A program made the position numbers and the translations under genes. Shown piece after piece: positions 1 to 64,000 of a DNA stretch of 64,000 nt. Under the pieces are notes generated by a model. It was not told where the DNA came from, ran no database searches, and saw only the letters and a list, made by a program, of their open reading frames with translations. The DNA is taken from IMG/VR virus record IMGVR_UViG_2889049205_000001, positions 32,001 through 96,000 of that record; one strand, 5' to 3'. The stretch is from a virus (Duplodnaviria > Caudoviricetes). How positions within the stretch are numbered: position 1 is the stretch's first letter; every line of letters starts with the position of its first letter.

Positions 1-400
1 CTAATAATACTTCAGCTGTCGTTACAACTTCCGCAACACTTTTCGAAGGATCGATCTTGACTTTTTTCCCTGTTGCGTCGTAAACGTATCCGAATGACTT
101 TGTTGCATCGATCCCGGTTTCATCGCCGAAGTCATCCAATGCCAAGTCAGTCATATGGTATTTGTTTTTGTTAATAAGTGCGTTCACCCGAAGATTATGC
201 TTATTGATATTGGCCGCAGTTGCAGCTTCCATGGCGGATACACGATTCAGCAGAGCTACACCTGGATCTTTCTTTTCCAGTTCTGCCAATCTAGTTTTGA
301 CATCGGCATGAATATCCTCGACCCCGCTTCCAAGACGATTGTTAACTTCGGCAATCTTTTTCTTGGCCTTCGTAGCTTTGGACAATGAGATGATTTCCAT
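1..400 (-). CDS. Fibre/adaptor-like virion protein, partial (runs off the left edge; not in ORF track)
   Basis: Hand translation from ATG at 400 (GGAG/GAGG RBS) is open to the window edge: MEIISLSKATKAKKKIAEV...ANINKHNLRVNALINKNKYHMTDLALD. The N-terminus resembles 6212-7375 and the core resembles the C-terminus of 1425-5075. Confidence 0.8.
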   Translation of the reverse strand, partial: MEIISLSKATKAKKKIAEVNNRLGSGVEDIHADVKTRLAELEKKDPGVALLNRVSAMEAATAANINKHNLRVNALINKNKYHMTDLALDDFGDETGIDATKSFGYVYDATGKKVKIDPSKSVAEVVTTAEVLL

Positions 401-427
401 ATCCTCACTCCTTTGAAATGCGTGGGG

Positions 428-1423
428 CTACGCCCACGCATAAGAGATTGCCTTCAATTTTGCCGTGTCGCTCGGCAGTGTGATCTGAATTTTTAAGTCA
501 TTGCCTTGACTTCCTGTAATGTCTATCATAACTCCAATATTAAGAGGCGTCCAGGATACACCATCATTAAGAGAATATTTGAATGTACATAGCTCATGCT
601 CCGCATTGACCATCAAGACTGTTCGGCCGGCCGGCAGTTCCTCGGCCTCTGTCTCCAGTATACCAGTTCCATGATACATCTTGGAACTGGAATCATAGAG
701 ATTATGCGTTGTGATCGTGGCTGAAAAGCTATTGCCCGTGGTTGTGTACAGCAGCGCTTTTGAGTTTGCTGGAATATTGGCCCATTGGTCAACTGTTACT
801 GCATCCAAGGAGGGCAGCCCATACGTCTTAAACAAATTCTCAGTGGCCGGCGCTTGCCCAACCACTGTCCAGACATCGCCAACAAGACTGTATAAAGATG
901 CGCCTGACTGTAGCAGTAGAAAAGGGTTTGGCTCTACAGAGATCGTATATTTCTGAACGGTTCTGTTAGAAGAAGTGAATGGCAGTGTTCCAAGCAACGT
1001 TAGCCCTGAATTACTTCTTGCATTCAAATTGCTTGCCACCGTGTAAGCAGAGGCACCATAGATTCGAATAGCTACTGGGATTCGCCCCTCTGGTGAACCG
1101 GCCCACACATTAATTTCTTTTACGGCGACGTCCTTTTTCAAATCAAGGGCAAATCGTGCCCATCCGTTGGCGGCAGCTTTATAGAGCATAATTGTAGAAC
1201 TGGTAGATCCTGAAGTGTTATTCGTGTAGGTAAGGTTTCCATCGTTTAAATGGTTTGGGCCCCAAACACTCGCATCGGTCCAATACATATTATCGCCAGC
1301 ACCGAATAGCTCTTTCGGCGTATAAGAGACCACTTGACCCAGGTTATCAATAACCTGGATCTCCGTGATCGTAGCGGCTTCTCCTGACGCAAGAGAATCA
1401 GCTTCCACAATCAGATAACGCAT
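428..1423 (-). CDS. Tail fibre/receptor-binding-associated protein
   Basis: 331 aa, beta-rich, with a galactose-binding-like N-terminus. Shares the 'W..VG.AP.T...F...G...L' module with 1425-5075. Confidence 0.6.
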   Translation of the reverse strand: MRYLIVEADSLASGEAATITEIQVIDNLGQVVSYTPKELFGAGDNMYWTDASVWGPNHLNDGNLTYTNNTSGSTSSTIMLYKAAANGWARFALDLKKDVAVKEINVWAGSPEGRIPVAIRIYGASAYTVASNLNARSNSGLTLLGTLPFTSSNRTVQKYTISVEPNPFLLLQSGASLYSLVGDVWTVVGQAPATENLFKTYGLPSLDAVTVDQWANIPANSKALLYTTTGNSFSATITTHNLYDSSSKMYHGTGILETEAEELPAGRTVLMVNAEHELCTFKYSLNDGVSWTPLNIGVMIDITGSQGNDLKIQITLPSDTAKLKAISYAWA

Positions 1424-1424
1424 A

Positions 1425-4400
1425 CTACCTCACCTGCACCTTCTTGATTTTTTGGATCGCCGCAAGATTTAGCTCCAACATTTTGCCGCTGCCGAGTACG
1501 ACGGGGTTGACGAATGCACTTTCTGTTGAAGTCGTTTCCCCTGCTCCCGATGAAGAGATGCTTTTCATCTCTTCTGCTTGACACGTATCAATTACCATAT
1601 CATGCAAAGTGTATTTCTCGCTCATAAGAAGCGCATTACTCTTGAAGTTGAGCTTAGCCAGATTGATTGCGTTGATCCTTTCGAGGTCCTGCAATCTACC
1701 TTCAATCGTTAGCTCATCGTATATGATCTTGATCGATTGGATTGTCGGGGTTTTATCCGACACCGGTTTCGGCGTGATGGTGATTAGATCAGCAAATGCG
1801 TTGTCTGTGATCTCTTCGATCTCCAGGTAGAAGGCGAATCGAATCTTGTTTGAGCCGCCCAGAAGCTCTTTCCATTGATCAATTGCAATACTATTGAACA
1901 CTGCTGGCGACAGGCCATTTGCCTTGACGTCGGCCAAATTCGACGGCTCAACTGTGATCCATTGGGAGGAAATAGACTTCCATGTCGCTCCCTGATTGAC
2001 ACTGGCAATGATCCTTACGTTGCCAGCACCTTCGGCTTTTGCTGTTAGAGTCAAACTGTCAATCCCTTGTGCTGGAAGGATAATGTCCCCTGTTGGAAAT
2101 ACGAGGCGCCCCTTTGGAACAGCAGTCAAGGCAGCTTGCTTTGATTGGGCTTGAGTGTCACTTGTCCACACAAGAAGCTCTGGTGTCAACGAGACTAGCT
2201 GCTGAAGCATGGTATTGTTAATGAGAGACAAATCATCCATCCCATCGGAGTCGAACATTTCTCTTGTCACCGGGGCCTCGCCTACTTTGATCCAACCACT
2301 TGCGGTTGGTGGCGTTGTTGGCAAGATGCGCACTTCCGACAATTGAACCCAGTTGCCCCCCACACCATAAAACTCGAACTTATAGTATTTAAAAGCTGTG
2401 TCGTTTCCGAAGGTAAATGGCAGCTTGGTTGTCGCAGCCCCATTAAACCCAGTGCTGGCAATGCTGGCGACGAGCAAATAGTCAGACCCATTATTGCTAC
2501 CATAAATATTAAAGCTCGCCGGCGCATCGGCCCCCCTATCACCAGAAGTCAGATCAACGCTTGAGATTGCGATCGCCGATGATAGTTCAAAGATTACGGA
2601 TTGCGGACCACTTCCGTTCGACCACCAGATCGTGTTGGTTGCACCATCTACGAGATTAGAAGGCGGCCCTTGGTATGAAGTAGTCGCCGACACAGATGTA
2701 ATGGTTGGCAGCACTCCTGTTGTCAAGACGCACTTTTTAATATCTGTTCCATCTTGAAACAGATATTTTGCACTGAACAGCAATTCAATTATAAAAACAG
2801 GACGGTAGCAGTTATTCGTTGGTCCTGCTTCGCTGGATAAAACACCACTGAATCCGGAAGCAGAACTATTACCTCTCACTACCCTTGACCCTGCCCCAGA
2901 TGAATTACTGTTACTGCCGGCCGGGGCAGTCGTACTTGTTAATGACCATTTTCCAGTCCAGTTCCAGGTATTGTTATCTCCAGCTGTTATAGTGCCTCCG
3001 AGCGTCGAGCCACCGATATATTTATCCCACTCATTGTCTTTATCAGCTGAACCTATCCCGCCTGAGAGTAGCCGTGCAGACACGACAAATTGGTCAGCAA
3101 TTGATAGCGAAGGTAAATCAACTCCTGTTGCATAGCCCGCTCGATTAAGTGCATCCCATGAGATTGAGCTCTGGATATTTCGGTCTGCAATTAATTTAAT
3201 GCGTTCATCCCCTCTCTCTGCACCAACGCAGATCAGATAGAAGGCACCGCTAGGCGTTGATGCCGGACTGGCCGGAAGCAGATCAAGTGTGTTATTCCCC
3301 AGCGACCTAAAAGCACCAGGCGATCCAGCAACAGGAGCCTCGTAGTAACAGCGAATCCTTTTGCCAACAGTGAGCTCTTTGGGATTAGTGACTTCATCTG
3401 GATGAATAAGGTACCCGGTAGCATCGATATCAATAGCATCAATGGAAAAAATATTACTAGTGCTATCGGTAGTTATGACTACCTCATGCGTTGACAAAGG
3501 CAGATTCAGTGCCTCGAATACGATGAGTTGATAACTATTTAAGGCGTTGTTGGGGTTATATGAGTATCGCACTCCATCGACGCTAACTTTTACATTACTT
3601 ACCCTGTTCGTATAATATAAGTCGATGATTCGCAAATTCTTTCCATAAAATTTAAAACTAATGGAATTGGTAGTGGCTCCGGAAAGTGTCATGTAGTGGC
3701 CTGTCCCTGCATAAGTATTGGGGTCATTTGTAACTGTCGCCCAACCTCCGCCTGCGTATTTGATTGAAGGATGAATATCATCATATCTCCGCCATCCAGG
3801 CTCCGGAGCAGTTAGCCTCTGCCCCACTTGGGCGACCATATAGCCGGTTGCATCGATATCGATTGCATCAACGCCAATGTAGCCCGTTCCTGCTAGAGAC
3901 AGCTCAACAGTATGAACGCCCAGAGCCAACCCCACAATTTCATAGACGAGTGTTTGGTACTGGTATGGACTTCCTTGGGGATTGTAAGTTCCCGCATCCG
4001 ACCCATCTATCTTGATATTAATCGTCGTTCTATTGGTTTCTTTCAGCTCAATAATGCGGAACTTCGTACCGTAAAATCGAAATACGACTTTTGCATCAGA
4101 GTTACTACTCGCAGAGGTTGATCCGCCTTCATAGTTGGTATGACTGTAGCTCGCCCATCCCGATCCGAGGTATGCAATATGCGAGTCCGTGTTGCTTACA
4201 CGCAGCCAGGTTGGCTCGGGAGCGGTTAGCTGCTGTCCAACTTGGGCAAGCATCCATCCTGTTGAGTCAATATCTATAGCATCCAGGCCAATGTATCCAG
4301 ATGTTTCCAGTGTAATTTCAACGGTGTGTATGCCGATCGTAAGTCCTTTCTTCTCATAAACAAGCCGCTGAAACAAAGAGCTTGCTGCAAGCGTGGAGTA

Positions 4401-5075
4401 AGTCTCCGCAGCTCCGCCGTCTATAGAAACGGAGGCTGTTCCTCGGTCTACATCCATGAGATCTATGATTCGAAGCATAGACCCGTAGAAGCTGAACTTA
4501 ATCTTATCGCCGATGGTATTGCTTGCTACACAGGCTCCCTTATAGTAAGAGGCATTTGTATAGGTATTCCAGCCGGCTCCGACATAAGAGATTTGTGCAG
4601 CACTATCAACACGCTGCCATCCCGTCTCTGGGGAAGTCAGTTGTTGACCTATTAAAGTAAGGCTTCCAATTAAATCGATGGCGTCAAACTCAAAGATCGA
4701 AAAGAATCCGGAATTCGTAGCCGAAATCGTAACGTCATGCGTGCCGTTTGATAGTCCCTTTTTTTCGAATAATAGAACCTGGCCTGCCGCTACGCCGTTT
4801 GCTGAATAGCTATCTGACTGCCCGTCAATGACTACCGAAACATTGGACTGCCGATCAGAGTCCCGATACGATATGATTCGAAGAGCAGTGCCATTGAACT
4901 TAAAAGTGACAGAATGCAAATCTGGCGAAAACGTATATCTGGCCGTGCCGCCCGAATAGTTTGAGCCAGGGTTATCCGACCACGATCCGCCTTGATATTT
5001 AAATCGAGAATCACTTTGTTCATACCTTGTCCAGCCTGACTCAGGCGCCGTTAATGCTTGTCCTACTGTGGCCAT
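1425..5075 (-). CDS. Multi-domain receptor-binding/tail fibre protein (4 jelly-roll repeats, CLec-like domain, discoidin F5/8-like domain)
   Basis: 1216 aa. Four repeats start with (V/I)GQxLT(A/S)PExxWxR. Also LIADRNIQ..ISWD.LN...RPV and a discoidin-like segment (P.SF.IYGSNNG...FKYYKF...LSEV). Lies distal to the baseplate genes. Confidence 0.7.
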   Translation of the reverse strand: MATVGQALTAPESGWTRYEQSDSRFKYQGGSWSDNPGSNYSGGTARYTFSPDLHSVTFKFNGTALRIISYRDSDRQSNVSVVIDGQSDSYSANGVAAGQVLLFEKKGLSNGTHDVTISATNSGFFSIFEFDAIDLIGSLTLIGQQLTSPETGWQRVDSAAQISYVGAGWNTYTNASYYKGACVASNTIGDKIKFSFYGSMLRIIDLMDVDRGTASVSIDGGAAETYSTLAASSLFQRLVYEKKGLTIGIHTVEITLETSGYIGLDAIDIDSTGWMLAQVGQQLTAPEPTWLRVSNTDSHIAYLGSGWASYSHTNYEGGSTSASSNSDAKVVFRFYGTKFRIIELKETNRTTINIKIDGSDAGTYNPQGSPYQYQTLVYEIVGLALGVHTVELSLAGTGYIGVDAIDIDATGYMVAQVGQRLTAPEPGWRRYDDIHPSIKYAGGGWATVTNDPNTYAGTGHYMTLSGATTNSISFKFYGKNLRIIDLYYTNRVSNVKVSVDGVRYSYNPNNALNSYQLIVFEALNLPLSTHEVVITTDSTSNIFSIDAIDIDATGYLIHPDEVTNPKELTVGKRIRCYYEAPVAGSPGAFRSLGNNTLDLLPASPASTPSGAFYLICVGAERGDERIKLIADRNIQSSISWDALNRAGYATGVDLPSLSIADQFVVSARLLSGGIGSADKDNEWDKYIGGSTLGGTITAGDNNTWNWTGKWSLTSTTAPAGSNSNSSGAGSRVVRGNSSASGFSGVLSSEAGPTNNCYRPVFIIELLFSAKYLFQDGTDIKKCVLTTGVLPTITSVSATTSYQGPPSNLVDGATNTIWWSNGSGPQSVIFELSSAIAISSVDLTSGDRGADAPASFNIYGSNNGSDYLLVASIASTGFNGAATTKLPFTFGNDTAFKYYKFEFYGVGGNWVQLSEVRILPTTPPTASGWIKVGEAPVTREMFDSDGMDDLSLINNTMLQQLVSLTPELLVWTSDTQAQSKQAALTAVPKGRLVFPTGDIILPAQGIDSLTLTAKAEGAGNVRIIASVNQGATWKSISSQWITVEPSNLADVKANGLSPAVFNSIAIDQWKELLGGSNKIRFAFYLEIEEITDNAFADLITITPKPVSDKTPTIQSIKIIYDELTIEGRLQDLERINAINLAKLNFKSNALLMSEKYTLHDMVIDTCQAEEMKSISSSGAGETTSTESAFVNPVVLGSGKMLELNLAAIQKIKKVQVR
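3420..5066 (-). repeat. Four tandem ~135-aa protein-level repeats
   Basis: Repeat starts are VGQALTAPESGWTR, IGQQLTSPETGWQR, VGQQLTAPEPTWLR and VGQRLTAPEPGWRR. Each contains F.F.G...RII and ends in DAID. Confidence 0.85.
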
Positions 5076-5088
5076 ACTTGCTCACCTC

Positions 5089-6210
5089 TTATTCGTGATA
5101 TTCAAAGACTGGCCGAAATCCGACATTCGACCACGTTCCATTGGATGCACCCATCCCCCAAAATACTTTTGGGACACCTCCTGATAGACCTCGCTGCACT
5201 CTATTCGTTGATGATAATGCCGGCGTATCCTGCGTAAGAGTGGCGGAAAGGGAATAGTGGAAAACGTCATCCAATGTTTTACCTGTCTGGATTTTATCTT
5301 TTGGAAAACTGACTATACATTGATCCCACTCATTATTGTTAGGCCATGCCCCAAGACCTTGATCCGTGGTCGAAAAAGTTCTTAATAATGGATTCTCCTG
5401 TATGGACCAGTTATCAATGTTAAGCTCTGTTCCTCCATTGTTGCTTGTGATATTTAGACGGTAGTATTGATATGGCGTGTTATTTGCTAAGCTGAAAAAT
5501 TTCGCTTCGCCATATGCCCAGCTAACTCCTTTTTGAGTGTCTAATACTGTCCATTCCAGTCCATCGTCTGATGCTTCAAATGTCCAATCTTTTGGCGCTC
5601 TTGTGATCCCTTCCTGAGCCTCCAGTGTGGTAATTGAGTAAGCTCTTATATACTTAGCGGATGTAAACTTATAGCAAATCCACCCAGTTGTTAGCCCGGA
5701 TGCAGCACTCCAATAGCGAGAATTGGAACTATACCTTGCTCCGTCCAGTGCCCGCCACGCACCATAGTCCGCACTCCATTCACTACTTGCAAGGGCTACT
5801 CCGCTGGGAGAAGTATTGCTTGTCATAGTCGGAATATCAGATTTAAGGGCTGCATAGGTTATACCACCTGTTAGCGATCGGATAAGACCTGGCTCTTCTA
5901 CGCCATCGTCCCAAGGAAGCCCTTGGATAAGCTTGCTACCATTAAGGACATCCCATGAAATCTTGTTTCTGACAACCCTATCGCAAATCAATAGTCCTTT
6001 TTTACACTTCACAAAATAAACCAGGCCTGTTGCGGAAGCATTGTCAGAGCCACCAGCCAAAGGAAGCTCTGTTCCTGTTGCATTTCCAAAATTGGTCAGG
6101 TAGTTTGCCAGACCCATACTGCTTCCATTAATTTGAACAGCAATGTAGTCCCCGATCTCCATATCGCTGATTTTGGTTCTTTGTATTCCGGTTGTTGCTG
6201 GTTTTCCCAT
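5089..6210 (-). CDS. Tail-associated protein, CLec-like fold with inserted discoidin (F5/8 type C) domain
   Basis: LICDRVV...ISWDVLN, RSLTGG, NNEWD, RVQRG and terminal GFRPV. Inserted segment AWRALDG...PKDWTFEASDDG..WTVLD...YQYYRLNI. Confidence 0.7.
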   Translation of the reverse strand: MGKPATTGIQRTKISDMEIGDYIAVQINGSSMGLANYLTNFGNATGTELPLAGGSDNASATGLVYFVKCKKGLLICDRVVRNKISWDVLNGSKLIQGLPWDDGVEEPGLIRSLTGGITYAALKSDIPTMTSNTSPSGVALASSEWSADYGAWRALDGARYSSNSRYWSAASGLTTGWICYKFTSAKYIRAYSITTLEAQEGITRAPKDWTFEASDDGLEWTVLDTQKGVSWAYGEAKFFSLANNTPYQYYRLNITSNNGGTELNIDNWSIQENPLLRTFSTTDQGLGAWPNNNEWDQCIVSFPKDKIQTGKTLDDVFHYSLSATLTQDTPALSSTNRVQRGLSGGVPKVFWGMGASNGTWSNVGFRPVFEYHE

Positions 6211-6211
6211 G

Positions 6212-7375
6212 TTATCTCACCTCGATTTGAGTGATTTTTTTGAACAGGCTCCTATCTATTGGGCACGAGAACAATTTACCGGAATTAATTGATGTACCCT
6301 CGGTCATCGTATTAAAGTACGATGTGCGTAATTGGAGTTTTCCGTCCGCCGTAACAAATTGATCGAGCGCATATTGATTCATACTGTCTAATTGATTAAA
6401 ATCCAGATTTACGTTTGAGACAGCACTCGACGACGCCGACATAGAAACCTTGATTTTAATATACCTTGTGTCCGGCGGGGAAGCGGGATCCAGTTGAGAG
6501 AAACCAGTAAAAGTGACTCCATCGGACGATGAAGCAGCCTCGAGTGAAACACGAGTTGAAGGCGGAGATTCCTGGTTTATGATTTCAATCAGAGTTGTGT
6601 CAATCCAGCCCTGGCTCAGATCGATAACAGGAGATTCCCAGGTTCCGGATGTGGCGTATAATGTGAGAGCTGTTTCTTTTAACATTTGCAAGAAGGACAA
6701 TCTCACGCCAGCTGTACTGTTGGAGTCTGTGATATACAACCGGTATCGCTGATACATGCCAATTTTACTGCAAGTAAATGCTCTGATTTCTGACGCCAGC
6801 CAATCGGATACATTGGACCTAGAATCGAGGACCGTCCAACCAGAGCCATCCCATGCTTGAAATTGCCATGACTTGGGCATCCAACCTAAGTTAGATCCAC
6901 CAGCTTCACACCCAAGATTGTATTGAACTATCTTTGTTGGTGTTGAAAATTCATACTGTAGCCATACGTTAGATGGAATGCTCGTTTTCCAAGTGCCAAT
7001 GCCCGTCCCGCTTGAGGCTTGGGATCCATCTAAAGCCCTCCACGCTTCGTAGGATGAGAGCTGATCGTTTGTGGTCACTGCTGAATCACTGCCCGATAAA
7101 GGCGAAATAGCATTTTCAGGGCTTCCAGCAATTAATCCTACAGCTCTTAATTGGATTTTACCTCCACTCAGCTCCGTATCAGTAAATGTGCCTTGAGATA
7201 AATCTAATTGATTACTGCCAGCTGCTTTGATCTTGCTCGCCTGACCTTCTAGCCAGTCCAACCGTGAGTCAACAGTTGGGAATCGACCTTCTGCGGACGG
7301 AGCAATGACATTCTGATCCAGATCGGTGCTTCGTCTAAGGGCTGACGATGCCAGCCCGAGAGAAATAACATCCAT
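6212..7375 (-). CDS. Tail fibre-associated protein with discoidin domain
   Basis: Discoidin segment AWRALDG...PKSWQFQAWDG..WTVLD...YQRYRLYI. C-terminus KKITQIEVR resembles QKIKKVQVR of 1425-5075. Confidence 0.65.
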   Translation of the reverse strand: MDVISLGLASSALRRSTDLDQNVIAPSAEGRFPTVDSRLDWLEGQASKIKAAGSNQLDLSQGTFTDTELSGGKIQLRAVGLIAGSPENAISPLSGSDSAVTTNDQLSSYEAWRALDGSQASSGTGIGTWKTSIPSNVWLQYEFSTPTKIVQYNLGCEAGGSNLGWMPKSWQFQAWDGSGWTVLDSRSNVSDWLASEIRAFTCSKIGMYQRYRLYITDSNSTAGVRLSFLQMLKETALTLYATSGTWESPVIDLSQGWIDTTLIEIINQESPPSTRVSLEAASSSDGVTFTGFSQLDPASPPDTRYIKIKVSMSASSSAVSNVNLDFNQLDSMNQYALDQFVTADGKLQLRTSYFNTMTEGTSINSGKLFSCPIDRSLFKKITQIEVR

Positions 7376-7390
7376 CTCTGTTCACCGTCC

Positions 7391-7831
7391 TTATACGATC
7401 GTAGTGGTGGTTGCCACGTTTTCGATATTGCCGGTCGTGACATTGTAGGTATAGACTTTTTTGATGGTGATGCTTTGTCCATTTTCCGTGTATTTCTTAT
7501 TTGAATAGTCCAGCGTCCCATTCACGGCGTCGGCGTATACATAATCGATCGTGTATATGATGTCGCCTGTGACCTCATGTTTAATTACGTTTCCGTTGTC
7601 GTCGTAGGTGAACTTCTCATTGAAGTTCCCAACCTCACCGAGAGCGCCGATCCTTTTCCGAAGCTCGTCGATTAGTTGCTCAAGCCCCGTCTTCGTAGCT
7701 TCAATTTTTGTATCAACGCCGCCGAGTCTTATCGACAAAGACTGGCTCGTTCCTTTTGCGCTTTCGAGATCCGAAAGCAGCTGCTGCAGCTCAAGTCCTA
7801 AATCTTGTTTGAGGATTTTAGTGGTGGACAT
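7391..7831 (-). CDS. Hypothetical virion protein (coiled coil plus YD-like beta hairpins)
   Basis: Start moved to MSTTK behind AGGAGG. FTYDDNGNV and YTYNVTTGNI strands. Confidence 0.6.
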   Translation of the reverse strand: MSTTKILKQDLGLELQQLLSDLESAKGTSQSLSIRLGGVDTKIEATKTGLEQLIDELRKRIGALGEVGNFNEKFTYDDNGNVIKHEVTGDIIYTIDYVYADAVNGTLDYSNKKYTENGQSITIKKVYTYNVTTGNIENVATTTTIV

Positions 7832-7880
7832 ATCAGTTCGACCTCCTTGATATACGTGCAAAATATTTTCCAGCAGCGGG

Positions 7881-8741
7881 TTACAGAATGTCGATCACTT
7901 TGGCGACAATCATCTCATCATTGAGAATCGCCTGATTGGTAAGCAGTACCGGCTGGTTATTCAAGTAGAATCTTGTGATGGTAAAATCCAAGATGTTTTT
8001 GTCGGCATCCATAATCTGTTGAACCAGGTCGTTATAGATGAACCCTTGGCCCATGTTAAAATTGGCGAAGTAGGTGTAGAGAGCTGACTTGCAATCAAAT
8101 CGGATACGGTCCCGATCGGATGCGGTGGTGGATTCGTGGAACACGAGCTGCACCTGTAGCTCCATTGGAATCTCTCTTGGGAGCATGACGTTCCGCTTGA
8201 CTCCATATGCTTTAATGTCCTGGAACACTTTGAATACATTTGCTTTTACGTCTGCTGGCGTAAACCCGAAGGATGGCACAATCATAAAGCTGAAGCTCCC
8301 TGTACCATGTGTGAACTCCATGCCGACTACATCGTCAACGCCAGGCACAGCCAAGGCTGCAAGTCGCAGCGCCTGGTAATTGGCGTTGGCTGCCGTCAGG
8401 ACCCGCTGCGAGATTTCGTATCGGTATGTCTTGTCGTCGATTAGCTGCTGCGTGATCAGCCCTGTCTTCTCGTCGTAGATCGTTTGGATCCGGCGAGGGT
8501 AGCTGAAGAGCTGGCCGATCATATCCAGATATTGGTCTACAGCCTTACTGAGAAACCCCATATTCAGCACTTCTTCTGCATAGTCATACAGGCTCGGGAA
8601 CTCGTCTTTCATGGCCTCGACCAGTGCCCTAGCGATCGCTCCGGGCTTGAAGTTAGTGATCGGCGTATTGTTCTTGATCTTCTCCATAGCATCCCGCAGG
8701 ACCTGATCCGCCGTTCGTTTTAATAGAGCCATTCCGCTCAC
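7881..8741 (-). CDS. Baseplate J-like wedge protein
   Basis: PG.IARALVEA, A...YLD.IG and ALAVPGV.DV motifs. Adjacent to a gp25-like gene. Confidence 0.8.
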   Translation of the reverse strand: MSGMALLKRTADQVLRDAMEKIKNNTPITNFKPGAIARALVEAMKDEFPSLYDYAEEVLNMGFLSKAVDQYLDMIGQLFSYPRRIQTIYDEKTGLITQQLIDDKTYRYEISQRVLTAANANYQALRLAALAVPGVDDVVGMEFTHGTGSFSFMIVPSFGFTPADVKANVFKVFQDIKAYGVKRNVMLPREIPMELQVQLVFHESTTASDRDRIRFDCKSALYTYFANFNMGQGFIYNDLVQQIMDADKNILDFTITRFYLNNQPVLLTNQAILNDEMIVAKVIDIL

Positions 8742-8747
8742 CTGCCT

Positions 8748-9158
8748 TTACAGATCTAAGCTTTGCTTGATGGCCAGCGGCTTTTCTTCGCCGGCATCCA
8801 GCAGCATATAAAAATCAATTTGTTCGATACTGATGGGAACCGGCCGGATATACAAGTCAGCCTGCAAGAAGCGGCCATCCGCCATTAAAGTATCGTAAAT
8901 CTGTGTAACGCCTTTCGCTGCCGTTTCTCTCGTGTTCGGTTCTCCTTCGAGAAGCTCCAGATCTCCACCGATCTGATTGTGGTGCCGCCAGTCACCCCGC
9001 TGCGTTCGGACACGATTGATGATGTCTTGCCTTGCGCAGTCGTAGGGGCCGGTAAGTGCGAAGTCCACCAGCCCATCTGCATCTGGCTTGCCAAGGATCA
9101 CGTCACCCTCCACGCCATCAGCGTAAAAGGCCATGTCCACCTCGTTATACCTCTTCAT
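8748..9158 (-). CDS. Baseplate wedge/sheath initiator (gp25/GPW-like)
   Basis: Q.I..R..T..G.W.....G..L motif, 136 aa, directly before baseplate J. Confidence 0.7.
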   Translation of the reverse strand: MKRYNEVDMAFYADGVEGDVILGKPDADGLVDFALTGPYDCARQDIINRVRTQRGDWRHHNQIGGDLELLEGEPNTRETAAKGVTQIYDTLMADGRFLQADLYIRPVPISIEQIDFYMLLDAGEEKPLAIKQSLDL

Positions 9159-9501
9159 CCGCCTTCCCTCCAATCAGCCCCAAGATCTCCTCTTGCTCCG
9201 TATCGATGATCGTAAACTCGTGATCGCCAGAAAACACTTTGAACTGGGAGCAGAACAGATTCACTCGGGCAGCGTAAATGGAGAACGTCTTGCTTTCCGG
9301 ATCCATCCGGAAACCCAACCCATAATCTGAGAATCCTTCGAGCACACCACTGGATCGGGCAAGCAGTCCGGCGCCTGACAGGGGGTTAACGAAGCCGACA
9401 TCCTCGCTGCTGGCCATTGTCGATTCCTCGGCCAGTGTGTTCAAATTCGTTTCTTGTGGAAACATTATGCTGTTGAGCGTATCCATCCAGGAGTCAGCCA
9501 T
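9145..9501 (-). CDS. Hypothetical baseplate/spike-associated protein
   Basis: Position in the baseplate cluster; beta-rich. Confidence 0.45.
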   Translation of the reverse strand: MADSWMDTLNSIMFPQETNLNTLAEESTMASSEDVGFVNPLSGAGLLARSSGVLEGFSDYGLGFRMDPESKTFSIYAARVNLFCSQFKVFSGDHEFTIIDTEQEEILGLIGGKADEEV

Positions 9502-9507
9502 GAACTA

Positions 9508-9924
9508 TCACCCCAATCCGAAGGTATCGCCGACGGCGTAGAAGAGATTCCGGAAGAACCTTGATTCTACCGACGGTTCTCTGTAGTAGGCCGTGACGAT
9601 CGGAGTGCTGGCATCACCATTAATAAACTGCACCCATACCCTGTCGTTTTCTTTTAAGCCTTTGTCAATGATGCCTGTCGAATAAACAAAACAAGGGACA
9701 TCATGAAATTCCTTAACACGATTTCCCTGATTCACATGAATATCCACCGTATGTTGCGTACTCTTTTCTATGGAGGCCCCTTGATGTCTCTTGCAGCTGC
9801 AGGTATCAGCCTGCCGGTGGTAATTCACCACATAGCCGATCAGGCCGGAGGTGCGTGTATCCAGCGCACCCTCCGTTCCTGCCTTTGCGAGTTTCTGACG
9901 AAGCGGGGTTTGATCTAATGCCAT
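9508..9924 (-). CDS. Baseplate spike (gpV/gp45-like OB fold)
   Basis: DRVWVQFINGD...PIV motif typical of spike OB domains. Follows the hub gene. Confidence 0.6.
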   Translation of the reverse strand: MALDQTPLRQKLAKAGTEGALDTRTSGLIGYVVNYHRQADTCSCKRHQGASIEKSTQHTVDIHVNQGNRVKEFHDVPCFVYSTGIIDKGLKENDRVWVQFINGDASTPIVTAYYREPSVESRFFRNLFYAVGDTFGLG

Positions 9925-9930
9925 AATGCA

Positions 9931-12900
9931 TCATCCCCTGATATATGATAAGTGCAGATGATTGAAGTGATCGTTCCGCTGCGTAATCACGGTACCAGGA
10001 TACTTGGTTTTGCACGTTGCAATGACGTCTACATCCCCATGTATGATTCCGCCAAACCCGGTCTCGACTGCACAATCAATCAAGATTTCCAAATTTCTTT
10101 TTTCCTTGCTCCCTTTCGGGAACCGGTATGCTCCGGAGATGTAAGGTGCATTTGGAGTATCGACATCGCACCCGTACCCCGTTCCGTGCCAGTTTGGATC
10201 CCCAGGGCGGTAAGCACTCGTGATGGCCATTGTTTCTCCGGTGCGACTCTTATACAGCGACCCCATGCGTTCAAGCGCATTGTAGGAAGCCTGCCGGATA
10301 AGCGAAGACTCAGAAACCAATGTGAGCCTAATATTGGTCAACGGCTGCGTCTTCAGATCAATTAAGACGCTTTTGGCTTCCGCCGGCTGCACTCGGTATT
10401 TCGTGCTGCCTTGAGTTCCGAGTACCGTGACGCCATCTGCGCTCGAAGCGCTGATCGGCGGCTTGTAGTTCGGGTCCAACATGGCAATCTTCCGCATGAT
10501 TCCGGCTATACCATTCGCCCAGTTTTTGTCTGTGGCATACTTCTTGTTCATGCCGACCAGGGTTGCCCCGCCAAAATACTTTCCGTCCGGCAGAAGATAA
10601 TCCCTCTTGATCTGCTGCGCTGCGAAGTTGATGCAATGCTGCTTGCTATCGAACGTCCAGGCAGACTCATAGGGGCTTGAATCGTAGGCGCCGTATCCAA
10701 ACATGTTGTTTTTGTCCCGGAAGATCCTAGAGTCCCCCCAGCCCGTCTCCCAGGCGGCGTGAGCTGCCAGATATAAGCCGTTGATGACCCCGGCAATCTG
10801 TACCGTCTGACCCGTCTTCGGGTTTCGCACAGGCGGGATAGAAGTCTCTACAGCTACAAACGCTTGTCCTAGACCGGCCAGCGGCGTTCCGGAAAATGCC
10901 TTGTTAATCGCCTCTGCCGAGATTCCGCTCGGCGTGTTCAGATCCATGTTGGCATATCCGGTTCCTGATTGACCCGGAACAGCTACCGGATCGACCGTGT
11001 AGATTGAGTCTCGATTATTTTCCTCGTCGAGTGAATCTACTCGTTTCAGGTAGGCTTCCTGCGCTTCGATAACCTCTTGCTCATATCTTGCTTTGAACTT
11101 CTCATCGTAAGGCACTACACGACGGTGAGCTTGAATGAAGTTGGCCACAACTACATTGGGGTCATACGGCAGATTATCCGTACTCGTTTCTCCTGCAGTC
11201 TGCACCTTCGGAATGTCAAACGCATCGGTCGCCTGCTGATTGGCAGCGTACTTGGAGACGTCTGCCCCCAGGAACGAGAAGAATACCGATTGCCACTTGC
11301 CAGTGAATATACGCTGGATCAAGTCGGGCGAGTCCGTGATAACCGAGCCTTTGTGACCATTGATGCCGGCCGAGAACTCATATCCGTCCTTCTGCAGCGT
11401 CGCAATCATGCAAGCTTGCCTCGTAAAGAGGAATCGTTCCAAATACTCCGCCACGCCCGCCAAGGCCACCTCTGTGACCAGTGTTTCAATCAGCACCGGA
11501 ATGATGCCGACTCCCGTCGCAGACACAGCTCCTCGGACCGCCCAGCGACCTGCCCGCAAGCTTTTTCCGGCGATCTTTGCACCAGTGAAAGCTAGCTTTG
11601 ACGTAATGCGACGCATCTTCGCTATTTTAGTTATATTGATTTTATCATAACCCAGAATACGGTTATCACTCAAAATGTCGTCAGCCTTGTCAAAGAGATC
11701 TTCCATCTTTGAGAGCTCGAGATTGTCCAATGTCTTGATGATATCGTCCAATAGCCCACTGGCTTTCCATTTCTTTCTCGTTTCTTCCGAGATGGGATTA
11801 TATTCCCGCCACTTGCCCGTAACCTCGTCATATTCCCATATGTTCGTGCCGGCAGCCGGCTTCGGATTTACATTGAGCATTTCTTTCAGCTTATCAATGC
11901 CCTTGTCGATTTTGAATGTCTGCGTCATTTTCTTGTATTGCCGTTTGATCAAGCCCCATGCCGCATTCATGATCGGGAATGCACCCTTGTAATTCGGGTT
12001 CGCCAGAATCCCACGGAGCACCAGTGTCATGGTGAGTGCCGTGCCGATCGAGTAGCAGCTGTGCATGAAGTTCATTTGAGTCTGGTCGGAATTGACGACT
12101 ACCGCATCCGGCTTGACCATCGTTATAAAACCGAACTCCATGTTCATCATCTGCGTGACTTCCCGCACCTCTGCCGGGCCTGTGATGCTGTTCCAAGTGT
12201 CATTGATTAGCATTTGGTCGAACGGCTTGACGGCCGGTTCTCCTACGAGAGTCAGGTATCCGTCGTACATCTCTTTGACATGATCTTTGAGTCCGCTCGC
12301 TGCGATCTTAATCGCAACGCCCTCATCGTAATACCATTTAAACGGCTTGTTCAGCCATCCACCGATGAGCGGAATGTTTTGGACCAGCCGGATGCCCTGG
12401 GCGTTCAGAGTCGTGTCCAGGTTCACCGTGCGCAGCTTCTCCGGCCAGATGTTTGTATCCACGTAGATCGGCTCCGTCGTGTCCAGCTTTCCCTCGTTGT
12501 AATACGTGCCGATCGCTACGTTGTACATGTTCTGCTCGGTGGCCGTGATGCTGTTATCCATGATGTTGGTCCAGCTATCAAAGACGTGGAACTGACGGAA
12601 TGTCTTTCGGTACAGCGAGATGTTGTCATCCTCGTCCACATGATACCCAAAGGCAATCGGCATGGTTGGCTTACCGCTGAATATTGTGCTTCTGAAATCG
12701 AACGGATGCACAGCCACAACATGATCTTGCCCGATTGCTGCCGTGATGTTCAGGACGTCCCACACCGTCTTGTCATACAAGTTAATGTTGATGCCAGGCT
12801 CGTCAGCATCCCCTACCCCAAAGAAGTCTCCCATCCGGCTCCAGAACCCGACCTCCGAATTGAGTTTGCCTGTCACCTCGTAGACATTCATGTTGATCTC

Positions 12901-15900
12901 GTTCATGATCCGGCTGGTTAACTCGCCGAACAGATTATCTGCCGGCCGCCCCGGAGCTCCGAAGTGGATGATTCCGAGCGAGTGCTTGGCGTAATCGGCG
13001 TTGCTGAAAGCCTGCTTTAGGTTTCCGAAGAAGCCCTGGTCATCCCGCAGCAATGCATCGACAATCTCCGTAGGCTCTTTCTTGCTGAAGATAAAACCGC
13101 TCGTTGTGTCATCCGGATTGGCTTTGATTTTGTTGGTCAGTTCGATGCCATCGTCTTGCACGACCACGGACACGCTTTCGCCGTTGTTCTGCAATTCTGT
13201 AATGGTGCCATTCATCAGCGTCGGCATGCTCATCGGATTCGATCCATACCCCATACGGAAGTGGACCCTGGCGCCAGTGCGGAGCATAATTGACTTGTAG
13301 AAGCTGGCATCTCGATTGCGGCTGCGCTCTGCCTCTTTAGCGGCGAAGCCCGGTGCGAGCAGCGATTGAACCAGATCCCATGCGCCATGATGTGTTAGAT
13401 CCATCGCCTTGACGCCATCAGATAGGCTGCCGTACACGTTGCTCATTTCGAGGGATAAGGTGCTTGAGGCCACCTTCCGGCTGTTCGTATACATGATGTC
13501 CGTAACAGCCTGATACCCAAAGTAACGGTCTGACATTTTGATCGTGCCCATGTATTGCCCTTCATCGACGAACATTAGGAAGAAAGACGGAAACGCCCGC
13601 ACAAGACGGCCACGTCGGTCGTATTTCTCCAGATCATGGAACATCTCACGCAGCGTCGTTTCCTCATCCTCAAAATCGGATTCTTCATGAACCGAGTCCG
13701 ATTTGGCATAGACGGTCGCATTCTGCAGGCTGGCTGTTTTGTAATCCGGCACCGGCAGCTCACTGACTTTCTTTTGAATGGTTGCCTCATCCCATTCTTT
13801 CGTTTGGCCGATGATCGTCAGCATCTTCTTGATTTGGACGACTAGTGCATAGGAGAGCTTCTTGTTGGATTTGTACAGCCGGCCATACTCTGTCTCAAAG
13901 CCAAGGTACAGGCAGACAGCAGCGGCAAAATAGCATCTCTCCGTATCCGTCGCCTTATCGGCGTTTAAGCCGAATGCATCGTAAACATACGAGCTGATCA
14001 TGTTCGAGGTCTTCACCTTGTTGAAATAATACTGTAGGTGTGCGACACCCGTCTCGATGTTGTACTCGTAGTTCATGCCAAGCGAATTCGGCTCCCCCAT
14101 GATAGGACTAACCCGCATAATGCCAATATGCGCCGCTTCCCGGATAAAGCTGGTATCGGCAAAGAACTTCATCTCTGCAGTCTGCATAATTGGCACGTTC
14201 GATTTCTCCACATAAACGTTGCCGAGCGACGTATTGGCGCCGTATCCTGTCGCATAGAAGTGACGAAGCTTTTCGTCAAAGGATTTTGCAAAGGCCACGG
14301 CCCATGATTGCTTAATGACATTCGTCTGCGGGTTCGGATTCAATGGGGTCTGCTGCTGAGCAACGGCAGCAGTAAGATCCTTCATTTTCTGAAAGGTCTT
14401 CTGCCGGATCAAGGACTCGAACTCCGTTGCCGTCAGATTGGTTTCATTCGTTTCTTCCGGTGCCTCCTGAGCAACGCTTGGCTTTTTGCTCGCCGCTCGC
14501 TCGGTCTGCAGCTTGGCCGTATAATCTTTCGATTTCTCATCCGGCTTGAAACTGGCTTTGTCAACCACTGCCGTGCCGCCTATTGTGTCCCTGGCTTCCG
14601 ATTTGAAGGCGCTGTTTAGGTGATCCACCGCCTCCTGACCCACCGTCACAAAGTCATCATAGATCAGGAAGAAATCCGGCTCGACGTAAAACCCATCGTT
14701 GTTGTTAATGATCTGAAAGCCCGCTTCAGCCACTTCCGTGTAGGTTGGTAACTCCAAATCCGGATAGATTTCCACCGCTGTGAAGTTCTTCTTGATCTTG
14801 GCCTCATACAAGACTTTTTGCTTCACGTCGAGATCCATGTACCCTTTGACAGCAAGATCTCTGAATACCGGTCGATCCTTCAGCCAGGATGCCCATCCGA
14901 AGAAAGGGATCAGCAGTTTGGCGTTTGAGTTTCGCCATCCATCGATCTCCCATACCGCATCGTCCCCGTTCATCAGCCTTGTTTCAGCCAGCTTCTTCTG
15001 CGCCCGGTTAAAAGCGATCAGCGTGAGCTGGATATCAAATACGCCTGGCTGCCCCTCGACTGTCGTGGATTGTACGTCTTGGACGACCACGAATTTGACA
15101 CCAAAGAGGTTGGCCAGCGGATGATCAAACTGGATGAAACCGTTAGAGATTTCCTTGTGGTATTCCCGCACCAGATAGTTTGCTCGGCGAACCATGCCAT
15201 CGAACTGCGCCAGTGTTTCCGAGTCATCCGTGCGGAAGCGGGCCACGATCACCGTATCTTGGGATCCCAAGTATTGATGTGTCGGTGTTTCATGCGCCTG
15301 GATCTGCAGCGACGTGATGACGTTCTGGAAGCTTATGCTGAGATCTGTCAGATGCAGATCATCAAACATCCAGTCTTCCATCGTAATGTCATACTCGAAG
15401 ATGGCTTTTTTGTAATGCTCGTCGAAGTTTTGGTTAAACAGATCCTCGTCGAGCTCATCGAACGGAAGTGTCTCTCCATCGAAATCCTCGATGTCCACGT
15501 ATTTCTTATCGGCCATGTCGTCCTGCCATGCCTTTATCATTTTATCCCGGTCCACCCGCCAGCGGCGGATCGCATCAAGGTCGCCCTCAAAGGCTGTCTT
15601 AAACTTGAACTGATCCGTCATCTCCTGGCGCATGGGTTCGAAATACGTATAACGTCCTTCGCTCGGCTCCAGGCTTCGACGATAGTACCAGCGGAATAAC
15701 GGCCAGTTGAAAAGATCGTCAAAGGTGCGGTCATTCTCGTTGAAAATGTAGACGAATGGATTAAATGAATAGAGCTGCAGATTTGCCGTAATCGCCTGCG
15801 GAAATCCTGGCACTGTGGAAACTGTGATTCCGGCAACGCTCACTGCCTGAATATCGTAGACGTCATTCAGGTGCATACTTTGGACCGGAAGAAATGGGCA

Positions 15901-16182
15901 CTTTTTGACCTGGGCCAGTAGCGGCCGCAACTCATTGTTGATTGACTCCATATCCGGGAAAAACAGCGACAAATCGACCACGAGATCGAAATAGCCGCTG
16001 CCCTTAATAAAACTGCCCCGGCTCCGGAGCATATTAACTGTTTCATTTTTCATACGCTTGGTGACGGTGATGGCCGTGGGAGGCACGTAAAACTGCGTAT
16101 CGCCAATGCGCAAATGATGAGGGAGAAGACTCCCATAGAGGGAGTCCCGATCATCTATTCCTTTTGAGGCCATATATAACAC
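9931..16182 (-). CDS. Baseplate hub/tail-associated lysin (GH73 glucosaminidase + M15-like peptidase, degenerate SLT-like domain)
   Basis: 2083 aa. GH73: LAAHAAWETGWG...KNNMFGYGAYD...YATD..WA. M15: ITSAYR...H..G...D...H..HLH. Hub-like RMGYG...G.ITE segment. Confidence 0.8.
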   Translation of the reverse strand: MLYMASKGIDDRDSLYGSLLPHHLRIGDTQFYVPPTAITVTKRMKNETVNMLRSRGSFIKGSGYFDLVVDLSLFFPDMESINNELRPLLAQVKKCPFLPVQSMHLNDVYDIQAVSVAGITVSTVPGFPQAITANLQLYSFNPFVYIFNENDRTFDDLFNWPLFRWYYRRSLEPSEGRYTYFEPMRQEMTDQFKFKTAFEGDLDAIRRWRVDRDKMIKAWQDDMADKKYVDIEDFDGETLPFDELDEDLFNQNFDEHYKKAIFEYDITMEDWMFDDLHLTDLSISFQNVITSLQIQAHETPTHQYLGSQDTVIVARFRTDDSETLAQFDGMVRRANYLVREYHKEISNGFIQFDHPLANLFGVKFVVVQDVQSTTVEGQPGVFDIQLTLIAFNRAQKKLAETRLMNGDDAVWEIDGWRNSNAKLLIPFFGWASWLKDRPVFRDLAVKGYMDLDVKQKVLYEAKIKKNFTAVEIYPDLELPTYTEVAEAGFQIINNNDGFYVEPDFFLIYDDFVTVGQEAVDHLNSAFKSEARDTIGGTAVVDKASFKPDEKSKDYTAKLQTERAASKKPSVAQEAPEETNETNLTATEFESLIRQKTFQKMKDLTAAVAQQQTPLNPNPQTNVIKQSWAVAFAKSFDEKLRHFYATGYGANTSLGNVYVEKSNVPIMQTAEMKFFADTSFIREAAHIGIMRVSPIMGEPNSLGMNYEYNIETGVAHLQYYFNKVKTSNMISSYVYDAFGLNADKATDTERCYFAAAVCLYLGFETEYGRLYKSNKKLSYALVVQIKKMLTIIGQTKEWDEATIQKKVSELPVPDYKTASLQNATVYAKSDSVHEESDFEDEETTLREMFHDLEKYDRRGRLVRAFPSFFLMFVDEGQYMGTIKMSDRYFGYQAVTDIMYTNSRKVASSTLSLEMSNVYGSLSDGVKAMDLTHHGAWDLVQSLLAPGFAAKEAERSRNRDASFYKSIMLRTGARVHFRMGYGSNPMSMPTLMNGTITELQNNGESVSVVVQDDGIELTNKIKANPDDTTSGFIFSKKEPTEIVDALLRDDQGFFGNLKQAFSNADYAKHSLGIIHFGAPGRPADNLFGELTSRIMNEINMNVYEVTGKLNSEVGFWSRMGDFFGVGDADEPGININLYDKTVWDVLNITAAIGQDHVVAVHPFDFRSTIFSGKPTMPIAFGYHVDEDDNISLYRKTFRQFHVFDSWTNIMDNSITATEQNMYNVAIGTYYNEGKLDTTEPIYVDTNIWPEKLRTVNLDTTLNAQGIRLVQNIPLIGGWLNKPFKWYYDEGVAIKIAASGLKDHVKEMYDGYLTLVGEPAVKPFDQMLINDTWNSITGPAEVREVTQMMNMEFGFITMVKPDAVVVNSDQTQMNFMHSCYSIGTALTMTLVLRGILANPNYKGAFPIMNAAWGLIKRQYKKMTQTFKIDKGIDKLKEMLNVNPKPAAGTNIWEYDEVTGKWREYNPISEETRKKWKASGLLDDIIKTLDNLELSKMEDLFDKADDILSDNRILGYDKINITKIAKMRRITSKLAFTGAKIAGKSLRAGRWAVRGAVSATGVGIIPVLIETLVTEVALAGVAEYLERFLFTRQACMIATLQKDGYEFSAGINGHKGSVITDSPDLIQRIFTGKWQSVFFSFLGADVSKYAANQQATDAFDIPKVQTAGETSTDNLPYDPNVVVANFIQAHRRVVPYDEKFKARYEQEVIEAQEAYLKRVDSLDEENNRDSIYTVDPVAVPGQSGTGYANMDLNTPSGISAEAINKAFSGTPLAGLGQAFVAVETSIPPVRNPKTGQTVQIAGVINGLYLAAHAAWETGWGDSRIFRDKNNMFGYGAYDSSPYESAWTFDSKQHCINFAAQQIKRDYLLPDGKYFGGATLVGMNKKYATDKNWANGIAGIMRKIAMLDPNYKPPISASSADGVTVLGTQGSTKYRVQPAEAKSVLIDLKTQPLTNIRLTLVSESSLIRQASYNALERMGSLYKSRTGETMAITSAYRPGDPNWHGTGYGCDVDTPNAPYISGAYRFPKGSKEKRNLEILIDCAVETGFGGIIHGDVDVIATCKTKYPGTVITQRNDHFNHLHLSYIRG

Positions 16183-16185
16183 CCC

Positions 16186-19100
16186 TTACATGTGCTGCTC
16201 AACTTTATCCCGGTACCAGAGCCTCGAAAGGTTATTGGTGTTATCGGAATAGTTTACGGTCATGTTGGACTGACCTTGATATCCGCTCCGGCGCATCCCT
16301 TCTTGAACTAGGGATGACAGCCCTTGTTGCTGGTTTCCTTGCCCTCTAGCGCTAATCGAGACGTGCGCTCCGGAGCTGGGACCGCCGATCGGCGGTAAAG
16401 GTGATTGCGGCACTGGCGCTGCCTGTGGCGGCGGAGGCGGTGGAACCGGCCCAGTGTCATTACTAAGAATATTGTAACCCATTACACCACCTAAAGCTAG
16501 ACCGCCAAGCAAGGCAATTTTCTTGTTTCTTGAACCATTCGGTCCATTGAAGATGTTCTCTGGGATCCAACCGCCGGTCAGGTCGTGCATCATCTCCGGA
16601 ATAGCGCCAGCACGCTTCCCTCGAGCTTCGGATCCCATTACATTCGTTGGGTCCAGTTCGGGTTCGACATTTGGGATAGTCGGATCAATATCAGGCTCCG
16701 GAGCGGCGCCTACACCTCTTTTCATCCTGCCGAACATCCGTGTGAACTCATTAGAGGAAACCCGGTCGCCCTCTTCAAGATTACCGAAAATGGTGTCATG
16801 CACTCTTCGAAGACCTTCATTCTCCACATTAATTCCGGAGCTAGTACCAACACGGAAGCCGGAGTTGGCCAGATTGCCATTCAGGTTACGTGGCTTATCC
16901 AGTAGTCCTATCGCTTCATCGAGCCCGTGTTCTCTGGACCACATGCCGCCATAGCTCTCTTGATCGATCCGGCGCACCTTATTCCAGTCTGAAGCCAGGA
17001 AAGCGGATCGGAACTCGGACACCGGAGACTTCATATCTTCCGTGATCACTACACCGTCCTTTGCGGCGTCGATACCCTTCTGCTCCAAGGTGCTCCCGAA
17101 TTTCGAAAGGAACTTGTACTCATTCGATCCTGTTCCATACGTATGCTCAGCAAAATCTTGGATGGCCGAGTTTAAGTTTGAGATCGTACCGATCTGCGTC
17201 TTACCGATTTTGTTAGCCATTTCATTCGGCAAGTTCGGCTCCATCGGACGGATGACGGTTGTGTCCTGACCACTATACGATTTCACCGCTTCCCGCAGGT
17301 CATAATTCCGGCCGGATGTAGAGAGCTTCTTATTCCCCTCTTGCGTCAAGTAATCTCCCCAGCTGCTGTATCCGCCCATAAACTCGGCAGCCCGCTTATC
17401 TTTCAGAGCAGCCCATTCTTTCTGCACGTTGTCTTCGTCCACGTAAACCATGTGTAACTGGTCTCCGTCGGCATCCCCTTCGAGCTGGTCGCCCGTAAAG
17501 GCTGTCGTCAGCACGTTACCTGTCTTCAGCTTAGGATCGATAGCGATCCGTGTGAACTGGACGGCCGATTCGTGTTTGGATGGGTAACGGATCGTGAGCA
17601 CGTTCTTGTTCTGCTGCCGGTTCCAATCGGAGAGAATATCACTCTCTGCCGCTGTGCCAACATGCTGCTGGCCGATGATGTGCTCGTAGATGCCCATGTC
17701 CTTAGCCTGCTGCGTGGAGATGAACGTCATTTCTTCGCCGAGCATCGCCGAAGCTTCCGGACCCAGGAGCTTTAATGTGCCTGTACCCGATGACGGCATT
17801 TGCGCCTTCAGAGCTCTCTCTCCGGCCATCCCTTTAGAAGTCAGCGTGTCGGTGCCGAGTTGATTCACGTAGCTGTTGACGTTCCGCTGGATGTCTCGCA
17901 TATGCTTCAAGGCGCTGTCACGGCCGGTCTTGGATTTCGCTTCGCCATATTTCTTTATGCTGTCATTAATATTGGCGATCTGCCGCTGCAGCTTATTCAG
18001 GTGGACCAGGTCGCTCTGCCCGTCTCCCTGTAACTGCATGAACGGCACGAAAATCTTGTTGGTTTTGACTGCCGGGCTGTTCTTTCCGTTGATGTTGATA
18101 TCGACTTCTTCCGGAAGCCCCAGCCAGAATCCGTGTCCCAAATCCCGTTGATCTATACCAAGATTGTGGGCAACTGCCTGACGATCCATGATCGTATGTT
18201 TGACCGTGTTCTGGTCGAGCTCCACTTCTGGCATAAATGCGAACTCATGACCTTGAAGAATGCGGTCCTTATAGGGCTGCATTTCCGGAGCATCCGGATC
18301 TACTAGCGCTTTGATGGTGTGCGCCAAATTCTTAACGTCGCTCTGCTCAAAACGATTCTGCTTCTCCATTACGTTCCAGATATGCTCATAAGTCTGTGTG
18401 GCTCCCGATCTGCGAAGGTACCGCATCTCACGATGACCAATCGAAGTGCCATCTAAACCGTTTGCGTAAACTTTTGAGCCATCATTTGCGTTGCCGATTA
18501 CCGACCGTCCTGTTCCATCAACCGACTTGTAATACTGCCGATTGTGCATCATGCGGGTTTCCAGAATACCCGTGAATAATCCGGTGTTGGTTTGTAGCTT
18601 AGCGCCGACTTGATTGGCAATCTTGTGGAAGTCCTCAATATCAATCGGCGCCTGTCTGCTCACATCCATGAATGAACCGTTCTTGAACTCCAAGCCAATG
18701 CGGCCGAAGTCTATTTGCTCCAGCAGCTGATCCCGCTTCTTCCGATCCTGGTTCATGACATGATCGATAATCGTCTTGGCGTAGCCTTCCATCATCATCC
18801 CAAAGTCAGCACGCTTAGCTGGGTTCGGACTGATCATAGCACTGATCCCTTTGTCGCCCGTGATAGCTTCGATGAACCGAAGGCTTGGTGTAATAGCATC
18901 TGTCCCCTTCTCACCGGCAAATGAGAGCTTGAATGGTTTCTCCGACCACTCTACGCCAAATACCTGCGATCCGGTCCCCACAAGTTTGCCTGCATATCGG
19001 TTGTCGTGGCGAACATCTTCCCAAGCGCCATCGACCCATTTGCGCCCAATTACATCACCCGGCCTAACAGCCGCACCTTCGAGCCCCTGGCCACCGACAA

Positions 19101-22100
19101 CAAAATCGCTCCCCCTCGCTGCGGCACCATTGCTAGCGAAGTCTTTGTGCCACTGAAATGTTCCGTTTCCCTTATCATAGAAGTCCTGGTCCGTAACTGA
19201 CATTGAATCCATGAGTTCCTTAGCGATGACTGCTTGCTGCTCATAAACAGTCGGTATCCGGCGTGGATCGACCACTTCCTTGCCGCCTCGGTTTACGAGG
19301 ATGCCTTCTGACCGAAGCAGCCCACGGCCCTGTTCTGTATTCTGTAGATCCGTCACCCGTTTGTGAAGCTCCTCGTTAGTGATGTAGGCTACCTTGAGGT
19401 TTACTCCGGTCCGGGTCGGTCTTCCTTTTCCCTCTTGTTCTGATCGGTAGGCGGCGTTTATCTCTGTCTCGACCATTGGATTGAAGTTGGCGTAAGCGTC
19501 AATCTTCGAGAGACGGCCAGCCACCTCATCAGAGATCATGTACATATTTTGGGACTGAATAGCATTCGGCCGCCCCATGTTAGTGTAATGTCCGTACAGC
19601 GTCATGTCCCGCATGTCCATGGTGGACATTGAGCCCTGTTGAACTCGTCCGTCTTTTACTGACGATACGTACAGGTTGGGGGTGCCCCCATCCCAGCGAA
19701 CTCGGTTGTTCCAATCGCTCATGCCCATTCGTATCTGAAATTGCTTGCTCATGTTTACGTCATCGATCGTCAGGAGCTGCTTCACCTTGCGACTGCGATC
19801 CTTCGAGTCGTAATAGAAAGCAGAATCGTTCAGGTCCCCTTCGGACAACTCTTTGGATTCCAGCATGCTGTGCAACATGGCCGGCATGACGTTGATGTGC
19901 GATTGCTTCATGAAGTCGGATTTGTTGCCTGACCAATCGTAGGTGTCGTTGAAATTATAGATATCTCGCTGCCCGCCAGCCAGGTTTGAGATTGAATCTC
20001 GTAATGTCCGATTGCTCCGGTAGGACGCCTTTTCGTAATCATCTTCGTCCAGCGCTGACAAGATGCCGTCCATACCATGGGCGTATCGCATGCCAATGAT
20101 TTCGGCTGTGGACTTACGAACAGCAGAACCTTTGCCGTCCTGCTCCTTTTCCCATACCGCCACCGTGTGAGCGATCATCCGCTGCTTATTGAGCACCTGC
20201 ATACCATCCTGGTTGATCAGTGGGATCAAAATCTCAACAGCCCTCGGGTGTGTCTTTCCTTCGAGCAGCGCTTCTCGGACGCTTGTGCTGTATTGCGGCT
20301 TGTATACTGTGATCTTCGCCATAGGCGAGTTAATATCTTGATTTACGCTGAGGTCGTACATGATGTTGCGGCCGGAGTTATTCAGTGACTGCAGTACGCT
20401 CTCGACGGCGCCTCGGTTGTTTGCCTTTAGCCCCGACAGGTGATTTGTTTCCAAGGACTCGAAGAACATTTCGGCGTCCGCATGCAGATTAACTTTGCCA
20501 CCCATCGTAAAGGCCTGGCCTTGATAGCTCAGGGTTTTGCGAATCGCCTCTCCTACGATGCTTTGGTTTCTTGCCCCGGTGATTCTCGACATATCACGAG
20601 CTTCAAGCGATGTTGTTTCCGGCGACTCCAGCGGAATGTTCTTGCTGTGCAGGTCCATAGCGATGCGAACCACGGTATCATTGATTTGGCCATTGCTTTG
20701 TGCAATAATGCCGTACCGCTTCTGAAGCTCGGAACCAATTAGGCCATTTTCATGCAGTCCATTTATGAACTGTGTCATCCGGTGCTGCTGTGTCAGCGGG
20801 TTATTGGAATCGTCCTGCTGAATATATCTGCGGATCGCACGTTCTGTTTGCTGCACGGACTGCATGCTGAAGAATCGCTCATCCCCATCTACATTTAAAC
20901 GGAATCCTCGATTCTCCCATGATGCCATCTCACGAGCGCCTACGTGCCGGCCTGCAGCATCATCTCGGCTTACCCCTTGTGTGTACAGGCGCCATGCAAT
21001 ATCTCGCTGCTGCCGAGCAGCTGCTCGCTCTGATGACGTCATGCTGTCCAGGATCGGAATCTGTTGTTCAATAGTGCGGATCGCCTCCTGGAACACAGGC
21101 CGCTCGCTGCGCAGACGAGGCGCCATCCGGTAGAACAGCTTCTCTTCGTCAATATTGTGGCCCCACTGCAGCTGGCCGTTAGCAAAGCCCACCGGCTTAC
21201 TGTTGAAGTCGAGCATGCTGCGATAACTATCGTTGCTGCGGTACGGCTCGACCTCTGCTCGGATCTGAGCCTCATACTTAGAGTAGAGGCTATTCAATAC
21301 GTTAGGATCTGTAGATCCCATAGAGCTGTATTCGGCGAGCGCAAGCGCTTGTGCTTTGGCTGCGATATTCTTCTGCTTGGCGCCCAGACGCTTTTCGTAA
21401 TGCTCCGTGTTCTCGTACATCCGCTTGGCAGCATCGAATCCAGCAGTACGACTCTCGCCGCCGGCACCTGATAAACTGGACATCCGTTCGTATCTGCGGC
21501 GAGCAAGGTCGGTTTCTCGGATCCGTCGGATTTCTGCCTGCTCGTCCTTGCTCATGCCGTTTACGTTATGGAAGCGGCTTTGCACGAACTGGGCAATCTG
21601 ATGCATGGAGTTCGGGCCCTGCCGGGTCACGTAACTGTATCGGTCATTATCGGAATCGAAGAGTTCCAGCACATGGCCATTTATTACGCCCTTATCATCT
21701 GTCAGCTCACGGACGCCATTGACGGTGTACAAAGTGCGAGCATTGATGACCGTGCGATTCCAGGAGACATCGTGCATCGCCATCTTGCCATCTTCAAGCC
21801 TGGCTTGAAAATCGAGATTGTCATCTCCGTAGGCTGCGTAACCGTTTGAGGCGAACAGCTTATCGCCTTTCTTGAGCACTTCTTTCTTGTTCCAAGTGAA
21901 TTCGGATGGCCGGATATTCATGCCTTCCATGGCACCACGGTTTTTGGCCGCATTGATTTTGTTATGAACCTTTGGCAGCGTTTTGTTGATTACTCCACCG
22001 AGACCCCGCTCATCAACGTCGGCGATCGCCGCATGCGCATCATCGCCGTCAATCCCCAGTGTTCGTCTAACCTCATGCATGGACAGGTAGCCCTGCTGGA

Positions 22101-23109
22101 AATATCGCCCCTTCATAACACCTTTGCCGCCGAACTCTTGATGGAAGTCAACCGGGTTGGCGTAAGCTGTCTGCAGTACCCGGAAATAGTCCACATGATT
22201 TTGAGGGCGGGCAATGGTCTGGCCAGTCTTCTTGCCGAACCGGTCCAGTGTCTCCAAGTCGAAGTTCTCCCCGTTGTAGGAGAAGAATGTCTGATCGGCG
22301 TGGCCTTGAACGAAGGTACGGTATTTACGCATCTGGTTGGCGACGGAATGCTTGTCACTCAGGCCGACAAGGTTGTTATAGCCGGACTGGATATGATCCC
22401 GATACATGTCGAAATTGAGAATGAATTTCTGATAACTGTACCGACCATTCATATCCTCAAGGCTCTTGATGATCGTATTATGCGAAAGCGTAGACTCGTT
22501 TAGGTTCGCTGCCTGCAGACCGGCTCCCGAGAGTGTCGAGTAGCGCATAAGGTTAACGATGGATCGGCGCTCAGCGTCGCTCATGTTGTTGAAAGCGAAT
22601 TTGTCCATTTTGATCCGGCGGATCAGAGAATCCAGATAGAGCTGGCTTTCTTTGTCCGGCTTGACTAGGAGGCTCAATTGCCGCCGGTTGTCGGCTTTGA
22701 AAAGTCCATCTTTGGTCTTTTGGAAACCCTGAATCGCAATCTCTGGAACGTGCAGGCCTTTTCCTGATGCTTCATCCCCGAGAGACTCGATATCGAAGGC
22801 GTAAAATACGTTGCTCTGCCCGCTCATGAACTTCTGGAATGCCTCAACCTGCTTTTGTCCCAGCTGCTGATGTGGGCTGCTGAAGTTCTTCAAAATAACA
22901 CTACCGCTCGACTTGATCGTTTTCTGATCCAAGATCGGAGTGTCGTTGATGGCACTTAGTACCCGACTGACCCGATCCTCTCGAGTCGGGTCGTTATCGT
23001 ATGATGCCTTTCGGGTTGCATGGAATGACGATAGCAGCGACCATTGCTGTGAAGCAGGGGTGGCCATCGGAATCCCTGTATTGTCAAAACCGTTTATTTT
23101 GTCATTCAT
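16186..23109 (-). CDS. Putative single-chain two-barrel RNA polymerase fused to an N-terminal DEDDh exonuclease; probably virion-associated
   Basis: Motifs in order: RPNAIQSQ, GVNLKVAY, YEQQAVI, KLSFAGEKG, ISPNPAKR, GTSIGHREM (beta-like); SGTG, IRYPSKH, GDADGDQ (beta'-like); IGTISN, IDAAK. N-terminal FDIES, YNGENFD, HAAIAD. Confidence 0.8.
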   Translation of the reverse strand: MNDKINGFDNTGIPMATPASQQWSLLSSFHATRKASYDNDPTREDRVSRVLSAINDTPILDQKTIKSSGSVILKNFSSPHQQLGQKQVEAFQKFMSGQSNVFYAFDIESLGDEASGKGLHVPEIAIQGFQKTKDGLFKADNRRQLSLLVKPDKESQLYLDSLIRRIKMDKFAFNNMSDAERRSIVNLMRYSTLSGAGLQAANLNESTLSHNTIIKSLEDMNGRYSYQKFILNFDMYRDHIQSGYNNLVGLSDKHSVANQMRKYRTFVQGHADQTFFSYNGENFDLETLDRFGKKTGQTIARPQNHVDYFRVLQTAYANPVDFHQEFGGKGVMKGRYFQQGYLSMHEVRRTLGIDGDDAHAAIADVDERGLGGVINKTLPKVHNKINAAKNRGAMEGMNIRPSEFTWNKKEVLKKGDKLFASNGYAAYGDDNLDFQARLEDGKMAMHDVSWNRTVINARTLYTVNGVRELTDDKGVINGHVLELFDSDNDRYSYVTRQGPNSMHQIAQFVQSRFHNVNGMSKDEQAEIRRIRETDLARRRYERMSSLSGAGGESRTAGFDAAKRMYENTEHYEKRLGAKQKNIAAKAQALALAEYSSMGSTDPNVLNSLYSKYEAQIRAEVEPYRSNDSYRSMLDFNSKPVGFANGQLQWGHNIDEEKLFYRMAPRLRSERPVFQEAIRTIEQQIPILDSMTSSERAAARQQRDIAWRLYTQGVSRDDAAGRHVGAREMASWENRGFRLNVDGDERFFSMQSVQQTERAIRRYIQQDDSNNPLTQQHRMTQFINGLHENGLIGSELQKRYGIIAQSNGQINDTVVRIAMDLHSKNIPLESPETTSLEARDMSRITGARNQSIVGEAIRKTLSYQGQAFTMGGKVNLHADAEMFFESLETNHLSGLKANNRGAVESVLQSLNNSGRNIMYDLSVNQDINSPMAKITVYKPQYSTSVREALLEGKTHPRAVEILIPLINQDGMQVLNKQRMIAHTVAVWEKEQDGKGSAVRKSTAEIIGMRYAHGMDGILSALDEDDYEKASYRSNRTLRDSISNLAGGQRDIYNFNDTYDWSGNKSDFMKQSHINVMPAMLHSMLESKELSEGDLNDSAFYYDSKDRSRKVKQLLTIDDVNMSKQFQIRMGMSDWNNRVRWDGGTPNLYVSSVKDGRVQQGSMSTMDMRDMTLYGHYTNMGRPNAIQSQNMYMISDEVAGRLSKIDAYANFNPMVETEINAAYRSEQEGKGRPTRTGVNLKVAYITNEELHKRVTDLQNTEQGRGLLRSEGILVNRGGKEVVDPRRIPTVYEQQAVIAKELMDSMSVTDQDFYDKGNGTFQWHKDFASNGAAARGSDFVVGGQGLEGAAVRPGDVIGRKWVDGAWEDVRHDNRYAGKLVGTGSQVFGVEWSEKPFKLSFAGEKGTDAITPSLRFIEAITGDKGISAMISPNPAKRADFGMMMEGYAKTIIDHVMNQDRKKRDQLLEQIDFGRIGLEFKNGSFMDVSRQAPIDIEDFHKIANQVGAKLQTNTGLFTGILETRMMHNRQYYKSVDGTGRSVIGNANDGSKVYANGLDGTSIGHREMRYLRRSGATQTYEHIWNVMEKQNRFEQSDVKNLAHTIKALVDPDAPEMQPYKDRILQGHEFAFMPEVELDQNTVKHTIMDRQAVAHNLGIDQRDLGHGFWLGLPEEVDININGKNSPAVKTNKIFVPFMQLQGDGQSDLVHLNKLQRQIANINDSIKKYGEAKSKTGRDSALKHMRDIQRNVNSYVNQLGTDTLTSKGMAGERALKAQMPSSGTGTLKLLGPEASAMLGEEMTFISTQQAKDMGIYEHIIGQQHVGTAAESDILSDWNRQQNKNVLTIRYPSKHESAVQFTRIAIDPKLKTGNVLTTAFTGDQLEGDADGDQLHMVYVDEDNVQKEWAALKDKRAAEFMGGYSSWGDYLTQEGNKKLSTSGRNYDLREAVKSYSGQDTTVIRPMEPNLPNEMANKIGKTQIGTISNLNSAIQDFAEHTYGTGSNEYKFLSKFGSTLEQKGIDAAKDGVVITEDMKSPVSEFRSAFLASDWNKVRRIDQESYGGMWSREHGLDEAIGLLDKPRNLNGNLANSGFRVGTSSGINVENEGLRRVHDTIFGNLEEGDRVSSNEFTRMFGRMKRGVGAAPEPDIDPTIPNVEPELDPTNVMGSEARGKRAGAIPEMMHDLTGGWIPENIFNGPNGSRNKKIALLGGLALGGVMGYNILSNDTGPVPPPPPPQAAPVPQSPLPPIGGPSSGAHVSISARGQGNQQQGLSSLVQEGMRRSGYQGQSNMTVNYSDNTNNLSRLWYRDKVEQHM

Positions 23110-23120
23110 ATCCCCACATC

Positions 23121-26100
23121 CTAAACAATGGAATCCATATTGTACTTCAGGTACGAGTCGATCTCACGGCTCCGGTCTTCTTGATAGTCCATATTGATTC
23201 GGGATCCACCGTCACTGGCCGGAGTCACGGTCACTTGCACGTCCCATAGACCCTGACCATTCAGAACTTCTCGGATGTTGCGCTGCATGTCCCTGTATCC
23301 TCTAAAGTTGCTTTTGCCCGGACCGTTTCCACCTTCGTACATGTCCGGCAGCATGGCAGCCGACTGGACATCATCATCCCAGAAGTTGTAGTCGCTCAAA
23401 TCGATGCCTGCATCTTGAACAGCTTTTACCTGGTAATCTTCCAGGTTTACGTCCGGCTGCCAGCCGACCCAATTCTCATCAGGCAAGAACTTATCCTTGA
23501 AGTATTCTTCCAGTGGAACTTGATCCTCCAGCTCGTAACCCCAAAGGGCTTTGAGGACCCGTCCTTCGTTGTCCGGAACCAGATCCAAAATCCGCTGCTG
23601 ATCTTGAAGTCTGGCTTCTGCGAACTCATTGAAGAACCATTTATCCTTATATGGCATGGACCGCATGACCTTCATCCGGTCTTCGTAAGGATCGACGGCG
23701 TAGAGAGTCGTTTCAGCCTGTTCCTTATAGTTCAGTGCTTGAAGCACGGCATTAGGCAGGTACATCTCGTCCCTATCTTCCGTGATTAAGTTGAGCTGTG
23801 CATTGATCTCAGCTTTTCGATCTTCCCATCCTGCAGGTTGGTTCAAGTAAAGGTTTCGTTTCTCGTCCTGCAGCTCTTGCCGCTTGGCCTTGTTCATTTC
23901 TTTTTTCATGTCCCGGTCGTTAGCGATCGCCTCAACATCAATTCCCTGCTGATGCAGCTCCTCCTTCGCCCTTTCGTACAGGCCGGAGAATTTCATATAT
24001 TTCAGAACATCGAAATACTCGTTGATGTCTTGCTCTTTACGGCGTCGTTCTGGAATCCAGGTTTCACCGGTCTGTGCCTCATGAGCTGATCGCCAAATAC
24101 TGCCGGCAGCGAAAGCGGCCGATGTGGCTCCCATGATCTTGAGATGCCGGAACCCGCTTTTTCCTCGTCCAAACATAAAAATGGCTGGAAGAGCTGAAAA
24201 CATGAGTCCCGCTCCAGCGGCGAACAACACATTACCACGGATACCGGATTGATAGGCTGGGACAACGTAGTCATCAACCATGAAGTTGTCCCACGTCGCC
24301 CAGTCCTTTCCATAGATGTGATCCCGCTCGTATTCTTCCAAAGCTGTTCGGACCGGGAGGAACTTGGAGTTGAGAAAGGTATCGGCGTGCGCCATGGTTT
24401 CCCACCGGCGTCCTTGCGCAATCTCGCCTTTTGTGAATCGGGCATGGACGCCTGCAGCCGTGAAATCCGTCTCATTCTCTCTCATCTGCCCGTTTCGAAT
24501 AATCGTTTGGTTAACATTTTCAAGCCCTTTGAAGACGACAGCTCGCATCGTATTATATGAATCGTCGGAGCTGCGTCTGGATGGATCAGCGCTGATCCCG
24601 ATCGTCACCTTGTCGCCAACCTTAAAGTAAGATTGGAGAACACCCTCAGCTTTGGCTTGATATTTCATGCCGGCAAGTCGAATCGGCGTATCCGGCATCT
24701 CCTCGGTAAGGAAGGTGTAATCATCAAGGAACTTAGACACCGTGACCTTTTGCTTCTCAATATCGTTGTCCTTGAACCGGTAATCCGTAAATTCATATTT
24801 CGCTTTTCGCTTGGATACCTGGTCCTTTATGATTGCAGCTTGTCGGCGCAGCTCTGTGTCCTTGTTGTTGTCCTCGACATAATCCTTCCAGTAGCGATAC
24901 TCGTCGCTCCACGGCGCCACGTCAGCCAGGATCTTGAACTTATCGAAAGCGCCATAGTTCCCTGTCTCATCCGGATGAAGTTGGTTTACTCGCTCATAGG
25001 CTTCGCCTGGGAGTCTGTACTCACCATGTGCAATCTTCTGGTACGGATCACCCGTCTGGAAGTTGATGAAATACCCGCCACCGGGCATCCAGTCTGGCAT
25101 CGTATTTCGGATCGGATTAAACGTATCGAGCTGGCCACTGTCTCTTCTGATAAAACGACGCATAATCTCGGATACATCGCCGCCAGCGCCGCCCAGGTTT
25201 GATTCCCAAAACGCATTGGAAATGTTGGTGGCCGCATCGGCTTTTTGAATGATCATCTTATTCTTGTAAGGATCTCCGCCAATCAGCTCTTCAGCTGCGT
25301 ATTTATAAATACCGAGCGGCTCTGTCCAGTTTTCAAAGGCTTCTTGACTCTGCCATTCGAGGCTCGTCGGGTCTTGCAGGTTCCGCAGTTTACGGTTGAC
25401 GACTTCCTGGCGATATACAAAATCTTGATCAAACATAGCCCGTGGCTTGGTGTCTACCGTTGGAACGGGCTCCGCAGCCATGGCGAACATTTTGTTGATT
25501 GGCATGTTTTGTTTGGCCACATTCGAAGGCACGTAGATGGTGCTACTCGTCGCCGCATCTTGCATGACATAGGCGCCGGTAGCCGATCCGTTATTATCCA
25601 GCTCATTGCTGATGAAGTACCTTGTCGGGTAGCTGCCGGCTTTAGATTCAGCGAGGCGGGCCTTGCCATCCTCAATGTTTGCCATGGCCTGACTGCTCAC
25701 AGTCTGCTGCGGCCGACTGCTGTCGAAATAGGCACCGTATTGGTCCGGGGTCGCTTGAACGACATGCTCCATTCGACCACCCGGCGACACCTTGGTTAAG
25801 ATCGGATCTGCCGGCCGTTCGGCCAATTGATCAGCCTGCTCCTGCACCAACACTGGATCACTCCAGTATTCAGTGTGCATCTGTCTAACTGGCTTCACGA
25901 CTTGGCCAAGCGCAGCGTTTCCGAGATCCCCAAAGACCATTGTGTTTGGGTTGAATAGCGATCCGGTAAGCATGTACGGCCGATCGTAATAGTGCTTGTT
26001 TTCCCACCAATATTTGTCCTCTTCGGAGTTGAACAAGTTGCGGGCAACGCCCAGCGGGTTCTCTAGTGTCGGGAACGCCGAGTGCTCCCAGCGCTCTTGC

Positions 26101-29057
26101 ATCGTAGAGGTCACGCTTGTGTACTCCCAGTCACTCATCGCAAGACGGTACGAGTTTGGTCTGAACTCAGTGATCCGCTCGCCCCGGTAAGCGCCCTTGG
26201 AGCCGAACAACCACCAGCGGCCTTTACGCACTTCGTCAGATCCGTTTTGGTAGTAATCGTACATTTCCTCTTGCGAATAGGCGTCTCGTTCATCTACCGG
26301 AGACCCGCCAGTTGCGATAAAGCCGGCAAGTCGGGTTGCGCTGGCTCGGCCAAACCCTGGAAGATATACTTCCGGACCGCCGCTGAAATGCTCTGCTCCT
26401 GGGTGGAGCATCATGCGTCGCTTGAGCACCTCGGTCTGACCAGTTGCATCACGGGCCGCCGCCTTGTTGAGCTCGGTTGTTGCCTTATATATTTCCCAGC
26501 GGTCTGAGATGCTCTGACCAGTTAACTGCTCGGACTTATCATCGATATAATCCGCATAGGTCGGGATCGCTACGACCGGCAGGAACCGCTTCAGCAGCAG
26601 TGAAGACCACATTTGCAGCCTATTCCCCATTGAAGCATCGGACAATCCCAGCCCTACGCTGCCAAGCGCATCTTGCAGACGGTATGGAATATAGGACATG
26701 TAAGCCGAGAACGTCGTATAATCTTCCATGTTGCGTCGCCCTGTTCTCGGGTCCCATTGTTTTGCGAAGTCCTTGATGCCGCTCCATGAGGAGAATTGAT
26801 TCATAAAACCATTTTCGAATGACATGTTAACGGCCAGGTAATCGTCACCGAACTCATTCACCGGCCGGCTGCCGGAGAACCGCTCCCACATTGGATTCGT
26901 CTTCTTGGTCATCCCAATGACGTGGGATCTAAATGCGGTGTCTCCTGTAAACAGGTTATTGACCCGCTCTAGTGCATCGTCGGTTGCCGAGTAGATCGTT
27001 CGACCTTCTCGAAGGAACTCATAATGCGCATAGAGGTCATTGGCTTCACGCATGTCTTTTCCACGGATGTCTCCACTTTTCTCGAGAGATCTCATAAGAT
27101 CACGGAAACCTTGCTTCGGCCCGGACTTCACTTCCATCATCTGACGGATGAGTTCCAAACTGACCTGCTGATTGATCTGATCCATACCGGTTTGAACCCT
27201 GGTATATTCGCCTGCCAGAAGGTTCGCCTCGCCGATCGGATTGATCCGGCCAAGCACGCCCTCTCGGTTCTGATCGAATTGCCGCCAGAGGTTCCGTATG
27301 CCTTCATTCGCACCTTTGGCCGCCGAATTGGATGATGAGAACGCACCGTTCCCTTGTGGAACTTTCATCTTCGGATTACCCAGGTACTCGAAGAGCTTGA
27401 GCATGTCATCGTCTCGGTTGAAGTTGATGTTGTTATCCTTGACGAATTTTTGGATATGCTGCGGCATATGGCTCTGGATCTGATTGAGCACACGAGGCGA
27501 AAAGCCGGATGTGTATTTCTCGAAATAACCACGGGCCTTGAAGAAGCCTTTGTAATCGACACCCTCTCGCACAGCCTTATCAATCATGTTCCGCTCCCAC
27601 TCCGGGTTGAAGAACTTGCCGGCGACACTGAACCATGCCTGCGCAGTGGTATCTTTGTTCTGATCGCCAAGGTCGAAGATCCGCTTAAACAGGTTTCGAT
27701 CTTTTCCTTCACTGCCCATGCCCGCTGTAGCACGAACCATCCGTGCCTGCGTGCCGAATTGTGATGAGGTCAGTCGGACCTTACGCTTCTTGTTAAGAAT
27801 TTCAAGGGGCTCATCTGCAGCTCCATTGTCGAAGAGGTTGTAGAAGCGGCCATTGAAATACATAGCTTCTTCCTTGAGCGTCTCATTGTTAGCCAGCCCC
27901 CTTTGCGCATTGAGGATTGGCTGGATGCCGCCTCGGTTAAACATCCGGAAAGGAGTATCTCGTCTAGCCTTCCTCGCATTCAGCACATCCCGCACATGGC
28001 CAATCCCGCCGAATATGGTCGGCGACCACCACTCCATCGTCCGTTCCTTAATGTCGTCAAAGGTTTTGTAGTCGAAGAAGTCATGTGCTTTGCCATCAGC
28101 ATTGATGCGGACATACAAATGCTCGTCGAATACGGCTTGTCCGAACTTCTGGTTGTTCGATCGGATACGCTCCAGGTTGATCTTCGTATCCGTGTCGATT
28201 TTCATGCGTCCGGAGCTGTTAAGCTCCAGGATATCATCGATTGTCGCTTGACGGTGGCCACGAATGGCCTCTTTAATGCCGCCTTGTTTGCGAGTGAGCT
28301 CATGCATTTCGCTCATGGCCAGGTCACGGAATTTACGCTGCATCCGATCAACACGAGCCTGCATCTGCTGTCCCTGCTGGTTGACGTTAAAGTTCCGGTG
28401 TGCTGCTCTTGCTTGGATTACCGCATCCTGAATGCTCTTATCCTCAATGCCTCCATGCTTTGCTAACGTCGCCCGGATCTCCCGGTCATGCGCATACTTC
28501 AATGAGAAATTGCCTTTGCTGATGTTACTGCGCTTGTGGAAGGCGGTGGTCACTTTATTAACGGTGTCTTCCGATAGTCCATGCTTACTACGCAAGTCAT
28601 CCATGATGGCATTGAACCGCATGCCTTCTTCGATATGCGAAGGAATCTCCCGGTCCACGAAGTTGTTCATTTGGCGGACGATCCGCTGCATATCGTATTC
28701 CCGATGAGTGCCCTGACGCATGGCTTCTGCCCGCTCCTGCACATTTGTACGGTAACGCTCACGGAACTCTCCATTTCGATGGACCACGTTCATCATGCCC
28801 CGGCCGTCCATCATGGCGACTTCCTCTGCAGCCTGCCGGGCAGCCTTGCCTTGCACCTCGATAAATTGTGCCATTCTGCGCATACCGCCCGTCCGGTGAG
28901 CAAGCGTCATAGCAATAGCACCAATTCCTACGCCAATTCCAACTTTGGCCAGCATCGGCATCTCCTGGCGTTCATCTTCAGATGCCAGGAATCGAGACAT
29001 CGGCCTAGTGTCTCGATCCAAGTATGCGGAAAACTGATTCTCTTGATCTTCTGGCAT
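23121..29057 (-). CDS. Tape-measure-position giant protein with hydrophobic segments and a degenerate SNase-like domain
   Basis: ~1978 aa, start MPEDQ behind GAGGTG. Follows the tail chaperones. Hydrophobic helices near the N-terminus and in the C-terminal third. Confidence 0.6.
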   Translation of the reverse strand: MPEDQENQFSAYLDRDTRPMSRFLASEDERQEMPMLAKVGIGVGIGAIAMTLAHRTGGMRRMAQFIEVQGKAARQAAEEVAMMDGRGMMNVVHRNGEFRERYRTNVQERAEAMRQGTHREYDMQRIVRQMNNFVDREIPSHIEEGMRFNAIMDDLRSKHGLSEDTVNKVTTAFHKRSNISKGNFSLKYAHDREIRATLAKHGGIEDKSIQDAVIQARAAHRNFNVNQQGQQMQARVDRMQRKFRDLAMSEMHELTRKQGGIKEAIRGHRQATIDDILELNSSGRMKIDTDTKINLERIRSNNQKFGQAVFDEHLYVRINADGKAHDFFDYKTFDDIKERTMEWWSPTIFGGIGHVRDVLNARKARRDTPFRMFNRGGIQPILNAQRGLANNETLKEEAMYFNGRFYNLFDNGAADEPLEILNKKRKVRLTSSQFGTQARMVRATAGMGSEGKDRNLFKRIFDLGDQNKDTTAQAWFSVAGKFFNPEWERNMIDKAVREGVDYKGFFKARGYFEKYTSGFSPRVLNQIQSHMPQHIQKFVKDNNINFNRDDDMLKLFEYLGNPKMKVPQGNGAFSSSNSAAKGANEGIRNLWRQFDQNREGVLGRINPIGEANLLAGEYTRVQTGMDQINQQVSLELIRQMMEVKSGPKQGFRDLMRSLEKSGDIRGKDMREANDLYAHYEFLREGRTIYSATDDALERVNNLFTGDTAFRSHVIGMTKKTNPMWERFSGSRPVNEFGDDYLAVNMSFENGFMNQFSSWSGIKDFAKQWDPRTGRRNMEDYTTFSAYMSYIPYRLQDALGSVGLGLSDASMGNRLQMWSSLLLKRFLPVVAIPTYADYIDDKSEQLTGQSISDRWEIYKATTELNKAAARDATGQTEVLKRRMMLHPGAEHFSGGPEVYLPGFGRASATRLAGFIATGGSPVDERDAYSQEEMYDYYQNGSDEVRKGRWWLFGSKGAYRGERITEFRPNSYRLAMSDWEYTSVTSTMQERWEHSAFPTLENPLGVARNLFNSEEDKYWWENKHYYDRPYMLTGSLFNPNTMVFGDLGNAALGQVVKPVRQMHTEYWSDPVLVQEQADQLAERPADPILTKVSPGGRMEHVVQATPDQYGAYFDSSRPQQTVSSQAMANIEDGKARLAESKAGSYPTRYFISNELDNNGSATGAYVMQDAATSSTIYVPSNVAKQNMPINKMFAMAAEPVPTVDTKPRAMFDQDFVYRQEVVNRKLRNLQDPTSLEWQSQEAFENWTEPLGIYKYAAEELIGGDPYKNKMIIQKADAATNISNAFWESNLGGAGGDVSEIMRRFIRRDSGQLDTFNPIRNTMPDWMPGGGYFINFQTGDPYQKIAHGEYRLPGEAYERVNQLHPDETGNYGAFDKFKILADVAPWSDEYRYWKDYVEDNNKDTELRRQAAIIKDQVSKRKAKYEFTDYRFKDNDIEKQKVTVSKFLDDYTFLTEEMPDTPIRLAGMKYQAKAEGVLQSYFKVGDKVTIGISADPSRRSSDDSYNTMRAVVFKGLENVNQTIIRNGQMRENETDFTAAGVHARFTKGEIAQGRRWETMAHADTFLNSKFLPVRTALEEYERDHIYGKDWATWDNFMVDDYVVPAYQSGIRGNVLFAAGAGLMFSALPAIFMFGRGKSGFRHLKIMGATSAAFAAGSIWRSAHEAQTGETWIPERRRKEQDINEYFDVLKYMKFSGLYERAKEELHQQGIDVEAIANDRDMKKEMNKAKRQELQDEKRNLYLNQPAGWEDRKAEINAQLNLITEDRDEMYLPNAVLQALNYKEQAETTLYAVDPYEDRMKVMRSMPYKDKWFFNEFAEARLQDQQRILDLVPDNEGRVLKALWGYELEDQVPLEEYFKDKFLPDENWVGWQPDVNLEDYQVKAVQDAGIDLSDYNFWDDDVQSAAMLPDMYEGGNGPGKSNFRGYRDMQRNIREVLNGQGLWDVQVTVTPASDGGSRINMDYQEDRSREIDSYLKYNMDSIV

Positions 29058-29071
29058 CTGTTGCACCTCGC

Positions 29072-29215
29072 TTATGGCAATGGGCAGCCGGCTTTTTCAT
29101 ACCAGATCTGGAAGAAGATCTCCCAGGCATCTTGAATGCACCATCTGCCCTCTCCGTATTTTCGATTCACCCTGGGGTCCTTATAGATCAGCGATATCTG
29201 CTCATGTAACTGCAT
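29072..29215 (-). CDS. Small hypothetical protein (47 aa)
   Basis: Hand translation MQLHEQISLIYKDPRVNRKYGEGRWCIQDAWEIFFQIWYEKAGCPLP. Fills the gap tightly but has no clear RBS. Confidence 0.4.
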   Translation of the reverse strand: MQLHEQISLIYKDPRVNRKYGEGRWCIQDAWEIFFQIWYEKAGCPLP

Positions 29216-29216
29216 A

Positions 29217-29363
29217 TTAAACTTTGTCCGTCAAAACCCATAGTTCACCTTTTTCGTTTAGTTCTTTCATAAGTGGTTCAGCTTCTTGACGGGTATCAAA
29301 AACTTGCTCCTTACGTTTACCGCCAGTTAACCAAATTACCTTAACTTTTTTCGACAAGACCAT
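29217..29363 (-). CDS. Small AT-rich hypothetical protein (46-48 aa)
   Basis: MVLSKKVKVIWLTGGKRKEQVFDTRQEAEPLMKELNEKGELWVLTDKV, with a GAGGTG RBS. Confidence 0.6.
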   Translation of the reverse strand: MVLSKKVKVIWLTGGKRKEQVFDTRQEAEPLMKELNEKGELWVLTDKV

Positions 29364-29383
29364 CACCTCATATCCTTCGTTAT

Positions 29384-30205
29384 TCAATCAAATTCCCCTT
29401 TCAGCTGCTCTTCGGATGTGAACCACGACAGCTCAGGGAACATGTCGCCTGCGGGATTATTCTCTCTGGCCGGGTCAATCTGCTGCCCGCCTTGCGGGTG
29501 ACTGGCCATGGATTGCGTTAGCATGCGCATGGTTTCTTCCTCGGAGAGCTGGCTGCGCTGCGGTCCATTTCCCCGTTCTACTGGCCGACGTGGTGCGGGA
29601 GGTTCCTCCGGACGTGCCAGCGGCGAGTTCATTGCTCGCTCTTGTGGCGACATCATCGGCTGCTTTTGTGGCTGTGGCTGTTGTGGCGGCTGCTGCCCTT
29701 TTTGCTGAGCCAAAATAGCTTGTGCCTGCTGGTCAATTGGAATGATAGGGATCCCTCTTAACACCTGCAGCACATACTCGGCTCTGGCCGCATGCCACAT
29801 CGTTTTTGGAACAGTCCAATTTCCGATGTCCTCGATCTTGTATTCTGGGAAGGCTTCTTTGATGAGGCAATCTACTTGATTGTCGAATACCATCATCTCT
29901 TCTCGGAACTCATTTAGGATCTGCTGCGCCTGACCCATATGTAGACCCGATGCATCCAGGATCAAGTCGCATAGTGTTTCTGCGAAGCCGGCCCTGCCAT
30001 GTCCGAAATCAAAGTCAGCTGGCTCGAGCATGGCTGCTGCACAGATCGCTTCCTGAAAGTCTCCGATCGGCAAATCCTGAATAATAACCTGGCGATACTC
30101 TTCCCGGCCCAGCGGGCGAAAATAGAACTCGAACTCCAGCACAGGAACTTTATAGACGTCGTCATATTTATTCTTCCATTTTTGAATCTGCCGACTAGTA
30201 GCCAT
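29384..30205 (-). CDS. Tail assembly chaperone-like protein
   Basis: WK.KY..VY......F.FRPL.R.EY motif, paralogous to the neighbouring gene; Q/P-rich tail. Confidence 0.6.
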   Translation of the reverse strand: MATSRQIQKWKNKYDDVYKVPVLEFEFYFRPLGREEYRQVIIQDLPIGDFQEAICAAAMLEPADFDFGHGRAGFAETLCDLILDASGLHMGQAQQILNEFREEMMVFDNQVDCLIKEAFPEYKIEDIGNWTVPKTMWHAARAEYVLQVLRGIPIIPIDQQAQAILAQQKGQQPPQQPQPQKQPMMSPQERAMNSPLARPEEPPAPRRPVERGNGPQRSQLSEEETMRMLTQSMASHPQGGQQIDPARENNPAGDMFPELSWFTSEEQLKGEFD

Positions 30206-30263
30206 GGATACACCTCTTTACATAGACAACAAGCAGGACGTAATGCCCTGCTCGCTGTGGTTC

Positions 30264-30758
30264 TTATAATTTAATTGGAGCCGCCTGCGCCACGAATCCG
30301 GATTTATCCATGATCATTTCGGCGAGCAAGCTTGGAATGCCGGCTTTGTCATTGCGCATCTTTTCACGAGAATAGTTTCTCGGGAAGAGAACGCATTTCT
30401 CCGTGTAGATTTCCTCACGGTCAAGCTGCGTTAAGGTGCGGTCAGCAATACATTCCTTGTATTCCGGACGTTCCAGTGTACGCCAGACGAAGACCTCATC
30501 ATCAAATGGTGTGAAATAAACACCACGATATTTCTCTTTCCATTGCTCCACTTCAAGTCGTGTCGGACCTTCTGGGAAGATTTCTGTTTCCAGTTCTTCC
30601 TGCGTGTACCCGTAGGCCACTACAATACGTTCGGCTTCCTGCTCATCCCCGGACGGCCCTGCTGCCGGTGCCTTATCCCCGCTCATGATCCCGTCTTCAC
30701 CTTCGGTGCGAGCACCATCGAAGAGGTCCGGTTGCTTTGGTCCCTGATTATCATTCAT
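30264..30758 (-). CDS. Tail assembly chaperone-like protein
   Basis: WKEKYRGVY...FVWRTLERPEY. Lies between the tube genes and the tape-measure-position gene; start MNDNQ behind AGGGGG. Confidence 0.6.
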   Translation of the reverse strand: MNDNQGPKQPDLFDGARTEGEDGIMSGDKAPAAGPSGDEQEAERIVVAYGYTQEELETEIFPEGPTRLEVEQWKEKYRGVYFTPFDDEVFVWRTLERPEYKECIADRTLTQLDREEIYTEKCVLFPRNYSREKMRNDKAGIPSLLAEMIMDKSGFVAQAAPIKL

Positions 30759-30774
30759 TGCTTTTATCCCCCTA

Positions 30775-30790
30775 ACGTAATGCATTACAC
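30775..30790. promoter_or_regulatory. Palindromic operator-like site (core GTAATGCATTAC)
   Basis: ACGTAATGCATTACAC, between a minus-strand TATAAT (30798-30803) and the RBS. Confidence 0.6.
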
Positions 30791-30798
30791 TATAACAA

Positions 30799-31575
30799 TT
30801 ATATACGCTTTTGATTCATATATAAAGGGCCATTTAAGTCTCTAGCTATGAAACTGTATGTTTCCGTAATTGGTGCACCATCCGAACTCGTTCCGATGCC
30901 GTCTTTTCTCATACTTGTCAATTGAACGCCGTTGATGGTTTCTACCGTCAACATGGGCGCCTTTGCATTGGCGTAGCTGGATGTTGAGTAATTCTTAATC
31001 TGTGGTGACATGGATTCCGATACTGCCCCATAGTTGATTTTGATGTCGAAGCCGTATTGGGTCTGCGGAAAATACGGTCGATTACCATAAGAGAGAATTG
31101 AATTTGTATCGTCTGTCACGCCCCAGAGCGCCTTTTCATATTCGTCGGCGATTTGATCGAAGCCACTCTTTCCAGCCATCTTGAGAATATCGTCCAGCTT
31201 GTAATTTTTGAAATCGTCGGGCGTGACAAGCCCGCTTTGCTGTGCTTCTGATACTGCCATTTCAATGGCGTTGGCATTTTGCAGCACGGTCATCAAGTAG
31301 CCCACAGACTTGAAGTTGATCGTGAACATACCATTAATCATTCGCTGCCCTCTGGCGACTGCATCGAAGGTGAATGAGTTATAACCGTAGATTGGCATCA
31401 CTCGCTCCTCGAGCTGAAACGCAACAGCCACGGCCTCATCTACCCAGATGTTTCCGAAATACAGATGCACATCTGCGCCGGAGAAGTAGTCTTCGTTGAA
31501 GATTTGATACTCTACCCTGCCGTTTGGCCGGACATACGGGTTTCCTTGTGGAGCGGGTGCTCTGTACATCATCAT
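30799..31575 (-). CDS. Tail tube-like protein (initiator paralogue)
   Basis: YFSGAD...P.YG......ARG.R.I.G...F.ARD, shared with 32147-32872. Confidence 0.65.
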   Translation of the reverse strand: MMMYRAPAPQGNPYVRPNGRVEYQIFNEDYFSGADVHLYFGNIWVDEAVAVAFQLEERVMPIYGYNSFTFDAVARGQRMINGMFTINFKSVGYLMTVLQNANAIEMAVSEAQQSGLVTPDDFKNYKLDDILKMAGKSGFDQIADEYEKALWGVTDDTNSILSYGNRPYFPQTQYGFDIKINYGAVSESMSPQIKNYSTSSYANAKAPMLTVETINGVQLTSMRKDGIGTSSDGAPITETYSFIARDLNGPLYMNQKRI

Positions 31576-32087
31576 CAGCCTCCTAGCCGTTTTACTTTTG
31601 AAAGTGGATCGATATCGAGTGCATAGAACTCATAGACGTTTTCAGTAAACATATTGTTGACACCCATGACTTTGCCCTCTGTGAAGGTCGTAATGCCATA
31701 GATCGTCATGACGCTCTTGCTGCCAAACTCGTTGGCCATAGAGATTGTCACGTCGAACATTGGCATTTCATCCATCAGCACCTTGTATCCTTGCTCCCTG
31801 ATCTCTTCCAGACATCGGTAGACAATCGTCTCGTCGAAGTCGGTAAACTGCAATATGCCGGTCACGGTACGCATCCCTCTGGTAAAGCCTTTTGGTGTCA
31901 CCCGGCCCAGTGCAAGAACTGGAAACTTGGCTCGATAAATCGAGTAGGATATTTGCGACAGGTTTCCGAAGACAATTGGGCCTTTTCCTGGAATATTCAG
32001 TGTAGCAACCATGTCGGTGCCGGCGTATGTCGTGAATGTCCTCTGCATACCATCAACGTCAGTTGGTCGTCTTTGCATTCCTCTCAC
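31575..32087 (-). CDS. Tail tube-like protein (initiator paralogue)
   Basis: YAGTD...G.L..I.YS..R...P...G......RG.R.V.G.L.F..FD, shared with the tube protein. Confidence 0.65.
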   Translation of the reverse strand: MRGMQRRPTDVDGMQRTFTTYAGTDMVATLNIPGKGPIVFGNLSQISYSIYRAKFPVLALGRVTPKGFTRGMRTVTGILQFTDFDETIVYRCLEEIREQGYKVLMDEMPMFDVTISMANEFGSKSVMTIYGITTFTEGKVMGVNNMFTENVYEFYALDIDPLSKVKRLGG

Positions 32088-32104
32088 CCTTTCATTGGTT
32101 ATGT

Positions 32105-32132
32105 AAAAAGGGAGCAGCGAACGCTGCCCCCT
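32105..32132 (-). terminator. Intrinsic terminator after tail tube gene
   Basis: Minus strand AAGGGGCAGCG-TT-CGCTGCTCCC followed by TTTTT. Confidence 0.75.
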
Positions 32133-32146
32133 TCCCTGCTGCCATC

Positions 32147-32872
32147 TTATACGATTTGATAAGATTCGCCGGCAGCCGTGTTGGCGCTGGATTGACCCGA
32201 CGTGCGAAGATTCGCCTTACGTTCAACGCCTTTGATTTTCCGTGCGACGAAAGTGTACGCCGTGGCCGCAACCACATCATCCACCGAGAAGCCGGATCCG
32301 GAATTCAGAATCTGGATTCCGTAGAGCTCCATGCCCATCCGTTGGCCAAATTCATTGGCGCCCGTGATGGCGATGTTGAACGGCATCAGCTGGTCGGCGT
32401 ATTCAGGTGTATAGAATCCGGTCAAGCCGTCTGCGCTGTACCCCTGCTGACCCGATACTGCGCCGTAGCCCAGCTTGGTCATTTGCTCGTCCCACGTCTC
32501 AATGCCGTATCCGCCCGTGCTCTTTGCGGCTTGAAGGCCGCTCAGGATTTGATTCTCTTGAGCGCCGACGTTCCACTGGTATTGCTGGAATGTCATGAGG
32601 TCCGGTGCGCCCTCGTAGGACTTCTTCATTTCTTCCATGAGCGCATCACGGTCGAACATCGTGAAGATCAAGCTGCCGCTGATGCCACGCTTGCCTCTGG
32701 AGAACGAACGTGGATCTGGAGAGCCCATGGTGTAGATCGGCGCTACTTCACGAACCACGGAGTACGTGATCGCTTGAAGCTCACCGATAAGGCGCCCGTT
32801 GAATGTTGCAACGATGTCAGCACCGCTGAAGGAGCTGAACGTCCGGGTATATTGCTCTTGATCGAAAGACAT
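32147..32872 (-). CDS. Major tail tube protein
   Basis: Directly after the sheath gene, biased codon usage, followed by a terminator; FSGADIVATF...RGKRGISGSL. Confidence 0.75.
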   Translation of the reverse strand: MSFDQEQYTRTFSSFSGADIVATFNGRLIGELQAITYSVVREVAPIYTMGSPDPRSFSRGKRGISGSLIFTMFDRDALMEEMKKSYEGAPDLMTFQQYQWNVGAQENQILSGLQAAKSTGGYGIETWDEQMTKLGYGAVSGQQGYSADGLTGFYTPEYADQLMPFNIAITGANEFGQRMGMELYGIQILNSGSGFSVDDVVAATAYTFVARKIKGVERKANLRTSGQSSANTAAGESYQIV

Positions 32873-32938
32873 GATCTTTCACTCCTTTTTATGTGAACAG
32901 AGGGGCTCTCGCCCCGCCGCCCTTATTGATGGATTGCA

Positions 32939-35707
32939 TTACGCTGCACGAAGTACCACGCTTGTGTTGAAGCGGCGAACCTCGAATTGCGGAACCAGTT
33001 CAAGAGTAATGAAAGCATTACCCAGGACTTTATCCTGCACGGAGCTGAAGATGGTGAACTTGAAGCGTTGGAGCACGCCAAGCTCCTTCATCTTGTCCAG
33101 GCCGGCTTGGATCTCGGCCGACAGTGCATTGCGCTGCGCCAGACCGTTTGGCAGGCCGATGAACGGGTTGGCTTTGCGACGAACCAGCTGCACCGCCGTG
33201 TGGACGATACGAACCGTGGACAAACGAGTGTAGTCGGAGAATGGAAGTGCAGCTGTTACGCCGTCTTTCACCACGTACTTCACGATGTTTGCTTGGTTAA
33301 TTTGATCGGCGAAGGTTACGAATCGACCATCGGACAGCTGGTTGTGCTGTGCATCAGAGAGCTTGTACCGCAAGCCTTTAACAACCTCGAGCGTGCGGTT
33401 CGTTGTCGAAACCTCTGGGTTCAGCGTGGAGATCAGAGCTGCGTAAGTGGCTGCGCCGCTTGTCACGTAATTTCCGATCTTGTCACTGGAGAGGCCGATT
33501 TCCGGGCCGAACACGATGTTCACGTAGCGGCCGATGTCGATGCGGTCGCCTTCATCGTTCAGAACATATTCGTGCGTCGCTTCCGTGTACACGTAATGTT
33601 CATTCACGTAATCCGTGCGGATACCGTTACGCTCGTAGAGCGCACGCTTGTCGGCGTTGATGTCGCCATCGAGGAATCCTGGCTTGGTCAGCATGTCGAT
33701 GTACTCTTGTACGTCCAGCAGAGATGCGCTCAGTGCCGGCGCTACACCAATCGTGCCGATGGTCTCCCAGGTCTTCGCCGTTGCCGTTGCGCAGTGCAGT
33801 GCAAGTTGGTTGGCGAAACTTTTCTCTGGAACTAGCGGATCGATCAGCGTGTTGGCATGCACATCGAGCAGCACGATCTCGTCAACCACATAGTTTTCGA
33901 GTTTGCCATATACGCCCAGCTGGATGAGCTTGTAATCGTCGCCAACGAAGTCATACTTGCCGCCGAGTGTTTCATATAGCTCTTGCATTTGCGTCGGGCT
34001 GGTGACGTCGAACACACCGTCGGATCCGAGCCAAGGGTAGCGATTCGGAGAATCCATTGGTTCATTCAAATCTTCCTTCAGCGTGCCGGGAGCTTGTTCG
34101 CCGAGGAACGTTTTTCCCGTCACTTCCAGCCCTTGAATCGGTACGCTGCCGTACTCGTTCGCAGCTGCCAGGTAGACAACGTTGTTCTGCGAGTCGTTAT
34201 TGACGTAGTTCACGAACTGGCGGATCGTTTTGATTTGTGCCAGTTTCTTGGTGCGGTATACAAGAACCGTGTCACGGTACGATAGGCGCTTCTCTTCCGG
34301 CTTGTAAAAAGAGATGATCTTTTCGTAGCCCGTTGGATCTTCCGGATCTGTTGTCACTTCGACGGCTACCCCATGAAGGGTTTCAAGATCGTAGATATCC
34401 GTGAGGCCACCGTACACCGAGCCGGCGTATTTACCGAACACTTCCACCTTCGGGTCTTGAACCGTCGATGCGGAAGTCTTATAAGAGGCAATCAATTGAG
34501 CGCCAACCGGCGCTGCCCCGGCCGTAACCGTCACCGTTTTGTCGGCAATGCTCACACCGTAGTCGGTACCTTCCGAAAGCTCCACACGAGTGTTTCCGCT
34601 CTTGTAGAACACGCCGAAGCCAGTGGCCATTGGTGCGTAGTTCAGGTCATATGTGGCAGCCGTACCTGGGATCGGGCCTTCCGAAGTGCTCGACTGAGCA
34701 AAGGAAGTGAACCAAGCGTATTCGACCGTCACCGTTACGTCCCCCGTAAGAGCCGGATACGTTCCTTTGCCGACCTCGTTGTCATAGGCGGATGTGAAGA
34801 AGATGCCGCCGTCTTTGTAGTCTTGATCCGACCATGCATCTGTCAGCGGGTTAGCCGTTTGGCCTTTACCCACACGGTAGATGTAGTCGCCAGTCGGCGT
34901 TGTCGAGGAGATCGTGAACACTTCGCTAGTAGCGTTGTCTTTCACGACAACGACTGGGATGTGTCCGGACTCCAGTCGATCAGACCAGTTATTGCGAGCC
35001 GAGTAGAAATGATGGTTGTTCGCCGTATCTTTCGACAGGGTGTAATCCGGGTCGTTGTAGTTTGGCACGCCGCCTTCGAGCTTCGGAACCATCGTATAGT
35101 TGCGAGTCTCGTAATCGAAGGAGAGCCTTACGGTTGTGCCAGGGCGCATTTTGTTGCCGAAGAAGAATGCTTTTTCGGCTCCCGTGGCCGGATCGATATA
35201 GTCAAGGACGTTTCCGATGGTCATGTTGACCGCAGTTCCGTCTTTCTGAATGACTTCGACTTTGCTTACGCCAACGAATTTGCCGCCGGATGGCACATCC
35301 ACGTCGATGAAGAACGGCTCGTTCCCTCTCGCATCGCCGAGGTATTGCTCCATATTGCGGGCTACGTCTTTCGCTTGCAGAATCGTTTTGGCCTGTTTGC
35401 CGCCAATACGGAGCAAACGAACGTCTTCGTTGCCGGCTTTGATTGCTTCGTACAAGCCACGAAGCAGGCTCGCCTGGACAGGGCGTTTTGTTTTACGGTC
35501 GATCAAACCGCCGAACAATTTGTCAGCCGCTTTGATCCCCAGATCACGAACGCTGACTGGTTCGCCGGATGGACCGTCCACTGCGGTACCAATAAACAAA
35601 ATGGATTGCGTATTGGCCTGCAGGCTTTGGTTGCCAGAGTAAAGGTTGCCGTCTTCATACGTCACCTTGACGCCGGGCAGGTTTTCGTTCTCGTTTGCCA
35701 TTGTCAC
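32939..35707 (-). CDS. Tail sheath protein with inserted surface domains
   Basis: N-terminal LPGV...FIGTA.DGP...PV. C-terminal LSTVRIV...FIG.PN...L......G.L......LVP.FE. Confidence 0.9.
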   Translation of the reverse strand: MTMANENENLPGVKVTYEDGNLYSGNQSLQANTQSILFIGTAVDGPSGEPVSVRDLGIKAADKLFGGLIDRKTKRPVQASLLRGLYEAIKAGNEDVRLLRIGGKQAKTILQAKDVARNMEQYLGDARGNEPFFIDVDVPSGGKFVGVSKVEVIQKDGTAVNMTIGNVLDYIDPATGAEKAFFFGNKMRPGTTVRLSFDYETRNYTMVPKLEGGVPNYNDPDYTLSKDTANNHHFYSARNNWSDRLESGHIPVVVVKDNATSEVFTISSTTPTGDYIYRVGKGQTANPLTDAWSDQDYKDGGIFFTSAYDNEVGKGTYPALTGDVTVTVEYAWFTSFAQSSTSEGPIPGTAATYDLNYAPMATGFGVFYKSGNTRVELSEGTDYGVSIADKTVTVTAGAAPVGAQLIASYKTSASTVQDPKVEVFGKYAGSVYGGLTDIYDLETLHGVAVEVTTDPEDPTGYEKIISFYKPEEKRLSYRDTVLVYRTKKLAQIKTIRQFVNYVNNDSQNNVVYLAAANEYGSVPIQGLEVTGKTFLGEQAPGTLKEDLNEPMDSPNRYPWLGSDGVFDVTSPTQMQELYETLGGKYDFVGDDYKLIQLGVYGKLENYVVDEIVLLDVHANTLIDPLVPEKSFANQLALHCATATAKTWETIGTIGVAPALSASLLDVQEYIDMLTKPGFLDGDINADKRALYERNGIRTDYVNEHYVYTEATHEYVLNDEGDRIDIGRYVNIVFGPEIGLSSDKIGNYVTSGAATYAALISTLNPEVSTTNRTLEVVKGLRYKLSDAQHNQLSDGRFVTFADQINQANIVKYVVKDGVTAALPFSDYTRLSTVRIVHTAVQLVRRKANPFIGLPNGLAQRNALSAEIQAGLDKMKELGVLQRFKFTIFSSVQDKVLGNAFITLELVPQFEVRRFNTSVVLRAA

Positions 35708-36330
35708 TCATCCTCCTTGGATACTTCTTGTGGCTGGACAACTTGGGCCTCAACCATCATCTGTTGAATCTGGTTGAGAAATAAGGGCATGATCTTCTCG
35801 AACCGCATTGTATATTGGATCGGACGGCAGGCAATTGGGAACCTGAAATCCGTGATCACCGTGTCTGGGAGTTGTTGCAAAAATGTAATCTCTTGCACGC
35901 CATTCATTTTGAAGAATCCCTTGTATAACAGAAGGAACTCGTCCAGCTCTTCAATCATTTCGTCGGCTTGTTCGGCCGATGCCGAGTAGACGTTGAATTC
36001 CACGACGACATCAAAGATTTGACCCCGCAGCTCCACCCACTCACCTTCTCGATAGGGGTGTCTGATGGTTGCTCGGTGACGTGGCTTGATGTCCTTAAAG
36101 CTCGTGTTGACTGTTCGGTGGATCTTCCGGTATGAGATCCTCGGAAGAGCCATGTCTTCTTTGATTGGCTCATGCCGTTTGAAGTCTCCCTCTTTGCCGG
36201 CCAGCTGCCACAATCTGCGGAGCTCATCAATGAAACCCATGTAATTCGTTGGCTTATTGGACCGCAGCCGACTGTCAACGTATGGATCCTTTGCGACTTC
36301 CGGATTCATCTCGATAGGCCTCAAATTCAT
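35704..36330 (-). CDS. Tail completion/terminator-like protein
   Basis: Position just before the sheath; V.F.VY.......A.......F pattern. Confidence 0.5.
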   Translation of the reverse strand: MNLRPIEMNPEVAKDPYVDSRLRSNKPTNYMGFIDELRRLWQLAGKEGDFKRHEPIKEDMALPRISYRKIHRTVNTSFKDIKPRHRATIRHPYREGEWVELRGQIFDVVVEFNVYSASAEQADEMIEELDEFLLLYKGFFKMNGVQEITFLQQLPDTVITDFRFPIACRPIQYTMRFEKIMPLFLNQIQQMMVEAQVVQPQEVSKEDE

Positions 36331-37373
36331 ACCCTCACCCTCACCAGCGCACTGGCGTTCATTTTTTGTATCGTAAAAATCGGCACCAATTCGATCGCTG
36401 TATTGATGATCCCGTTGAGCTCGTCGGTGGTCAGTTCGTAGTCGTACCGGCGGAGCTGACCCAGCTTCATTCGGTACATTAGGGCGACTTCGATCTGATC
36501 TTCAAGTTCCGATTTCACGAAGGAAATGCCGACCCGCCCGACGTACTCTTGTTGGATCTGAGCGATTTCCTGAATGACATCCTGGGCAATCCTGAAATTG
36601 GAGATGTTCTTGTGAACACTTCCTTCTGTTGCCACGGCGCATGTTGCAGAGGTGCAGATCGTCCCTTTCTTAAAGCTCTTTCTGAAGCAAACCATTCCTG
36701 CACTGCGCAGTTCGATGATTTGATCATTGGTGAACTCGGCCTTCAGATCCACGTCAGCAAGCGCCTTGTTGATTGGGCTTGCGCCTATCTTCAGGGCTGT
36801 AACCAGGCCCGCATACACGGCGGCAGCTTTTCGATCTTTGATCTGATCGACAACAACCGAGATGTACTTGCCGGTTTCCTCAATGCCGTCTTCTGTGACA
36901 ATGCTGAGCTTCGCAATGCTTACAAAAAGGGATCGGTATGCCTCGAAGCCGGACAAACCTTCAATATCGAAGAATCCATGTATGAGCTGTCCGTGGTACT
37001 CCTTTTGCTTAGCGAAATCGATGAAATCCTGGATCTCGTCAGGCATCTTGTTGAAAGTAAAGCCATCAATATATATGAGATCAAATGGGAATGGCATAAG
37101 GCATCGATATAAGTATTGAAATGCATTACGATCCATCCTCATCAGATACACATCAAAATTGGCGAACGCCGTGGCGTCGTCGCATCGGTCGATCAGCGGC
37201 CCGGATCCAAAAATCATCTTGGCTTGATCAACCGACGTCACTGGCGTGGGCTGATACATCTGCCCTTTTGCTGCTTCTGCAGCAATCACCAGTCGCTTAC
37301 CGAGCGTGATGCCCTCATCCATGAATAGATGAGCGAGCTGCTCGTAGCTAATGTTCGGTGAGGGTTGCATCAT
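36327..37373 (-). CDS. Short tail sheath paralogue
   Basis: A.KG....P..V.....A...FG.G.L at the N-terminus and ISNFRI...YVG...G.L..Y...IELVPIF at the C-terminus mirror the main sheath. Confidence 0.7.
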   Translation of the reverse strand: MMQPSPNISYEQLAHLFMDEGITLGKRLVIAAEAAKGQMYQPTPVTSVDQAKMIFGSGPLIDRCDDATAFANFDVYLMRMDRNAFQYLYRCLMPFPFDLIYIDGFTFNKMPDEIQDFIDFAKQKEYHGQLIHGFFDIEGLSGFEAYRSLFVSIAKLSIVTEDGIEETGKYISVVVDQIKDRKAAAVYAGLVTALKIGASPINKALADVDLKAEFTNDQIIELRSAGMVCFRKSFKKGTICTSATCAVATEGSVHKNISNFRIAQDVIQEIAQIQQEYVGRVGISFVKSELEDQIEVALMYRMKLGQLRRYDYELTTDELNGIINTAIELVPIFTIQKMNASALVRVRV

Positions 37374-37830
37374 CGTTGTCCCCCTTCCAATCAAGCCGTA
37401 CATAGACTTGCCAGAACTCTATTCTTCCCGTGTCGCCACGGAGCGGGTCCGGCACACTAACGTAGAGCTTTTCGGTAATGGTCGCTGGCTTCTCGCCATC
37501 CCATTCCACTTCCAAGATCAAGTCTCCCGGCTGCGGCGCTACGTCGTGCTCCATGTAATACTTGTAGGTCGTGGCGGCAATATTCCCGAGCGGTGAAACT
37601 CGTCTGGCGCCCGGCAAAGTTTCAGGCACTACGCTGACTTTTCGCCGGGTCAGGCAGCTTCGGATGGACACCTTGTAGGTGGTGCCGAAACATTTCGGGC
37701 AATCCGCCATAGGCTCCCCGCTGCGCTCCGAATAGCAATCGCACCGGAACCGCTTGTCTTGCCGCACATAGACAACCTTGTGGCCGTACTTCTCCAGGAT
37801 GTCTTTGATGTCGGCCCGAAGATCACGCAT
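37348..37830 (-). CDS. Head closure/neck protein with CxC...CxxC motif
   Basis: RCDC...CPKCFG; P.PGD.I; RGD.GRIEF. Confidence 0.55.
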   Translation of the reverse strand: MRDLRADIKDILEKYGHKVVYVRQDKRFRCDCYSERSGEPMADCPKCFGTTYKVSIRSCLTRRKVSVVPETLPGARRVSPLGNIAATTYKYYMEHDVAPQPGDLILEVEWDGEKPATITEKLYVSVPDPLRGDTGRIEFWQVYVRLDWKGDNDDATLTEH

Positions 37831-38603
37831 TATTCAAACGCTCGACTTTCGGGGCTTCCAGCTGCGGTGCGGAAGTTGGCGGAAACAGGTGCTGCATACC
37901 CTCTGCGATTACGGCCAAGCATCGCATCTTGCCAGAACTTGAGCTCACCGGAAAGATCAGATAATGCGTCTTCCACCATTGTGAGCGGGTCAGAATTGCC
38001 GGAACCGCCGCCGGTACCCGACCCTGAGCTTGCGCTCTCTTGAACCGTCAAATCGCCGAGCGTAACCATTCCAGACGTCGAGGCAGTTGATGTTGGACCT
38101 CCCGTAGATGCATCGCTGTTTAGAATCCGCATCAGGAGCGAGGAGAGCAATGCTCTCGCTGCTTCATAAGCCACGTATTTTTGAGTCGGGAAGTAGGCGT
38201 TGTCCCGCTCCTCCAGTGCTTTATATCGTGAATTATTTACGTCCACGATTAGTCCCTGGAGCTGGTGTGCCTTCTGTCCGGCATTTCGAAGCGCCACGTA
38301 GATTTCCGACAGCTCAAAGCTTGTGTACAGCTTCTTGACTACGCTGCGAACTTCGAGTGGACCTGCGTAGAGCGGCCCATATTCGGTCGTAAAAGCAATC
38401 GCCATGGTTTCTTCAAGCAAATTTCCGGACACCGACTTGATCCCCTTATCAAGCACCAGCGTATAGCTGTGATTGAGTTTCAGCGGCTCGGTAATTTTCA
38501 AGATCACTCGACGTGGATTGTCGGGATCAATCGTTGGAACACCAATGCCGGTCTTCATTCCGAACTCTTTGGGCGGGATATATTCTTCATCCAATGGAAT
38601 CAT
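37830..38603 (-). CDS. Head-tail adaptor/neck protein with N-terminal half Ig-like (Big_5) segment
   Basis: L..N.SYTL....GIKS.SGN.L......FTT, then a helical adaptor region and TLGDLTV. Confidence 0.55.
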   Translation of the reverse strand: MIPLDEEYIPPKEFGMKTGIGVPTIDPDNPRRVILKITEPLKLNHSYTLVLDKGIKSVSGNLLEETMAIAFTTEYGPLYAGPLEVRSVVKKLYTSFELSEIYVALRNAGQKAHQLQGLIVDVNNSRYKALEERDNAYFPTQKYVAYEAARALLSSLLMRILNSDASTGGPTSTASTSGMVTLGDLTVQESASSGSGTGGGSGNSDPLTMVEDALSDLSGELKFWQDAMLGRNRRGYAAPVSANFRTAAGSPESRAFE

Positions 38604-38605
38604 CG

Positions 38606-38878
38606 TTACATCACCGTCCTTTCATCGAAACATCCCGAATATGCGTTCATGAAGTCCATTTCACTTCTTCTTGAACTAACCTGAAAATGGGCAGAATTCA
38701 GCCTCAAATCAGCTACTGTAAGTGTAGCATGACCCACCTCAAGAACACCATTTGCATGGAAAAACCCAATCTCTGGCGTAGGTGGAAAATCGGCGCTAAT
38801 TGGGCTGTTTAGCTCATCATATGTCATAAATCCTAATAAAATCTGTTGATTTTGAGTGTATCCTCCCAAGTAGCTCAC
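38606..38878 (-). CDS. Hypothetical protein (AT-rich, possibly internally deleted)
   Basis: 90 aa, GTG start behind AAGGAGG. Confidence 0.5.
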   Translation of the reverse strand: MSYLGGYTQNQQILLGFMTYDELNSPISADFPPTPEIGFFHANGVLEVGHATLTVADLRLNSAHFQVSSRRSEMDFMNAYSGCFDERTVM

Positions 38879-38932
38879 GAAGCATCCTCCTTGCCGTTAT
38901 GTAATGCCCCTCGCCGAGACGAGAGGGTTTAT

Positions 38933-39811
38933 TTAATTCTTTTCATCGACCACGTAGAACATGTCTGGGGTCAGACTCTCTGGATCCACATCATCGCTGA
39001 ACTCGATTACGATTTGCGTGATGCCGGCGACCGGCAAATTCACGCTGCTTGCTGCAGGTGAGGTCTTCTCTACCGAAAATAACAGCCCTTGTGCCTGTGG
39101 CTGGTCGGCGAAGAACTGCTGCAGCGTTTCGATATGAGCCTCATTGGGGTCAAGGATATCGACTGGCGGTGCTTCCGGTTGCGATTGCTCTTCGCCACTG
39201 TACATGAACTGCACGGGTTTGGAGAACGCACTGCGGGCGCCATCACTACGAATGGTCCGGATCCGAGCATAGTGACCACCCTTGGCATAGAGAACATTTG
39301 GAAGGATACTTGTCTCAAAGATCCGCATCCGCTCCGTTGGCCATACGAGGACGTCGAAGGTGTTACTCTTTGAAATCTCGAGCTCGTAGTAGTAGGCGTC
39401 GGCTGCAGCTTCCCAAGAGAACTGTGGCCCTTTCCTGACCTCCGATAGATCCGTTGGCGACAACAACACAGGAGGCTTTATGCCCTTTGCGTCGGCCGTA
39501 TAGAACTCGACGGAATAGGTGTCCGGCATTGCCTTTCCGGTGATATCTTTAACGCCGTCCTTCCCGCCGATGATCTGCACCTGGTAATGCATCAGAGGGC
39601 TCATTGGGATTTTTGGCTGAATGGCAAGCACCCGGCCTTTGTAAATAAAATCGATAGGAAGGTTCTTCTGCTCATCTAGGTTGTACAGAATGACAGCACC
39701 CTCCGCCAATGTGTTCACATTGAGATCGACCATGAAGTAAACGTCGATGCGAGCATCGATCGCAACACCTTCAGCCATATGGTGGGGGTCGGATCGCATT
39801 ACGAAATTCAT
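38933..39811 (-). CDS. Ig-like (Big_5/SbsA-type + FN3-like) virion protein
   Basis: GVKDITG....YS..F.T, P.LLSP...FSW......Y.LEIS, and a C-terminal partial Big_5 domain. Confidence 0.7.
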   Translation of the reverse strand: MNFVMRSDPHHMAEGVAIDARIDVYFMVDLNVNTLAEGAVILYNLDEQKNLPIDFIYKGRVLAIQPKIPMSPLMHYQVQIIGGKDGVKDITGKAMPDTYSVEFYTADAKGIKPPVLLSPTDLSEVRKGPQFSWEAAADAYYYELEISKSNTFDVLVWPTERMRIFETSILPNVLYAKGGHYARIRTIRSDGARSAFSKPVQFMYSGEEQSQPEAPPVDILDPNEAHIETLQQFFADQPQAQGLLFSVEKTSPAASSVNLPVAGITQIVIEFSDDVDPESLTPDMFYVVDEKN

Positions 39812-39813
39812 GT

Positions 39814-40122
39814 CTACCCCTCCGATTGATACTTGTAATTGACCGTTATGACGGCCTTGTCCACTGGCGCCTCGGTAAAGATGAGGTCTTTACCGGACAA
39901 GGTGTAATCTTTATCGAGCCCTTTGATCATATACATGCCGTCCTTGTAGACGGACTCGCTATTTTTCAATGGCTCCTGCGCCAATCGGTATGTTTTGTTG
40001 ACCCCGTCTCTTACGCCAATAGGCACTTCTTGAAATACCGTATTGGAACCAGAGAAGTCGGCCATCAAGCCGATCTTCATCCGGTATAAAGGAAATCTGG
40101 GGTGCTGCTGAACATGTGCCAC
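39814..40122 (-). CDS. Small beta-sandwich virion protein
   Basis: E.P.G..DG.NK...L...P...DYTL.G....F..AP.....V.Y module. Confidence 0.6.
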   Translation of the reverse strand: MAHVQQHPRFPLYRMKIGLMADFSGSNTVFQEVPIGVRDGVNKTYRLAQEPLKNSESVYKDGMYMIKGLDKDYTLSGKDLIFTEAPVDKAVITVNYKYQSEG

Positions 40123-40135
40123 GCCAATCCCCTCC

Positions 40136-40648
40136 TCACTTCCACATTAAGCAGAAATCGTACACGGTCGGCCGAGTTGTCCCTGTGTAGAGGCACTGGA
40201 CCTTCAGCTGTACGAACTTGCTTGCTGTAGTAAGATAAATAGGCTTGTCTGCCTTTACTTCGTTCCATGAACCGCTTGTGGAATGGCGGTAAAAGAACTT
40301 TACGGTCGAGCCGAAATCCGGATCCTCTTCCATGTTGGATTGGATGTACAGCTCGTCCGTGGTTGCCGGCAGTTCCAAGAGGGGCGTGATCCACGAGTCC
40401 TGATTGATCGAGAAGCTCAGCGTGCTCCGGACTGCATTACTCGATGGATCACGATTACTATCATCCGTGAAACCTTCACAGAAATAGTATTTGTATGGCG
40501 ATACCAACAGCAACATGTCATAGCGCTCCAGCGTGGTTTTGAGCTTGATTGCCTCCGAGATGTTGGCCTGCATGGTATTCAAGTGAAAATCATGCAGGAC
40601 TTGACCATCAAGGAATGCGATGCGCTTCATGTAGTTTGGTGTTGCCAT
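40136..40648 (-). CDS. Hypothetical virion structural protein
   Basis: 170 aa within the structural operon. Confidence 0.5.
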   Translation of the reverse strand: MATPNYMKRIAFLDGQVLHDFHLNTMQANISEAIKLKTTLERYDMLLLVSPYKYYFCEGFTDDSNRDPSSNAVRSTLSFSINQDSWITPLLELPATTDELYIQSNMEEDPDFGSTVKFFYRHSTSGSWNEVKADKPIYLTTASKFVQLKVQCLYTGTTRPTVYDFCLMWK

Positions 40649-40661
40649 ATTATCACCGCCC

Positions 40662-42389
40662 TTAGTACGTTACAGACCAGGTAATCCGCATGCCGGTGTT
40701 CTTGTCTTTCGTTACAGGACCGATGCCACTGATGTTGAACATGTCGCCATCGAGCTGATCCGTGAACATTCCCACCGTATAGATTTCGTGCGTTTCGTTC
40801 AGCCAGCTGTATTTCACCGCAACGACGTCGCTTGGAACCAAACTTGTATTGAAGGAAACCTGCTTGCCGTCCGAAGAGATCGTGTAATGCGTATCCTTCG
40901 TCAGCACAGTCCCATTGCGTCTCACCTCGACGATGAAGTTGCCAGAGAGGTCTTTGGTAATAGCATGCTTCAGCCCGTAAGAAGAGACGCCCGCCGCAAT
41001 GGTCAACAGTTCGTTTGGTTCTTCTTGAACCACAGGCCCAGGAACGCCTTTCGGGAAATCTGCCACGTACTGAACCGTCGTTCCGGAGTTGATTCGGTAT
41101 TCAACCGTGATCTGCCCAGGAGTTTCAACAGGTACGCCCTGCGTCGGAGCAGAGCTGAACTGCAAGATGCCTTGCGTCGGGTTCAGCAACCATACGTCGC
41201 CTTTACCGATTTCAAGACCTTTGGTCGCCGAATCGATCTTGTAGCTTGTCACAGTGTGATCAAGCGCTTCGTGGCGAATGGCAACCAGTTCAAGAACCGG
41301 GCCTTCAGCAAGTCCGTATACCAGATGGTCGTTGTTCAGCTGCTCTTGGTACTTGATCTCGATCGCAGCATTCAGTGCCGGGACAGCCGTCAGCTTCACT
41401 GTGCCCGCTGTTGCATCCACGATGCTTGCGGCGATGTCCGTACCGTCCACTTTCACGCTGACCAGTTTGAGCACCTTGTTGGTGTTCGCCAGATCAAACG
41501 TATCTTTAGCGGCGTCTCCGATGTCGTTTTGCGTTTTTTCAACGAAAGCGATCGGCTTGGTCGGAAGCACCTGGATCTCCGCTTCGCCTTTGGATACGGC
41601 AGCCGGATATTGAACCAGCTGACGGAAGCCAGTGAACTCGCCCTCCAGAACTTTGCGGAGCTTGTCGCCAGTGGCGAATTCTACAGGCTTGCCAGAAGGA
41701 TGGGTCGCAGGTTTACCGCCGATGCCCATAAAGCCCAGGGAATACCGGATCTTGTAGCTGTAGCTCACTTCGACAGCAGACTTCGCAGTTGCGAAGAATA
41801 CTTTGCCCGTTCTGTGGTCGATCTTGTAGGTTTTGTCAGCGTCCGAAGGAACCGCACCCCGTTTATACGCAACGCCGGCAACCTTAACGACTTCGGTGCC
41901 ATTTACGATCTCAACGTAAGCATTGACCGTGCGGCGGAAATCAATCTTCACTTGGTTCAGCGGCGCCACTTTGAAGACGATTTTTCCTTCGTCCGCATTG
42001 CCCACGTACACGTCTTGCTCCAAGACCAGATCCACACCGTCTACGGTGACTTTTTTGAGTTCCGTGATCATCGTGACGTCTGGAATTGCGATAACAGTAT
42101 CCGCATTCGTAGCGCCTTTGTTGACCTCGTAGGAGCCCTCTGCCTCCCGCTGCCTGGAGAGGTTGAACACATATTGCCCGTCGCCATTAGCGGCGAGCAG
42201 CGTGTCCCCCTTATCGACTTGCTGAGCTTTCACGGTTTTGGCCGGGTCGCTCATGACTTTGCCGACAATTTCATTGGCCGTCAGGACGACGAGGTTCTTT
42301 TTCTCCTTGGAAAACGTAACCTCGCCCTTCTTGTTGTAAAGCTCCAGCTTTACTCGGCCTCTTGCTTGCAGTTGCATTTGATCGTTCAT
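40662..42389 (-). CDS. Collar/whisker fibre-like protein with repeated beta-sandwich inserts
   Basis: NLVV..A..I at the N-terminus, TK....G.RITW at the C-terminus; paralogue of 42411-44486; strongly biased codons. Confidence 0.6.
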   Translation of the reverse strand: MNDQMQLQARGRVKLELYNKKGEVTFSKEKKNLVVLTANEIVGKVMSDPAKTVKAQQVDKGDTLLAANGDGQYVFNLSRQREAEGSYEVNKGATNADTVIAIPDVTMITELKKVTVDGVDLVLEQDVYVGNADEGKIVFKVAPLNQVKIDFRRTVNAYVEIVNGTEVVKVAGVAYKRGAVPSDADKTYKIDHRTGKVFFATAKSAVEVSYSYKIRYSLGFMGIGGKPATHPSGKPVEFATGDKLRKVLEGEFTGFRQLVQYPAAVSKGEAEIQVLPTKPIAFVEKTQNDIGDAAKDTFDLANTNKVLKLVSVKVDGTDIAASIVDATAGTVKLTAVPALNAAIEIKYQEQLNNDHLVYGLAEGPVLELVAIRHEALDHTVTSYKIDSATKGLEIGKGDVWLLNPTQGILQFSSAPTQGVPVETPGQITVEYRINSGTTVQYVADFPKGVPGPVVQEEPNELLTIAAGVSSYGLKHAITKDLSGNFIVEVRRNGTVLTKDTHYTISSDGKQVSFNTSLVPSDVVAVKYSWLNETHEIYTVGMFTDQLDGDMFNISGIGPVTKDKNTGMRITWSVTY

Positions 42390-42410
42390 TTCCGTTTCCC
42401 TCCTTCTGGA

Positions 42411-44486
42411 TTAGTATCCGCCGTAGAATGGATCGCCGTCTTTGTTGAGCAGCGTGATCGTCCATGTTACCCGAATACCGGTGGATACTTCTTTGCGAGT
42501 TTCGCCCACTCTTACGATCGAGAATGCGTCAACTGGATAGTTGCTGTATCCGTCGATTTTATCGTCGGTCCGAGGGCCGTCGGCCAGAATCATCTCACGA
42601 ATTGTGATGTTATGGTTTGGCACGTTTTCAGGGAACTCGGCGATGAAGCTGATGGTCCCCTTATCCAGCTGATACCACGGGTATGCAATGCCGCTCTTCG
42701 GCTTCTCGATAATTTGACGAGTATATCCGGTGGCTACGCCTGGAATCTCGGCCGAAACATAGAGCACTTCGAAGGAAGTAAAGATCGTCGAGCCGTCCGT
42801 GTCCACTGGGCTGAGGTATAGCTTATTGCCGTCAACCAGGAACTTACCAGGGCCGAACTCGGCTTTGGTGGCCGCAAGTGTGAGCACTTTCTTGTCCGCT
42901 GCTTGGCCGTTGACCTTGACGGACGTAGCTGCTTTCACGGGGAGATCCAGCGTTTTTGCTGCTTCGGACCACTCGTAGCTGACTTTCAGCGTTTCGCCGG
43001 CAACTGGTGCGGTTTTCAGCGTAAACGTTCCAGCGTTCAGATCTGGCGTCACATCCGCAGAGGCAATGAGTGTTTCCGTGGAGTCCGCTGCCACTTTCGT
43101 TACGGCAAGCGTGCCTGCCACGAGCGGCTTCTTGGCCAGCTTGAACAGTTTGTTCGTGCCATCGATAGTACCGACAGGGACTTCAGCTGTAATCGGATGC
43201 GTCACTTTGTCGGCTGTCAGCAACGATGCGATCTTCTGGATGTACTGCTCACCAGTCACATTGTAGGTGATCAGTAGGCCGCTCAGCGTGCGGTTGAAGT
43301 ACAATTTGCCTGATTGGGCATCAGCAAAGTATTTTCCTTCAGCCACTTCAGCCTTGGTCTCTACCCGATCCATCGCATCACCGTCATACTCCACGACCAA
43401 GCTCTCCGGAACGACCGGGAAGCTGATCAGCTGCGTGGTGAAAGGCGCCACGTTTGTGGTGCTGTAGACCGTAGGTGTGTCGAAGGTTTTCGTGAAGTTC
43501 TCGAGCTCGTGGATCAAGCCGTTCATCTCTTTCGTCAGTGCGTCGAAATGGATGCCGGCAATGGCAACTTCCGGATTCACGATTGCGGCGTCAGCTGCGG
43601 AGAACTTGATTTCGATCTTGTGCGCCAACGTGTGGTCCAGACCGGAGAGCTCGAAGCTTTTCTCGACAGGAACAACTGCGGCAGCGTCATAGCATTCGAT
43701 TTCATTTTTCAGCACGTTATCCACATAGATTTCAATTCGCCCGCCTTTATCGGACGAAAGATAATCCACCTTGAAATTGCTGATTTTTTCCTCGAATGCA
43801 ATCTTGTCGCCGATCGCCGGGGACACCTTATTCTCGCCGCTTGTAGCCCAGCTGCCTGTATAGGTCAGACGATCATCGGCCAAATCGACTTCGTAGTTCT
43901 TGCCGTCGCCGATACCGATGAACATGTTCGTGCTGGAGCTGTAGATTTCCGAGGTGATTGGAATCGCACCCGACACCGGCGTCTTCACAATGCGGAAGGC
44001 CTTCTTGCCGACCTGTGTGGAAGTTTCTTCTTTCAGGAACAGTGTCTTCGGACGGTAAGCATAGGAGCTCTTGAAGTCCTTGTCTTCAACCGCTTTCCAG
44101 AAGATGTTCGGGGCGTATTTCAGCTGATCTACCCCGTCTACCACTTCGGAGATTGCATCGATTCCGATATGATAGATTTTGGATTCGTCGTTAGGAATCC
44201 GTACTTTATAGAGCGTCCGCTCTGGGTCGCCAGAGAACGCACGAAGCAGAATTTCTTCGGCGCCGTTTACGACCAAGTTGGCTTGATCTGCAAGAAGGCC
44301 AAGAACGTTGCCGCTTCCATCGATCTTCTCGATTCGAATGTGCCCTTTCGGAGCAAACTCGAACACGTCATGCAAACCGCCGGATTTCGGCTTTTCCATG
44401 CGGGCTTTCAAGTCGGCCGCAAACTTTTGCTTTTTCGGGCCATCTGGCAGGAGCGCCAGAAGCTTCTCGATTGTTTGCAATTTCAT
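42411..44486 (-). CDS. Collar/whisker fibre-like protein (paralogue)
   Basis: NLVVNGA..I...IREM...RK..STGIRVTW. Contains a jelly-roll module like the repeats of 1425-5075. Confidence 0.6.
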   Translation of the reverse strand: MKLQTIEKLLALLPDGPKKQKFAADLKARMEKPKSGGLHDVFEFAPKGHIRIEKIDGSGNVLGLLADQANLVVNGAEEILLRAFSGDPERTLYKVRIPNDESKIYHIGIDAISEVVDGVDQLKYAPNIFWKAVEDKDFKSSYAYRPKTLFLKEETSTQVGKKAFRIVKTPVSGAIPITSEIYSSSTNMFIGIGDGKNYEVDLADDRLTYTGSWATSGENKVSPAIGDKIAFEEKISNFKVDYLSSDKGGRIEIYVDNVLKNEIECYDAAAVVPVEKSFELSGLDHTLAHKIEIKFSAADAAIVNPEVAIAGIHFDALTKEMNGLIHELENFTKTFDTPTVYSTTNVAPFTTQLISFPVVPESLVVEYDGDAMDRVETKAEVAEGKYFADAQSGKLYFNRTLSGLLITYNVTGEQYIQKIASLLTADKVTHPITAEVPVGTIDGTNKLFKLAKKPLVAGTLAVTKVAADSTETLIASADVTPDLNAGTFTLKTAPVAGETLKVSYEWSEAAKTLDLPVKAATSVKVNGQAADKKVLTLAATKAEFGPGKFLVDGNKLYLSPVDTDGSTIFTSFEVLYVSAEIPGVATGYTRQIIEKPKSGIAYPWYQLDKGTISFIAEFPENVPNHNITIREMILADGPRTDDKIDGYSNYPVDAFSIVRVGETRKEVSTGIRVTWTITLLNKDGDPFYGGY

Positions 44487-44498
44487 TTTTGCTCACTC

Positions 44499-46571
44499 CT
44501 AACCCTTCAAAGTATTGGTCCCCAAAATGAAGTGGCCAATTGGCCATCCTGCTGAGATATCACCCAGGGCGTACAGAACCTTCTCACGGCCGTCCAATTT
44601 GAACTGGTCCTTCAGGCTCGTCGTCACGGATATATCACGGCTGGTCTTGAGGTGTAGATTGTATTTCGCCCATAAATGAGGCTTATACTGTGGGGAAACA
44701 AGATCATTGGCTGATACATGGAACAGTTCGGAGCGGGAAGCTCCCAGATCCGGGCTGATGCCCAATCTTTCGCTGGCCAATATGCGATAATACTCCTTCA
44801 CCAATCCCCGAAGGTCATCGGATGTCGCAGCTACATCAGCGTAATGCACGACAAAGTTTTCATGCTCTGTTTCTTGTGGGGTAGAACGATTGGTAAGCTG
44901 TTCCGCCAGCAATACGTCCATATAGTCAGAAAGCCTTTCGGCTGCAGACGGCGCAAGTTTCGTAGAGTCGCTCGCAATAAGGTCCGTGTCTTCTTGAACA
45001 GAGCTTGACGTCTTGAATCGGCGGGCAGTCTGCTCTTTACTACCGATCGAGAGCTGTTCGCTTGGTGTAAACGGCATTTCCTTGTATCGGAGCGTGAACC
45101 GCTCACCCATTTCCGCAAGGGCATCTACATATTCGTAGAAATGATAGTTCACGAGTGCATGCCGCTTTGAGGTCATATGATTCAAGAATTTATCCATCAG
45201 TCCGATTTCATAGTCGTACCGGAAATCCTTGTCTCCAAGAATCAGATTCCAAGCCAGATCGTACAGGAACATCCGCTTATTAACGTCGTCCCCTTCGACC
45301 ACATCATACTCGATGATTCCATCGGAACCACTGATATAGTCGGCGTCATCGATCAGATTGATCATAACCTCTGCTATTCGCTGATCCATGAGCATATATG
45401 GCATGTACGCCTCCTGGAACATCATCCTCATAAAGAAGAACAGTTCTTCAGAAGGTGTAACGCCCAACGCTTCTTGTAGATGGCTGGCGAACACAGACAG
45501 CGTTTCTTTGGTCTCTTGTACGATACGATAATTTACATCTTCTCTGAAGATAGGCTCTGTCAATAATTTTACCGTACTGTTTGCATGGAAAACAAAGTTA
45601 TCGTGAGGCATTAGCGTGTACGCTGCCCGCAAAACTTCGGCTTTAACATCCAAAGCGTAGCGACCTTCTAAATAAATCGCCTTATTTTCGTCATTTTCTA
45701 AGAGCACTTCGATATTCGAAGCTTTCACAATGTTTTCCAGGTACTCTTCGAGGAAAATCTCCACAACCATGGAGACGATGTCGCTCGGCTTTTGCTGGAA
45801 TCGGTCGTAAGCCCGGTACATCTTCATGATGTCAGCAAATTCCCGCTTATCCGCCAAGAAATCCTCTTTGAAACTGGAGTAGAGGCTCTTGCCGATAAAA
45901 TCAAAGGAGCTCTTTAACTGTGCGACCAGCGATTCGTTTACCACATTTGACCGATCAGATTCGCTATCGAACGTCTCGGAGATCAGGTGCTCCAGCAGCT
46001 CGTCTGGCTCCAGGCTCGGGATAAACCGAACAAATTCGGAGTGACTTACCGCCTGATAAGCATCGCTGGTCATAAGCTGCAGGAACGCTTCGATCTTTTC
46101 ATCATCGATCATTTCGATAATGTTCAACAGATCATAGAGCATTTCATAGACCACAATGTGGTTAGCTTCATCTCGAGCCTCGGAATAAACCCAATCACTC
46201 TTCCACCCCTCAAGGGATATGCCCCGGATCCGGTATTGATTGAAGGCTTGAACCCCCACATAATCCTCATGTCTTGTTGAAAGCCAGTAGGATTCTGATA
46301 TCCCGGTATCAGGTTCACTCAGAACAGCTTTGATTCTATACCGCTGACCCTCGATGTCCGTTGCATCGATGCCGGTGCTGATTGATTTCTGGTGAATGGT
46401 GGACACCGTGTTCAGACCATTATTGATTGCCCGAATACGGTATGTCCCCGGTTCACCTGGAAACGAAACATGCTTGAAGATCCGATTATTGTGCTGCTCT
46501 TTGAAATCGACAGGGAAAGGCACGGCTTTAGCCATTGCATATGCCAGCTCTGAAGTCCTTGACTCAAGCAT
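44499..46571 (-). CDS. Hypothetical acidic virion protein
   Basis: 690-aa ORF in the structural operon; no motif recognised. Confidence 0.5.
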   Translation of the reverse strand: MLESRTSELAYAMAKAVPFPVDFKEQHNNRIFKHVSFPGEPGTYRIRAINNGLNTVSTIHQKSISTGIDATDIEGQRYRIKAVLSEPDTGISESYWLSTRHEDYVGVQAFNQYRIRGISLEGWKSDWVYSEARDEANHIVVYEMLYDLLNIIEMIDDEKIEAFLQLMTSDAYQAVSHSEFVRFIPSLEPDELLEHLISETFDSESDRSNVVNESLVAQLKSSFDFIGKSLYSSFKEDFLADKREFADIMKMYRAYDRFQQKPSDIVSMVVEIFLEEYLENIVKASNIEVLLENDENKAIYLEGRYALDVKAEVLRAAYTLMPHDNFVFHANSTVKLLTEPIFREDVNYRIVQETKETLSVFASHLQEALGVTPSEELFFFMRMMFQEAYMPYMLMDQRIAEVMINLIDDADYISGSDGIIEYDVVEGDDVNKRMFLYDLAWNLILGDKDFRYDYEIGLMDKFLNHMTSKRHALVNYHFYEYVDALAEMGERFTLRYKEMPFTPSEQLSIGSKEQTARRFKTSSSVQEDTDLIASDSTKLAPSAAERLSDYMDVLLAEQLTNRSTPQETEHENFVVHYADVAATSDDLRGLVKEYYRILASERLGISPDLGASRSELFHVSANDLVSPQYKPHLWAKYNLHLKTSRDISVTTSLKDQFKLDGREKVLYALGDISAGWPIGHFILGTNTLKG

Positions 46572-46594
46572 ATCAATCCCTGCCTTTCCTCGGA

Positions 46595-47167
46595 TTATTT
46601 CTCAGCAGCTGCTTTGCCCTTGCCTGCAGCTTTGCCGGTGTCCTTGGTAGCTTCAGAAGCCTTGTCAGCCTCTTGAGCTTTGGCAGCATCTTCTGCAGCC
46701 TGTGCGGCTTCAGCAGCCTTGGCGGCGGCCTCAGCGTCTTCAGCTGCAGCCTTATCGGCGTCATCGGTATTCACAGCAGCGGCTACAGAAAACAGGTCGG
46801 CCTGCCCTTCTGCTTGTGCCGTTACGACGTTGGCCGAATTAGCGTTTACCGCATCGGCACGGTCCAAGGCAAACACAGGTGTGTGCTTATCCCAAGTGCC
46901 GTCCAATTTCTTGCGGTCCTTCTCTTTTCCGCTGAACATGCCATCGAACTTGGCTTTCCAAGCGTCGATGAACGTCTGCGGGATATCCCCCTCAAACAAC
47001 ACCAAAGCTGGAGGCTGGCAACAGACGGCATGCGTGATCTTTGTCAGATCCGTATTACCGTCAACGTTGATTGTTTGCACAGGCTTCTCCAGCGTCAGAT
47101 AAGTGTTGGTGAGGGGATCGTAAAAACTCTGTTTTCGTGGCGCAAGGCCAACCTTGATCTCAGGCAT
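46595..47167 (-). CDS. Hypothetical head-associated protein with Ala/Lys/Glu-rich tail
   Basis: Follows the capsid gene; low-complexity C-terminus. Confidence 0.55.
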   Translation of the reverse strand: MPEIKVGLAPRKQSFYDPLTNTYLTLEKPVQTINVDGNTDLTKITHAVCCQPPALVLFEGDIPQTFIDAWKAKFDGMFSGKEKDRKKLDGTWDKHTPVFALDRADAVNANSANVVTAQAEGQADLFSVAAAVNTDDADKAAAEDAEAAAKAAEAAQAAEDAAKAQEADKASEATKDTGKAAGKGKAAAEK

Positions 47168-47229
47168 CTACGATCCCTCCCGTTATTTTTTGTTGGTTTG
47201 AAGTGCGATCTGTACCGGTACCGTCTCGA

Positions 47230-48315
47230 TTAAGAGACGATACGGATACGATCTGGAGCTGGCCATGTTTTCTCGAACGCCAGGTTGCGGGCAACCGCCA
47301 CGGCCTTACCTTCGTTGAGAACGCCTACGCCGTAGCGCTCTTTGACCTTGATCGTTTGAATATCACGCATCGGATCGTCGAACTGTTCCGTAGAAAGCGG
47401 GTCCTTGACCAGCAGAATGCCGATATTGGACTTGTCCACCACGTACATGTCGAATTTCTTCGTCTCGTAGTTGAACGGTGCGAACGGCGTGAAGTTCAGA
47501 TTGATCGAGAACGGAATCCGACCGGATACTTGTTCTGGATTAATCTGCAGGTTCGTGATTTGGCTGCCGCCAAGTGCAGCGTAGGACAGCGACTGCATGA
47601 TGTCGTTCTTGAAGAACACGCTCCAAGTCAGAGGATGCATCAGGATGTCCGACGGCGTGAAGCCGTTACCCATTACCGCAATGAACATGTCGATCAGATC
47701 TTCAGTGCTCATCGTGTTGTTCAGGTTGCCCGCTTCATCGTATCCGTTTGTACCTGCTTCGTGGTACTTCTGACGAATGTCATTATCGAATACAACGTGG
47801 CCGTGCTTGGAGAACTGATTGAAGATTTTCTCTTCCTTCAGTCGGGCCATCGCTTCGCCGGCTTTGCGAACCAAGATGCCGATTACGTCCCACTGGGAAT
47901 CGTTGATCATTTCGTCGGTTACACGAACGACCATACCGGACTTGCCGACCTTCACCTCTTGAGTACGGTGGAGTTGGAAGTCCACAGTTTCTTCAAGGTA
48001 GGATTGGCTTTCGCCGATATCGTGGGCCCGCATTGCGCCGATCGAAGGGAACTCAATGGAGCGACCTTCCGTCAGGCGAACCGTCTGCAGCAATTGGGAG
48101 CCGAGGTAAAGCGGCTCTGCTGCTTCCCGCATCATGCCGGTCACGACACGAGGGATGAGGATGCTTGCATCCTGCGTGGTCAGGGCCTCTTTGACAGAAA
48201 CCAAATCGCTTTTCGGGATTTGCGTCCAGTCTTCGTTCAGGTCCAGCTGACGCTGCATACGTTTAAGGACGCTCTGGGACGCCTCGGAAAGTTGCATTTC
48301 GTTTACGTTAAACAT
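47230..48315 (-). CDS. Major capsid protein (HK97-like fold)
   Basis: 361 aa. LIP..V, K.G.....TDEMI.DS..D, HPL.W and ERYG.GV patterns; position after protease and decoration genes. Confidence 0.9.
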   Translation of the reverse strand: MFNVNEMQLSEASQSVLKRMQRQLDLNEDWTQIPKSDLVSVKEALTTQDASILIPRVVTGMMREAAEPLYLGSQLLQTVRLTEGRSIEFPSIGAMRAHDIGESQSYLEETVDFQLHRTQEVKVGKSGMVVRVTDEMINDSQWDVIGILVRKAGEAMARLKEEKIFNQFSKHGHVVFDNDIRQKYHEAGTNGYDEAGNLNNTMSTEDLIDMFIAVMGNGFTPSDILMHPLTWSVFFKNDIMQSLSYAALGGSQITNLQINPEQVSGRIPFSINLNFTPFAPFNYETKKFDMYVVDKSNIGILLVKDPLSTEQFDDPMRDIQTIKVKERYGVGVLNEGKAVAVARNLAFEKTWPAPDRIRIVS

Positions 48316-48344
48316 TGTCTGTGCCCTCCTTTTATGAGCTGCGA

Positions 48345-49613
48345 TTATTTATGAAGCAAGATGCGAACTGCGCCGATGGAACCTTTGAAGTCCCAGCCAG
48401 TAGGGATACCAGGAATTTGACCAGTTGCTTTGTACGTTGCCGTCACTGCAATTGGCGCCGAACCCGCTGTGTTATCGACATTCACAACCACCAAGCCGAG
48501 CTCGTAGTTGATGTACACGATGTGACTTGGCTTCGCCGTGTCTGTATCAAGCGTCGTATTGCCGGCTTTGATAACGGCCGATCCTTCGATGGCTGGCAGA
48601 TGCAGCAAGCGGAAGTCGTGTCGGCCGGATTGGCCAGCGTTAACCATGCCGATTACTTCGTTCGTATACGACACTTCGATGTTGGCGCCGTTCGTTAGGC
48701 CAGGGATGCCCTTCGGCTGGTATTTGCCAGTGGCAATGTCCATGTTGTTGTACGTGCGCTCATACGGGTATCCAGGGAAGCCGTCTTGAGTGCCGATGTC
48801 TTCCGGACGGAAGCCGCTGTTGTTGATCCACTTGTCGTCGGAACGCATGTCCTCTTGCGACCATTGGACCCATTTCAGCCATCCAGTCGGAGCGGATCCG
48901 TCTTTAATTGGCGTTTCAACAGCCCAGATTTGGCCGAAGGATTGCTCGCCAAGACGGCTCATTTCCGTCAGTGCGACTTTCAATTCGGCAAGATCGGCGG
49001 CATCTGCAATGTCTTCACGAAGCTTGTCGAAATCGGCTTTGATGACACGGCCAACGGTGTCGGACATGACGTAATCGCCAGGTTGTGCCGGACGAGTTGG
49101 ATCTGCGTCATAGAAGGAGCCCCACTCGACTTCTTCCGCATCCGCTTTGAGCGGGATATACGGCAGTTCGATGTAGATTTCGTTTTCGACCGTAGGCTGC
49201 ATGCCGTTGAAGCCGTCAACGAATTGCTCGTACAAATTGCCATAAGCTACGCCGATCGGGCGGTTTGCTTGGCGAGTGTGTTGCGCTCCGGTTTTACCGG
49301 TTTCCGTCACGTCTACGCCGCCGTTTGCCAGCGTGATGACCGGAACCCATGCGTTCGTGTCGAAGTCTTTGACTTGACCCGGTTTGTTCGGATTGTCGAA
49401 TACGTCCGTCGCCGGTGCGATGACACGGCCTTTCGGAATTACGACGTAACCGTCGCCGCCGAAGTGGTAGCGAAACAGGCGCTTGAGGCGAGGGTCGATC
49501 AGGAATTTTTCACCTGGGCTGTCGTGCGTACCCGCCTGCAGCTTCGTATTGGAGCGGAAGTATTGGTCTTTCTGGTCCCGGATTGGGTTGCCATTACCAT
49601 GAAACAATGCCAT
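48345..49613 (-). CDS. Capsid decoration/cement-like protein
   Basis: Between the scaffold and capsid genes; VVIPKGR and PIGVA motifs. Confidence 0.6.
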   Translation of the reverse strand: MALFHGNGNPIRDQKDQYFRSNTKLQAGTHDSPGEKFLIDPRLKRLFRYHFGGDGYVVIPKGRVIAPATDVFDNPNKPGQVKDFDTNAWVPVITLANGGVDVTETGKTGAQHTRQANRPIGVAYGNLYEQFVDGFNGMQPTVENEIYIELPYIPLKADAEEVEWGSFYDADPTRPAQPGDYVMSDTVGRVIKADFDKLREDIADAADLAELKVALTEMSRLGEQSFGQIWAVETPIKDGSAPTGWLKWVQWSQEDMRSDDKWINNSGFRPEDIGTQDGFPGYPYERTYNNMDIATGKYQPKGIPGLTNGANIEVSYTNEVIGMVNAGQSGRHDFRLLHLPAIEGSAVIKAGNTTLDTDTAKPSHIVYINYELGLVVVNVDNTAGSAPIAVTATYKATGQIPGIPTGWDFKGSIGAVRILLHK

Positions 49614-49642
49614 TTGAATTCACTCCTTTTTTTAGTGACGGA

Positions 49643-51097
49643 TTACCGTCCTTTTCGTTTGTTTGCGCCGCCGAACATGCTCGAAATCATGTTGACTCCG
49701 TCTGCAAGAGTCATTGGCTTTTTGTCGCCTTCCTCGGTGGAACCACCAGGTGCTCCAGCACCAGGATTGGTTACGCTGCCCGGCTCCGGACGAGCTTGCT
49801 TGGCTTCAGCGACAAGGTCGTTGTAGGTGTTTTCCAAGGATTCTTTGGAGCGGGAAACGTGAGAATTTACTGCTTCTTCACGATCGACGCCTACCACATC
49901 CGGCTTGTTCAAGGACCGCTTCATATCCACGACCTTCTCAGCAAGCATGCGGTGAATCTTGGATTGGAGGTTTGCATTCTCTTGAAGTGCGGCTTGGTAC
50001 TCGCCTTCTTTGGTTTGCAATTCTCCCGTCAGCCTTTGGTTTTCCGTGGTCAAGTTCGTGTTTTGGCCTTCAAGTGTCGTAACACGCAACTTCAAGTCCG
50101 TAACACTTTCTTGAACTGGAGCTGCAGGCGGCGTCGCAGGTGGATCTGCTGGTGTCGCTGCAGGCGGATCTTGCCCTTCTGTCGTAGACACAGGTGGTGT
50201 AGCCGGCGGATCCGCAGGAGGTGTTGCAGCTGGCTGCTGTTGTCCCTCTTCCGGAGTAGCACCAGGTACTTGATTGTTTTCAGGCTCAGGTTCGTCCTTC
50301 ATCGGTCTTTTGCTCCCTTCTTCGAAAGTCAAGAGTTTGTCGAGTGCCGACCGTAGGTCTTGACCTGCGTTTTCGTACAGATTCACATGCGGATTGGCAG
50401 CAGTCTGGTACAATCCTTCTGCGATCTGGATGATGTCCATGCCAATGGACTCTTTCGTGCCGCCTTCTTCGCCTTCAACCACCGTCACCGATGTATTTCC
50501 AGCGTGCTCGTCCGCAGGCACGTTCACATAACTGACTTCCCGGCCGAATGTATTCCCGATGATAAAGTGGGCGGTTTGGCCCTCATAGGATTCTCCCGGA
50601 TAGTGATCACACCATTCTTCAATGCGGTTCGTTCCACAAATATTGCACGTTACCTTATCCGTGCTCGCCCCAATTGATACGGTCTGGTAACGCCCATCAA
50701 GCACTTTCTCGATAGCGTCCGGATCTGTGACTTCAACAGTGAACATCAAGCCGGCTTTACCGGATTGCGTTACATCGCTGAACTCCGCTTTGAGGATCCG
50801 TCCGATCGGTTCGCCGCTATACTGATTGTGGTGAGTGAGTACAGGTTTTGGTCGAGGAGTTGTCCAGCTCTCTAAGCCTCCCTGCAAACCCTCTTTCGTA
50901 TAGAAAGTGTAGTTGGCGGTTCGCCCTACATGAATGGCCTCCATCTGAACAATCAGCTTTCGCCGTTTGCCGGTGGCGGATTCATTCAGAACTTTGACGG
51001 ACTCTTGATTGATCTTGGCGGTTACGCCGTGTCGCTCGTCGATTCCGTCTTTCGGAAATAGCCGTTTACCTTGGTGTTCTTGCAACGTGTACCTCAT
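49643..51097 (-). CDS. Prohead protease-scaffold fusion
   Basis: PVLTHH...PIGRI...VSIG...C.IC...C.H...EVSYVNVPAD, then a Pro/Ala/Thr linker and a coiled coil. Confidence 0.85.
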   Translation of the reverse strand: MRYTLQEHQGKRLFPKDGIDERHGVTAKINQESVKVLNESATGKRRKLIVQMEAIHVGRTANYTFYTKEGLQGGLESWTTPRPKPVLTHHNQYSGEPIGRILKAEFSDVTQSGKAGLMFTVEVTDPDAIEKVLDGRYQTVSIGASTDKVTCNICGTNRIEEWCDHYPGESYEGQTAHFIIGNTFGREVSYVNVPADEHAGNTSVTVVEGEEGGTKESIGMDIIQIAEGLYQTAANPHVNLYENAGQDLRSALDKLLTFEEGSKRPMKDEPEPENNQVPGATPEEGQQQPAATPPADPPATPPVSTTEGQDPPAATPADPPATPPAAPVQESVTDLKLRVTTLEGQNTNLTTENQRLTGELQTKEGEYQAALQENANLQSKIHRMLAEKVVDMKRSLNKPDVVGVDREEAVNSHVSRSKESLENTYNDLVAEAKQARPEPGSVTNPGAGAPGGSTEEGDKKPMTLADGVNMISSMFGGANKRKGR

Positions 51098-51103
51098 TTC
51101 GAT

Positions 51104-53392
51104 TCACCTCCCTCCAAGTGTCAGCGGGCAATCGCAATTCGGATGCCACGGCGGTATTTGATCAAATATAGTCATCTCATCCAAGGATGAGAGGCGACTC
51201 AAATCGATAGGGGCCTGCGATTTCTCCAGACACGTAGGGCACGAGCCTTCTGTATACTCGGCGTATACTTCGGATTCGCCGTACCGAACCATCGCAAGCA
51301 CGTAACCGTAGTTGAATGTCTTAGCAATCAGCGTCCGGCATAGTAATGCGTTGCGATACCGCAAGGACTGGAATACGCCTTTGACTCGAAGCATTGCTTC
51401 AACTGGATCATCCAGGTTCTCGAGCTTCTCCGAAAGCATGCTATGTAGCAGCTTCTCTGTCGTATCGAACGATTTTTTAGAAGATTCGGATACGACTCGC
51501 ATCGCCAGTGAGGAATCGATCGAAGCCAGCCGGTTGCGTTTGGCGTCCTTCATGGCCTCTTTGATGCCTTCGCCGAGGGCGCCATTGGCTGCCTTCTGCA
51601 CCTGCTGAACCATCTTGTCCTTCCCAAAGTGGATGGACGACAGCAAGGTATTGGATTCCGTCATCGGGAACGCCTTTCGATCTTGCGCCCGCTTCATTTC
51701 GCTAACGACATCACTTTCAATATCCGAGTAGATCGCTTCGATGCCGGCTTGCAGCTCCTCGACTCGTTCACTTGGGTATCGTGTAAATACCGACTCCTGA
51801 AGATCGACTTCCCATTTAGCATCAGGCGCCTTTCGCTCATTGATCGGACCAACATACCGGAAAAACCCAATCGCAGGGTATTTCTCTTGGTAATACTGTT
51901 CCGAATACGACCACTCGGTGGATTTCTTCGGACCGGACCGGGTGCCGTGCTGATTGCTTGGCTGCTGCTTGTTGTCGGTCGAAGCCGATCCAGCAGCGGC
52001 GGCGGCGGCGGCTTGATCCAGACTTGCCTGGTGCTCGGCTTGCTGCATGCCTATCATCTGGAAATATAGGCGAGACTCGTCGGCCACAGGATCAGATCCC
52101 ATGTTTTTGCGAGTTTCTTCCCATGTCTGCAGATTGTGTTCAAACTTAAAGATTTCATGAGTGTCCATCTTGATCCGCATCTCTTGTTCGATCTCGTTAA
52201 AGACGAAATCGACGTTGAAATCCGGATTGGCCATTGGATCGAATCCGCCTTCCAGAAGAAGCTCCTCAATCATGAACTTGTCGATTTGAACCTGGATCTG
52301 CTGCTGCCAGCCTTTGACACGGTCCACCTTCATACCGCTCATGGAGTCGGCGGTGTTTCGGTTGGCGGTGTCGCCACGACCCATATCGACTGCGCTCATC
52401 CCCATGCCCGTAAAGACTCGGTTCTCAAAGTAGTCCATCAGTGGCCGGACGTCCATCGTATTGATGTTGACGGCCTCGATTTTATGTCGCTCCGGCAGCA
52501 CAATGGCGCCATCGGTTGGCATATCGCTGATAACGGTTTGAAGCTCCGTGATCTCTTCCGGAGAGGACTCCCAGCCCGGTTTATCCAGCCCCACCGTATA
52601 GGCTAGGAGCGGGAATATGTGCCTGTACAAGAGGAGCGCCGCATTCTCTTCAACCTTCCGCAGCAAGCGGATATCGTCGATCATAGGGGCGGCCCAAGGT
52701 GATCCAAACGCTTGGCCGGCTGGACGATTCACAGCAATGTGAATCATGTCTTCCGGCTTGAAAACGAGCGCATCACCCTGTCCTTGCACCTCCTGTTTAT
52801 AGGAGAGCACGGTTCCGTTCGCATCACGAGCGACCGTAATCGTTTGCGGCGGCAAACGGAAATACCCAGCAATAGGATCTTTAGCCGGTAGAACTGCAAG
52901 TGCAGTTACGCCCGGCGGAAGTCCGACACCCTTTTTCGCTCTTGCCTTTACAATGAAGCTGTTCGCATAGCGAACGATGTCATCGCCGATTCCCTGGAAC
53001 AGTTCTTCCGTAGGAATCAAAGTAGCGATGGCGATCATTTCAAGGCGTAAACGGAGGTAATCCAGCGCTTGTTCGTTCTTTCCCTTGAAGTGATACCCTG
53101 ATTTAAAAATCAGTTCTCGGTATCGCATGACGGCCTGAGTAAGATAAGAATCTCGCTCGATGGCTGTTGCAATCAAGGTAAGATCGGCTGCTGGTCCCTC
53201 AAAGTTGTCTCGGCCACTACCACCTGATCCGTTGCTGAGTTGATAACCAATGCGCTTAACCTGGACTTGCTTAGGGTCTCGATTAATCGTGACCCCGCTG
53301 CCACCCGATCCAGCGCCGCCCGGTGGTGTCGGTGCGTTCTGCAAGCCTATTCTCCGCATCATTTGTTTGAACAGTTTTGCCAAGAACAACAC
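51104..53392 (-). CDS. Portal protein with C-terminal MuF/gp7-like domain
   Basis: Portal-like F.PED.IH......AFG.P and F.F.E; C-terminal CPTC...PPWHPNCDC. Confidence 0.8.
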   Translation of the reverse strand: MLFLAKLFKQMMRRIGLQNAPTPPGGAGSGGSGVTINRDPKQVQVKRIGYQLSNGSGGSGRDNFEGPAADLTLIATAIERDSYLTQAVMRYRELIFKSGYHFKGKNEQALDYLRLRLEMIAIATLIPTEELFQGIGDDIVRYANSFIVKARAKKGVGLPPGVTALAVLPAKDPIAGYFRLPPQTITVARDANGTVLSYKQEVQGQGDALVFKPEDMIHIAVNRPAGQAFGSPWAAPMIDDIRLLRKVEENAALLLYRHIFPLLAYTVGLDKPGWESSPEEITELQTVISDMPTDGAIVLPERHKIEAVNINTMDVRPLMDYFENRVFTGMGMSAVDMGRGDTANRNTADSMSGMKVDRVKGWQQQIQVQIDKFMIEELLLEGGFDPMANPDFNVDFVFNEIEQEMRIKMDTHEIFKFEHNLQTWEETRKNMGSDPVADESRLYFQMIGMQQAEHQASLDQAAAAAAAGSASTDNKQQPSNQHGTRSGPKKSTEWSYSEQYYQEKYPAIGFFRYVGPINERKAPDAKWEVDLQESVFTRYPSERVEELQAGIEAIYSDIESDVVSEMKRAQDRKAFPMTESNTLLSSIHFGKDKMVQQVQKAANGALGEGIKEAMKDAKRNRLASIDSSLAMRVVSESSKKSFDTTEKLLHSMLSEKLENLDDPVEAMLRVKGVFQSLRYRNALLCRTLIAKTFNYGYVLAMVRYGESEVYAEYTEGSCPTCLEKSQAPIDLSRLSSLDEMTIFDQIPPWHPNCDCPLTLGGR

Positions 53393-53430
53393 CTCCCCCG
53401 TCTGCGACTATTGGCTTCATATCTTCATTA

Positions 53431-53460
53431 ATTATACATGAACGGTGTAGTGCATTACAC
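53431..53460 (-). promoter_or_regulatory. Promoter of portal/head operon with palindromic site over the -35 region
   Basis: GTGTAGTGCATTACAC at 53445-53460 and minus-strand TATAAT at 53431-53436. Confidence 0.6.
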
Positions 53461-53466
53461 ACTCCG

Positions 53467-54738
53467 CTATATGGCGTAGCCTTGAGCCTTTAGATAATCC
53501 TGCGCCCATTCCTCGGTGACGACACTCACATCTTCCAAATCCTCAATTATTTTCAGGAATCTGCGTATTTCCTCTTTCTTTTGAATCAGGCCCATTTGAT
53601 CGTCATAAAAAACGGACTCTTGCTGATAAAATCGAAGGATATCTGCGTTTCCACTTTGGTATTTGTCGCCGGTCGTTTTCATCGAATCGACAAGCAAAGT
53701 GGCAAGCTTTTGGAAGGTATCGGTGCTATTCTCATTTTGGTTGTACAGCCAATCTTGAAGACCTTGGCCGGACTTCACTTTCAGCTGCTGATAGAACCAG
53801 AGCTGCTTCGAAACAAACTGCTCTTTCTGGTCATTAATGGACTGGTATTGTCCTTTTAGCTGTGTGTGCTTGGTCTTGAGATCCCGGAATGCCAGAATCA
53901 GGTGCGACTGAGCGCCGGAACGATCTGTCAGTGTTGAGATCTGCATGATCATGTCATGAGTGCCGTCTCCGAGCACCAGTTGCGGCTGTTCAATCAGCTG
54001 CTTGGCTTTCTCTGTCACCTGCATAAACATCAAGTACCGATTACGGTGGATATAAGAAGCGTCGGCAAGTGTCGTATGAAACTCTGATTTGTCTCGCTTC
54101 GCCGCATCCTGGCTGGCCAGCTCTTCCTCGAGGGCAGCAACTTGTCGCTGGATGTCGTTTTCATCAACAGATTCATCGTCGCCATGTTCCTGGTACAGCT
54201 GCTGGATCTTCTCCTCAATCTCAAGGAACTTGAGCTCCATCTGCGTCCATCCGGCGATCGAAGAGTGCTCTGCGTTCAGCAGATCTTCTACGTTTCGTTC
54301 ATCCGTGATCTGGTTACGGTAATGGGTGTCAATAAAGCTGCGCCGGCTATCGACGGACTTTTTCATGTGGAAGAGGATCGTATAGACCTCATAGTCCGGA
54401 GCCCCATGGTGGTCGCTGTATTTGTCTTCCCATGCTATTATTTTCGCACTGTCGCCGGCCGCCAGGTCGCCTTTGTACGCCTTGAAATCAGCTGTCGCCT
54501 GTCGCCCTTCGATAGTCTGCATAATAGCCTCAATTGCTTTAGACAATGCATCATAGTCTATCAAGCTTTGAGCGATCGTGAAATCCTTGGCTCGCTCGAT
54601 CTTGATAATCGTGTTCGGATTAACCATGGCGATGCGCTCTCGATCGGGCATAACAACCTGTGGTCGATACATGACCTGTTCCCGCTCATAGGGAGTATCA
54701 ATCCCAGTCTTTCCATACAGCTCATCCATCTCTTCCAT
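53467..54738 (-). CDS. Hypothetical helical/coiled-coil protein between TerL and portal
   Basis: Start moved to MEEMD behind GAAAGGG. Confidence 0.6.
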   Translation of the reverse strand: MEEMDELYGKTGIDTPYEREQVMYRPQVVMPDRERIAMVNPNTIIKIERAKDFTIAQSLIDYDALSKAIEAIMQTIEGRQATADFKAYKGDLAAGDSAKIIAWEDKYSDHHGAPDYEVYTILFHMKKSVDSRRSFIDTHYRNQITDERNVEDLLNAEHSSIAGWTQMELKFLEIEEKIQQLYQEHGDDESVDENDIQRQVAALEEELASQDAAKRDKSEFHTTLADASYIHRNRYLMFMQVTEKAKQLIEQPQLVLGDGTHDMIMQISTLTDRSGAQSHLILAFRDLKTKHTQLKGQYQSINDQKEQFVSKQLWFYQQLKVKSGQGLQDWLYNQNENSTDTFQKLATLLVDSMKTTGDKYQSGNADILRFYQQESVFYDDQMGLIQKKEEIRRFLKIIEDLEDVSVVTEEWAQDYLKAQGYAI

Positions 54739-54765
54739 GCGATCAGCCCTTTCGGTGAAATAAAT

Positions 54766-54793
54766 ATGTAAAGCGCCGGATTGCTCCGGCGCC
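54766..54793 (-). terminator. Terminator-like hairpin downstream of terL
   Basis: Minus strand GGCGCCGGA-GCAA-TCCGGCGCT followed by TTACATATTT (weak U tract). Confidence 0.55.
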
Positions 54794-54910
54794 CCAGGGA
54801 AAGAGATGAGCCTAGCCAAAAAAGGGGACAGGGGATAATGTGGCCTTTCCACCTCTCAGGGGGATGCTAAGAGGGACGACGCATTATTTCAGGCACTCCC
54901 AGATTCACAG

Positions 54911-56689
54911 TTAGAACCTGGCCCTTTTTGATGGCTTTGCTGCAGTAGACCCTCGACCCCACGGATTCGACGCTCCTGACTTGGAGTATCCAAGCGGAAC
55001 GCTATTCCAGTGCCAGGCCGGATTGTCTTTTGCTTCTCTTTCAGCTCTTTTGATAGGAATGTAGACGTCACGGTTGCCGCCAAAGACTTTCTCCGTTAAC
55101 TTCTTTTCCTGATTATGTTTTACGGGTAATGCCTTACGTGTTACCCTGATTTCTTCAAGGATCTTTGTGATATCTGGAAACTCGAGCGTAAAGCCCATGA
55201 TCGTCAGCATGAAGGCATCGAGCGCATGCTCATTTTCGCTGGTATAAACCGGCTTACCATTCTGAGAGATCCGAATGACCTGATAATCCATCATTTGCTT
55301 CCAGATCATGTCGTCAAAAGGTGAAAGAATGATCTGATCCCGATCCAAGAGAATCGAAGTTTGGTTGATCATGAAGTTCTTTGCGTCTTTCTTTTCGACT
55401 TCACGAGTACCAGGATCTCGAATCTCAATGGCTTGCGAGAAATGGACCCTCTTGACCTTTTTAAGCAGCCCGGATTCCGGGTGATCAAGTCCGTACTTAT
55501 GAAGCATCTCGATTTGATACTCACCATGACCCGCATCGATATACCAGAATTTCGGGTCAAAGATTTCATTCAGTTCAATAATCTTCTGAACAGCGTTGTC
55601 GTAGGTAAAATCGCCTCGAGGAATCTCTACCCGGATGGTCGGACGGAACTTTTTGTGCAGCTCGTCGAACTCGGAAATCACGATTTGCGTGGCATTTGCG
55701 TATTTATCCCAGTCCACTCCGCCAACTCGAATCGCTTTCGGAGCGGGTCTAGTTTTAGTATACGGTCCGAAGTAAACGATGTCATTCACGGCCATGCCCT
55801 GCTTCTCGTACTGCGACCGCTCCCAGAGGTTCAGATCACGATATGAATATAGATATTGCGATTTTGCTCGCTCAACTGCCGATTTGCTGAATACTCCGAC
55901 CGTTTCTTCTCCAAAGTCCGCCATTACCTCGTGAATATACGCCTGCTCCGTCATCGTTGCACGAAGCTCGCCCTCTAATTGCTCATCCCAATCTGGGTTA
56001 ACCATGGATGGGAAGTGGTACGAATTGTAGCCGGTATGAGGGTTCGTACAGACCTCATAGAAGAAGTCACGTTTTCCTGTTGGCGTAGAAGAACACCAGA
56101 TGCCGATCCGCTTCGGATCCTCGACGGCAATGGCTGTGGTGGCGTCGATGCCGCCACGGTCCATATAATCGATCTCATCCATGAAGATCCAGTCGGCCCG
56201 TTGTCCACGGATGGATGCACCGGCATTACCCTGGGTGGCGCCGACGGTAAAACCCATGATTGACGAGCCGTTACCAAATTGAATGATGAACGGATTCTTG
56301 GTATTGGATGTTACGGCGTCTGCCAGCTCCTCGCAGCCGTTAATCATCTCATTGATCCGCATGAAAATGAGACGAATCTGGTTCTCATATGGCGCAGCGA
56401 TGACAAGCCTCGCATTCTTATGATGAAAGGCATACCATAAACAGAATATTACCATTGTCTCTGTTTTTCCTACCCGTCGTCCCATCCGAACTGCTAGGCG
56501 GCGTGCGCCTTTCATAATGTCTCGGATGAGTCTTCGCTGGTACCAACGGGCTTTCCATGGATTACCCTTTGGATCTTTCAGCTTCCAGAGCGCCCATTTG
56601 ATGGGATCAGAGCGGAGATTCCGCTCCATTTCGTCCATATGTTCATCTGAAATCGGTTCTGCATATACTTCGGCTTCTGCGGCTGACAT
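54911..56689 (-). CDS. terL: Terminase large subunit
   Basis: Walker A GRRVGKT, Walker B IFMDE, SSTP coupling motif, and RNase H-type GVDW...D.G...HALDA. Confidence 0.95.
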   Translation of the reverse strand: MSAAEAEVYAEPISDEHMDEMERNLRSDPIKWALWKLKDPKGNPWKARWYQRRLIRDIMKGARRLAVRMGRRVGKTETMVIFCLWYAFHHKNARLVIAAPYENQIRLIFMRINEMINGCEELADAVTSNTKNPFIIQFGNGSSIMGFTVGATQGNAGASIRGQRADWIFMDEIDYMDRGGIDATTAIAVEDPKRIGIWCSSTPTGKRDFFYEVCTNPHTGYNSYHFPSMVNPDWDEQLEGELRATMTEQAYIHEVMADFGEETVGVFSKSAVERAKSQYLYSYRDLNLWERSQYEKQGMAVNDIVYFGPYTKTRPAPKAIRVGGVDWDKYANATQIVISEFDELHKKFRPTIRVEIPRGDFTYDNAVQKIIELNEIFDPKFWYIDAGHGEYQIEMLHKYGLDHPESGLLKKVKRVHFSQAIEIRDPGTREVEKKDAKNFMINQTSILLDRDQIILSPFDDMIWKQMMDYQVIRISQNGKPVYTSENEHALDAFMLTIMGFTLEFPDITKILEEIRVTRKALPVKHNQEKKLTEKVFGGNRDVYIPIKRAEREAKDNPAWHWNSVPLGYSKSGASNPWGRGSTAAKPSKRARF

Positions 56690-56693
56690 TGGC

Positions 56694-57098
56694 TCACCTA
56701 CTCTGATCTTGAATGAATCCAGCGAGAAGGCCAAATCCAATAGCAGATCCATAGTTCACTATTCGTCCGATGGGTGTCTTCACCCCATGATCGGGAATCT
56801 TCGACAGCGCCCGCCGGACTCGATTTTCTTCGCTCATTCCTCTGGCCAGGAAGTGATCCCCGAAACTGCCCTTATTATATAGGAGCTCGTCACGAACGAA
56901 TTTACTGGCCCGATTATCCGCATTAAACAACTGCTTCCCAAAAGCTTGTCCAGTCCCGGCAACCGTGAGCGCAGCCTCTTGAGCTGCGCCCTGGACCATA
57001 CCGAAACCGACCGCCTTCATGGCCCTGCCCCATTGATACTGGAACTCAGACTCATCTGTTTTCTGGTACGGCTGGTTGCTGTGCATCATGTCGATCAC
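56694..57098 (-). CDS. Small protein with hydrophobic Gly/Ala segments
   Basis: NQPYQ near the N-terminus; C-terminal GSAIGFGLLAGFI. Confidence 0.6.
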   Translation of the reverse strand: MIDMMHSNQPYQKTDESEFQYQWGRAMKAVGFGMVQGAAQEAALTVAGTGQAFGKQLFNADNRASKFVRDELLYNKGSFGDHFLARGMSEENRVRRALSKIPDHGVKTPIGRIVNYGSAIGFGLLAGFIQDQSR

Positions 57099-57544
57099 CC
57101 CTTATTGAGGCTGTCGATACCTGCTCCAACAAGACCCATACCTAAGATGCCCGCCGCATATCGCACTGCAGCACCTTTTCCGGAACCGAAATGCTTGCCG
57201 TAGAACGATTTTCTTGTCGCTTCAGTTGGCGGAACATAACTCGTACCCCGAGGCATGTCGTTGTATGGCCCACCTGGACCGAGCGCAAGCGGAGCTGCAG
57301 CGCCATTGCCGAGGTAGCCTGCGCCATTTGCGTAATTGCTCGCTTGCATGTTCATCCGGCGAACAGCTGCTGGAGCGGATGCTGCGGCTCCAGGCGAACG
57401 ATCACGAGCCGCCTCAAGACCACGCTGATGGGCTCGTTTCGAGAAATAGTGTGCTGCCCCGATGCCGCCGGCGCCCGCCGCTGCACCTACCGCTGCACCG
57501 TTCCATACACTATCATTCGTCACTCGCTGATAGGGTTGATTCAT
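57095..57544 (-). CDS. Gly/Ala-rich glycine-zipper-like protein
   Basis: GAAVGAAAGAGGIGA and AAGILGMGLVGAGI. Confidence 0.65.
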   Translation of the reverse strand: MNQPYQRVTNDSVWNGAAVGAAAGAGGIGAAHYFSKRAHQRGLEAARDRSPGAAASAPAAVRRMNMQASNYANGAGYLGNGAAAPLALGPGGPYNDMPRGTSYVPPTEATRKSFYGKHFGSGKGAAVRYAAGILGMGLVGAGIDSLNKG

Positions 57545-57559
57545 CGTGTTCTCCTCCTT

Positions 57560-58024
57560 CTAGTAGAGCTTTCTTGCCCCACGGGCATGGTTGGCCATGA
57601 CGCCTGCTGCAGTTTGTCGAGCATTCATCATACTGTTCATCCCCTGGGTCTTCATCCATTGCTGCGTTTCATTTTCAGTGAAGCCGCCGCCGAACATCTG
57701 CGACTTGGCACCAAGCCCGGACGCTGCCTGGTCTACTGCATCCATAACAGCTGGAGCTGCTTGCAAAGCGGCCATCCCGAGCATGGCTCCCCATCCACCT
57801 GGCATCATCGCCCAGAAAGCATTCGTCGCTACTGCCTTTGCGGCAGCCGGCAGAACACTTTCGCCGTCCTTCACCCTGCTGTAGAAATCAAAGCCAGTGA
57901 AGCCGTAACTCATGAGACCTCCGCCAACCTTGCCGGCCCACTTTCCTTTTGCCGCCTGAACCGGTGCCTCAGCGGACCGTGATCCAGCCGATTGGGCCGC
58001 CCCGTATGGAACGCCTTGCTGCAT
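57560..58024 (-). CDS. Gly/Ala-rich putative membrane-inserting protein
   Basis: AFWAMMPGGWGAMLGMAALQAAP. Confidence 0.65.
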   Translation of the reverse strand: MQQGVPYGAAQSAGSRSAEAPVQAAKGKWAGKVGGGLMSYGFTGFDFYSRVKDGESVLPAAAKAVATNAFWAMMPGGWGAMLGMAALQAAPAVMDAVDQAASGLGAKSQMFGGGFTENETQQWMKTQGMNSMMNARQTAAGVMANHARGARKLY

Positions 58025-58026
58025 GA

Positions 58027-58359
58027 TTACGCACCTCCGTTCCGGAGATTATGAAGCGCAAATACGAGATCGCCTGTTGCGCCAAGCGCCGGATCGCCGC
58101 CGTTTCGAGCCGTGTACCCCTTGCCGTCTGCTTGTGTGGACTGCAGCGACTGGATGCCCCGGTTGTCATTGGCGTAAATTGTAGCCAAATCATGATGATA
58201 CTCATTGGCTGACGACACGGTATGATAGGCGGTCATGGCGCCAAGGACGCCCCATCCAGCTAACTTCCCGGTCTTTCCAAGCTCATAGCCGCTATACAGG
58301 TTGTCCAAGCCTCGACGGCCTGTCTTGTTGATCCAGTCTCCTCTGAATCGCACTGCCAT
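58027..58359 (-). CDS. Small Gly-rich protein with one hydrophobic segment
   Basis: Start MAVRF behind AAGGAG; KLAGWGVLGAMTAY; GATGDLVFALH. Confidence 0.65.
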   Translation of the reverse strand: MAVRFRGDWINKTGRRGLDNLYSGYELGKTGKLAGWGVLGAMTAYHTVSSANEYHHDLATIYANDNRGIQSLQSTQADGKGYTARNGGDPALGATGDLVFALHNLRNGGA

Positions 58360-58363
58360 GAGA

Positions 58364-59101
58364 TCACTCTCCTTCTTCGAAACCGATCGGCTGCGCCTCA
58401 ATTACGGTGGCAGATCCATTCATGCGGGCGTAGTAGGCTTTTTCGGCTTCGTCTTCCTGCTCCTCTAAAAAGGTCACGTCCGTCTTGAGCTTGAGCATCT
58501 CTGCCGCTCGTTGGGACGGATCCACCTCGACAGTAATCTTGGTGCCCTCTTTATCTTTACGTGTCGAGTTCATCAACTGCATGGTCTTGAACAGACTTTG
58601 GCGCAGCTTCTCTTTGTACTCGACAACCGGGTGCAGCTCGGACTTGGTGATTGGCTCGGAGTCTTCCGTCATACCGATCGTATTCTGAATAATAAAGTCG
58701 GCGTCGATCGCCATTTTATTGTCGCAACGGAGCATCGTAACGCCGATATCGACGAGCTCTCGAATCATAATTAAATCCACTGTGCTGCGTGGGTCTTCCG
58801 GCTTTATCTTAAAGTGCTCACAATATCGGTCATAGAGATCCTCAATCGCCGCAATCTCAATCGGACATTTCTCTTCTACCGGCGCCATATCTGCTTTGTA
58901 CAGGAAGCAATTCTCCCGGTATGGGCAAGCCTGCCCCTTGCAGATGATCGGAACGCTGGCATAAAGGCCGTGCTTCGTGTTTCGCATACGTTTCGCCACA
59001 TCAATGGCTGCCACGGCATCCGGATTAAGTGTCCATGCGGTTGGATTCAGGTTCTGGGATACAGTAAGCTTCCCAGCTTCGGTTTTTGGTCCTGTACTCA
59101 T
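58364..59101 (-). CDS. Probable terminase small subunit
   Basis: STGPKT.AGK...N...KHGLYA motif, Cys cluster (C....C.....C...C) and helical body, upstream of terL. Confidence 0.55.
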   Translation of the reverse strand: MSTGPKTEAGKLTVSQNLNPTAWTLNPDAVAAIDVAKRMRNTKHGLYASVPIICKGQACPYRENCFLYKADMAPVEEKCPIEIAAIEDLYDRYCEHFKIKPEDPRSTVDLIMIRELVDIGVTMLRCDNKMAIDADFIIQNTIGMTEDSEPITKSELHPVVEYKEKLRQSLFKTMQLMNSTRKDKEGTKITVEVDPSQRAAEMLKLKTDVTFLEEQEDEAEKAYYARMNGSATVIEAQPIGFEEGE

Positions 59102-59249
59102 CCCTGCACATCCCTCTGAAAATAAAATAGAGGCCGGCGCCCTCACCCCCTATTATCCCAATCGGTGTTAGTTAGGGCGGCGCCTAGACCCCTGCTTCTT
59201 AATTTTACACCCTAGCCATAGAGCAACTAAAACCCGCTCCTGGCGCAAC

Positions 59250-59281
59250 AAAAAAAGCAGCTCCCGGTATTGGGAGCTGCT
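59250..59281 (-). terminator. Intrinsic terminator of parMR operon
   Basis: Minus strand AGCAGCTCCC-AATACC-GGGAGCTGCT followed by TTTTTT. Confidence 0.85.
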
Positions 59282-59288
59282 CGTTGGT

Positions 59289-59447
59289 TCATTCAGATGG
59301 TTTGTTGTTTTCCTGCTTATTCTTCTCGATTTCTATCGCAAGCTTGAGCAGGCGGCGTACTTCGTGTGATTGGTCGCCTTTAGGGATCTCGTCGAAGTGA
59401 TCCTTTATGGCTGTATCCACGTCCCTTATTCTCGCTTGTAAGAGCAT
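59289..59447 (-). CDS. ParR-like ribbon-helix-helix adaptor (not in ORF track)
   Basis: MLLQARIRDVDTAIKDHFDEIPKGDQSHEVRRLLKLAIEIEKNKQENNKPSE has a strand-helix-helix pattern. An in-frame GTG at 59456 overlaps the parM stop. Confidence 0.75.
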   Translation of the reverse strand: MLLQARIRDVDTAIKDHFDEIPKGDQSHEVRRLLKLAIEIEKNKQENNKPSE

Positions 59448-59452
59448 ATTGG

Positions 59453-60664
59453 TCACACTGCCTCTTCAAGCATTTGGAGGAATGGCACTACGTATTCCTC
59501 GAAGATTTCATCTTGCGGCATGCCCTTTTGAACCAGGTTCAGGACCGCCATTTCATAGAATCCGATAACGTTGCTGTATTGAGCCATTTCGGCTTTGAAC
59601 AGACCACCAACGTTTTTCGACTTGAATGCCAAGACGAGAGAATCGAAGAAGATATCGGCGCCGCCACCGGTGATCAGGATACCCTGCAGACGCTGAATCT
59701 CACTGCCCCATGCTCGGGTTACTTCGTCCACGATCAGTTCAGCAACCTCTTCCACGGATTCTGTGATTTCTGGCGTCACGTCGTGAGTTTCTCCAGCGTA
59801 CCACAGCGACTTCGTGCGGATCATTACGTCAAGATCCGTATCAGTTGCCTTGTACTCGTAGCCTTCTGCAGCGAACTTAATCGCAAGTTTCGTGCGCAGC
59901 TTGTCGTACACAAGGTTCGTCGCTTCAGTGGAGATTGAAGTGCCTTCTTCTTCACGGATGAATCCATCTTCGAAGAGTGCGGCATCCGTTGTGCCTTGGC
60001 CGATGTCAATGACGCCATGATATTTTGGTGCTTTGCCGGCAGGCAGCAGCAACGTTTTTTCTTCCCTATAGTTAGGATTGAATCTGTAGGTATGATCGAG
60101 AACCGTTCCTTCCGGCTGGCGGATGATATCGACATCGATTACGTTGATTTTCTTGATTACAGTTTTTCCATGGCCCAAGTTGAATGTGATCTCAAAGGAT
60201 TGCTTCAAGTATTCGACCAGCTTGTCCGCATAAATTTTACCGTAATCTTCATTCGGTACGCCTGTCTCCAGGATAACGTCGTACTCGCCTTCTTCATCTG
60301 GAACACCAAGGGCGATCGCTGTGCGGAACAAGACTTGGCTGTCTGTATCTGTTGCACGATCACGAGCCTCTGTACGGTTCGATGTGCGTCCGCCGGTTTT
60401 CGTGCGGGCCTGGTCGCCAACCATATGTGTTTTTCCGTCGATCGTTACAACCAGCTTCTGACGGTTGATTTCATCAAAATTGAACAATTTCGTGCTCGGC
60501 TGTCCGGAAACCACGATGCTTGGAAACACGTACTGAATCCCTGCACTGGAAAGGAGCTTGCCCCATCCGAAACCCATGTCAAGTGCGATTAGAATTGGAC
60601 GTTTCGTCTTTGCCAATGGAATACCGGACTTCGGTGCTGCCTTGGATGAACTTGCTGCTGGCAT
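59453..60664 (-). CDS. parM: ParM/StbA-family actin-like ATPase
   Basis: ALDMGFGWGK (phosphate 1), QPEG, IDIGQGTTD (phosphate 2), ITGGGA, N..GF. Confidence 0.9.
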   Translation of the reverse strand: MPAASSSKAAPKSGIPLAKTKRPILIALDMGFGWGKLLSSAGIQYVFPSIVVSGQPSTKLFNFDEINRQKLVVTIDGKTHMVGDQARTKTGGRTSNRTEARDRATDTDSQVLFRTAIALGVPDEEGEYDVILETGVPNEDYGKIYADKLVEYLKQSFEITFNLGHGKTVIKKINVIDVDIIRQPEGTVLDHTYRFNPNYREEKTLLLPAGKAPKYHGVIDIGQGTTDAALFEDGFIREEEGTSISTEATNLVYDKLRTKLAIKFAAEGYEYKATDTDLDVMIRTKSLWYAGETHDVTPEITESVEEVAELIVDEVTRAWGSEIQRLQGILITGGGADIFFDSLVLAFKSKNVGGLFKAEMAQYSNVIGFYEMAVLNLVQKGMPQDEIFEEYVVPFLQMLEEAV

Positions 60665-60665
60665 A

Positions 60666-60725
60666 TGTATGTTCCACCTTTCATTTTGTCATACGATGTA
60701 TGAACATGTATGAATCTGTATGACA
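60666..60725. repeat. parC-like iterons
   Basis: TGTATGA at 60697, 60707 and 60717 (10-bp period), inverted TGTCATAC at 60687 and TGTATG at 60666. Confidence 0.7.
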
Positions 60726-60754
60726 ATAATAGCATGTCCAAAATGCAGATGCAA
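60726..60754 (-). promoter_or_regulatory. SigA-type promoter of parMR
   Basis: TTGCAT-N17-TATTAT with extended TG, directly upstream of the iterons. Confidence 0.65.
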
Positions 60755-60801
60755 GAACAATTTTCCATTAGAATTCGTCAGTATTTTTCGCTAAAAAACG
60801 C

Positions 60802-60829
60802 AAAAACAGCGGGTGTGCCGCCCGCTGTT
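60802..60829 (-). terminator. Intrinsic terminator
   Basis: Minus strand AACAGCGGG-CGGCACA-CCCGCTGTT followed by TTT. Confidence 0.8.
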
Positions 60830-60897
60830 AGTGCATTCCGTATTCAATGTGATCAGGAGGTGCTCCATGAACAAAGATCGATCAGTGACTATTAACA

Positions 60898-60913
60898 GTG
60901 TAATGCATTACAC
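60898..60913. promoter_or_regulatory. Perfect 16-bp palindrome GTGTAATGCATTACAC
   Basis: Read directly; related copies at 30775, 53445 and 61877. Confidence 0.7.
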
Positions 60914-60945
60914 CATTAAAATCAAGATTTAATTTGTCCATCATG

Positions 60946-60991
60946 CGAACCTTTGTTCCTATATTTTATAGGAGAACACATGTTCTGTAAA
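60946..60991 (-). promoter_or_regulatory. SigA promoter with two LexA/DinR (Cheo) boxes
   Basis: TTTACA-N17-TAAAAT. GAAC-N4-GTTC at 60974-60985 (in the spacer) and at 60947-60958 (around +1). Confidence 0.8.
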
Positions 60992-61002
60992 TAGGCCATA
61001 AT

Positions 61003-61034
61003 AAAATAAAAAATCCCCGATTATCTCGGAGATT
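61003..61034 (-). terminator. Intrinsic terminator of the tRNA operon
   Basis: Minus strand AATCTCCGA-GATAA-TCGGGGATT followed by TTTTATTTT. Confidence 0.75.
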
Positions 61035-61077
61035 GGTTATTGGAGGCGGCGATCGATACGACCTCCGCCGGACGCCC

Positions 61078-61314
61078 TTATTCAGCTGCTACGAAGACCT
61101 TTTCTACCTGGCCGTAAACGAACCCCGGTTGCTCTACGTTGTGCTCGATAAATGCTTTCGCATCGTCGTAGGTTTCAACAGGATCACTTTCGATCTTGTC
61201 GATGGCGAAAAAGCTTCCGTCTTTTGCTTCAGCGGGATGCATCTGCTCAAGGATTTCTGCAGGAATCTCGGATTTGACGCTTACCACGCCGATAAATTTT
61301 TCAATCAATGGCAT
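61078..61314 (-). CDS. Hypothetical acidic protein (78 aa)
   Basis: Start MPLIEK behind GAGGTG. The longer ORF-track start runs into tRNA-Pro. Confidence 0.7.
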   Translation of the reverse strand: MPLIEKFIGVVSVKSEIPAEILEQMHPAEAKDGSFFAIDKIESDPVETYDDAKAFIEHNVEQPGFVYGQVEKVFVAAE

Positions 61315-61349
61315 ATTGTTCACCTCATCCTTGGCAATGTAAATGGTTA

Positions 61350-61426
<77 letters not shown>

Positions 61427-61431
61427 ATACG

Positions 61432-61505
61432 GGCAGCGTGATCGGACTCGAACCGCACAACAATCCCCTTCCACAGGAGATGCTTTTCCGTTAAGCTAAC
61501 GCTGC
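61432..61505 (-). pseudogene. Degenerate tRNA (possibly His-derived)
   Basis: Acceptor GCAGCGT/ACGCTGC and GGTTCGA T-loop present, but the anticodon loop is out of register (TGTGGAA), the T-stem is imperfect and no CCA is encoded. Confidence 0.6.
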
Positions 61506-61508
61506 ATA

Positions 61509-61584
61509 TGGCTGACCGACCAGGGTTCGAACCTGGGACCCACGGATTAACAGTCCGTTGCTCTACCTGCTGAGCTATCGATCA
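61509..61584 (-). tRNA. tRNA-Asn(GUU)
   Basis: ACGGA-CTGTTAA-TCCGT anticodon arm, TTCGAAC loop, CCA end. Confidence 0.95.
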
Positions 61585-61588
61585 AAAT

Positions 61589-61662
61589 TGGCACCGGCTG
61601 AAGGATTCGAACCAACGCTGACGGTTTTGGAGACCGCTGTTCTACCATTGAACTAAGCCGAT
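61589..61662 (-). tRNA. tRNA-Trp(CCA)
   Basis: GCGGT-CTCCAAA-ACCGT anticodon arm and CCA end; two T-T mismatches in the T-stem. Confidence 0.9.
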
Positions 61663-61666
61663 ATGT

Positions 61667-61743
61667 TGGTTGCAGAGGAGGGATTCGAACCCCCGACCTT
61701 CTGGGCATGAGCCAGACGAGCTACCATGCTGCTCTACTCCGCT
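61667..61743 (-). tRNA. tRNA-Met(CAU), initiator-like
   Basis: TCTGG-CTCATGC-CCAGA anticodon arm, 1:72 mismatch, A11-U24, CCA end. Confidence 0.9.
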
Positions 61744-61863
61744 ATAATAAGGAGGTGCCCTCGCCCCGTTCAATAACGATCGAACCAATGTCCGGTCGCC
61801 TAACGAGGCGAGAACAACAAATGCCAGTACCTTCCGCAAGGAGGAACATGACTCGCCGAAATC

Positions 61864-61892
61864 AATATACCATATTGCGTAACGCATTACAA
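61864..61892 (-). promoter_or_regulatory. SigA-type promoter of tRNA operon overlapped by a palindrome variant
   Basis: TTGTAA-N17-TATATT with extended TG; GCGTAACGCATTACAA at 61877-61892. Confidence 0.7.
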
Positions 61893-61913
61893 CACTATGT
61901 TTTTTTTCTTGAA

Positions 61914-62072
61914 CTAACCAGCGAATGCTTCTTGTCTTTCATATTCTTGAAGCTCTTCTTCTCGGATTGCCGGTACGATTGCTTCCGGACGATTCAACAG
62001 AAGCATGAGAATAAAGTAAACGAGCCAGTGGCTGACGCCTGTCTTAACCAGTCGCCTGGTAATTGCTTTCAT
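61914..62072 (-). CDS. Small membrane protein (52 aa)
   Basis: MKAITRRLVKTGVSHWLVYFILMLLLNRPEAIV..., with a GGGGGTG RBS. Confidence 0.5.
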   Translation of the reverse strand: MKAITRRLVKTGVSHWLVYFILMLLLNRPEAIVPAIREEELQEYERQEAFAG

Positions 62073-62757
62073 AGGAACCACCCCCTTCCTCAAACTCGCA
62101 CATCATTTCCCGTTCGAAGCGATCATGAGGCATCTCTCGCTGCACCTGTGCCATTTCAGCCATCGTCAGCACCTCAATACTTGTAATTCGTCGTGCCATC
62201 TTTCCCTGCTCCCTGATGCGCCTGTAGAAGCTCTTGAACGCTGTCGGATGCGGCCCATTAATTGTGCCGACCATAATGACGTTGGCGATCATAAGCAGAT
62301 GGTCAAACTCTCTCCGGTCTTCCAGGAATTCTAAAACAGCCGGCATGTTCTCGGGATCCTCGAAAATAACCTCCTTGCTGTGGAACAGGTCATATCCCCT
62401 ATACTGCTGGTAGCTATAATTAGATACGATGTAGATGGTTTTTCCGTTGACGTATACCTCTTTGTATCCATTGCGCTGCGTGAGGACTTCGTACTCGTGG
62501 CCGAGCTCCCTGGCGATCTCAGTGAACCTATTCATTCGATGCGACGAGTCGAGGATCGAGGTTACGAGCACCGTATCCCGCTTATTCAGAATGGCTCTCT
62601 TGAGAATTGCTGTCGTCTTTCCGGTCGCCCTGCCAGCTATGATGCATTTGTTCTCTGCGTCCGCATTGATGAAGTCATCCCAGACTCTATATGCGTTGTC
62701 GCTTCGATACAGCCGATCTGCCGGATGCAGCTCCAAATACTGGTGTACGAGCTCCAT
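62044..62757 (-). CDS. Stand-alone terminase-like ATPase domain
   Basis: GRATGKTT, RG, VIFED, VGT and M....F.RE..CEF; no nuclease domain. Confidence 0.65.
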   Translation of the reverse strand: MELVHQYLELHPADRLYRSDNAYRVWDDFINADAENKCIIAGRATGKTTAILKRAILNKRDTVLVTSILDSSHRMNRFTEIARELGHEYEVLTQRNGYKEVYVNGKTIYIVSNYSYQQYRGYDLFHSKEVIFEDPENMPAVLEFLEDRREFDHLLMIANVIMVGTINGPHPTAFKSFYRRIREQGKMARRITSIEVLTMAEMAQVQREMPHDRFEREMMCEFEEGGGSYESNYQATG

Positions 62758-63127
62758 GAGCCACCTCCAGTCTCTCGAAGCGGGGCAGTGTCTCTCCGTT
62801 GACCTCAACTGACTCGTTCCACATGTCGAGCGGCCGAACCCAGATATCGCCCTCGTCGTTGACGTAGATCACCAGATCTTCGCCCTTCAGCTTCCGCATG
62901 GCCGGCAAGCTGCCGATGATATGCTGCGGCGTGATCCAGAAGTGGTCTTCACCCTCTTTCCACACCGCCAGCTTCTCATTCTTACCTTCGCTGTACTTGC
63001 CGATGCCGATCTGCCTGCAGCCTTTCATGAGCTCCTTGTCGCCGCCCTCCATATACGAGCCGACGCCGATCACCTTGTAGATTCCACCCTTGTAATGCTT
63101 GTAGTTTTCATTGGCTGTTGGTTTCAT
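62687..63127 (-). CDS. DUF1653-like protein
   Basis: YKHYKGG.YKV...LVIY...WVRP..M......PRF. Confidence 0.75.
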   Translation of the reverse strand: MKPTANENYKHYKGGIYKVIGVGSYMEGGDKELMKGCRQIGIGKYSEGKNEKLAVWKEGEDHFWITPQHIIGSLPAMRKLKGEDLVIYVNDEGDIWVRPLDMWNESVEVNGETLPRFERLEVAHGARTPVFGAASGRSAVSKRQRI

Positions 63128-63221
63128 GCCTTGTAGCCTCCCAGATTCTTAATAGAGCCGAAGGCTCTTCGATTTTTTATGAATAGCTAATTATTGCTCT
63201 TGTTTTCTCGAGATTCTTTGC

Positions 63222-63356
63222 TCACCATACGACCCAATGGATTAGCCGTGAAATTCCGCATCCTGCGACGACTGCACCAATTGTGATAATGAGAGCCCAT
63301 GCAATTCCAAGACAGACGCCGAGCCCTCTTTCATCCGCTTCTTTTCTGCTCATCAT
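63222..63356 (-). CDS. Small membrane protein (44 aa)
   Basis: MMSRKEADERGLGVCLGIAWALIITIGAVVAGCGISRLIHWVVW, with a GGAGG RBS. Confidence 0.55.
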   Translation of the reverse strand: MMSRKEADERGLGVCLGIAWALIITIGAVVAGCGISRLIHWVVW

Positions 63357-63793
63357 ATCGATAACCTCCCCGACATCGTAATGGTGTTGCCATCCCATTC
63401 AGGGACCTTCTCTCGCCTCATCACACGCCAGTCACCGGCCATCAGATCTTTCATCTGGGGTTGCCATAGGTGGCACTCCCCGCAGCCGTCAGACACAGCG
63501 TAGATACCGTCCTTTCGCATCTCCAGATAGATCCCGTCCATCCAGCTCAGCCGGATCACCTTATAGCCAGACGGCAACAGGCGCATGACAACGCTGAAAT
63601 CGAACCGATCCATATACTCCAGTTCGGTGTCGGGGCCGGCGGCGATCAAAACCTTCTCGCCTTTGTAACGAGAGTGCCAGAAGCCCGCCAGGGCTTGGGC
63701 GTCCTCGTAGCTCTCGCTCTTGGCGTGGTACACGCCATCATGTACGTGAGCTATGCCGTTTATCTTCCACAGATACGACTCCGCAAGCTCCAT
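63353..63793 (-). CDS. Protein with C-terminal DUF2829/Tad2-like domain
   Basis: F......L..G.KV.R..W....YL...W.P...DL.A.DW. Confidence 0.65.
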   Translation of the reverse strand: MELAESYLWKINGIAHVHDGVYHAKSESYEDAQALAGFWHSRYKGEKVLIAAGPDTELEYMDRFDFSVVMRLLPSGYKVIRLSWMDGIYLEMRKDGIYAVSDGCGECHLWQPQMKDLMAGDWRVMRREKVPEWDGNTITMSGRLSI

Positions 63794-63968
63794 CCGGATC
63801 TACCTGCCTTTCTATAACGTCGATCAGCCGATTGATGATCTTCAGATCCGGCTCCCTTGTTGCTTGCGTCATTTTAGGCACGAACAAACCGTGGTCCTCC
63901 ATGACCTTCGCAAGATCGTGGAAGTGTTCTGATGGAACGATGATCGTTACATGTCTGCGGTCGATCAT
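63738..63968 (-). CDS. Hypothetical protein
   Basis: 76-aa ORF with a GAGGG RBS. Confidence 0.5.
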   Translation of the reverse strand: MIDRRHVTIIVPSEHFHDLAKVMEDHGLFVPKMTQATREPDLKIINRLIDVIERQVDPDGACGVVSVEDKRHSSRT

Positions 63969-64000
63969 CGTTCCCTCTTCCCTCTCATGCGGCTCTATGT

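Follow-up and report, generated by a model that had tools for sequence, protein, structure and literature searches.

A predicted single-chain two-barrel RNA polymerase within a giant tail-module protein of a 0305phi8-36-like jumbo myovirus replicon

The giant gene, its replicon and its neighbours

The stretch of DNA analysed here (the window, 64,000 nucleotides of a caudovirus record in IMG/VR) contains a minus-strand open reading frame at 16186..23109, with its stop codon at 16186-16188, that codes for a multidomain giant protein of 2307 aa, hereafter P0001. Its translation, which we checked, starts with ATG and is free of internal stops. The gene has a GGGGA-type ribosome-binding site, 11 nt past the stop of the upstream ORF. 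The intergenic gaps around it are about 11 nt, and promoter- and terminator-like sites in its surroundings do not exceed their frequency in shuffled sequence.

The gene belongs to a ~212-kb 0305phi8-36-like jumbo myovirus replicon, contig C3, which is of the myovirus type because it possesses a sheath gene. At its termini the contig carries a 17-kb duplication, as is typical of circular assemblies left untrimmed or of phage terminal repeats. An earlier note on this DNA had labelled the element a temperate plasmid-prophage, a label not borne out by searches of C3, which recovered neither a ParB_N domain nor a tyrosine integrase. The replicon also encodes Pol III alpha and, as a separate gene, a YonO-family RNA polymerase (RNAP) at C3:99,347-103,042. 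The latter is matched by phrog_8308 at C3:101027-101536 (E 2e-6); the same family detects a 1246-aa YonO-like ORF in 0305phi8-36 (E 3e-30) and also matches the B. subtilis control genome. Fifteen strand-specific hairpin motifs lie downstream of the YonO-family gene. Its protein (L004) was not found in the four related phage genomes searched. P0001 itself showed no PHROG match to phrog_8308 at E ≤ 0.01, and hhalign of its family profile against L004 gave no signal.

Upstream of P0001 are sheath, tube-like and chaperone-position genes, and downstream are baseplate genes, with P0001 being the second giant after the chaperone-position genes. The upstream giant, at the tape-measure position (23121..29066, minus strand; 1981 aa), is a homologue of 0305phi8-36 gp145 (BLASTP: 37% identity over 638 aa, E 3e-116). 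The downstream giant (9931..16182, minus strand; 2083 aa), whose true start is probably the ATG at 16173, is a baseplate hub/tail lysin homologous to gp147; it matches phrog_20474 at 1226 bits and the Pfam Glucosaminidase family (E 3e-13), and tblastn links it to the hub and lysin genes of 0305phi8-36-like phages. Both gp145 and gp147 are, per their record, virion proteins by mass spectrometry. The P0001 gene is packed tightly between homologues of two proven virion proteins, and this order is kept in cultured Bacillus phages; phages KLEB27-3 and WH1, as well as three IMG/VR contigs, retain the succession of three giants. P0001 matched no tape-measure family in Pfam or PHROGs, and length was the only basis on which the equivalent slot of 0305phi8-36 had been called the tape measure (Hardies et al., PMC2147016).

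Whole-protein comparisons of P0001 with Pfam, PHROGs and PDB sequences returned no meaningful match, and a 7-sequence profile had no match among PDB sequences. Searches of 50,697 phage records by tblastn and of plasmids by megablast were likewise empty. With the 7-sequence alignment, a search for related loci found none in the genome contigs and three in IMG/VR. Profile searches gathered 89 representative relatives, nearly all of which are 2100-3100 aa long. The middle of the protein (aa ~420-1149; 19663..21852, minus strand) drew no match from Pfam, PHROGs or PDB sequences, and an atlas feature search with aa 430-1150 gave no neighbour above 0.80.

Predicted fold of the polymerase core

The earlier note had proposed that P0001 conceals a single-chain two-barrel RNAP and had named AlphaFold and Foldseek as a check. 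A structure prediction from 7 sequences was poor (pLDDT 51), and a 71-sequence run was used instead. With that alignment as input and no templates, AlphaFold2 gave a high-confidence model of aa 1150-2050 (pLDDT 92.8, pTM 0.91). Foldseek searches of the PDB with this model yielded at least 500 matches at E ≤ 0.001, the best 50 of which (E 6e-8 to 9e-7) are all RNAP β′ or β/Rpb2 chains, with the AR9 chain 7s01_d in third place.

The N-terminal half of the core (aa 1150-1584; 18358..19662, minus strand) is β/Rpb2-like and contains R1180, E1290, K1394, K1401 and the motif H1559-R-E-M. It (model residues 1-435) aligns with yeast Rpb2 526-1157 and Escherichia coli β 562-1298 at Z 15.5-16.3, with 320-350 residues superposed at ~4 Å, and with the β-like chains of the AR9 and phiKZ non-virion RNAPs at Z 14.6-15.7. 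It is followed by a connector (aa ~1585-1763; 17821..18357, minus strand) featuring two long helices at aa 1706-1756. In the model this connector (residues 436-614) may be a clamp-like element, given a borderline match (Z 7.7) to an archaeal RNAP clamp-domain construct (3qqc_A). The C-terminal half (aa ~1764-2050; 16960..17820, minus strand), with the MPSSGTG, R1841-Y-P and DADGD motifs and helices bearing G1974 and K2017, is β′/Rpb1-like: model residues 454-900 match Rpb1, β′ and RpoA′ at Z 10.3-11.6 by VIA-align, and residues 620-754 match isolated DPBB domains at Z 7.5-9.6.

When the module was compared as a whole by VIA-align, matches were obtained with QDE-1 (Z 11.4, 353 residues), P74-26 gp62 (Z 10.6), plant RDR2 (Z 9.7) and P23-45 gp96 (Z 8.6-8.7, ~290 residues). 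The nearest structural neighbour in the ESM-Atlas is a phage cluster combining PF00562 and PF00623 in one chain of ~911 aa (TM 0.52/0.51, 594 residues aligned). The crAss-like phi14:2 gp66 (6VR4) and PolD are absent among the structural matches listed, an absence that does not by itself indicate a difference in fold. All five structure libraries and aligners return RNAPs for the core. As modelled, aa ~1150-2050 thus combine a β-like and a β′-like DPBB half in one core, as expected of the two-barrel superfamily, and constitute a complete predicted single-chain β::β′-fusion RNAP composed of β-like half, connector and β′-like half.

Conserved residues and the link to cellular RNAP

The motifs listed in the earlier note, RPNAIQSQ, GVNLKVAY...YEQQAVI, K1394-LSFAGE-K1401-G, ISPNPAKR, GTSIGHREM, MPSSGTG, R1841-YPSKH, D1879-A-D-G-D1883, IGTISN and IDAAK, all occur in the translation at about the residues given for them. 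We counted the conservation of individual positions over 71 relatives with identities of only 15-62%. The putative Mg-binding catalytic triad, D1879-A-D1881-G-D1883, is encoded, as had been claimed, by nucleotides 17461..17475 (minus strand); each of its aspartates is retained in 71/71 relatives and its glycine in 66/71. Thirty-eight residues ahead of D1879 lies R1841-Y-P1843 (17581..17589, minus strand), the counterpart of NRAPTLH (Rpb1 R446/P448), whose arginine and proline, like G1974 and K2017, are present in all 71. The predicted basic pair of the β-like barrel, K1394-LSFAGE-K1401 (18907..18930, minus strand; translation checked), is nearly as constant: K1394 is found in 70/71, and position 1401 is always basic (K in 62, R in 9). 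These two lysines (compare Rpb2 K979/K987) fall within the stretch aligned to Rpb2 526-1157. Position 1290 is E or D in 69/71, making E1290 a collinear candidate for the acidic residue Rpb2 D837, and R1180 is kept in 66/71.

Further support comes from profiles. An hhalign comparison of the family profile with the host RpoC gave a probability of 94.2% (E 1.1e-7, 137 columns), with MPSSGTG aligned to VDYSGRS, RYPSKH to RAPTLH and GDADGD to NADFDGD; the β′ equivalences that had been proposed for these motifs therefore hold residue for residue. PF00623 was matched by 12 of 46 relatives (top E 2e-4, all below Pfam's own threshold), unlike any other Pfam family, which was matched by one relative only. 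These results argue for homology of the core to β′ domain 2 (PF00623) at the sequence level. On the β side, the proposed motif equivalences fit the structural range (E. coli β 562-1298), but at the level of residues they went unconfirmed, as hhalign against the host RpoB was empty (probability 1%). PF00562 likewise had no match in the 46 relatives. The link of the N-terminal half to β draws only on the predicted structure and the conserved residues.

Two-barrel RNAPs share eight invariant positions (PMC2919709), and [RK]xPx{20,100}DxDxD has served as a search filter for them (PMC10770324); the triad, the R-x-P and the two basic residues of P0001 agree with both. In the entire 7.5-Mb genome, 5015 open frames reach 300 aa or more, and just 4 of them have the stricter pattern RxPx{25,50}DxDGD: the host RpoC, P0001, one 350-aa frame and the YonO-family ORF of the same replicon. 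That the RNAP-like model is a prediction artefact and the motif matches are due to chance is hardly credible in this light: the poor 7-sequence model and the fact that P0001 itself has no significant Pfam or PDB sequence match would fit such a view, but the prediction used no templates, the alignment to RpoC (E 1e-7) places the motifs in register, PF00623 matches recur, the signature is rare, and the five structure libraries and aligners converge on RNAPs.

Across the family, which numbers at least 89 divergent giants, the residues predicted to define catalysis are conserved. Model and conservation together lend strong support to the original proposal of a single-chain two-barrel RNAP in a giant tail-module gene. 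The earlier note had named two findings that would have spoken against it, a model lacking paired barrels and loss of DxDGD or the two lysines in homologues, and neither turned up. P0001 very probably has a module of RNAP fold whose active site is intact, and it is probably an active polymerase.

Relatives in cultured phages

Two relatives come from the cultured phages mentioned above and were detected by the family profile only, not by tblastn: KLEB27-3 gp034 (E 6e-203), which has KADYDGD at the triad, and WH1 gp095 (E 3e-111), which has KADHDGD. Their sole annotation is "structural" or "virion structural" protein, labels for which we found no underlying mass spectrometry in the published literature. 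One relative in BFVD bears the name "minor tail protein". The family is absent from Pfam and PHROGs, and a published survey of phages that have two RNAPs does not list it; current annotation pipelines therefore overlook it.

We also considered 0305phi8-36 gp146 and CDS0027 of the Moorella phage MTATph1, which occupy the gene position of P0001, as diverged RNAP orthologues. Both were rejected, as neither has a DxDGD motif or a match to the RNAP-region profile. They keep an exonuclease motif, and the Moorella protein additionally has the C-terminal module. Since these counterparts do without the RNAP module, it is not essential to any structural role of the slot.

A purely structural role, as a tail or tape-measure protein in which an ancient RNAP-like fold serves as a non-catalytic scaffold, might be suggested for P0001 by three points: the slot can hold a protein without the RNAP module, it was given to the tape measure in 0305phi8-36 going by length (PMC2147016), and relatives carry no annotation beyond structural or minor tail protein. 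We consider this very improbable: a scaffold would not retain all three metal-binding aspartates, the R-x-P and both basic residues over 71 sequences with identity down to 15%, and the region as modelled is compact and globular rather than an extended helix.

The flanking domains

The N-terminal region of P0001 (aa ~95-375; 21985..22827, minus strand) appears to be a DEDDh (DnaQ-like) 3′-5′ exonuclease-like domain. The motifs follow in order, with ExoI as D106-x-E108, ExoII as N279..F283-D284 and ExoIII as H359-x4-D364, and all seven named residues are invariant in 7 homologues. Its protein-language-model neighbours are RNase_T/DnaQ-like clusters (score 0.90), while profile matches are weak (PF13482, E 0.07; exonuclease motifs of family-B DNA polymerases in the PDB, E 0.4). 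An HMM of the domain matches 57 of 74 full-length relatives.

At the other end, in the C-terminal module (aa ~2185-2307; 16189..16557, minus strand), a hydrophobic helix rich in Gly (KKIALLGGLALGGVMGYNIL) is accompanied by a run of Pro and a conserved end, ..LWYRDKVE... An HMM of the module detects 48 of 74 full-length relatives, WH1 gp095 (E 3e-12) and KLEB27-3 gp034, and also a C-terminal fragment of the positional homologue of the Moorella phage (E 4e-6). It is likely an assembly or membrane module.

Proofreading-type exonuclease fusions are more typical of DNA polymerases, and their prevalence in this family raises an alternative, in which P0001 is an active two-barrel polymerase that is not injected and works inside the cell, with its place in the tail operon reflecting timing or gene history. 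It could then serve as an RNAP with a late or specialised role, as an enzyme that makes primers or copies ends in concert with its 3′-5′ exonuclease, or as a PolD-like DNA polymerase. The whole-module matches to QDE-1 and plant RDR2, enzymes that copy from the ends of single-stranded templates, would be in keeping with this, as would the retention of an exonuclease motif in gp146 and its Moorella counterpart, which have no polymerase; further, packaging is deduced from gene position and homologue annotation. Nevertheless, we regard the alternative as unlikely. The top matches, including elements outside the barrels, are to β and β′ of DNA-dependent RNAPs, and PolD is not among the matches listed. 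The gene sits between two virion-protein homologues with no promoter-sized gaps, its product has the C-terminal module common to the positional homologues, and the cultured relatives are annotated as structural. Moreover, the replicon already has Pol III alpha and the YonO-family RNAP for work in the cell.

Comparison with known polymerases

YonO of SPbeta, 0305phi8-36 orf99 and the QDE-1 clade resemble P0001 in having two barrels and a DxDGD-type triad in a single chain, and the earlier note had likened IGTISN and IDAAK to helical-bundle motifs of YonO, crAss-like and QDE-1-type enzymes. The RYPTFH/NADxDGD-type motifs and the hhalign match point instead to β′, and the module appears closer to cellular and jumbo-phage β/β′, and to the Pfam-recognised fused phage RNAPs, than to YonO, QDE-1 or the crAss enzymes. 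The crAss-like phi14:2 gp66 (PDB 6VR4) and the N4 vRNAP share with P0001 the placement of an RNAP inside a virion protein of more than 2000 aa, which they eject into the host, and their genes lie among other giants adjoining the tail genes. However, phi14:2 and N4 are podoviruses, gp66 belongs to the QDE-1-like clade, and the N4 enzyme is T7-like rather than two-barrel.

The closest proven precedent is gp96 of the Thermus phage P23-45, a tape-measure-fused virion RNAP (PDB 8H2M/8H2N; Chaban et al. 2024, PMC10770324). The earlier note had thought a packaged and injected RNAP surprising in a temperate plasmid-prophage; a tail-fused virion RNAP is less so because of this published precedent. Like P0001, gp96 is a giant tail-module protein containing a single-chain two-barrel RNAP with the DxDGD triad and hydrophobic or membrane segments, and P23-45, like the C3 replicon, encodes a second single-chain RNAP separately. 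There are also differences. P23-45 is a siphovirus, whereas the C3 replicon, with its sheath gene, is of the myovirus type. The RNAP occupies the N-terminus of the 5002-aa gp96 as opposed to residues 1150-2050 of the 2307 in P0001. gp96 is clamp-less and falls in the phage/QDE-1 clade, whereas P0001 is nearer to β/β′ (Z 16 and 11 for its halves; hhalign to RpoC), and its connector may be clamp-like (Z 7.7, borderline). The exonuclease-like domain of P0001 is absent in gp96, and the metallopeptidase domain of gp96 was not found in P0001. Finally, of the two, gp96 is the one with proven activity and packaging. A point against a virion-borne P0001 is that a folded ~100-kDa polymerase is hard to square with a classical extended tape-measure protein in a tail tube.

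Packaging of RNAP in the virion is established for the phiKZ-like and AR9/PBS1 phages, whose virion and non-virion RNAPs are, like P0001, jumbo-phage enzymes of the β/β′ lineage. In contrast to the one chain of P0001, with its fused non-polymerase domains and its gene in the tail operon, these enzymes consist of 4-5 polypeptides, are encoded outside the tail module and are head-borne. The 208 phage proteins of the ESM-Atlas with PF00562 (Rpb2_6) and PF00623 (Rpb1_2) show the same β-then-β′ order as P0001. They are stand-alone, Pfam-recognised proteins of ~900 aa, whereas the P0001 family is below Pfam thresholds, spans 2100-3100 aa and includes the exonuclease and C-terminal modules.

Another giant of interest is NCgl1702 of Corynebacterium glutamicum, a 2169-aa "β::β′ fusion" (Iyer et al.; described in PMC2919709 and PMC7824862). 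Going by description only, it is like P0001 a giant prophage or mobile-element protein of which only the two-barrel core resembles β/β′, its remaining parts having no match; the descriptions in these two papers give no link to a tail module or an exonuclease. No 2169-aa protein is among the 89 profile matches of the P0001 family.

Proposed function and significance

Virion-carried RNAPs allow phage transcription to start without the host enzyme. In our view the best overall explanation, to which we give a probability of roughly 70%, is that P0001 is a two-barrel RNAP of the virion module, carried and delivered to start phage transcription. By analogy with P23-45 gp96, the crAss-like gp66 and the N4 and phiKZ virion RNAPs, P0001 would be synthesised late and, via its C-terminal module, incorporated into the tail or ejection apparatus. 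It would then be delivered into the cell with the DNA and transcribe the first phage genes independently of the host RNAP, after which the YonO-family RNAP (C3:99,347-103,042) may take over. Taken as a specific part of this reading, packaging in the virion with action at the start of infection is somewhat more probable than not.

To our knowledge, the list of proven two-barrel virion RNAPs comprises the multisubunit enzymes of phiKZ-like phages, the crAss-like gp66, and gp96 of one Thermus siphovirus group. The present finding would extend the tail-fused RNAP to contractile-tailed jumbo phages of Bacillota, with an enzyme nearer to cellular β/β′ than other single-chain phage RNAPs. A broader proposal, which we advance tentatively and at slightly less than even odds, is that this widespread, unannotated family in 0305phi8-36-like jumbo myoviruses, including KLEB27-3 and WH1, represents a new class of virion RNAP: a cellular-lineage single-chain β::β′ enzyme, fused to a DEDDh exonuclease and a tail-anchoring module, that would be ejected through a contractile tail for host-independent transcription. 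If true, it would supply two firsts: a tail-borne RNAP in a myovirus, and a two-barrel RNAP fused to an exonuclease. The finding brings this unexplained pairing to light and raises the question of how a folded polymerase of such size passes through a tail. For proteins of gut viromes and cultured phages that are called no more than "structural" or "minor tail", it also offers a testable function.

The RNA polymerase core of a giant tail-module protein

The ORF at 16186-23109 (minus strand) encodes a protein of 2307 aa, with an ATG start and a clean translation, and our analysis established it as a conserved giant tail-module protein that contains a single-chain β::β′-type RNA polymerase (RNAP) core with its catalytic residues intact. 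The earlier note had proposed a cryptic two-barrel RNAP encoded within the tail operon; the ORF is real, its translation carries every motif quoted there, and the codons of DADGD were verified at nt 17461-17475, with KLSFAGEK encoded by nt 18907-18930. The gene is preceded by a GGGGA ribosome-binding site; its start lies 11 nt past the stop codon of a 1981-aa ORF, and it ends about 12 nt ahead of the start of a 2083-aa ORF. Since 9500-29400 shows no excess of promoter-like or terminator-like sites over shuffled sequence, and the gaps are so short, the three giant genes look like a single transcription unit. For the 2083-aa ORF, whose listed start is a GTG at 16182, the true start looks to be the ATG at 16173 that follows AAGGGG.

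The giant protein returned no match in Pfam, PHROG or PDB sequences, nor by tblastn in phage records. A word-indexed search recovered six homologues (2233-2342 aa, 31-61% identity), and a profile of residues 1120-2110, run against 1.84 billion representatives, matched 89 proteins, nearly all of 2100-3100 aa. A full-length alignment of 7 sequences shows no variation in the DEDDh exonuclease motifs, the lysine pair, HREM, RxP or DxDGD. A broader alignment of 71 sequences, with identities down to 15%, retained R1841, P1843, D1879, D1881, D1883, G1974 and K2017 without exception, along with E1290 as E or D in 69 and R1180 in 66 of the sequences. The conservation across homologues of DxDGD and the two lysines, a check suggested in the earlier note, was borne out: the aspartate triad is present in 71/71, K1394 in 70/71 and K1401 as K or R in 71/71. 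Eight positions are reported as invariant in all two-barrel RNAPs, namely R446, P448 and the aspartate triad of Rpb1, and D837, K979 and K987 of Rpb2 (PMC2919709); judged from the alignment, the conserved residues of the giant family are the counterparts of these, with E1290 as the collinear candidate for D837. The family also passes the [RK]xPx{20,100}DxDxD filter of Chaban et al. (PMC10770324), and the pattern RxPx{25,50}DxDGD occurs in only 4 of the 5015 long frames of the whole genome, one of them being the host RpoC.

At the profile level, hhalign aligned the family with host RpoC over 137 columns (probability 94.2%, E 1.1e-7), pairing MPSSGTG with VDYSGRS, RYPSKH with RAPTLH and GDADGD with NADFDGD, just as had been proposed from the sequence. 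PF00623 was matched independently by 12 of 46 relatives; every other Pfam family was matched by a single member only. The β-like half showed no comparable support when compared with host RpoB by hhalign, and its assignment rests on the predicted structure and the conserved residues. The β motifs of the earlier note fall inside the ranges structurally aligned to Rpb2 526-1157 and E. coli β 562-1298, but find no sequence-level match in host RpoB.

Predicted structure of the polymerase module

An initial 7-sequence model was of low quality (pLDDT 51). Residues 1150-2050, modeled from the 71-sequence alignment without templates, reached a pLDDT of 92.8 and a pTM of 0.91. A Foldseek search of the PDB yielded at least 500 matches, of which the top 50 are all RNAP β′ or β/Rpb2 chains. 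When VIA-align was run against 48,161 representative chains, model residues 1-435 (residue 1 being aa 1150) resembled β/Rpb2 at Z 12.9-15.4, including the non-virion RNAPs of AR9 and phiKZ, and model residues 454-900 resembled Rpb1/β′/RpoA′ at Z 10.3-11.6. Single-chain enzymes spanned both halves: QDE-1 (Z 11.4), P74-26 gp62 (Z 10.6), RDR2 (Z 9.7) and P23-45 gp96 (Z 8.7). A second structural comparison placed the N-terminal half on yeast Rpb2 526-1157 and E. coli β 562-1298 at Z of about 16. The model is hence predicted to hold the paired barrels that the earlier note had anticipated, and together with the conserved residues and the alignment to RpoC it supports the core reading of a single-chain two-barrel RNAP.

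In BFVD, the best matches were a gut-virome phage "minor tail protein" (E 2e-24, TM 0.59) and a viral protein without a name; RNAP subunits from giant viruses and phages came next. The best ESM-Atlas structural neighbor is a phage cluster combining PF00562 and PF00623 in one chain of about 911 aa.

Other domains of the protein

The region at aa ~95-375 bears DEDDh-type ExoI, ExoII and ExoIII motifs, and its language-model neighbors are RNase_T/DnaQ-like clusters (0.90); of 74 full-length relatives, 57 share this exonuclease-like region by a domain HMM. Residues 420-1149 gave no match in an atlas search. The last ~120 residues comprise a glycine-rich hydrophobic helix, a poly-proline stretch and a conserved end, and this C-terminal module is common to 48 of the 74 relatives, Bacillus phage WH1 gp095, Bacillus phage KLEB27-3 gp034 and a C-terminal fragment of the positional homologue in Moorella phage MTATph1.

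Gene neighborhood, replicon and distribution

Upstream of the giant RNAP gene lie a tail sheath gene (32939-35707, minus strand; phrog_16991, E 4e-174) and, on the same strand, a sheath paralogue and tube-like paralogues; baseplate wedge and tail-fiber-like genes lie downstream. Between the sheath and chaperone-position genes, three adjoining ORFs (258, 170 and 241 aa; 30799-32872) all match phrog_9206, labeled "major head protein"; 0305phi8-36 has tail tube paralogues there, and the label is probably misleading. The 2083-aa neighbor is a hub/lysin (phrog_20474 at 1226 bits; Glucosaminidase, E 3e-13), whose tblastn relatives lie in Bacillus phage 0305phi8-36, Moorella phage MTATph1 and Bacillus phages KLEB27-3, WH1 and Edson, indicating that the replicon is akin to these phages. 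The 1981-aa ORF is a clear homologue of gp145 (37% identity, E 3e-116). In the 0305phi8-36 record, the same slot is occupied by gp145 (a virion protein), gp146 ("hypothetical tape measure") and gp147 (hub), with gp146 recorded as a virion protein by mass spectrometry.

Three IMG/VR contigs (70-197 kb), as well as KLEB27-3 and WH1, preserve the order gp145-like protein, giant RNAP protein and hub/lysin. The RNAP profile matched KLEB27-3 gp034 (2434 aa, KADYDGD; E 6e-203) and WH1 gp095 (2515 aa, KADHDGD; E 3e-111), both annotated only as structural proteins. By the same profile, 0305phi8-36 gp146 (7582-15195 of its locus) and Moorella phage CDS0027 (7775-15131 of its locus) lack the RNAP region; both keep an exonuclease-type DIETTG/DLETT motif in mid-protein (aa 1223 and 870). 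In the Moorella phage, a transposase gene seems to have inserted into and disrupted this gene, and the conserved C-terminal module is encoded by a separate ORF of 313 aa. A sample of 401 genomes from the class of the host yielded matches in only 3.

The contig carrying the window (C3:32001-96000), C3, is 228,841 bp long, and its first 17,066 bp (C3:1-17066) recur at its end (211772-228837) with 0 mismatches and 8 indels, giving a replicon unit of about 211.8 kb. This repeat reflects either a circular-assembly overlap left untrimmed or a long terminal repeat of the kind found in 0305phi8-36. ParB_N (PF02195) and tyrosine integrase (PF00589) matched only the chromosome or contig C2, with no match on C3. 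As this lends no support to a partitioned plasmid or an integrating prophage, we do not adopt the earlier label of temperate plasmid-prophage. A stretch of about 80 bp at 61348-61429 (C3:93348-93429) matches four chromosomal places at 94-95% identity and may be a tRNA gene that the replicon carries.

A candidate second polymerase and downstream hairpins

Outside the window, a 1232-aa frame at C3:99,347-103,042 (plus strand) with the motifs RNPMVG...GGADNDGD matches phrog_8308 (E 7e-9 and 2e-6) and gave no match in Pfam, PDB or phage tblastn. Because phrog_8308 also matches the B. subtilis control genome and, in 0305phi8-36, a YonO-like ORF of 1246 aa, we identify it as the YonO family. The frame is a candidate for a second two-barrel RNAP on the replicon.

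Just past this gene lies the first of 15 copies of a hairpin motif, N4-C-TRTC-G-N4-N-ATTC (a 4-bp stem and a C-TRTC-G loop region, then ATTC), all on the plus strand of C3 between 103,249 and 158,957, 8 of them with perfect stems; the minus strand has none. Both strands of the 7-Mb chromosome (14 Mb) hold 28 copies, 0 with a perfect stem. These counts show a phage-specific class of signals, and the hairpins are candidate promoters or regulatory hairpins of the phage.

Comparisons and functional implications

Among proven cases, P23-45 gp96 comes closest, a tape measure protein carrying a two-barrel virion RNAP, from a phage that likewise has a second, non-virion RNAP (PMC10770324). Unlike gp96, the giant protein occurs in a myovirus context, has its polymerase in the C-terminal half and a fused exonuclease-like domain, and its RNAP module is closer to β/β′, with a possible clamp-like connector in the model (Z 7.7, borderline). 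A possible related precedent, as far as the descriptions allow comparison, is NCgl1702, a 2169-aa β::β′ fusion of a C. glutamicum mobile element. By analogy, packaging of the giant protein, as the earlier note had supposed, is plausible, and we infer that it may be ejected and carry out early transcription. We found no literature assigning an RNAP to this family, and its cultured relatives are absent from a published list of phages with two RNAPs. The finding should be of solid interest to specialists in phage transcription, and it is directly testable in cultured Bacillus phages.

Follow-up and report, generated by a model that had tools for sequence, protein, structure and literature searches.

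The gene that we designate P0001 carries, in a single open reading frame, a predicted DEDDh 3'-5' exonuclease toward its N-terminus and a predicted cellular-type RNA polymerase (RNAP) in its C-terminal half, and this fusion is real and conserved. An earlier note, made from the sequence of the window (the whole 64,000-nucleotide stretch of viral DNA analyzed here), had described an apparently intact DEDDh nuclease joined to the N-terminus of an RNAP, with a full set of Exo I, Exo II and Exo III residues and an unusually long insertion between Exo I and Exo II. Catalytic motifs, conservation, fold, and the presence of the RNAP core in the same chain bear out each part of this description. From its N-terminus, P0001 consists of a leader, the exonuclease, about 750 residues without a known fold, a beta-like and beta'-like RNAP core, a Gly-rich hydrophobic segment, a Pro-rich linker, and a C-terminal module (Table 1). 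The start codon, an ATG preceded by GTGGGGA, lies 12 nt past the stop codon of the upstream giant gene. A profile of residues 421-1339 gave no PDB match, and an Atlas features search with residues 421-1150 scored only 0.81, an uninformative level.

Table 1. Positions of P0001, its predicted domains and motifs, and the adjacent giant genes in the window
Feature	Position	Strand	Details
P0001, exonuclease–RNAP fusion gene	16186-23109	minus	2,307 codons open, 2,307 aa
DnaQ-like DEDDh 3'-5' exonuclease domain (predicted)	21970-22827	minus	Residues ~95-380; AF2, Foldseek, VIA-align, profiles
Exo I, F105-D106-I-E108-S	22783-22797	minus	D106 and E108 invariant
Exo I–Exo II insert, mostly helical, family-specific	22300-22662	minus	About residues 150-270; alignment and model
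Exo II, Y278-N279-G-E-N-F283-D284	22258-22278	minus	Alignment; archaeal PolB profile match
Exo III, H359-A-A-I-A-D364	22018-22035	minus	'h' type of DEDD; alignment
Two-barrel RNAP core as modeled	16810-19092	minus	Residues 1340-2100; AF2, Foldseek, VIA-align
Beta-like double-psi barrel, K1394-LSFAG-E1400-K1401-G-T1403 ... K1432	18814-18930	minus	Invariant in 33 homologues
Beta'-like double-psi barrel, R1841-Y-P1843 ... D1879-A-D1881-G1882-D1883	17461-17589	minus	Invariant; metal-binding DxDGD
C-terminal module	16186-16572	minus	Residues 2180-2307; Gly-rich hydrophobic segment, Pro-rich linker, terminal block of ~60 aa
Upstream giant gene P0002	23121-29066	minus	1,981 aa, two hydrophobic helices; positional counterpart of 0305phi8-36 gp145
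Downstream giant gene, baseplate hub/tail lysin with glucosaminidase domain	9931-16182	minus	2,083 aa; counterpart of 0305phi8-36 gp147

Alignment and structural modeling together establish that residues 95-380 make up a DnaQ-like DEDDh 3'-5' exonuclease domain that is both complete and strongly conserved. Its three motifs, FDIES from residue 105, YNGENFD from residue 278, and HAAIAD from residue 359, supply the catalytic positions D106/E108, N279/D284 and H359/D364, with Exo II fitting N-x(3-4)-[FY]-D and Exo III fitting H-x4-D. These positions span 22018-22794 of the window on the minus strand, within the interval 22000-22810 where the nuclease had been noticed. Among 29 aligned N-terminal domains that are 19-63% identical, invariance is confined to the columns D106, E108, G111, E123, N279, D284, H359 and D364, and the catalytic residues among them (D106, E108, N279, D284, H359, D364) are also invariant across 33 full-length proteins. 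Because the catalytic columns remain invariant over this range of identity, the motif set is not a product of chance. The family profile matched (E 7e-7) the exonuclease domain with which archaeal family-B DNA polymerases proofread, its FDIETL and YNGDxFD falling on the catalytic motifs of archaeal PolB (YNGDSFD at Exo II), and gave weaker matches to DnaQ, Cas2-DEDDh, ExoI, TREX2, and RNase T. The earlier note had suggested a comparison with RNase_T/DnaQ families; in Pfam, RNase_T (curated model PF00929) was found in 12 of 29 family members (E <= 0.01, best 1.2e-8) and RNase_H_2 in 16 of 29, and P0001 itself reached just RNase_H_2 at 16.6 bits, under the cut-off of 22.

The AF2 model of the domain is confident (pLDDT 89.9, pTM 0.88) and has an RNase H-like fold. 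The best Foldseek matches were RNase T (E 3e-4), TREX1, and DnaQ, with a probability of 1.00 to RNase T and TREX1. VIA-align placed the model on Pol III epsilon (2ido_C) with a Z score of 15.1 and an rmsd of 2.5 Å over 167 of 175 epsilon residues, and on ExoI with a Z score of 14.6. This 2.5 Å superposition, together with the motif-to-motif profile alignment, implies that the acidic residues cluster in the predicted structure. The structural neighbors include DNases (epsilon, ExoI, TREX) as well as RNases (RNase T, 3'hExo, ERI). Like DnaQ/Pol III epsilon, ExoI, RNase T and TREX1/2, the P0001 domain has Exo I, Exo II and Exo III, an H-x4-D Exo III, and an RNase H-like fold; it differs from them in its low identity (11-16%), its own helical insert, and its housing in a 2,307-aa virion-slot protein. 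D106 and D284 are 178 residues apart in P0001; in Escherichia coli epsilon, the Exo I–Exo II distance (D12-D103) is 91 residues. The 167 residues that align to epsilon do so over a 280-residue span, leaving an insert of some 110 residues, mostly helical, in which L187, Y190 (in LMRYST), H210, and G243 are near-invariant.

Conserved motifs and the modeled fold likewise establish the C-terminal half of P0001 as a predicted single-chain, cellular-type two-barrel RNAP. Of the AF2 model of the core (pLDDT 86.5), all of the best 500 or more Foldseek matches were RNAP beta'/Rpb1 chains (E about 1e-7), and VIA-align gave a Z score of about 11 to beta'/Rpb1 and of 10.8 to QDE-1, with both barrels covered. 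The listed fold matches all belonged to beta', Rpb1, NRPD1 or QDE-1, and a Z score of ~11 is middling for a 761-residue model. Residues K1394, K1401, and K1432 (K-x5-G-E-K-G-T) and the DxDGD aspartates D1879, D1881, and D1883 are invariant in 33 homologues, and the RNAP profile places DxDGD on NADFDGD of the phiKZ, AR9, and Rpb1 chains. The beta-like motif resembles the bacterial beta motif K-x-x-G-R-H-G-N-K-G, and K1394 and K1401 would correspond residue for residue to the two conserved basic residues of a beta-type barrel.

Homologous RNAPs keep the fusion. An RNAP core was present in 33/33 full-length relatives found with the exonuclease as seed. Conversely, we searched for loci with a 68-column alignment of the DxDGD barrel, and wherever the N-terminus was on the contig the exonuclease was encoded in the same ORF (11/11 loci, two of them on one contig). 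The order of the modules, with the exonuclease N-terminal to the polymerase, is identical in all 33 + 11 family members. The earlier note's statement that no characterized two-barrel RNAP has a linked DEDDh nuclease also stands, as our literature search found no paper on such a protein or on this family. Only profile methods reveal the family. Single-sequence searches were of no use: among 50,697 phage records, neither megablast nor tblastn of P0001 returned a match, P0001 fell in no PHROGs family, and the sole phmmer match in the PDB, an arsenate reductase, was spurious. A word-index homologue search found just two relatives, and an exhaustive representative search brought more. A single domain as query gave no IMG/VR relative, and 0/400 sampled other genomes of the phylum had a match. 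That exonuclease and polymerase occur together without exception in the RNAP-bearing family would suit functional coupling of the two just as well as independent action.

P0001 occupies the slot of the tape-measure gene in a 0305phi8-36-like, contractile-tailed jumbo phage replicon of Bacillus type, roughly 212 kb in size. The order of genes, with tail chaperones and a gp145-like giant, then P0001, then a gp147-like hub, is syntenic with gp145/gp146/gp147 of phage 0305phi8-36. The downstream giant matches phrog_20474 at 1,226 bits and Pfam Glucosaminidase, and its tblastn matches include 0305phi8-36 ORF147, WH1, KLEB27-3, and MTATph1. The contig with P0001 is a separate one of 229 kb within a bacterial genome assembly and bears a ParM/Alp7-like gene, which makes it plausible that the replicon is a plasmid prophage. 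The end repeat of contig C3 (17,066 bp, 99.94% identical) contains virion structural genes. It therefore resembles an overlap produced when a circular or permuted molecule is assembled, more than a terminal repeat of early genes. A candidate second RNAP (C3:99347-103042) has an ADNDGD motif, and the Atlas features search gave PF05183 as a lead (0.97); it had no match in Pfam, the PDB or phage tblastn, and its PHROG match is to a family of unknown function. Its equivalent in 0305phi8-36 is orf99 (PMC2147016).

The same slot is occupied in other phages by proteins with and without the polymerase. Two Bacillus phage proteins annotated only as structural, KLEB27-3 gp034 (vB_BauM_KLEB27-3) and WH1 gp095 (vB_BceM_WH1), are members of the family, with matches to the HMMs of the N-terminal exonuclease (E 3e-41 and 1e-31, respectively) and the RNAP core (1e-46 and 3e-38). 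Both also share with P0001 the DxDGD motif, the C-terminal module, and the synteny, and both are too divergent from it for tblastn at E 1e-5. These phages are cultured and lytic, whereas the P0001 copy comes from a contig of a bacterial genome assembly. The HMM of the C-terminal module matched WH1 gp095 (1e-23), KLEB27-3 gp034 (1e-22), Moorella phage MTATph1 CDS0031 (8.5e-13), and 0305phi8-36 gp146 (1.8e-9).

The last two of these matches come from phages whose slot proteins show no polymerase. In MTATph1, the DEDDh domain of CDS0027 is complete (hhalign 96.7%, E 3e-10; Pfam RNase_T over its cut-off). CDS0027 has no RNAP profile match and no DxDxD motif, and CDS0031, past an IS21 insertion, bears the C-terminal module. 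The MTATph1 gene is broken by this IS21 element and may be a decaying copy. The 0305phi8-36 protein gp146 is a 'hypothetical tape measure protein' that was detected in virions by mass spectrometry, and conservation among the slot homologues was described as confined to the last 60 residues (PMC2147016). It resembles P0001 in slot, C-terminal module, and an Exo I-like DIETTG region, but has no RNAP core and no DxDxD, and its exonuclease-like region lies mid-protein, at about 1223-1690. DIETTG occurs at 1223, and the candidate motifs NVADAD (1440) and HLARAD (1685) are motif sightings only; statistical support is limited to the Exo I region (E 2.7e-4, from a search of a very small database; hhalign probability 11%). 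The exonuclease thus appears, by sequence, to be retained in slot orthologues that lack the polymerase, clearly in MTATph1 and as motifs only in gp146.

By analogy with gp146, its positional orthologue, and with database annotations, P0001 would be present in the virion. We consider it likely that the tail carries this protein and ejects it before the DNA, with its C-terminal end at the tail tip and the N-terminal exonuclease closest to the leading DNA end, and that the first genes would be transcribed by the P0001 polymerase and later ones by a YonO-like RNAP from elsewhere on the replicon. Since the exonuclease and the C-terminal module are kept in slot orthologues without the polymerase, we propose, with somewhat less than even confidence, that the exonuclease is an autonomous and predicted catalytically active module that would act where the genome enters the cell, on the 3' ends of nucleic acids, rather than an obligatory proofreader. 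Its most likely substrate would be DNA 3' ends, belonging either to the leading end of the phage genome or to host DNA close by. The combination of a conserved fusion in the slot, tail ejection, and an autonomous exonuclease is our best explanation as a whole, and we hold it at even confidence. One specific form of end processing, in which early genes have their template strand exposed once a terminal repeat is resected from its 3' end, was dropped, as the C3 repeat holds virion structural genes. For 0305phi8-36, right-end-first DNA entry has been inferred (PMC2147016), and the repeat genes that we viewed run leftward; together these mean that 3' resection would remove the template strand of the repeat genes in that phage.

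An alternative, which we consider unlikely, is that the exonuclease proofreads or rescues transcripts, trimming a misincorporated, backtracked or arrested nascent RNA 3' end. It would then serve as the editing nuclease of a single-chain RNAP without a Gre/TFIIS partner, comparable to nsp14 ExoN for the coronavirus RdRp or epsilon for Pol III. The single polypeptide with its constant module order, as well as the RNA 3'-end trimmers RNase T, 3'hExo, and ERI1-3 among the structural matches, would suit this role. However, the persistence of a homologous exonuclease in slot proteins without a polymerase tilts against obligatory proofreading, the two modules lie about 1,000 residues apart, high fidelity is hardly needed for early phage transcripts, and in known two-barrel RNAPs the polymerase active site itself edits the RNA.

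More doubtful still is a role in host takeover or counter-defense. Once ejected, the nuclease would attack nucleic acids of the host, or defense molecules, that offer a free 3' end, within seconds of the start of infection; nicks and ends in host DNA, msDNA, guide or primer RNAs, and linear oligonucleotide signals are examples. The slot and virion arguments imply an enzyme delivered before phage gene expression, the exonuclease is also found apart from the RNAP, and the insert with its conserved L187, Y190, H210, and G243 could set an unusual choice of substrate. A tail-lumen protein is nevertheless expected at few copies per virion, a poor stoichiometry for bulk degradation, and we saw no likeness to a known anti-defense nuclease among the matches obtained here.

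We regard as very improbable that the polymerase moiety makes DNA as well as RNA. It would then work on the incoming genome in the manner of PolD, as a two-barrel DNA polymerase (or primase-polymerase) that has a classical proofreading exonuclease. Archaeal PolD (PMC7281927) does pair a two-barrel polymerase with a 3'-5' proofreading nuclease, and the exonuclease profile is closest in sequence to the proofreading domains of DNA polymerases. The best fold matches of the core, however, are all largest subunits of RNAPs, from the N-terminal clamp region to near the beta' C-terminus, a PolD chain is absent among the matches listed, and Exo III is of the 'h' type, whereas PolB uses the 'y' type. 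Lastly, P0001 alone is sub-threshold in Pfam, has no PHROG, and has no single-sequence PDB match, but the idea that the motifs are a chance or decayed resemblance in a purely structural part of a tape measure is effectively refuted by five catalytic residues invariant down to 19% identity, a confident fold, and significant profile matches.

If, as is probable, the nuclease does its work at genome entry without depending on the polymerase, this would have consequences beyond P0001. Retention of the exonuclease without the polymerase suggests an unrecognized nuclease step at genome entry across the 0305phi8-36 lineage, and the 'tape measure' label of gp146-type proteins may conceal predicted enzymes. 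Since the cultured Bacillus phages KLEB27-3 and WH1 are members of the family, the role of the exonuclease can be tested directly. There is a small chance that P0001 represents the first case of a dedicated DEDDh editing nuclease covalently joined to a two-barrel polymerase, be it an RNA-proofreading RNAP or a PolD-like DNA synthesizer on the entering genome. If so, exonucleolytic proofreading arose in the lineage of cellular-type RNAPs too, besides the right-hand and PolD polymerases.

The pairing of a polymerase with a 3'-5' exonuclease is itself familiar from Pol I, PolB, Pol III with epsilon, coronavirus nsp14 ExoN, and archaeal PolD DP1-DP2, whose nuclease is Mre11-like. None of these combines a DEDDh domain with a two-barrel RNAP, and the coupling in P0001 is putative; a nuclease on a two-barrel RNAP has no reported counterpart. 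Virion RNAPs fused to tail or ejection proteins have been characterized in few phage lineages (P23-45, crAss-like phages, and N4), and the family described here takes the idea of a tail-fused virion RNAP to contractile-tailed jumbo phages of Bacillota. In both gp66 of the crAss-like phage phi14:2 and the N4 vRNAP, a very large ejected protein contains the polymerase that initiates phage transcription. These two are podovirus-type capsid cargo rather than tail-slot proteins, the N4 polymerase is T7-like, and to our knowledge no nuclease domain has been reported in either. Both are giant ejected virion RNAPs (PMC10770324). In Thermus phage P23-45, gp96 is a virion two-barrel RNAP fused to the tape measure, and gp64 is its non-virion partner (Chaban et al. 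2024, PMC10770324). P23-45 gp96 was not among the matches listed for the RNAP core in the PDB profile, Foldseek, and VIA-align searches. P0001 differs from gp96 in that its phage is contractile-tailed, its RNAP occupies the C-terminal half, and a DEDDh exonuclease lies N-terminal to it. Like gp96, P0001 places a predicted two-barrel RNAP inside a giant, probably tail-lumen protein encoded in the tape-measure slot, is proposed to transcribe the first genes during DNA entry, and is accompanied by a candidate second, non-virion two-barrel RNAP encoded elsewhere.

The N-terminal domain of P0001, the 2,307-aa minus-strand product whose C-terminal half resembles a two-barrel RNA polymerase (RNAP), is predicted to be an intact DEDDh exonuclease. 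Searched as a single sequence, P0001 had no PHROG family and no PDB sequence match, and in Pfam its exonuclease region was matched by RNase_H_2 only, below threshold. When residues 60-420 were used as query in an exhaustive phmmer search, 38 cluster representatives were returned, nearly all of them 2,200-2,700 aa long and sharing the N-terminal location of the domain. When 29 of these domains, at 19-63% identity, were aligned, the sole invariant columns were D106, E108, G111, E123, N279, D284, H359 and D364, a pattern that by sequence comprises the DEDDh catalytic residues and two further, structural positions; the same residues are invariant across 33 full-length homologs. The family profile best matched the proofreading exonuclease of archaeal family-B DNA polymerases (E 7e-7, aligned motif on motif), with weaker matches to DnaQ, Cas2-DEDDh, ExoI, TREX2 and RNase T, and Pfam recognized RNase_T in 12/29 and RNase_H_2 in 16/29 family members.

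The predicted structure agrees with this assignment. An AlphaFold2 model of the domain built from the 29-sequence alignment (pLDDT 89.9, pTM 0.88) had RNase T, TREX1 and a DnaQ domain as its top Foldseek matches, and VIA-align superposed it on Pol III epsilon (Z 15.1, rmsd 2.5 Å, 167/175 residues) and on ExoI (Z 14.6). The superposition implies that the acidic residues cluster. Because the epsilon alignment takes up 167 residues of the model's 280-residue span, the long spacing between Exo I and Exo II is modeled as a largely helical insert, about 110 residues long, which has nearly invariant residues of its own: L187 and Y190 (in LMRYST), H210 and G243. The earlier note had read a complete DEDDh set with an unusually long Exo I-Exo II insertion directly from the sequence, and both the catalytic residues and the insertion are borne out by the profile, alignment and model; in the P0001 translation, the motifs map exactly to the positions it gave.

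The C-terminal half is supported as a two-barrel RNAP by its invariant residues, profile matches and predicted fold. Across the 33 full-length homologs, K1394, E1400, K1401, T1403, K1432, R1841, P1843, D1879, D1881, G1882 and D1883 do not vary. In the PDB, a profile of residues 1340-2100 had matches only among the largest subunits of RNAPs (phiKZ, AR9, Rpb1 and archaeal Rpo1; best E 0.0018), aligning at NADFDGD. For the AlphaFold2 model of the core (pLDDT 86.5), the top Foldseek matches, at least 500, were all beta'/Rpb1 chains (E about 1e-7), and VIA-align gave Z about 11 along most of the beta'/Rpb1 length and Z 10.8 across both barrels of QDE-1, values that are moderate given the size of the model. 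The region between the two domains had no PDB sequence match and no lead from the Atlas features search; R537, G557, R665, E669 and P963 are invariant within it.

The two domains are consistently found together. The RNAP core was present in 33/33 full-length proteins found via the exonuclease, a set biased toward that domain. Because this search favored the exonuclease, the DxDGD barrel alone was used as a second seed, yielding 13 loci from IMG/VR, GTDB genomes and metagenomes. The exonuclease was encoded in the same ORF in 11/11 loci with the ORF N-terminus on the contig (two of the 11 share a contig, and another two loci are truncated at contig ends). The survey proposed in the earlier note thus finds the fusion kept from either seed. 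One of the barrel-seeded loci was found in Oceanobacillus profundus DSM 18246, on a contig of 194.7 kb; like phages KLEB27-3 and WH1, this strain could supply material for experiments.

P0001 is encoded on contig 3 (228,841 bp), within a 7.5-Mb, Spo0A-positive genome. The two ends of contig 3 share a 17,066-bp overlap that is 99.94% identical (C3:1-17066 vs 211772-228837; end repeats L009:1-17066 and L010). Because of this overlap, and because it holds virion structural genes, the molecule is probably circular or permuted, at about 211.8 kb; the repeat is probably untrimmed overlap rather than an early-gene terminal repeat. Window genes include terminase, portal, protease, capsid and sheath proteins, as well as an actin homolog that would fit plasmid-like maintenance or a role in positioning phage DNA. 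The P0001 ATG, preceded by GTGGGGA, lies 12 nt past the stop of a 1,981-codon gene, and a 2,083-codon gene starts 4 nt downstream of the P0001 ORF. The upstream giant has no recognizable family and could be the true membrane-channel or tape-measure component. The downstream giant matches the hub/lysin of Moorella phage MTATph1, Bacillus phages KLEB27-3, WH1 and Edson, and 0305phi8-36 ORF147.

Coordinates of P0001, its parts and related features
Feature	Location	Strand	Basis or remarks
P0001 gene, 2,307 codons	window 16186-23109	minus	open reading frame
Exonuclease motifs FDIES, YNGENFD, HAAIAD (start residues 105, 278, 359)	window 22018-22797	minus	P0001 translation
Middle region, P0001 residues 421-1339	window 19093-21849	minus	about 900 conserved residues between exonuclease and RNAP core
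Upstream giant, 1,981 aa	window 23121-29066	minus	two strongly hydrophobic helices, residues 38-56 and 1612-1633
ParM/Alp7A-like actin	window 59453-60664	minus	Pfam ALP_N, MreB-like_C; phrog_691 partition protein
1,232-aa ORF with ADNDGD	C3:99347-103042 (L008:3347-7042), just outside window	plus	motif
O. profundus member, 2,267 aa, exonuclease + RNAP	NZ_QWEH01000007.1:126080-146277 (L021)		cultured type strain

In 0305phi8-36, the trio gp145, gp146 and gp147 includes a 'hypothetical tape measure protein', gp146, detected in virions by MS (PMC2147016). KLEB27-3 gp034 and WH1 gp095, whose sole annotation is as structural proteins, are matched by both the exonuclease HMM (3e-41 and 1e-31) and the RNAP-core HMM (1e-46 and 3e-38). 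An HMM built from the last 128 residues of P0001 matches these two as well as gp146 (1.8e-9) and Moorella phage MTATph1 CDS0031 (8.5e-13). Because slot proteins of related phages match its HMMs, this C-terminal module included, P0001 is by homology a gp146-slot protein.

Moorella CDS0027 (1,309 aa) encodes a complete homologous DEDDh domain (hhalign probability 96.7%, E 3e-10, part of the insert included; Pfam RNase_T above its cut-off), with no RNAP-core HMM match and no DxDxD motif; an IS21 element lies between it and CDS0031 downstream. At about 1,650 aa in total, the Moorella slot protein has no room for a polymerase core. Its gene (L002:7775-15131) is split by the IS21-type element (transposase + IstB) into an upstream piece with an intact-looking DEDDh and a downstream 313-aa piece with the C-terminal module, with no RNAP core. 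In 0305phi8-36 gp146 (L003:7582-15195), an Exo I-like DIETTG at residue 1223 and the following strand are weakly matched (HMM E 2.7e-4, hhalign probability 11%), candidate Exo II (NVADAD, 1440) and Exo III (HLARAD, 1685) are motif sightings, and no DxDxD motif was found; this published virion 'tape measure' may hide an unannotated exonuclease. Since the Moorella and gp146 slot proteins have both parts without a polymerase (the gp146 exonuclease being weakly supported), the exonuclease and C-terminal module look like the conserved scaffold of the slot protein, with the polymerase in one branch only.

If tape-measure-slot proteins have their C-terminus at the tail tip, the exonuclease of P0001 would be the part closest to the leading DNA end. 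Because of this expected position, and because the exonuclease and C-terminal module look conserved without the polymerase, we tentatively favor a nuclease that works independently of the polymerase as the genome enters, with DNA 3' ends as its likeliest substrate. An obligatory RNA proofreader, a candidate role for an exonuclease fused to an RNAP, seems unlikely beside the polymerase-free slot proteins, and a counter-defense nuclease less likely still. That the fusion is a PolD-like, DNA-synthesizing enzyme strikes us as very improbable.

A literature search turned up no report of a two-barrel RNAP linked to a DEDDh nuclease, in keeping with the earlier note, which knew of no such characterized RNAP. 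In the P23-45 paper (PMC10770324) there is no mention of an exonuclease, and in papers on 0305phi8-36 (including PMC2147016) gp146 figures as a tape measure only. Tail-fused virion RNAPs are already known as a kind of system; new here are the family, its contractile-tailed jumbo phage setting and the exonuclease. The ADNDGD-containing ORF is probably the replicon's non-virion two-barrel RNAP: it was grouped at 0.97 with PF05183 (RdRP/YonO-like) phage proteins in the Atlas features search and also matches phrog_8308, with no match in Pfam, PDB or phage tblastn. This ORF parallels orf99 of 0305phi8-36 (PMC2147016), and together with P0001 it parallels the virion/non-virion RNAP pairs of P23-45 (PMC10770324).

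Follow-up and report, generated by a model that had tools for sequence, protein, structure and literature searches.

We identified a short transcription unit on the minus strand, upstream of parM, that on comparative evidence is a conserved non-coding RNA gene, with two nested promoters, two LexA boxes on the outer promoter and complementarity at several places to the mRNA of a PadR-like regulator. The reading which we favour, at a probability that we put a little short of even, is that the unit encodes a LexA-gated RNA antirepressor acting in a mutual-repression switch with this regulator. This analysis adds a candidate target, an inner promoter and conservation throughout the family to the earlier note on this DNA, which had proposed an SOS-induced RNA or peptide antirepressor, possibly an operator-mimic decoy or an antisense regulator.

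The window, i.e. the whole stretch of 64,000 nucleotides that was analysed, comprises bases 32001-96000 of contig C3 (228,841 bp, 50% GC), which belongs to a genome of three contigs and 7.5 Mb; its size, its GC content and the names given to homologues suggest Paenibacillus as the host genus. A site at position 10729 of C3 is found again at 222499, suggesting a terminal duplication of ~17 kb and ~212 kb of unique sequence. Five tRNA genes lie on C3, together with genes for a terminase, for very large virion-type proteins and for an actin-like ParM/Alp7A protein (59453-60664 in the window), a gene content indicating a jumbo phage maintained as a plasmid, and we classify C3 on these genes as a jumbo phage-plasmid. 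Close DNA relatives were not found, similarity searches of phage and plasmid collections matching only the tRNA; ParM was not detected in 400 genomes sampled from the host's family, single-protein locus scans were likewise empty, and tblastn gave no ParM match among cultured phage records. Related elements were reached through ParM homologues, resulting in the detection of the RNA gene in 14 lineages of a family of 140-260 kb phage-plasmids. The relatives comprise uncultured viral contigs of 35-216 kb (L009, the record behind which is G401, and L011, L012, L014, L015, L016 and L029), an Alicyclobacillus contig (L010) and elements of 140-260 kb filed as plasmids (L034-L039) from Bacillus licheniformis, B. 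paralicheniformis, B. halotolerans, B. thuringiensis, B. cereus G9842 and Paenibacillus urinalis; a further element, L140, is 91.5% identical to L035. Several members of the family are thus filed as plain plasmids of B. licheniformis, B. cereus/thuringiensis and Paenibacillus. A loose-pattern scan of the collection returned at least 119 stretches, and among the loci fetched from it three were kept as real matches after a hairpin filter.

The unit is preceded by a transcription unit consisting of the tRNA array and a 78-aa ORF (61078-61314), ending in an intrinsic terminator at 61012-61034 (minus strand, 9-pair stem followed by a T run), which is predicted to shield the small-RNA gene from upstream transcription. 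The outer promoter P1 (TTTACA, -35 at 60986-60991; 17-nt spacer; TAAAAT, -10 at 60963-60968; minus strand) scores 10/12 in the promoter scan and is the best promoter-like site within 59000-62500. LexA box 1 (GAAC-N4-GTTC, 60974-60985) lies in the P1 spacer abutting the -35, and LexA box 2 (GAAC-N4-GTTC, 60947-60958) lies 5 nt past the -10, at about -1 to +12, covering the predicted P1 start. An intrinsic terminator with a T run follows at 60805-60829, its loop (60815-60820) bearing the sequence GGCACA, and the transcript predicted from P1 (~157 nt, 60798-60956) contains no ORF longer than 39 aa. The near-consensus promoter, the boxes in its spacer and at +1 and the terminator ~155 nt on with no sizeable gene between, all described in the earlier note, are therefore present at these positions.

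We found an additional, inner promoter, P2, by reading the sequence (minus strand; TTGATT at 60920-60925, 17-nt spacer, TACACT at 60897-60902); with a score of 8/12 it falls under the cut-off of the promoter scan and was hence not flagged by it. Its -10 sits within the right half of a perfect 16-mer palindrome at 60898-60913, which had been noticed before. The counterpart of P2 in L009 is TTGATT-N17-TACAAT (9/12 in the promoter scan), and the counterpart in L010 is TTGCAG-N17-TACAAT, a by-eye reading in a region for which the promoter scan reported none. The conserved body of the RNA starts immediately past P2, and the core small RNA predicted from P2 (~90 nt, 60798-60890, minus strand) is the portion conserved in the relatives. 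It contains an 11-nt seed 1 (60867-60877, RNA positions 19-29), an anti-Shine-Dalgarno motif CACCTCCT (60855-60862), which resembles the 3' end of 16S rRNA, and a 10-nt seed 2 (60844-60853), all on the minus strand. For the long form starting at P1, fold prediction gives a minimum free energy of -49.6 kcal/mol (z = -4.3, none of 200 shuffles being as stable) and places the palindrome at the tip of a stable hairpin; as claimed earlier, this long hairpin includes G-U pairs that are valid in the minus-strand RNA only.

Three GAAC-N4-GTTC boxes are present in the window and likewise three on the whole 228.8-kb C3, two of them within 40 bp of each other on P1; the third, at window position 41072 (C3 73072), lies away from the RNA unit, and the P1 boxes are the only promoter-associated LexA boxes on C3. 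Host lexA (C1:6589401-6590012) has five boxes or half-degenerate boxes upstream, and a single box precedes the -35 of host recA by 10 nt. The presence of the same type of box at both promoters indicates that GAAC-N4-GTTC is the LexA site of the host, in agreement with the earlier identification of the motif. In this element, L009, L016 and L035 perfect boxes precede parM by 247-321 nt, as they do in L140, whose box differs from that of L035 only inside the N4 spacer. In L009, L016, L035 and L140 the boxes are on the matching promoter despite diverged flanks, and the extended form of box 1, AGAACAT-NN-GTTCT, is common to L009, L016 and L035. In each of these three the promoter scan places the box on or beside a 9-10/12 promoter positioned to drive the RNA: the L035 box abuts the -35, the L016 box lies 10 nt upstream of the -35, which is the geometry of host recA, and the L009 box closely follows the -10. 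The number of boxes in whole relatives is 2-4 per 200 kb, equal to a control pattern and thus at chance level, suggesting that the placement on the RNA promoter is selective and not an effect of box density. The conservation across related phages on which the earlier proposal depended accordingly holds for the boxes in part, a perfect LexA box being present at the RNA promoter in 4 of the 14 lineages and absent from it in the other 10, whereas it fails for the extended hairpin, the stem of which is not kept in L009. The Alicyclobacillus element L010 shows no LexA box at the RNA; it carries a perfect box elsewhere, at +8 of a good promoter before a 42-aa acidic ORF, so the LexA input seems to be wired to different outputs within the family. 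A Peptidase_S24 domain was not found on C3, which argues that the element encodes no self-cleaving repressor of the CI/LexA type and leaves P1 as its only evident SOS sensor. With boxes placed directly on its promoter the unit is a putative member of the Firmicutes SOS regulon (LexA/DinR, Cheo-box), and P1 is plausibly the SOS input to induction.

In 14 of 14 lineages a terminator-bounded stretch that lacks conserved ORFs lies between parM and the tRNA array (or a small gene), and in all 14 this stretch contains a CU-rich motif resembling the 16S rRNA 3' end. The GGCACA of the terminator loop is invariant in seven lineages, and the stem pairs beneath it covary (GC/AU/GU, CG/UA); pairs were counted by a script, the MAFFT and RNAalifold alignment of the RNA being structurally poor. 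No Rfam match with E <= 1 was obtained for the unit in this element or in any of six relatives. The unit thus shows the features expected of a small-RNA gene, i.e. a promoter of its own, an intrinsic terminator and no conserved ORF. Its 20-aa and 21-aa peptides are polar and not conserved, and a hydrophobic toxin ORF as in type I toxin-antitoxin systems is absent.

Comparison of the palindrome sites suggests a role of the palindrome at the level of DNA. Allowing up to two mismatches, the 16-mer occurs at 15 sites on C3 and at none on the other two contigs of the genome, and its 14-mer core occurs at 33 sites on C3, 28 of them intergenic. Most sites lie 0-7 nt past a -10 box and before a Shine-Dalgarno (SD) sequence and ATG, one lies over a -35, and many lytic-gene promoters in the window, e.g. 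that of the portal operon, are flanked by them. This variable position relative to the promoters points to the behaviour of an operator and not of a promoter element. In L016, L035 and L140 the RNA body would be transcribed straight from the LexA promoter and the palindrome is absent, and in L010 it is in the promoter only. Conservation of the RNA thus does not extend to the palindrome, which speaks against the operator-mimic hairpin considered before, and a DNA operator over P2 is the better reading of the copy at 60898-60913; this copy may also act as a roadblock to transcription from P1. Pfam scans of small proteins encoded beside the palindromes did not directly identify a binder.

To nominate a target, the RNAs of three complete relatives were scored, with crude gene calls, against every translation start region of their own genome. 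Ranking by duplexfold of the whole RNA gave nothing specific. In G401 one gene reached z = -5.8; it encodes a 204-aa protein and its start region is perfectly paired from -8 to +6 (15 nt). The orthologue in this element, C3:130704-131321, lies outside the window, 38 kb away, and is 62% identical. By the longest perfect Watson-Crick stretch the regulator start stands alone at the top of 217 start regions in G401, and in C3 it shares the top rank among 237 with 11 nt, a length to be read against the chance perfect matches of 10-11 nt which unrelated pairs also give. An accessibility-weighted score gives the C3 regulator an unremarkable rank (z = -0.2), seed 1 being base-paired in the predicted structure of the RNA itself. 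The fold predicted for the long P1 form has a target-like 5' extension that pairs with seed 1 and would mask it, suggesting that the SOS-made RNA may need processing, unfolding or a stepwise kissing pathway.

We find three contacts with the regulator mRNA in this element. Seed 1 pairs with the start codon and 8 nt of C3:130704, and the CCUCC of the anti-SD motif, claimed before and located here, faces the GGAGG of the target, the combined helix having an energy of -27.5 kcal/mol; seed 2 pairs over 10 nt with the predicted 5' end of the mRNA (-64 to -55; -13.2 kcal/mol); and the terminator loop shows a 6-nt match to the loop of a UTR hairpin (-38 to -33). The contacts comprise 15 nt and a 7-nt loop match at -41 in L009, 10 nt and a 6-nt loop match at -41 in L035, 12-13 nt over the SD and 9-10 nt at about -35 to -39 in the B. 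thuringiensis/B. cereus lineages (12 + 9 and 13 + 10 nt helices in L036 and L038), and 8-9 nt over the SD in B. licheniformis/B. halotolerans. The helices of different lineages use different sequences, all of them on the same orthologous gene; in L010 no complementarity to the regulator leader was found. The Bacillus RNAs have CAUCUCC in place of the ribosomal CACCUCC, fitting the unusual GGAGAUG in the SD of their target. A complement of the loop is present at -41 or -38 in three lineages with the GGCACA loop, counting those in which the leader was readable and a match was found, and this partner in the target leader would explain why the terminator loop is conserved.

Dinucleotide shuffles of each RNA, 400 per lineage, reached the observed stretch 2 times for this element, 0 times for L009, 9 times for L035, once for L036 and 0 times for L038; the signal is weak for L034 (61/400) and L037 (128/400) and absent for L010 (384/400). 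Fisher's method with one representative per clade (six clades) gives p = 1.8e-5 and, since the target was nominated by a post-hoc genome-wide search from G401/L009, ~5e-4 (calculated by hand) without this nominating lineage. Each plasmid of the Bacillus lineages contains 4-6 copies of the matched SD motif, so that the RNA possibly acts on several mRNAs. The candidate that came up first was C3:111048, with an 11-nt SD match, for which neither a Pfam family nor an orthologue in the relatives was found. The start region of parM, also considered as a target, ranks 215 of 246 and was rejected. Of the two branches left open in the earlier proposal for an RNA, that of an antisense regulator thus appears to be the right one, its candidate target on grounds of complementarity being the mRNA of the PadR-like regulator.

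The regulator encoded at C3:130704-131321 has 205 aa, and tblastn finds an orthologue in exactly the nine PLSDB plasmids that have a ParM homologue. Its neighbours are recA-like, UDG and MerR-like genes, and the synteny UDG, MerR-like gene, ~300-nt gap, regulator is kept. NCBI annotates the orthologues as winged-helix regulators; in Pfam only HTH_24 was matched, at a sub-threshold E = 0.005, the PadR profile gave no significant match, and PHROGs gave a weak match to 'replication initiation protein' over the winged-helix region. In an AlphaFold model (pLDDT 83.8) a winged HTH is followed by a 70-residue helix and by a C-terminus with a small beta-sheet, and the top Foldseek matches of the model are PadR/LmrR/MarR-type proteins (probability 1.0, E ~2e-3, TM ~0.5 on the target). 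As modelled, the protein thus combines a winged HTH with the C-terminal dimerising helix of the PadR family. The canonical operator of this family is an ATGT/ACAT inverted repeat with a spacer of 8-10 nt (PMC3506622). The palindrome of this element has the form (G/A)TGT-N8-ACA(C/T), and one or two operator-like palindromes flank the promoter of the regulator in 8 of 8 lineages examined. The palindromes at its own promoter together with the fit to a PadR operator point to an autoregulated repressor that also controls dispersed operators, and we infer that the regulator most likely binds the palindrome at its own promoter, at P2 and at ~25 other intergenic sites.

These findings are consistent with a model according to which two nested promoters, P1 and P2, and one terminator would constitute a switch between lysogeny and lytic growth. 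In the lysogen, host LexA would bind the two boxes and keep P1 off, and the PadR-like protein would silence P2 together with the lytic promoters. With LexA removed upon DNA damage, P1 could fire and the ~157-nt form would be transcribed; P2, under its palindromic operator, would yield the ~90-nt core. The RNA is predicted to pair with the regulator mRNA at three places, i.e. at the SD and start codon, at the 5' end and at the UTR hairpin loop, the latter being kissed by the conserved terminator loop, and pairing over SD and AUG would block translation of the regulator. Decay of the regulator protein would then open P2 and reinforce the change, so that cleavage of LexA might tip the mutual repression of RNA and protein toward lytic growth, with induction as the expected phenotype. 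That this RNA-protein bistable switch is the only SOS input to the 212-kb jumbo phage-plasmid, and represents a first RNA antirepressor across Paenibacillus, Bacillus and uncultured relatives, is a further-reaching claim that we consider possible, if doubtful.

The pairing itself is shared by another explanation, according to which the LexA-gated RNA also targets the regulator mRNA but the regulator is a plasmid-mode replication or copy-number factor, or a timing regulator, and the RNA tunes replication or gene timing after DNA damage and not induction. Antisense control of rep translation via kissing loops is a classic plasmid design, and this explanation can also draw on the PHROG match to a replication initiation protein over the winged helix, on the location of the regulator gene among recA-like, UDG and MerR-like genes and on the RNA gene adjoining the partition locus. 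We nevertheless regard it as unlikely, though it is to be taken seriously, as the predicted fold matches PadR/LmrR transcription factors and not two-domain Rep initiators, the protein has just 205 aa with a 70-residue dimerising helix, and palindromes of the PadR type are located at its own promoter and at many lytic-gene promoters. That the unit is always directly upstream of parM would suit a leader or insulator of parM-parR, in which LexA would govern read-through and the terminator hairpin would serve for antitermination or for the binding of a protein; in having a conserved loop and a variable stem it is similar to hairpins that proteins recognise, e.g. boxB. Such a leader is improbable given strong terminators in every lineage (9-17 pairs and a T run), the iterons and promoter-like elements that parM has of its own downstream of the terminator and the poor match of the parM start region to the RNA, and it would leave the complementarity at several sites to a distant gene unexplained.

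The two remaining readings, a LexA-controlled peptide antirepressor and an RNA decoy, stem from the earlier note, and we assign a very slight probability to each. Both micro-ORFs exist, with 20 aa on the minus strand (60882-60944) and with 21 aa on the plus strand (60867-60932, inside a listed 39-aa frame), the latter having a strong SD at good spacing. Neither micro-peptide is conserved even in the closest relative, and no counterpart was found in any relative, the sole shared residues being M-H-Y, which are encoded by the palindrome; the plus-strand ORF is moreover antisense to the LexA promoter, and its apparently strong ribosome-binding site and ATG are explained as the mirror image of the anti-SD and anti-start segments of the RNA. 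A decoy that titrates the operator-binding protein would exploit the perfect palindrome which the P1 transcript displays at the tip of its hairpin. Against this stand the palindrome's absence from the RNA of L016, L035 and L140, its restriction to the promoter in L010 and the loss of the extended stem in L009, and what winged-helix proteins recognise is DNA in the double-stranded B form and not RNA in the A form. The LexA-gated antisense RNA directed at a PadR-like repressor therefore remains the reading that we prefer.

Three routes are known by which DNA damage induces prophages: the repressor cleaves itself, a protein antirepressor is under LexA control, or LexA itself serves as the repressor (GIL01). 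If our model is true, a LexA-controlled RNA which shuts off synthesis of the phage master regulator adds an RNA-based route of induction; a 2025 review of phage small RNAs includes nothing LexA-controlled (PMC12197685). It would also give a first access to the control of lysogeny in a jumbo phage-plasmid family that has hardly been studied. The prediction lends itself unusually well to testing, as it specifies three short helices for which compensatory variants exist in nature, a single operator sequence and a single candidate repressor.

Small LexA-boxed units located apart from the immunity repressor are known from coliphage 186 (Tum), N15 (AntC) and the Gifsy prophages (GfoA/GfhA), in which they provide the SOS input to a prophage whose repressor is unable to cleave itself, N15 being a plasmid prophage. 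Their products are repressor-binding proteins, whereas the unit described here has no conserved ORF, its micro-ORFs included, and its product is apparently an mRNA-pairing RNA. The istR-1/istR-2 RNAs of E. coli arise from two tandem promoters and end at a common terminator, the longer of them being under LexA control; the likeness lies in the nested promoters, but istR forms a type I toxin-antitoxin system with tisB, and a hydrophobic toxin ORF is missing here. A Bacillus-group jumbo phage-plasmid inducible by MMC, pBtic235, has one LexA operator at +1 of a sigma-A promoter (PMC9700832). This operator drives a seven-ORF protein operon, no small RNA having been described for pBtic235 (PMC9700832), which is also absent among the relatives found with ParM or the regulator. 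Phage P1 is a phage-plasmid with many dispersed operators (PMC12197685), and its C1 resembles the proposed PadR-like protein in being an autoregulated repressor with such operators. A CU-rich motif resembling the 16S rRNA 3' end likewise pairs with SD sequences in RsaE/RoxS and in the RNAIII hairpins of Firmicutes; these show no sequence or Rfam relationship to the RNA described here, which is phage-encoded and has lineage-specific extensions to one phage mRNA. The c4 RNA of phages P1/P7 and the sar RNA of P22 are, like it, short and structured, encoded by phages and part of a lysis-lysogeny circuit, in which they block a ribosome-binding site. They silence an antirepressor gene, resulting in lysogeny, and are not SOS-controlled, whereas the RNA of this phage-plasmid family would be LexA-gated and is predicted to silence the regulator, giving the circuit the opposite sign.

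The LexA-driven long form of the small RNA carries a 5' extension of its own (window 60913-60956, minus strand), which is similar to the start region of the gene encoding the PadR-like regulator, the proposed target, and which in the predicted fold is paired with seed 1, the stretch of the RNA complementary to the target's start codon and the next 8 nt. The extension may act as a built-in mask of the seed or as a processing substrate. The regulator gene closes a cluster past the window end (C3:128402-131321, regulator included): directly upstream of it, the phage encodes a 414-aa RecA homologue, a protein of the UDG family and a MerR-like protein of 70 aa, and this gene order is kept in the Bacillus plasmids. 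Within the window, a 146-aa protein (63353-63793, minus strand) has a domain like that of Tad2, Thoeris anti-defence 2 (E = 1e-6 in Pfam).

The RNA has a longer, Bacillus-type version (~145-185 nt), which lies ~150-250 nt upstream of parM in L034, L036-L038 and the uncultured viral relative L012. There a long hairpin with covarying pairs displays the anti-Shine-Dalgarno motif in its loop, and a second hairpin, small but also covarying, comes after it; these RNAs may form a distinct sub-family. Two RNA matches were observed, both under the gathering score: ROOL RNA (RF03087) in the 216-kb L012 (3789-4299; 86.5 bits, E = 5e-16), placed between a tRNA and the small-RNA/parM region, and a type-P1 twister ribozyme in the closest relative, L009 (313-373, minus strand; 64.1 bits, with the gathering score at 67.2).

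In the Alicyclobacillus shizuokensis element, the small RNA has no LexA box. A perfect CGAAC-N4-GTTCG box is located elsewhere on it, at +8 of a TTGTCG-N17-TATAAT promoter (L044 ~640-830; G403:89940-90130) preceding a 42-aa acidic helical ORF, and as the RNA lacks the box, LexA may in this relative control an output of the protein type. The RNA of this element has its best match (z = -3.7) in the neighbouring divergent gene, of 281 aa.

Contig C3 repeats ~17 kb at both ends (C3:10729 equals C3:222499), outside the window or at its edge, leaving a unique length of ~212 kb; the repeat could reflect either terminal redundancy or, for a circular or permuted genome, overlap in the assembly.

TGTATGA-type iterons upstream of parM (window 60680-60730) resemble parC. 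Immediately 3' of parM, a 52-aa ORF (59289-59447), followed by a strong terminator (59282-59255), is a candidate ParR, and relatives encode a 58-63 aa ORF at the matching position.
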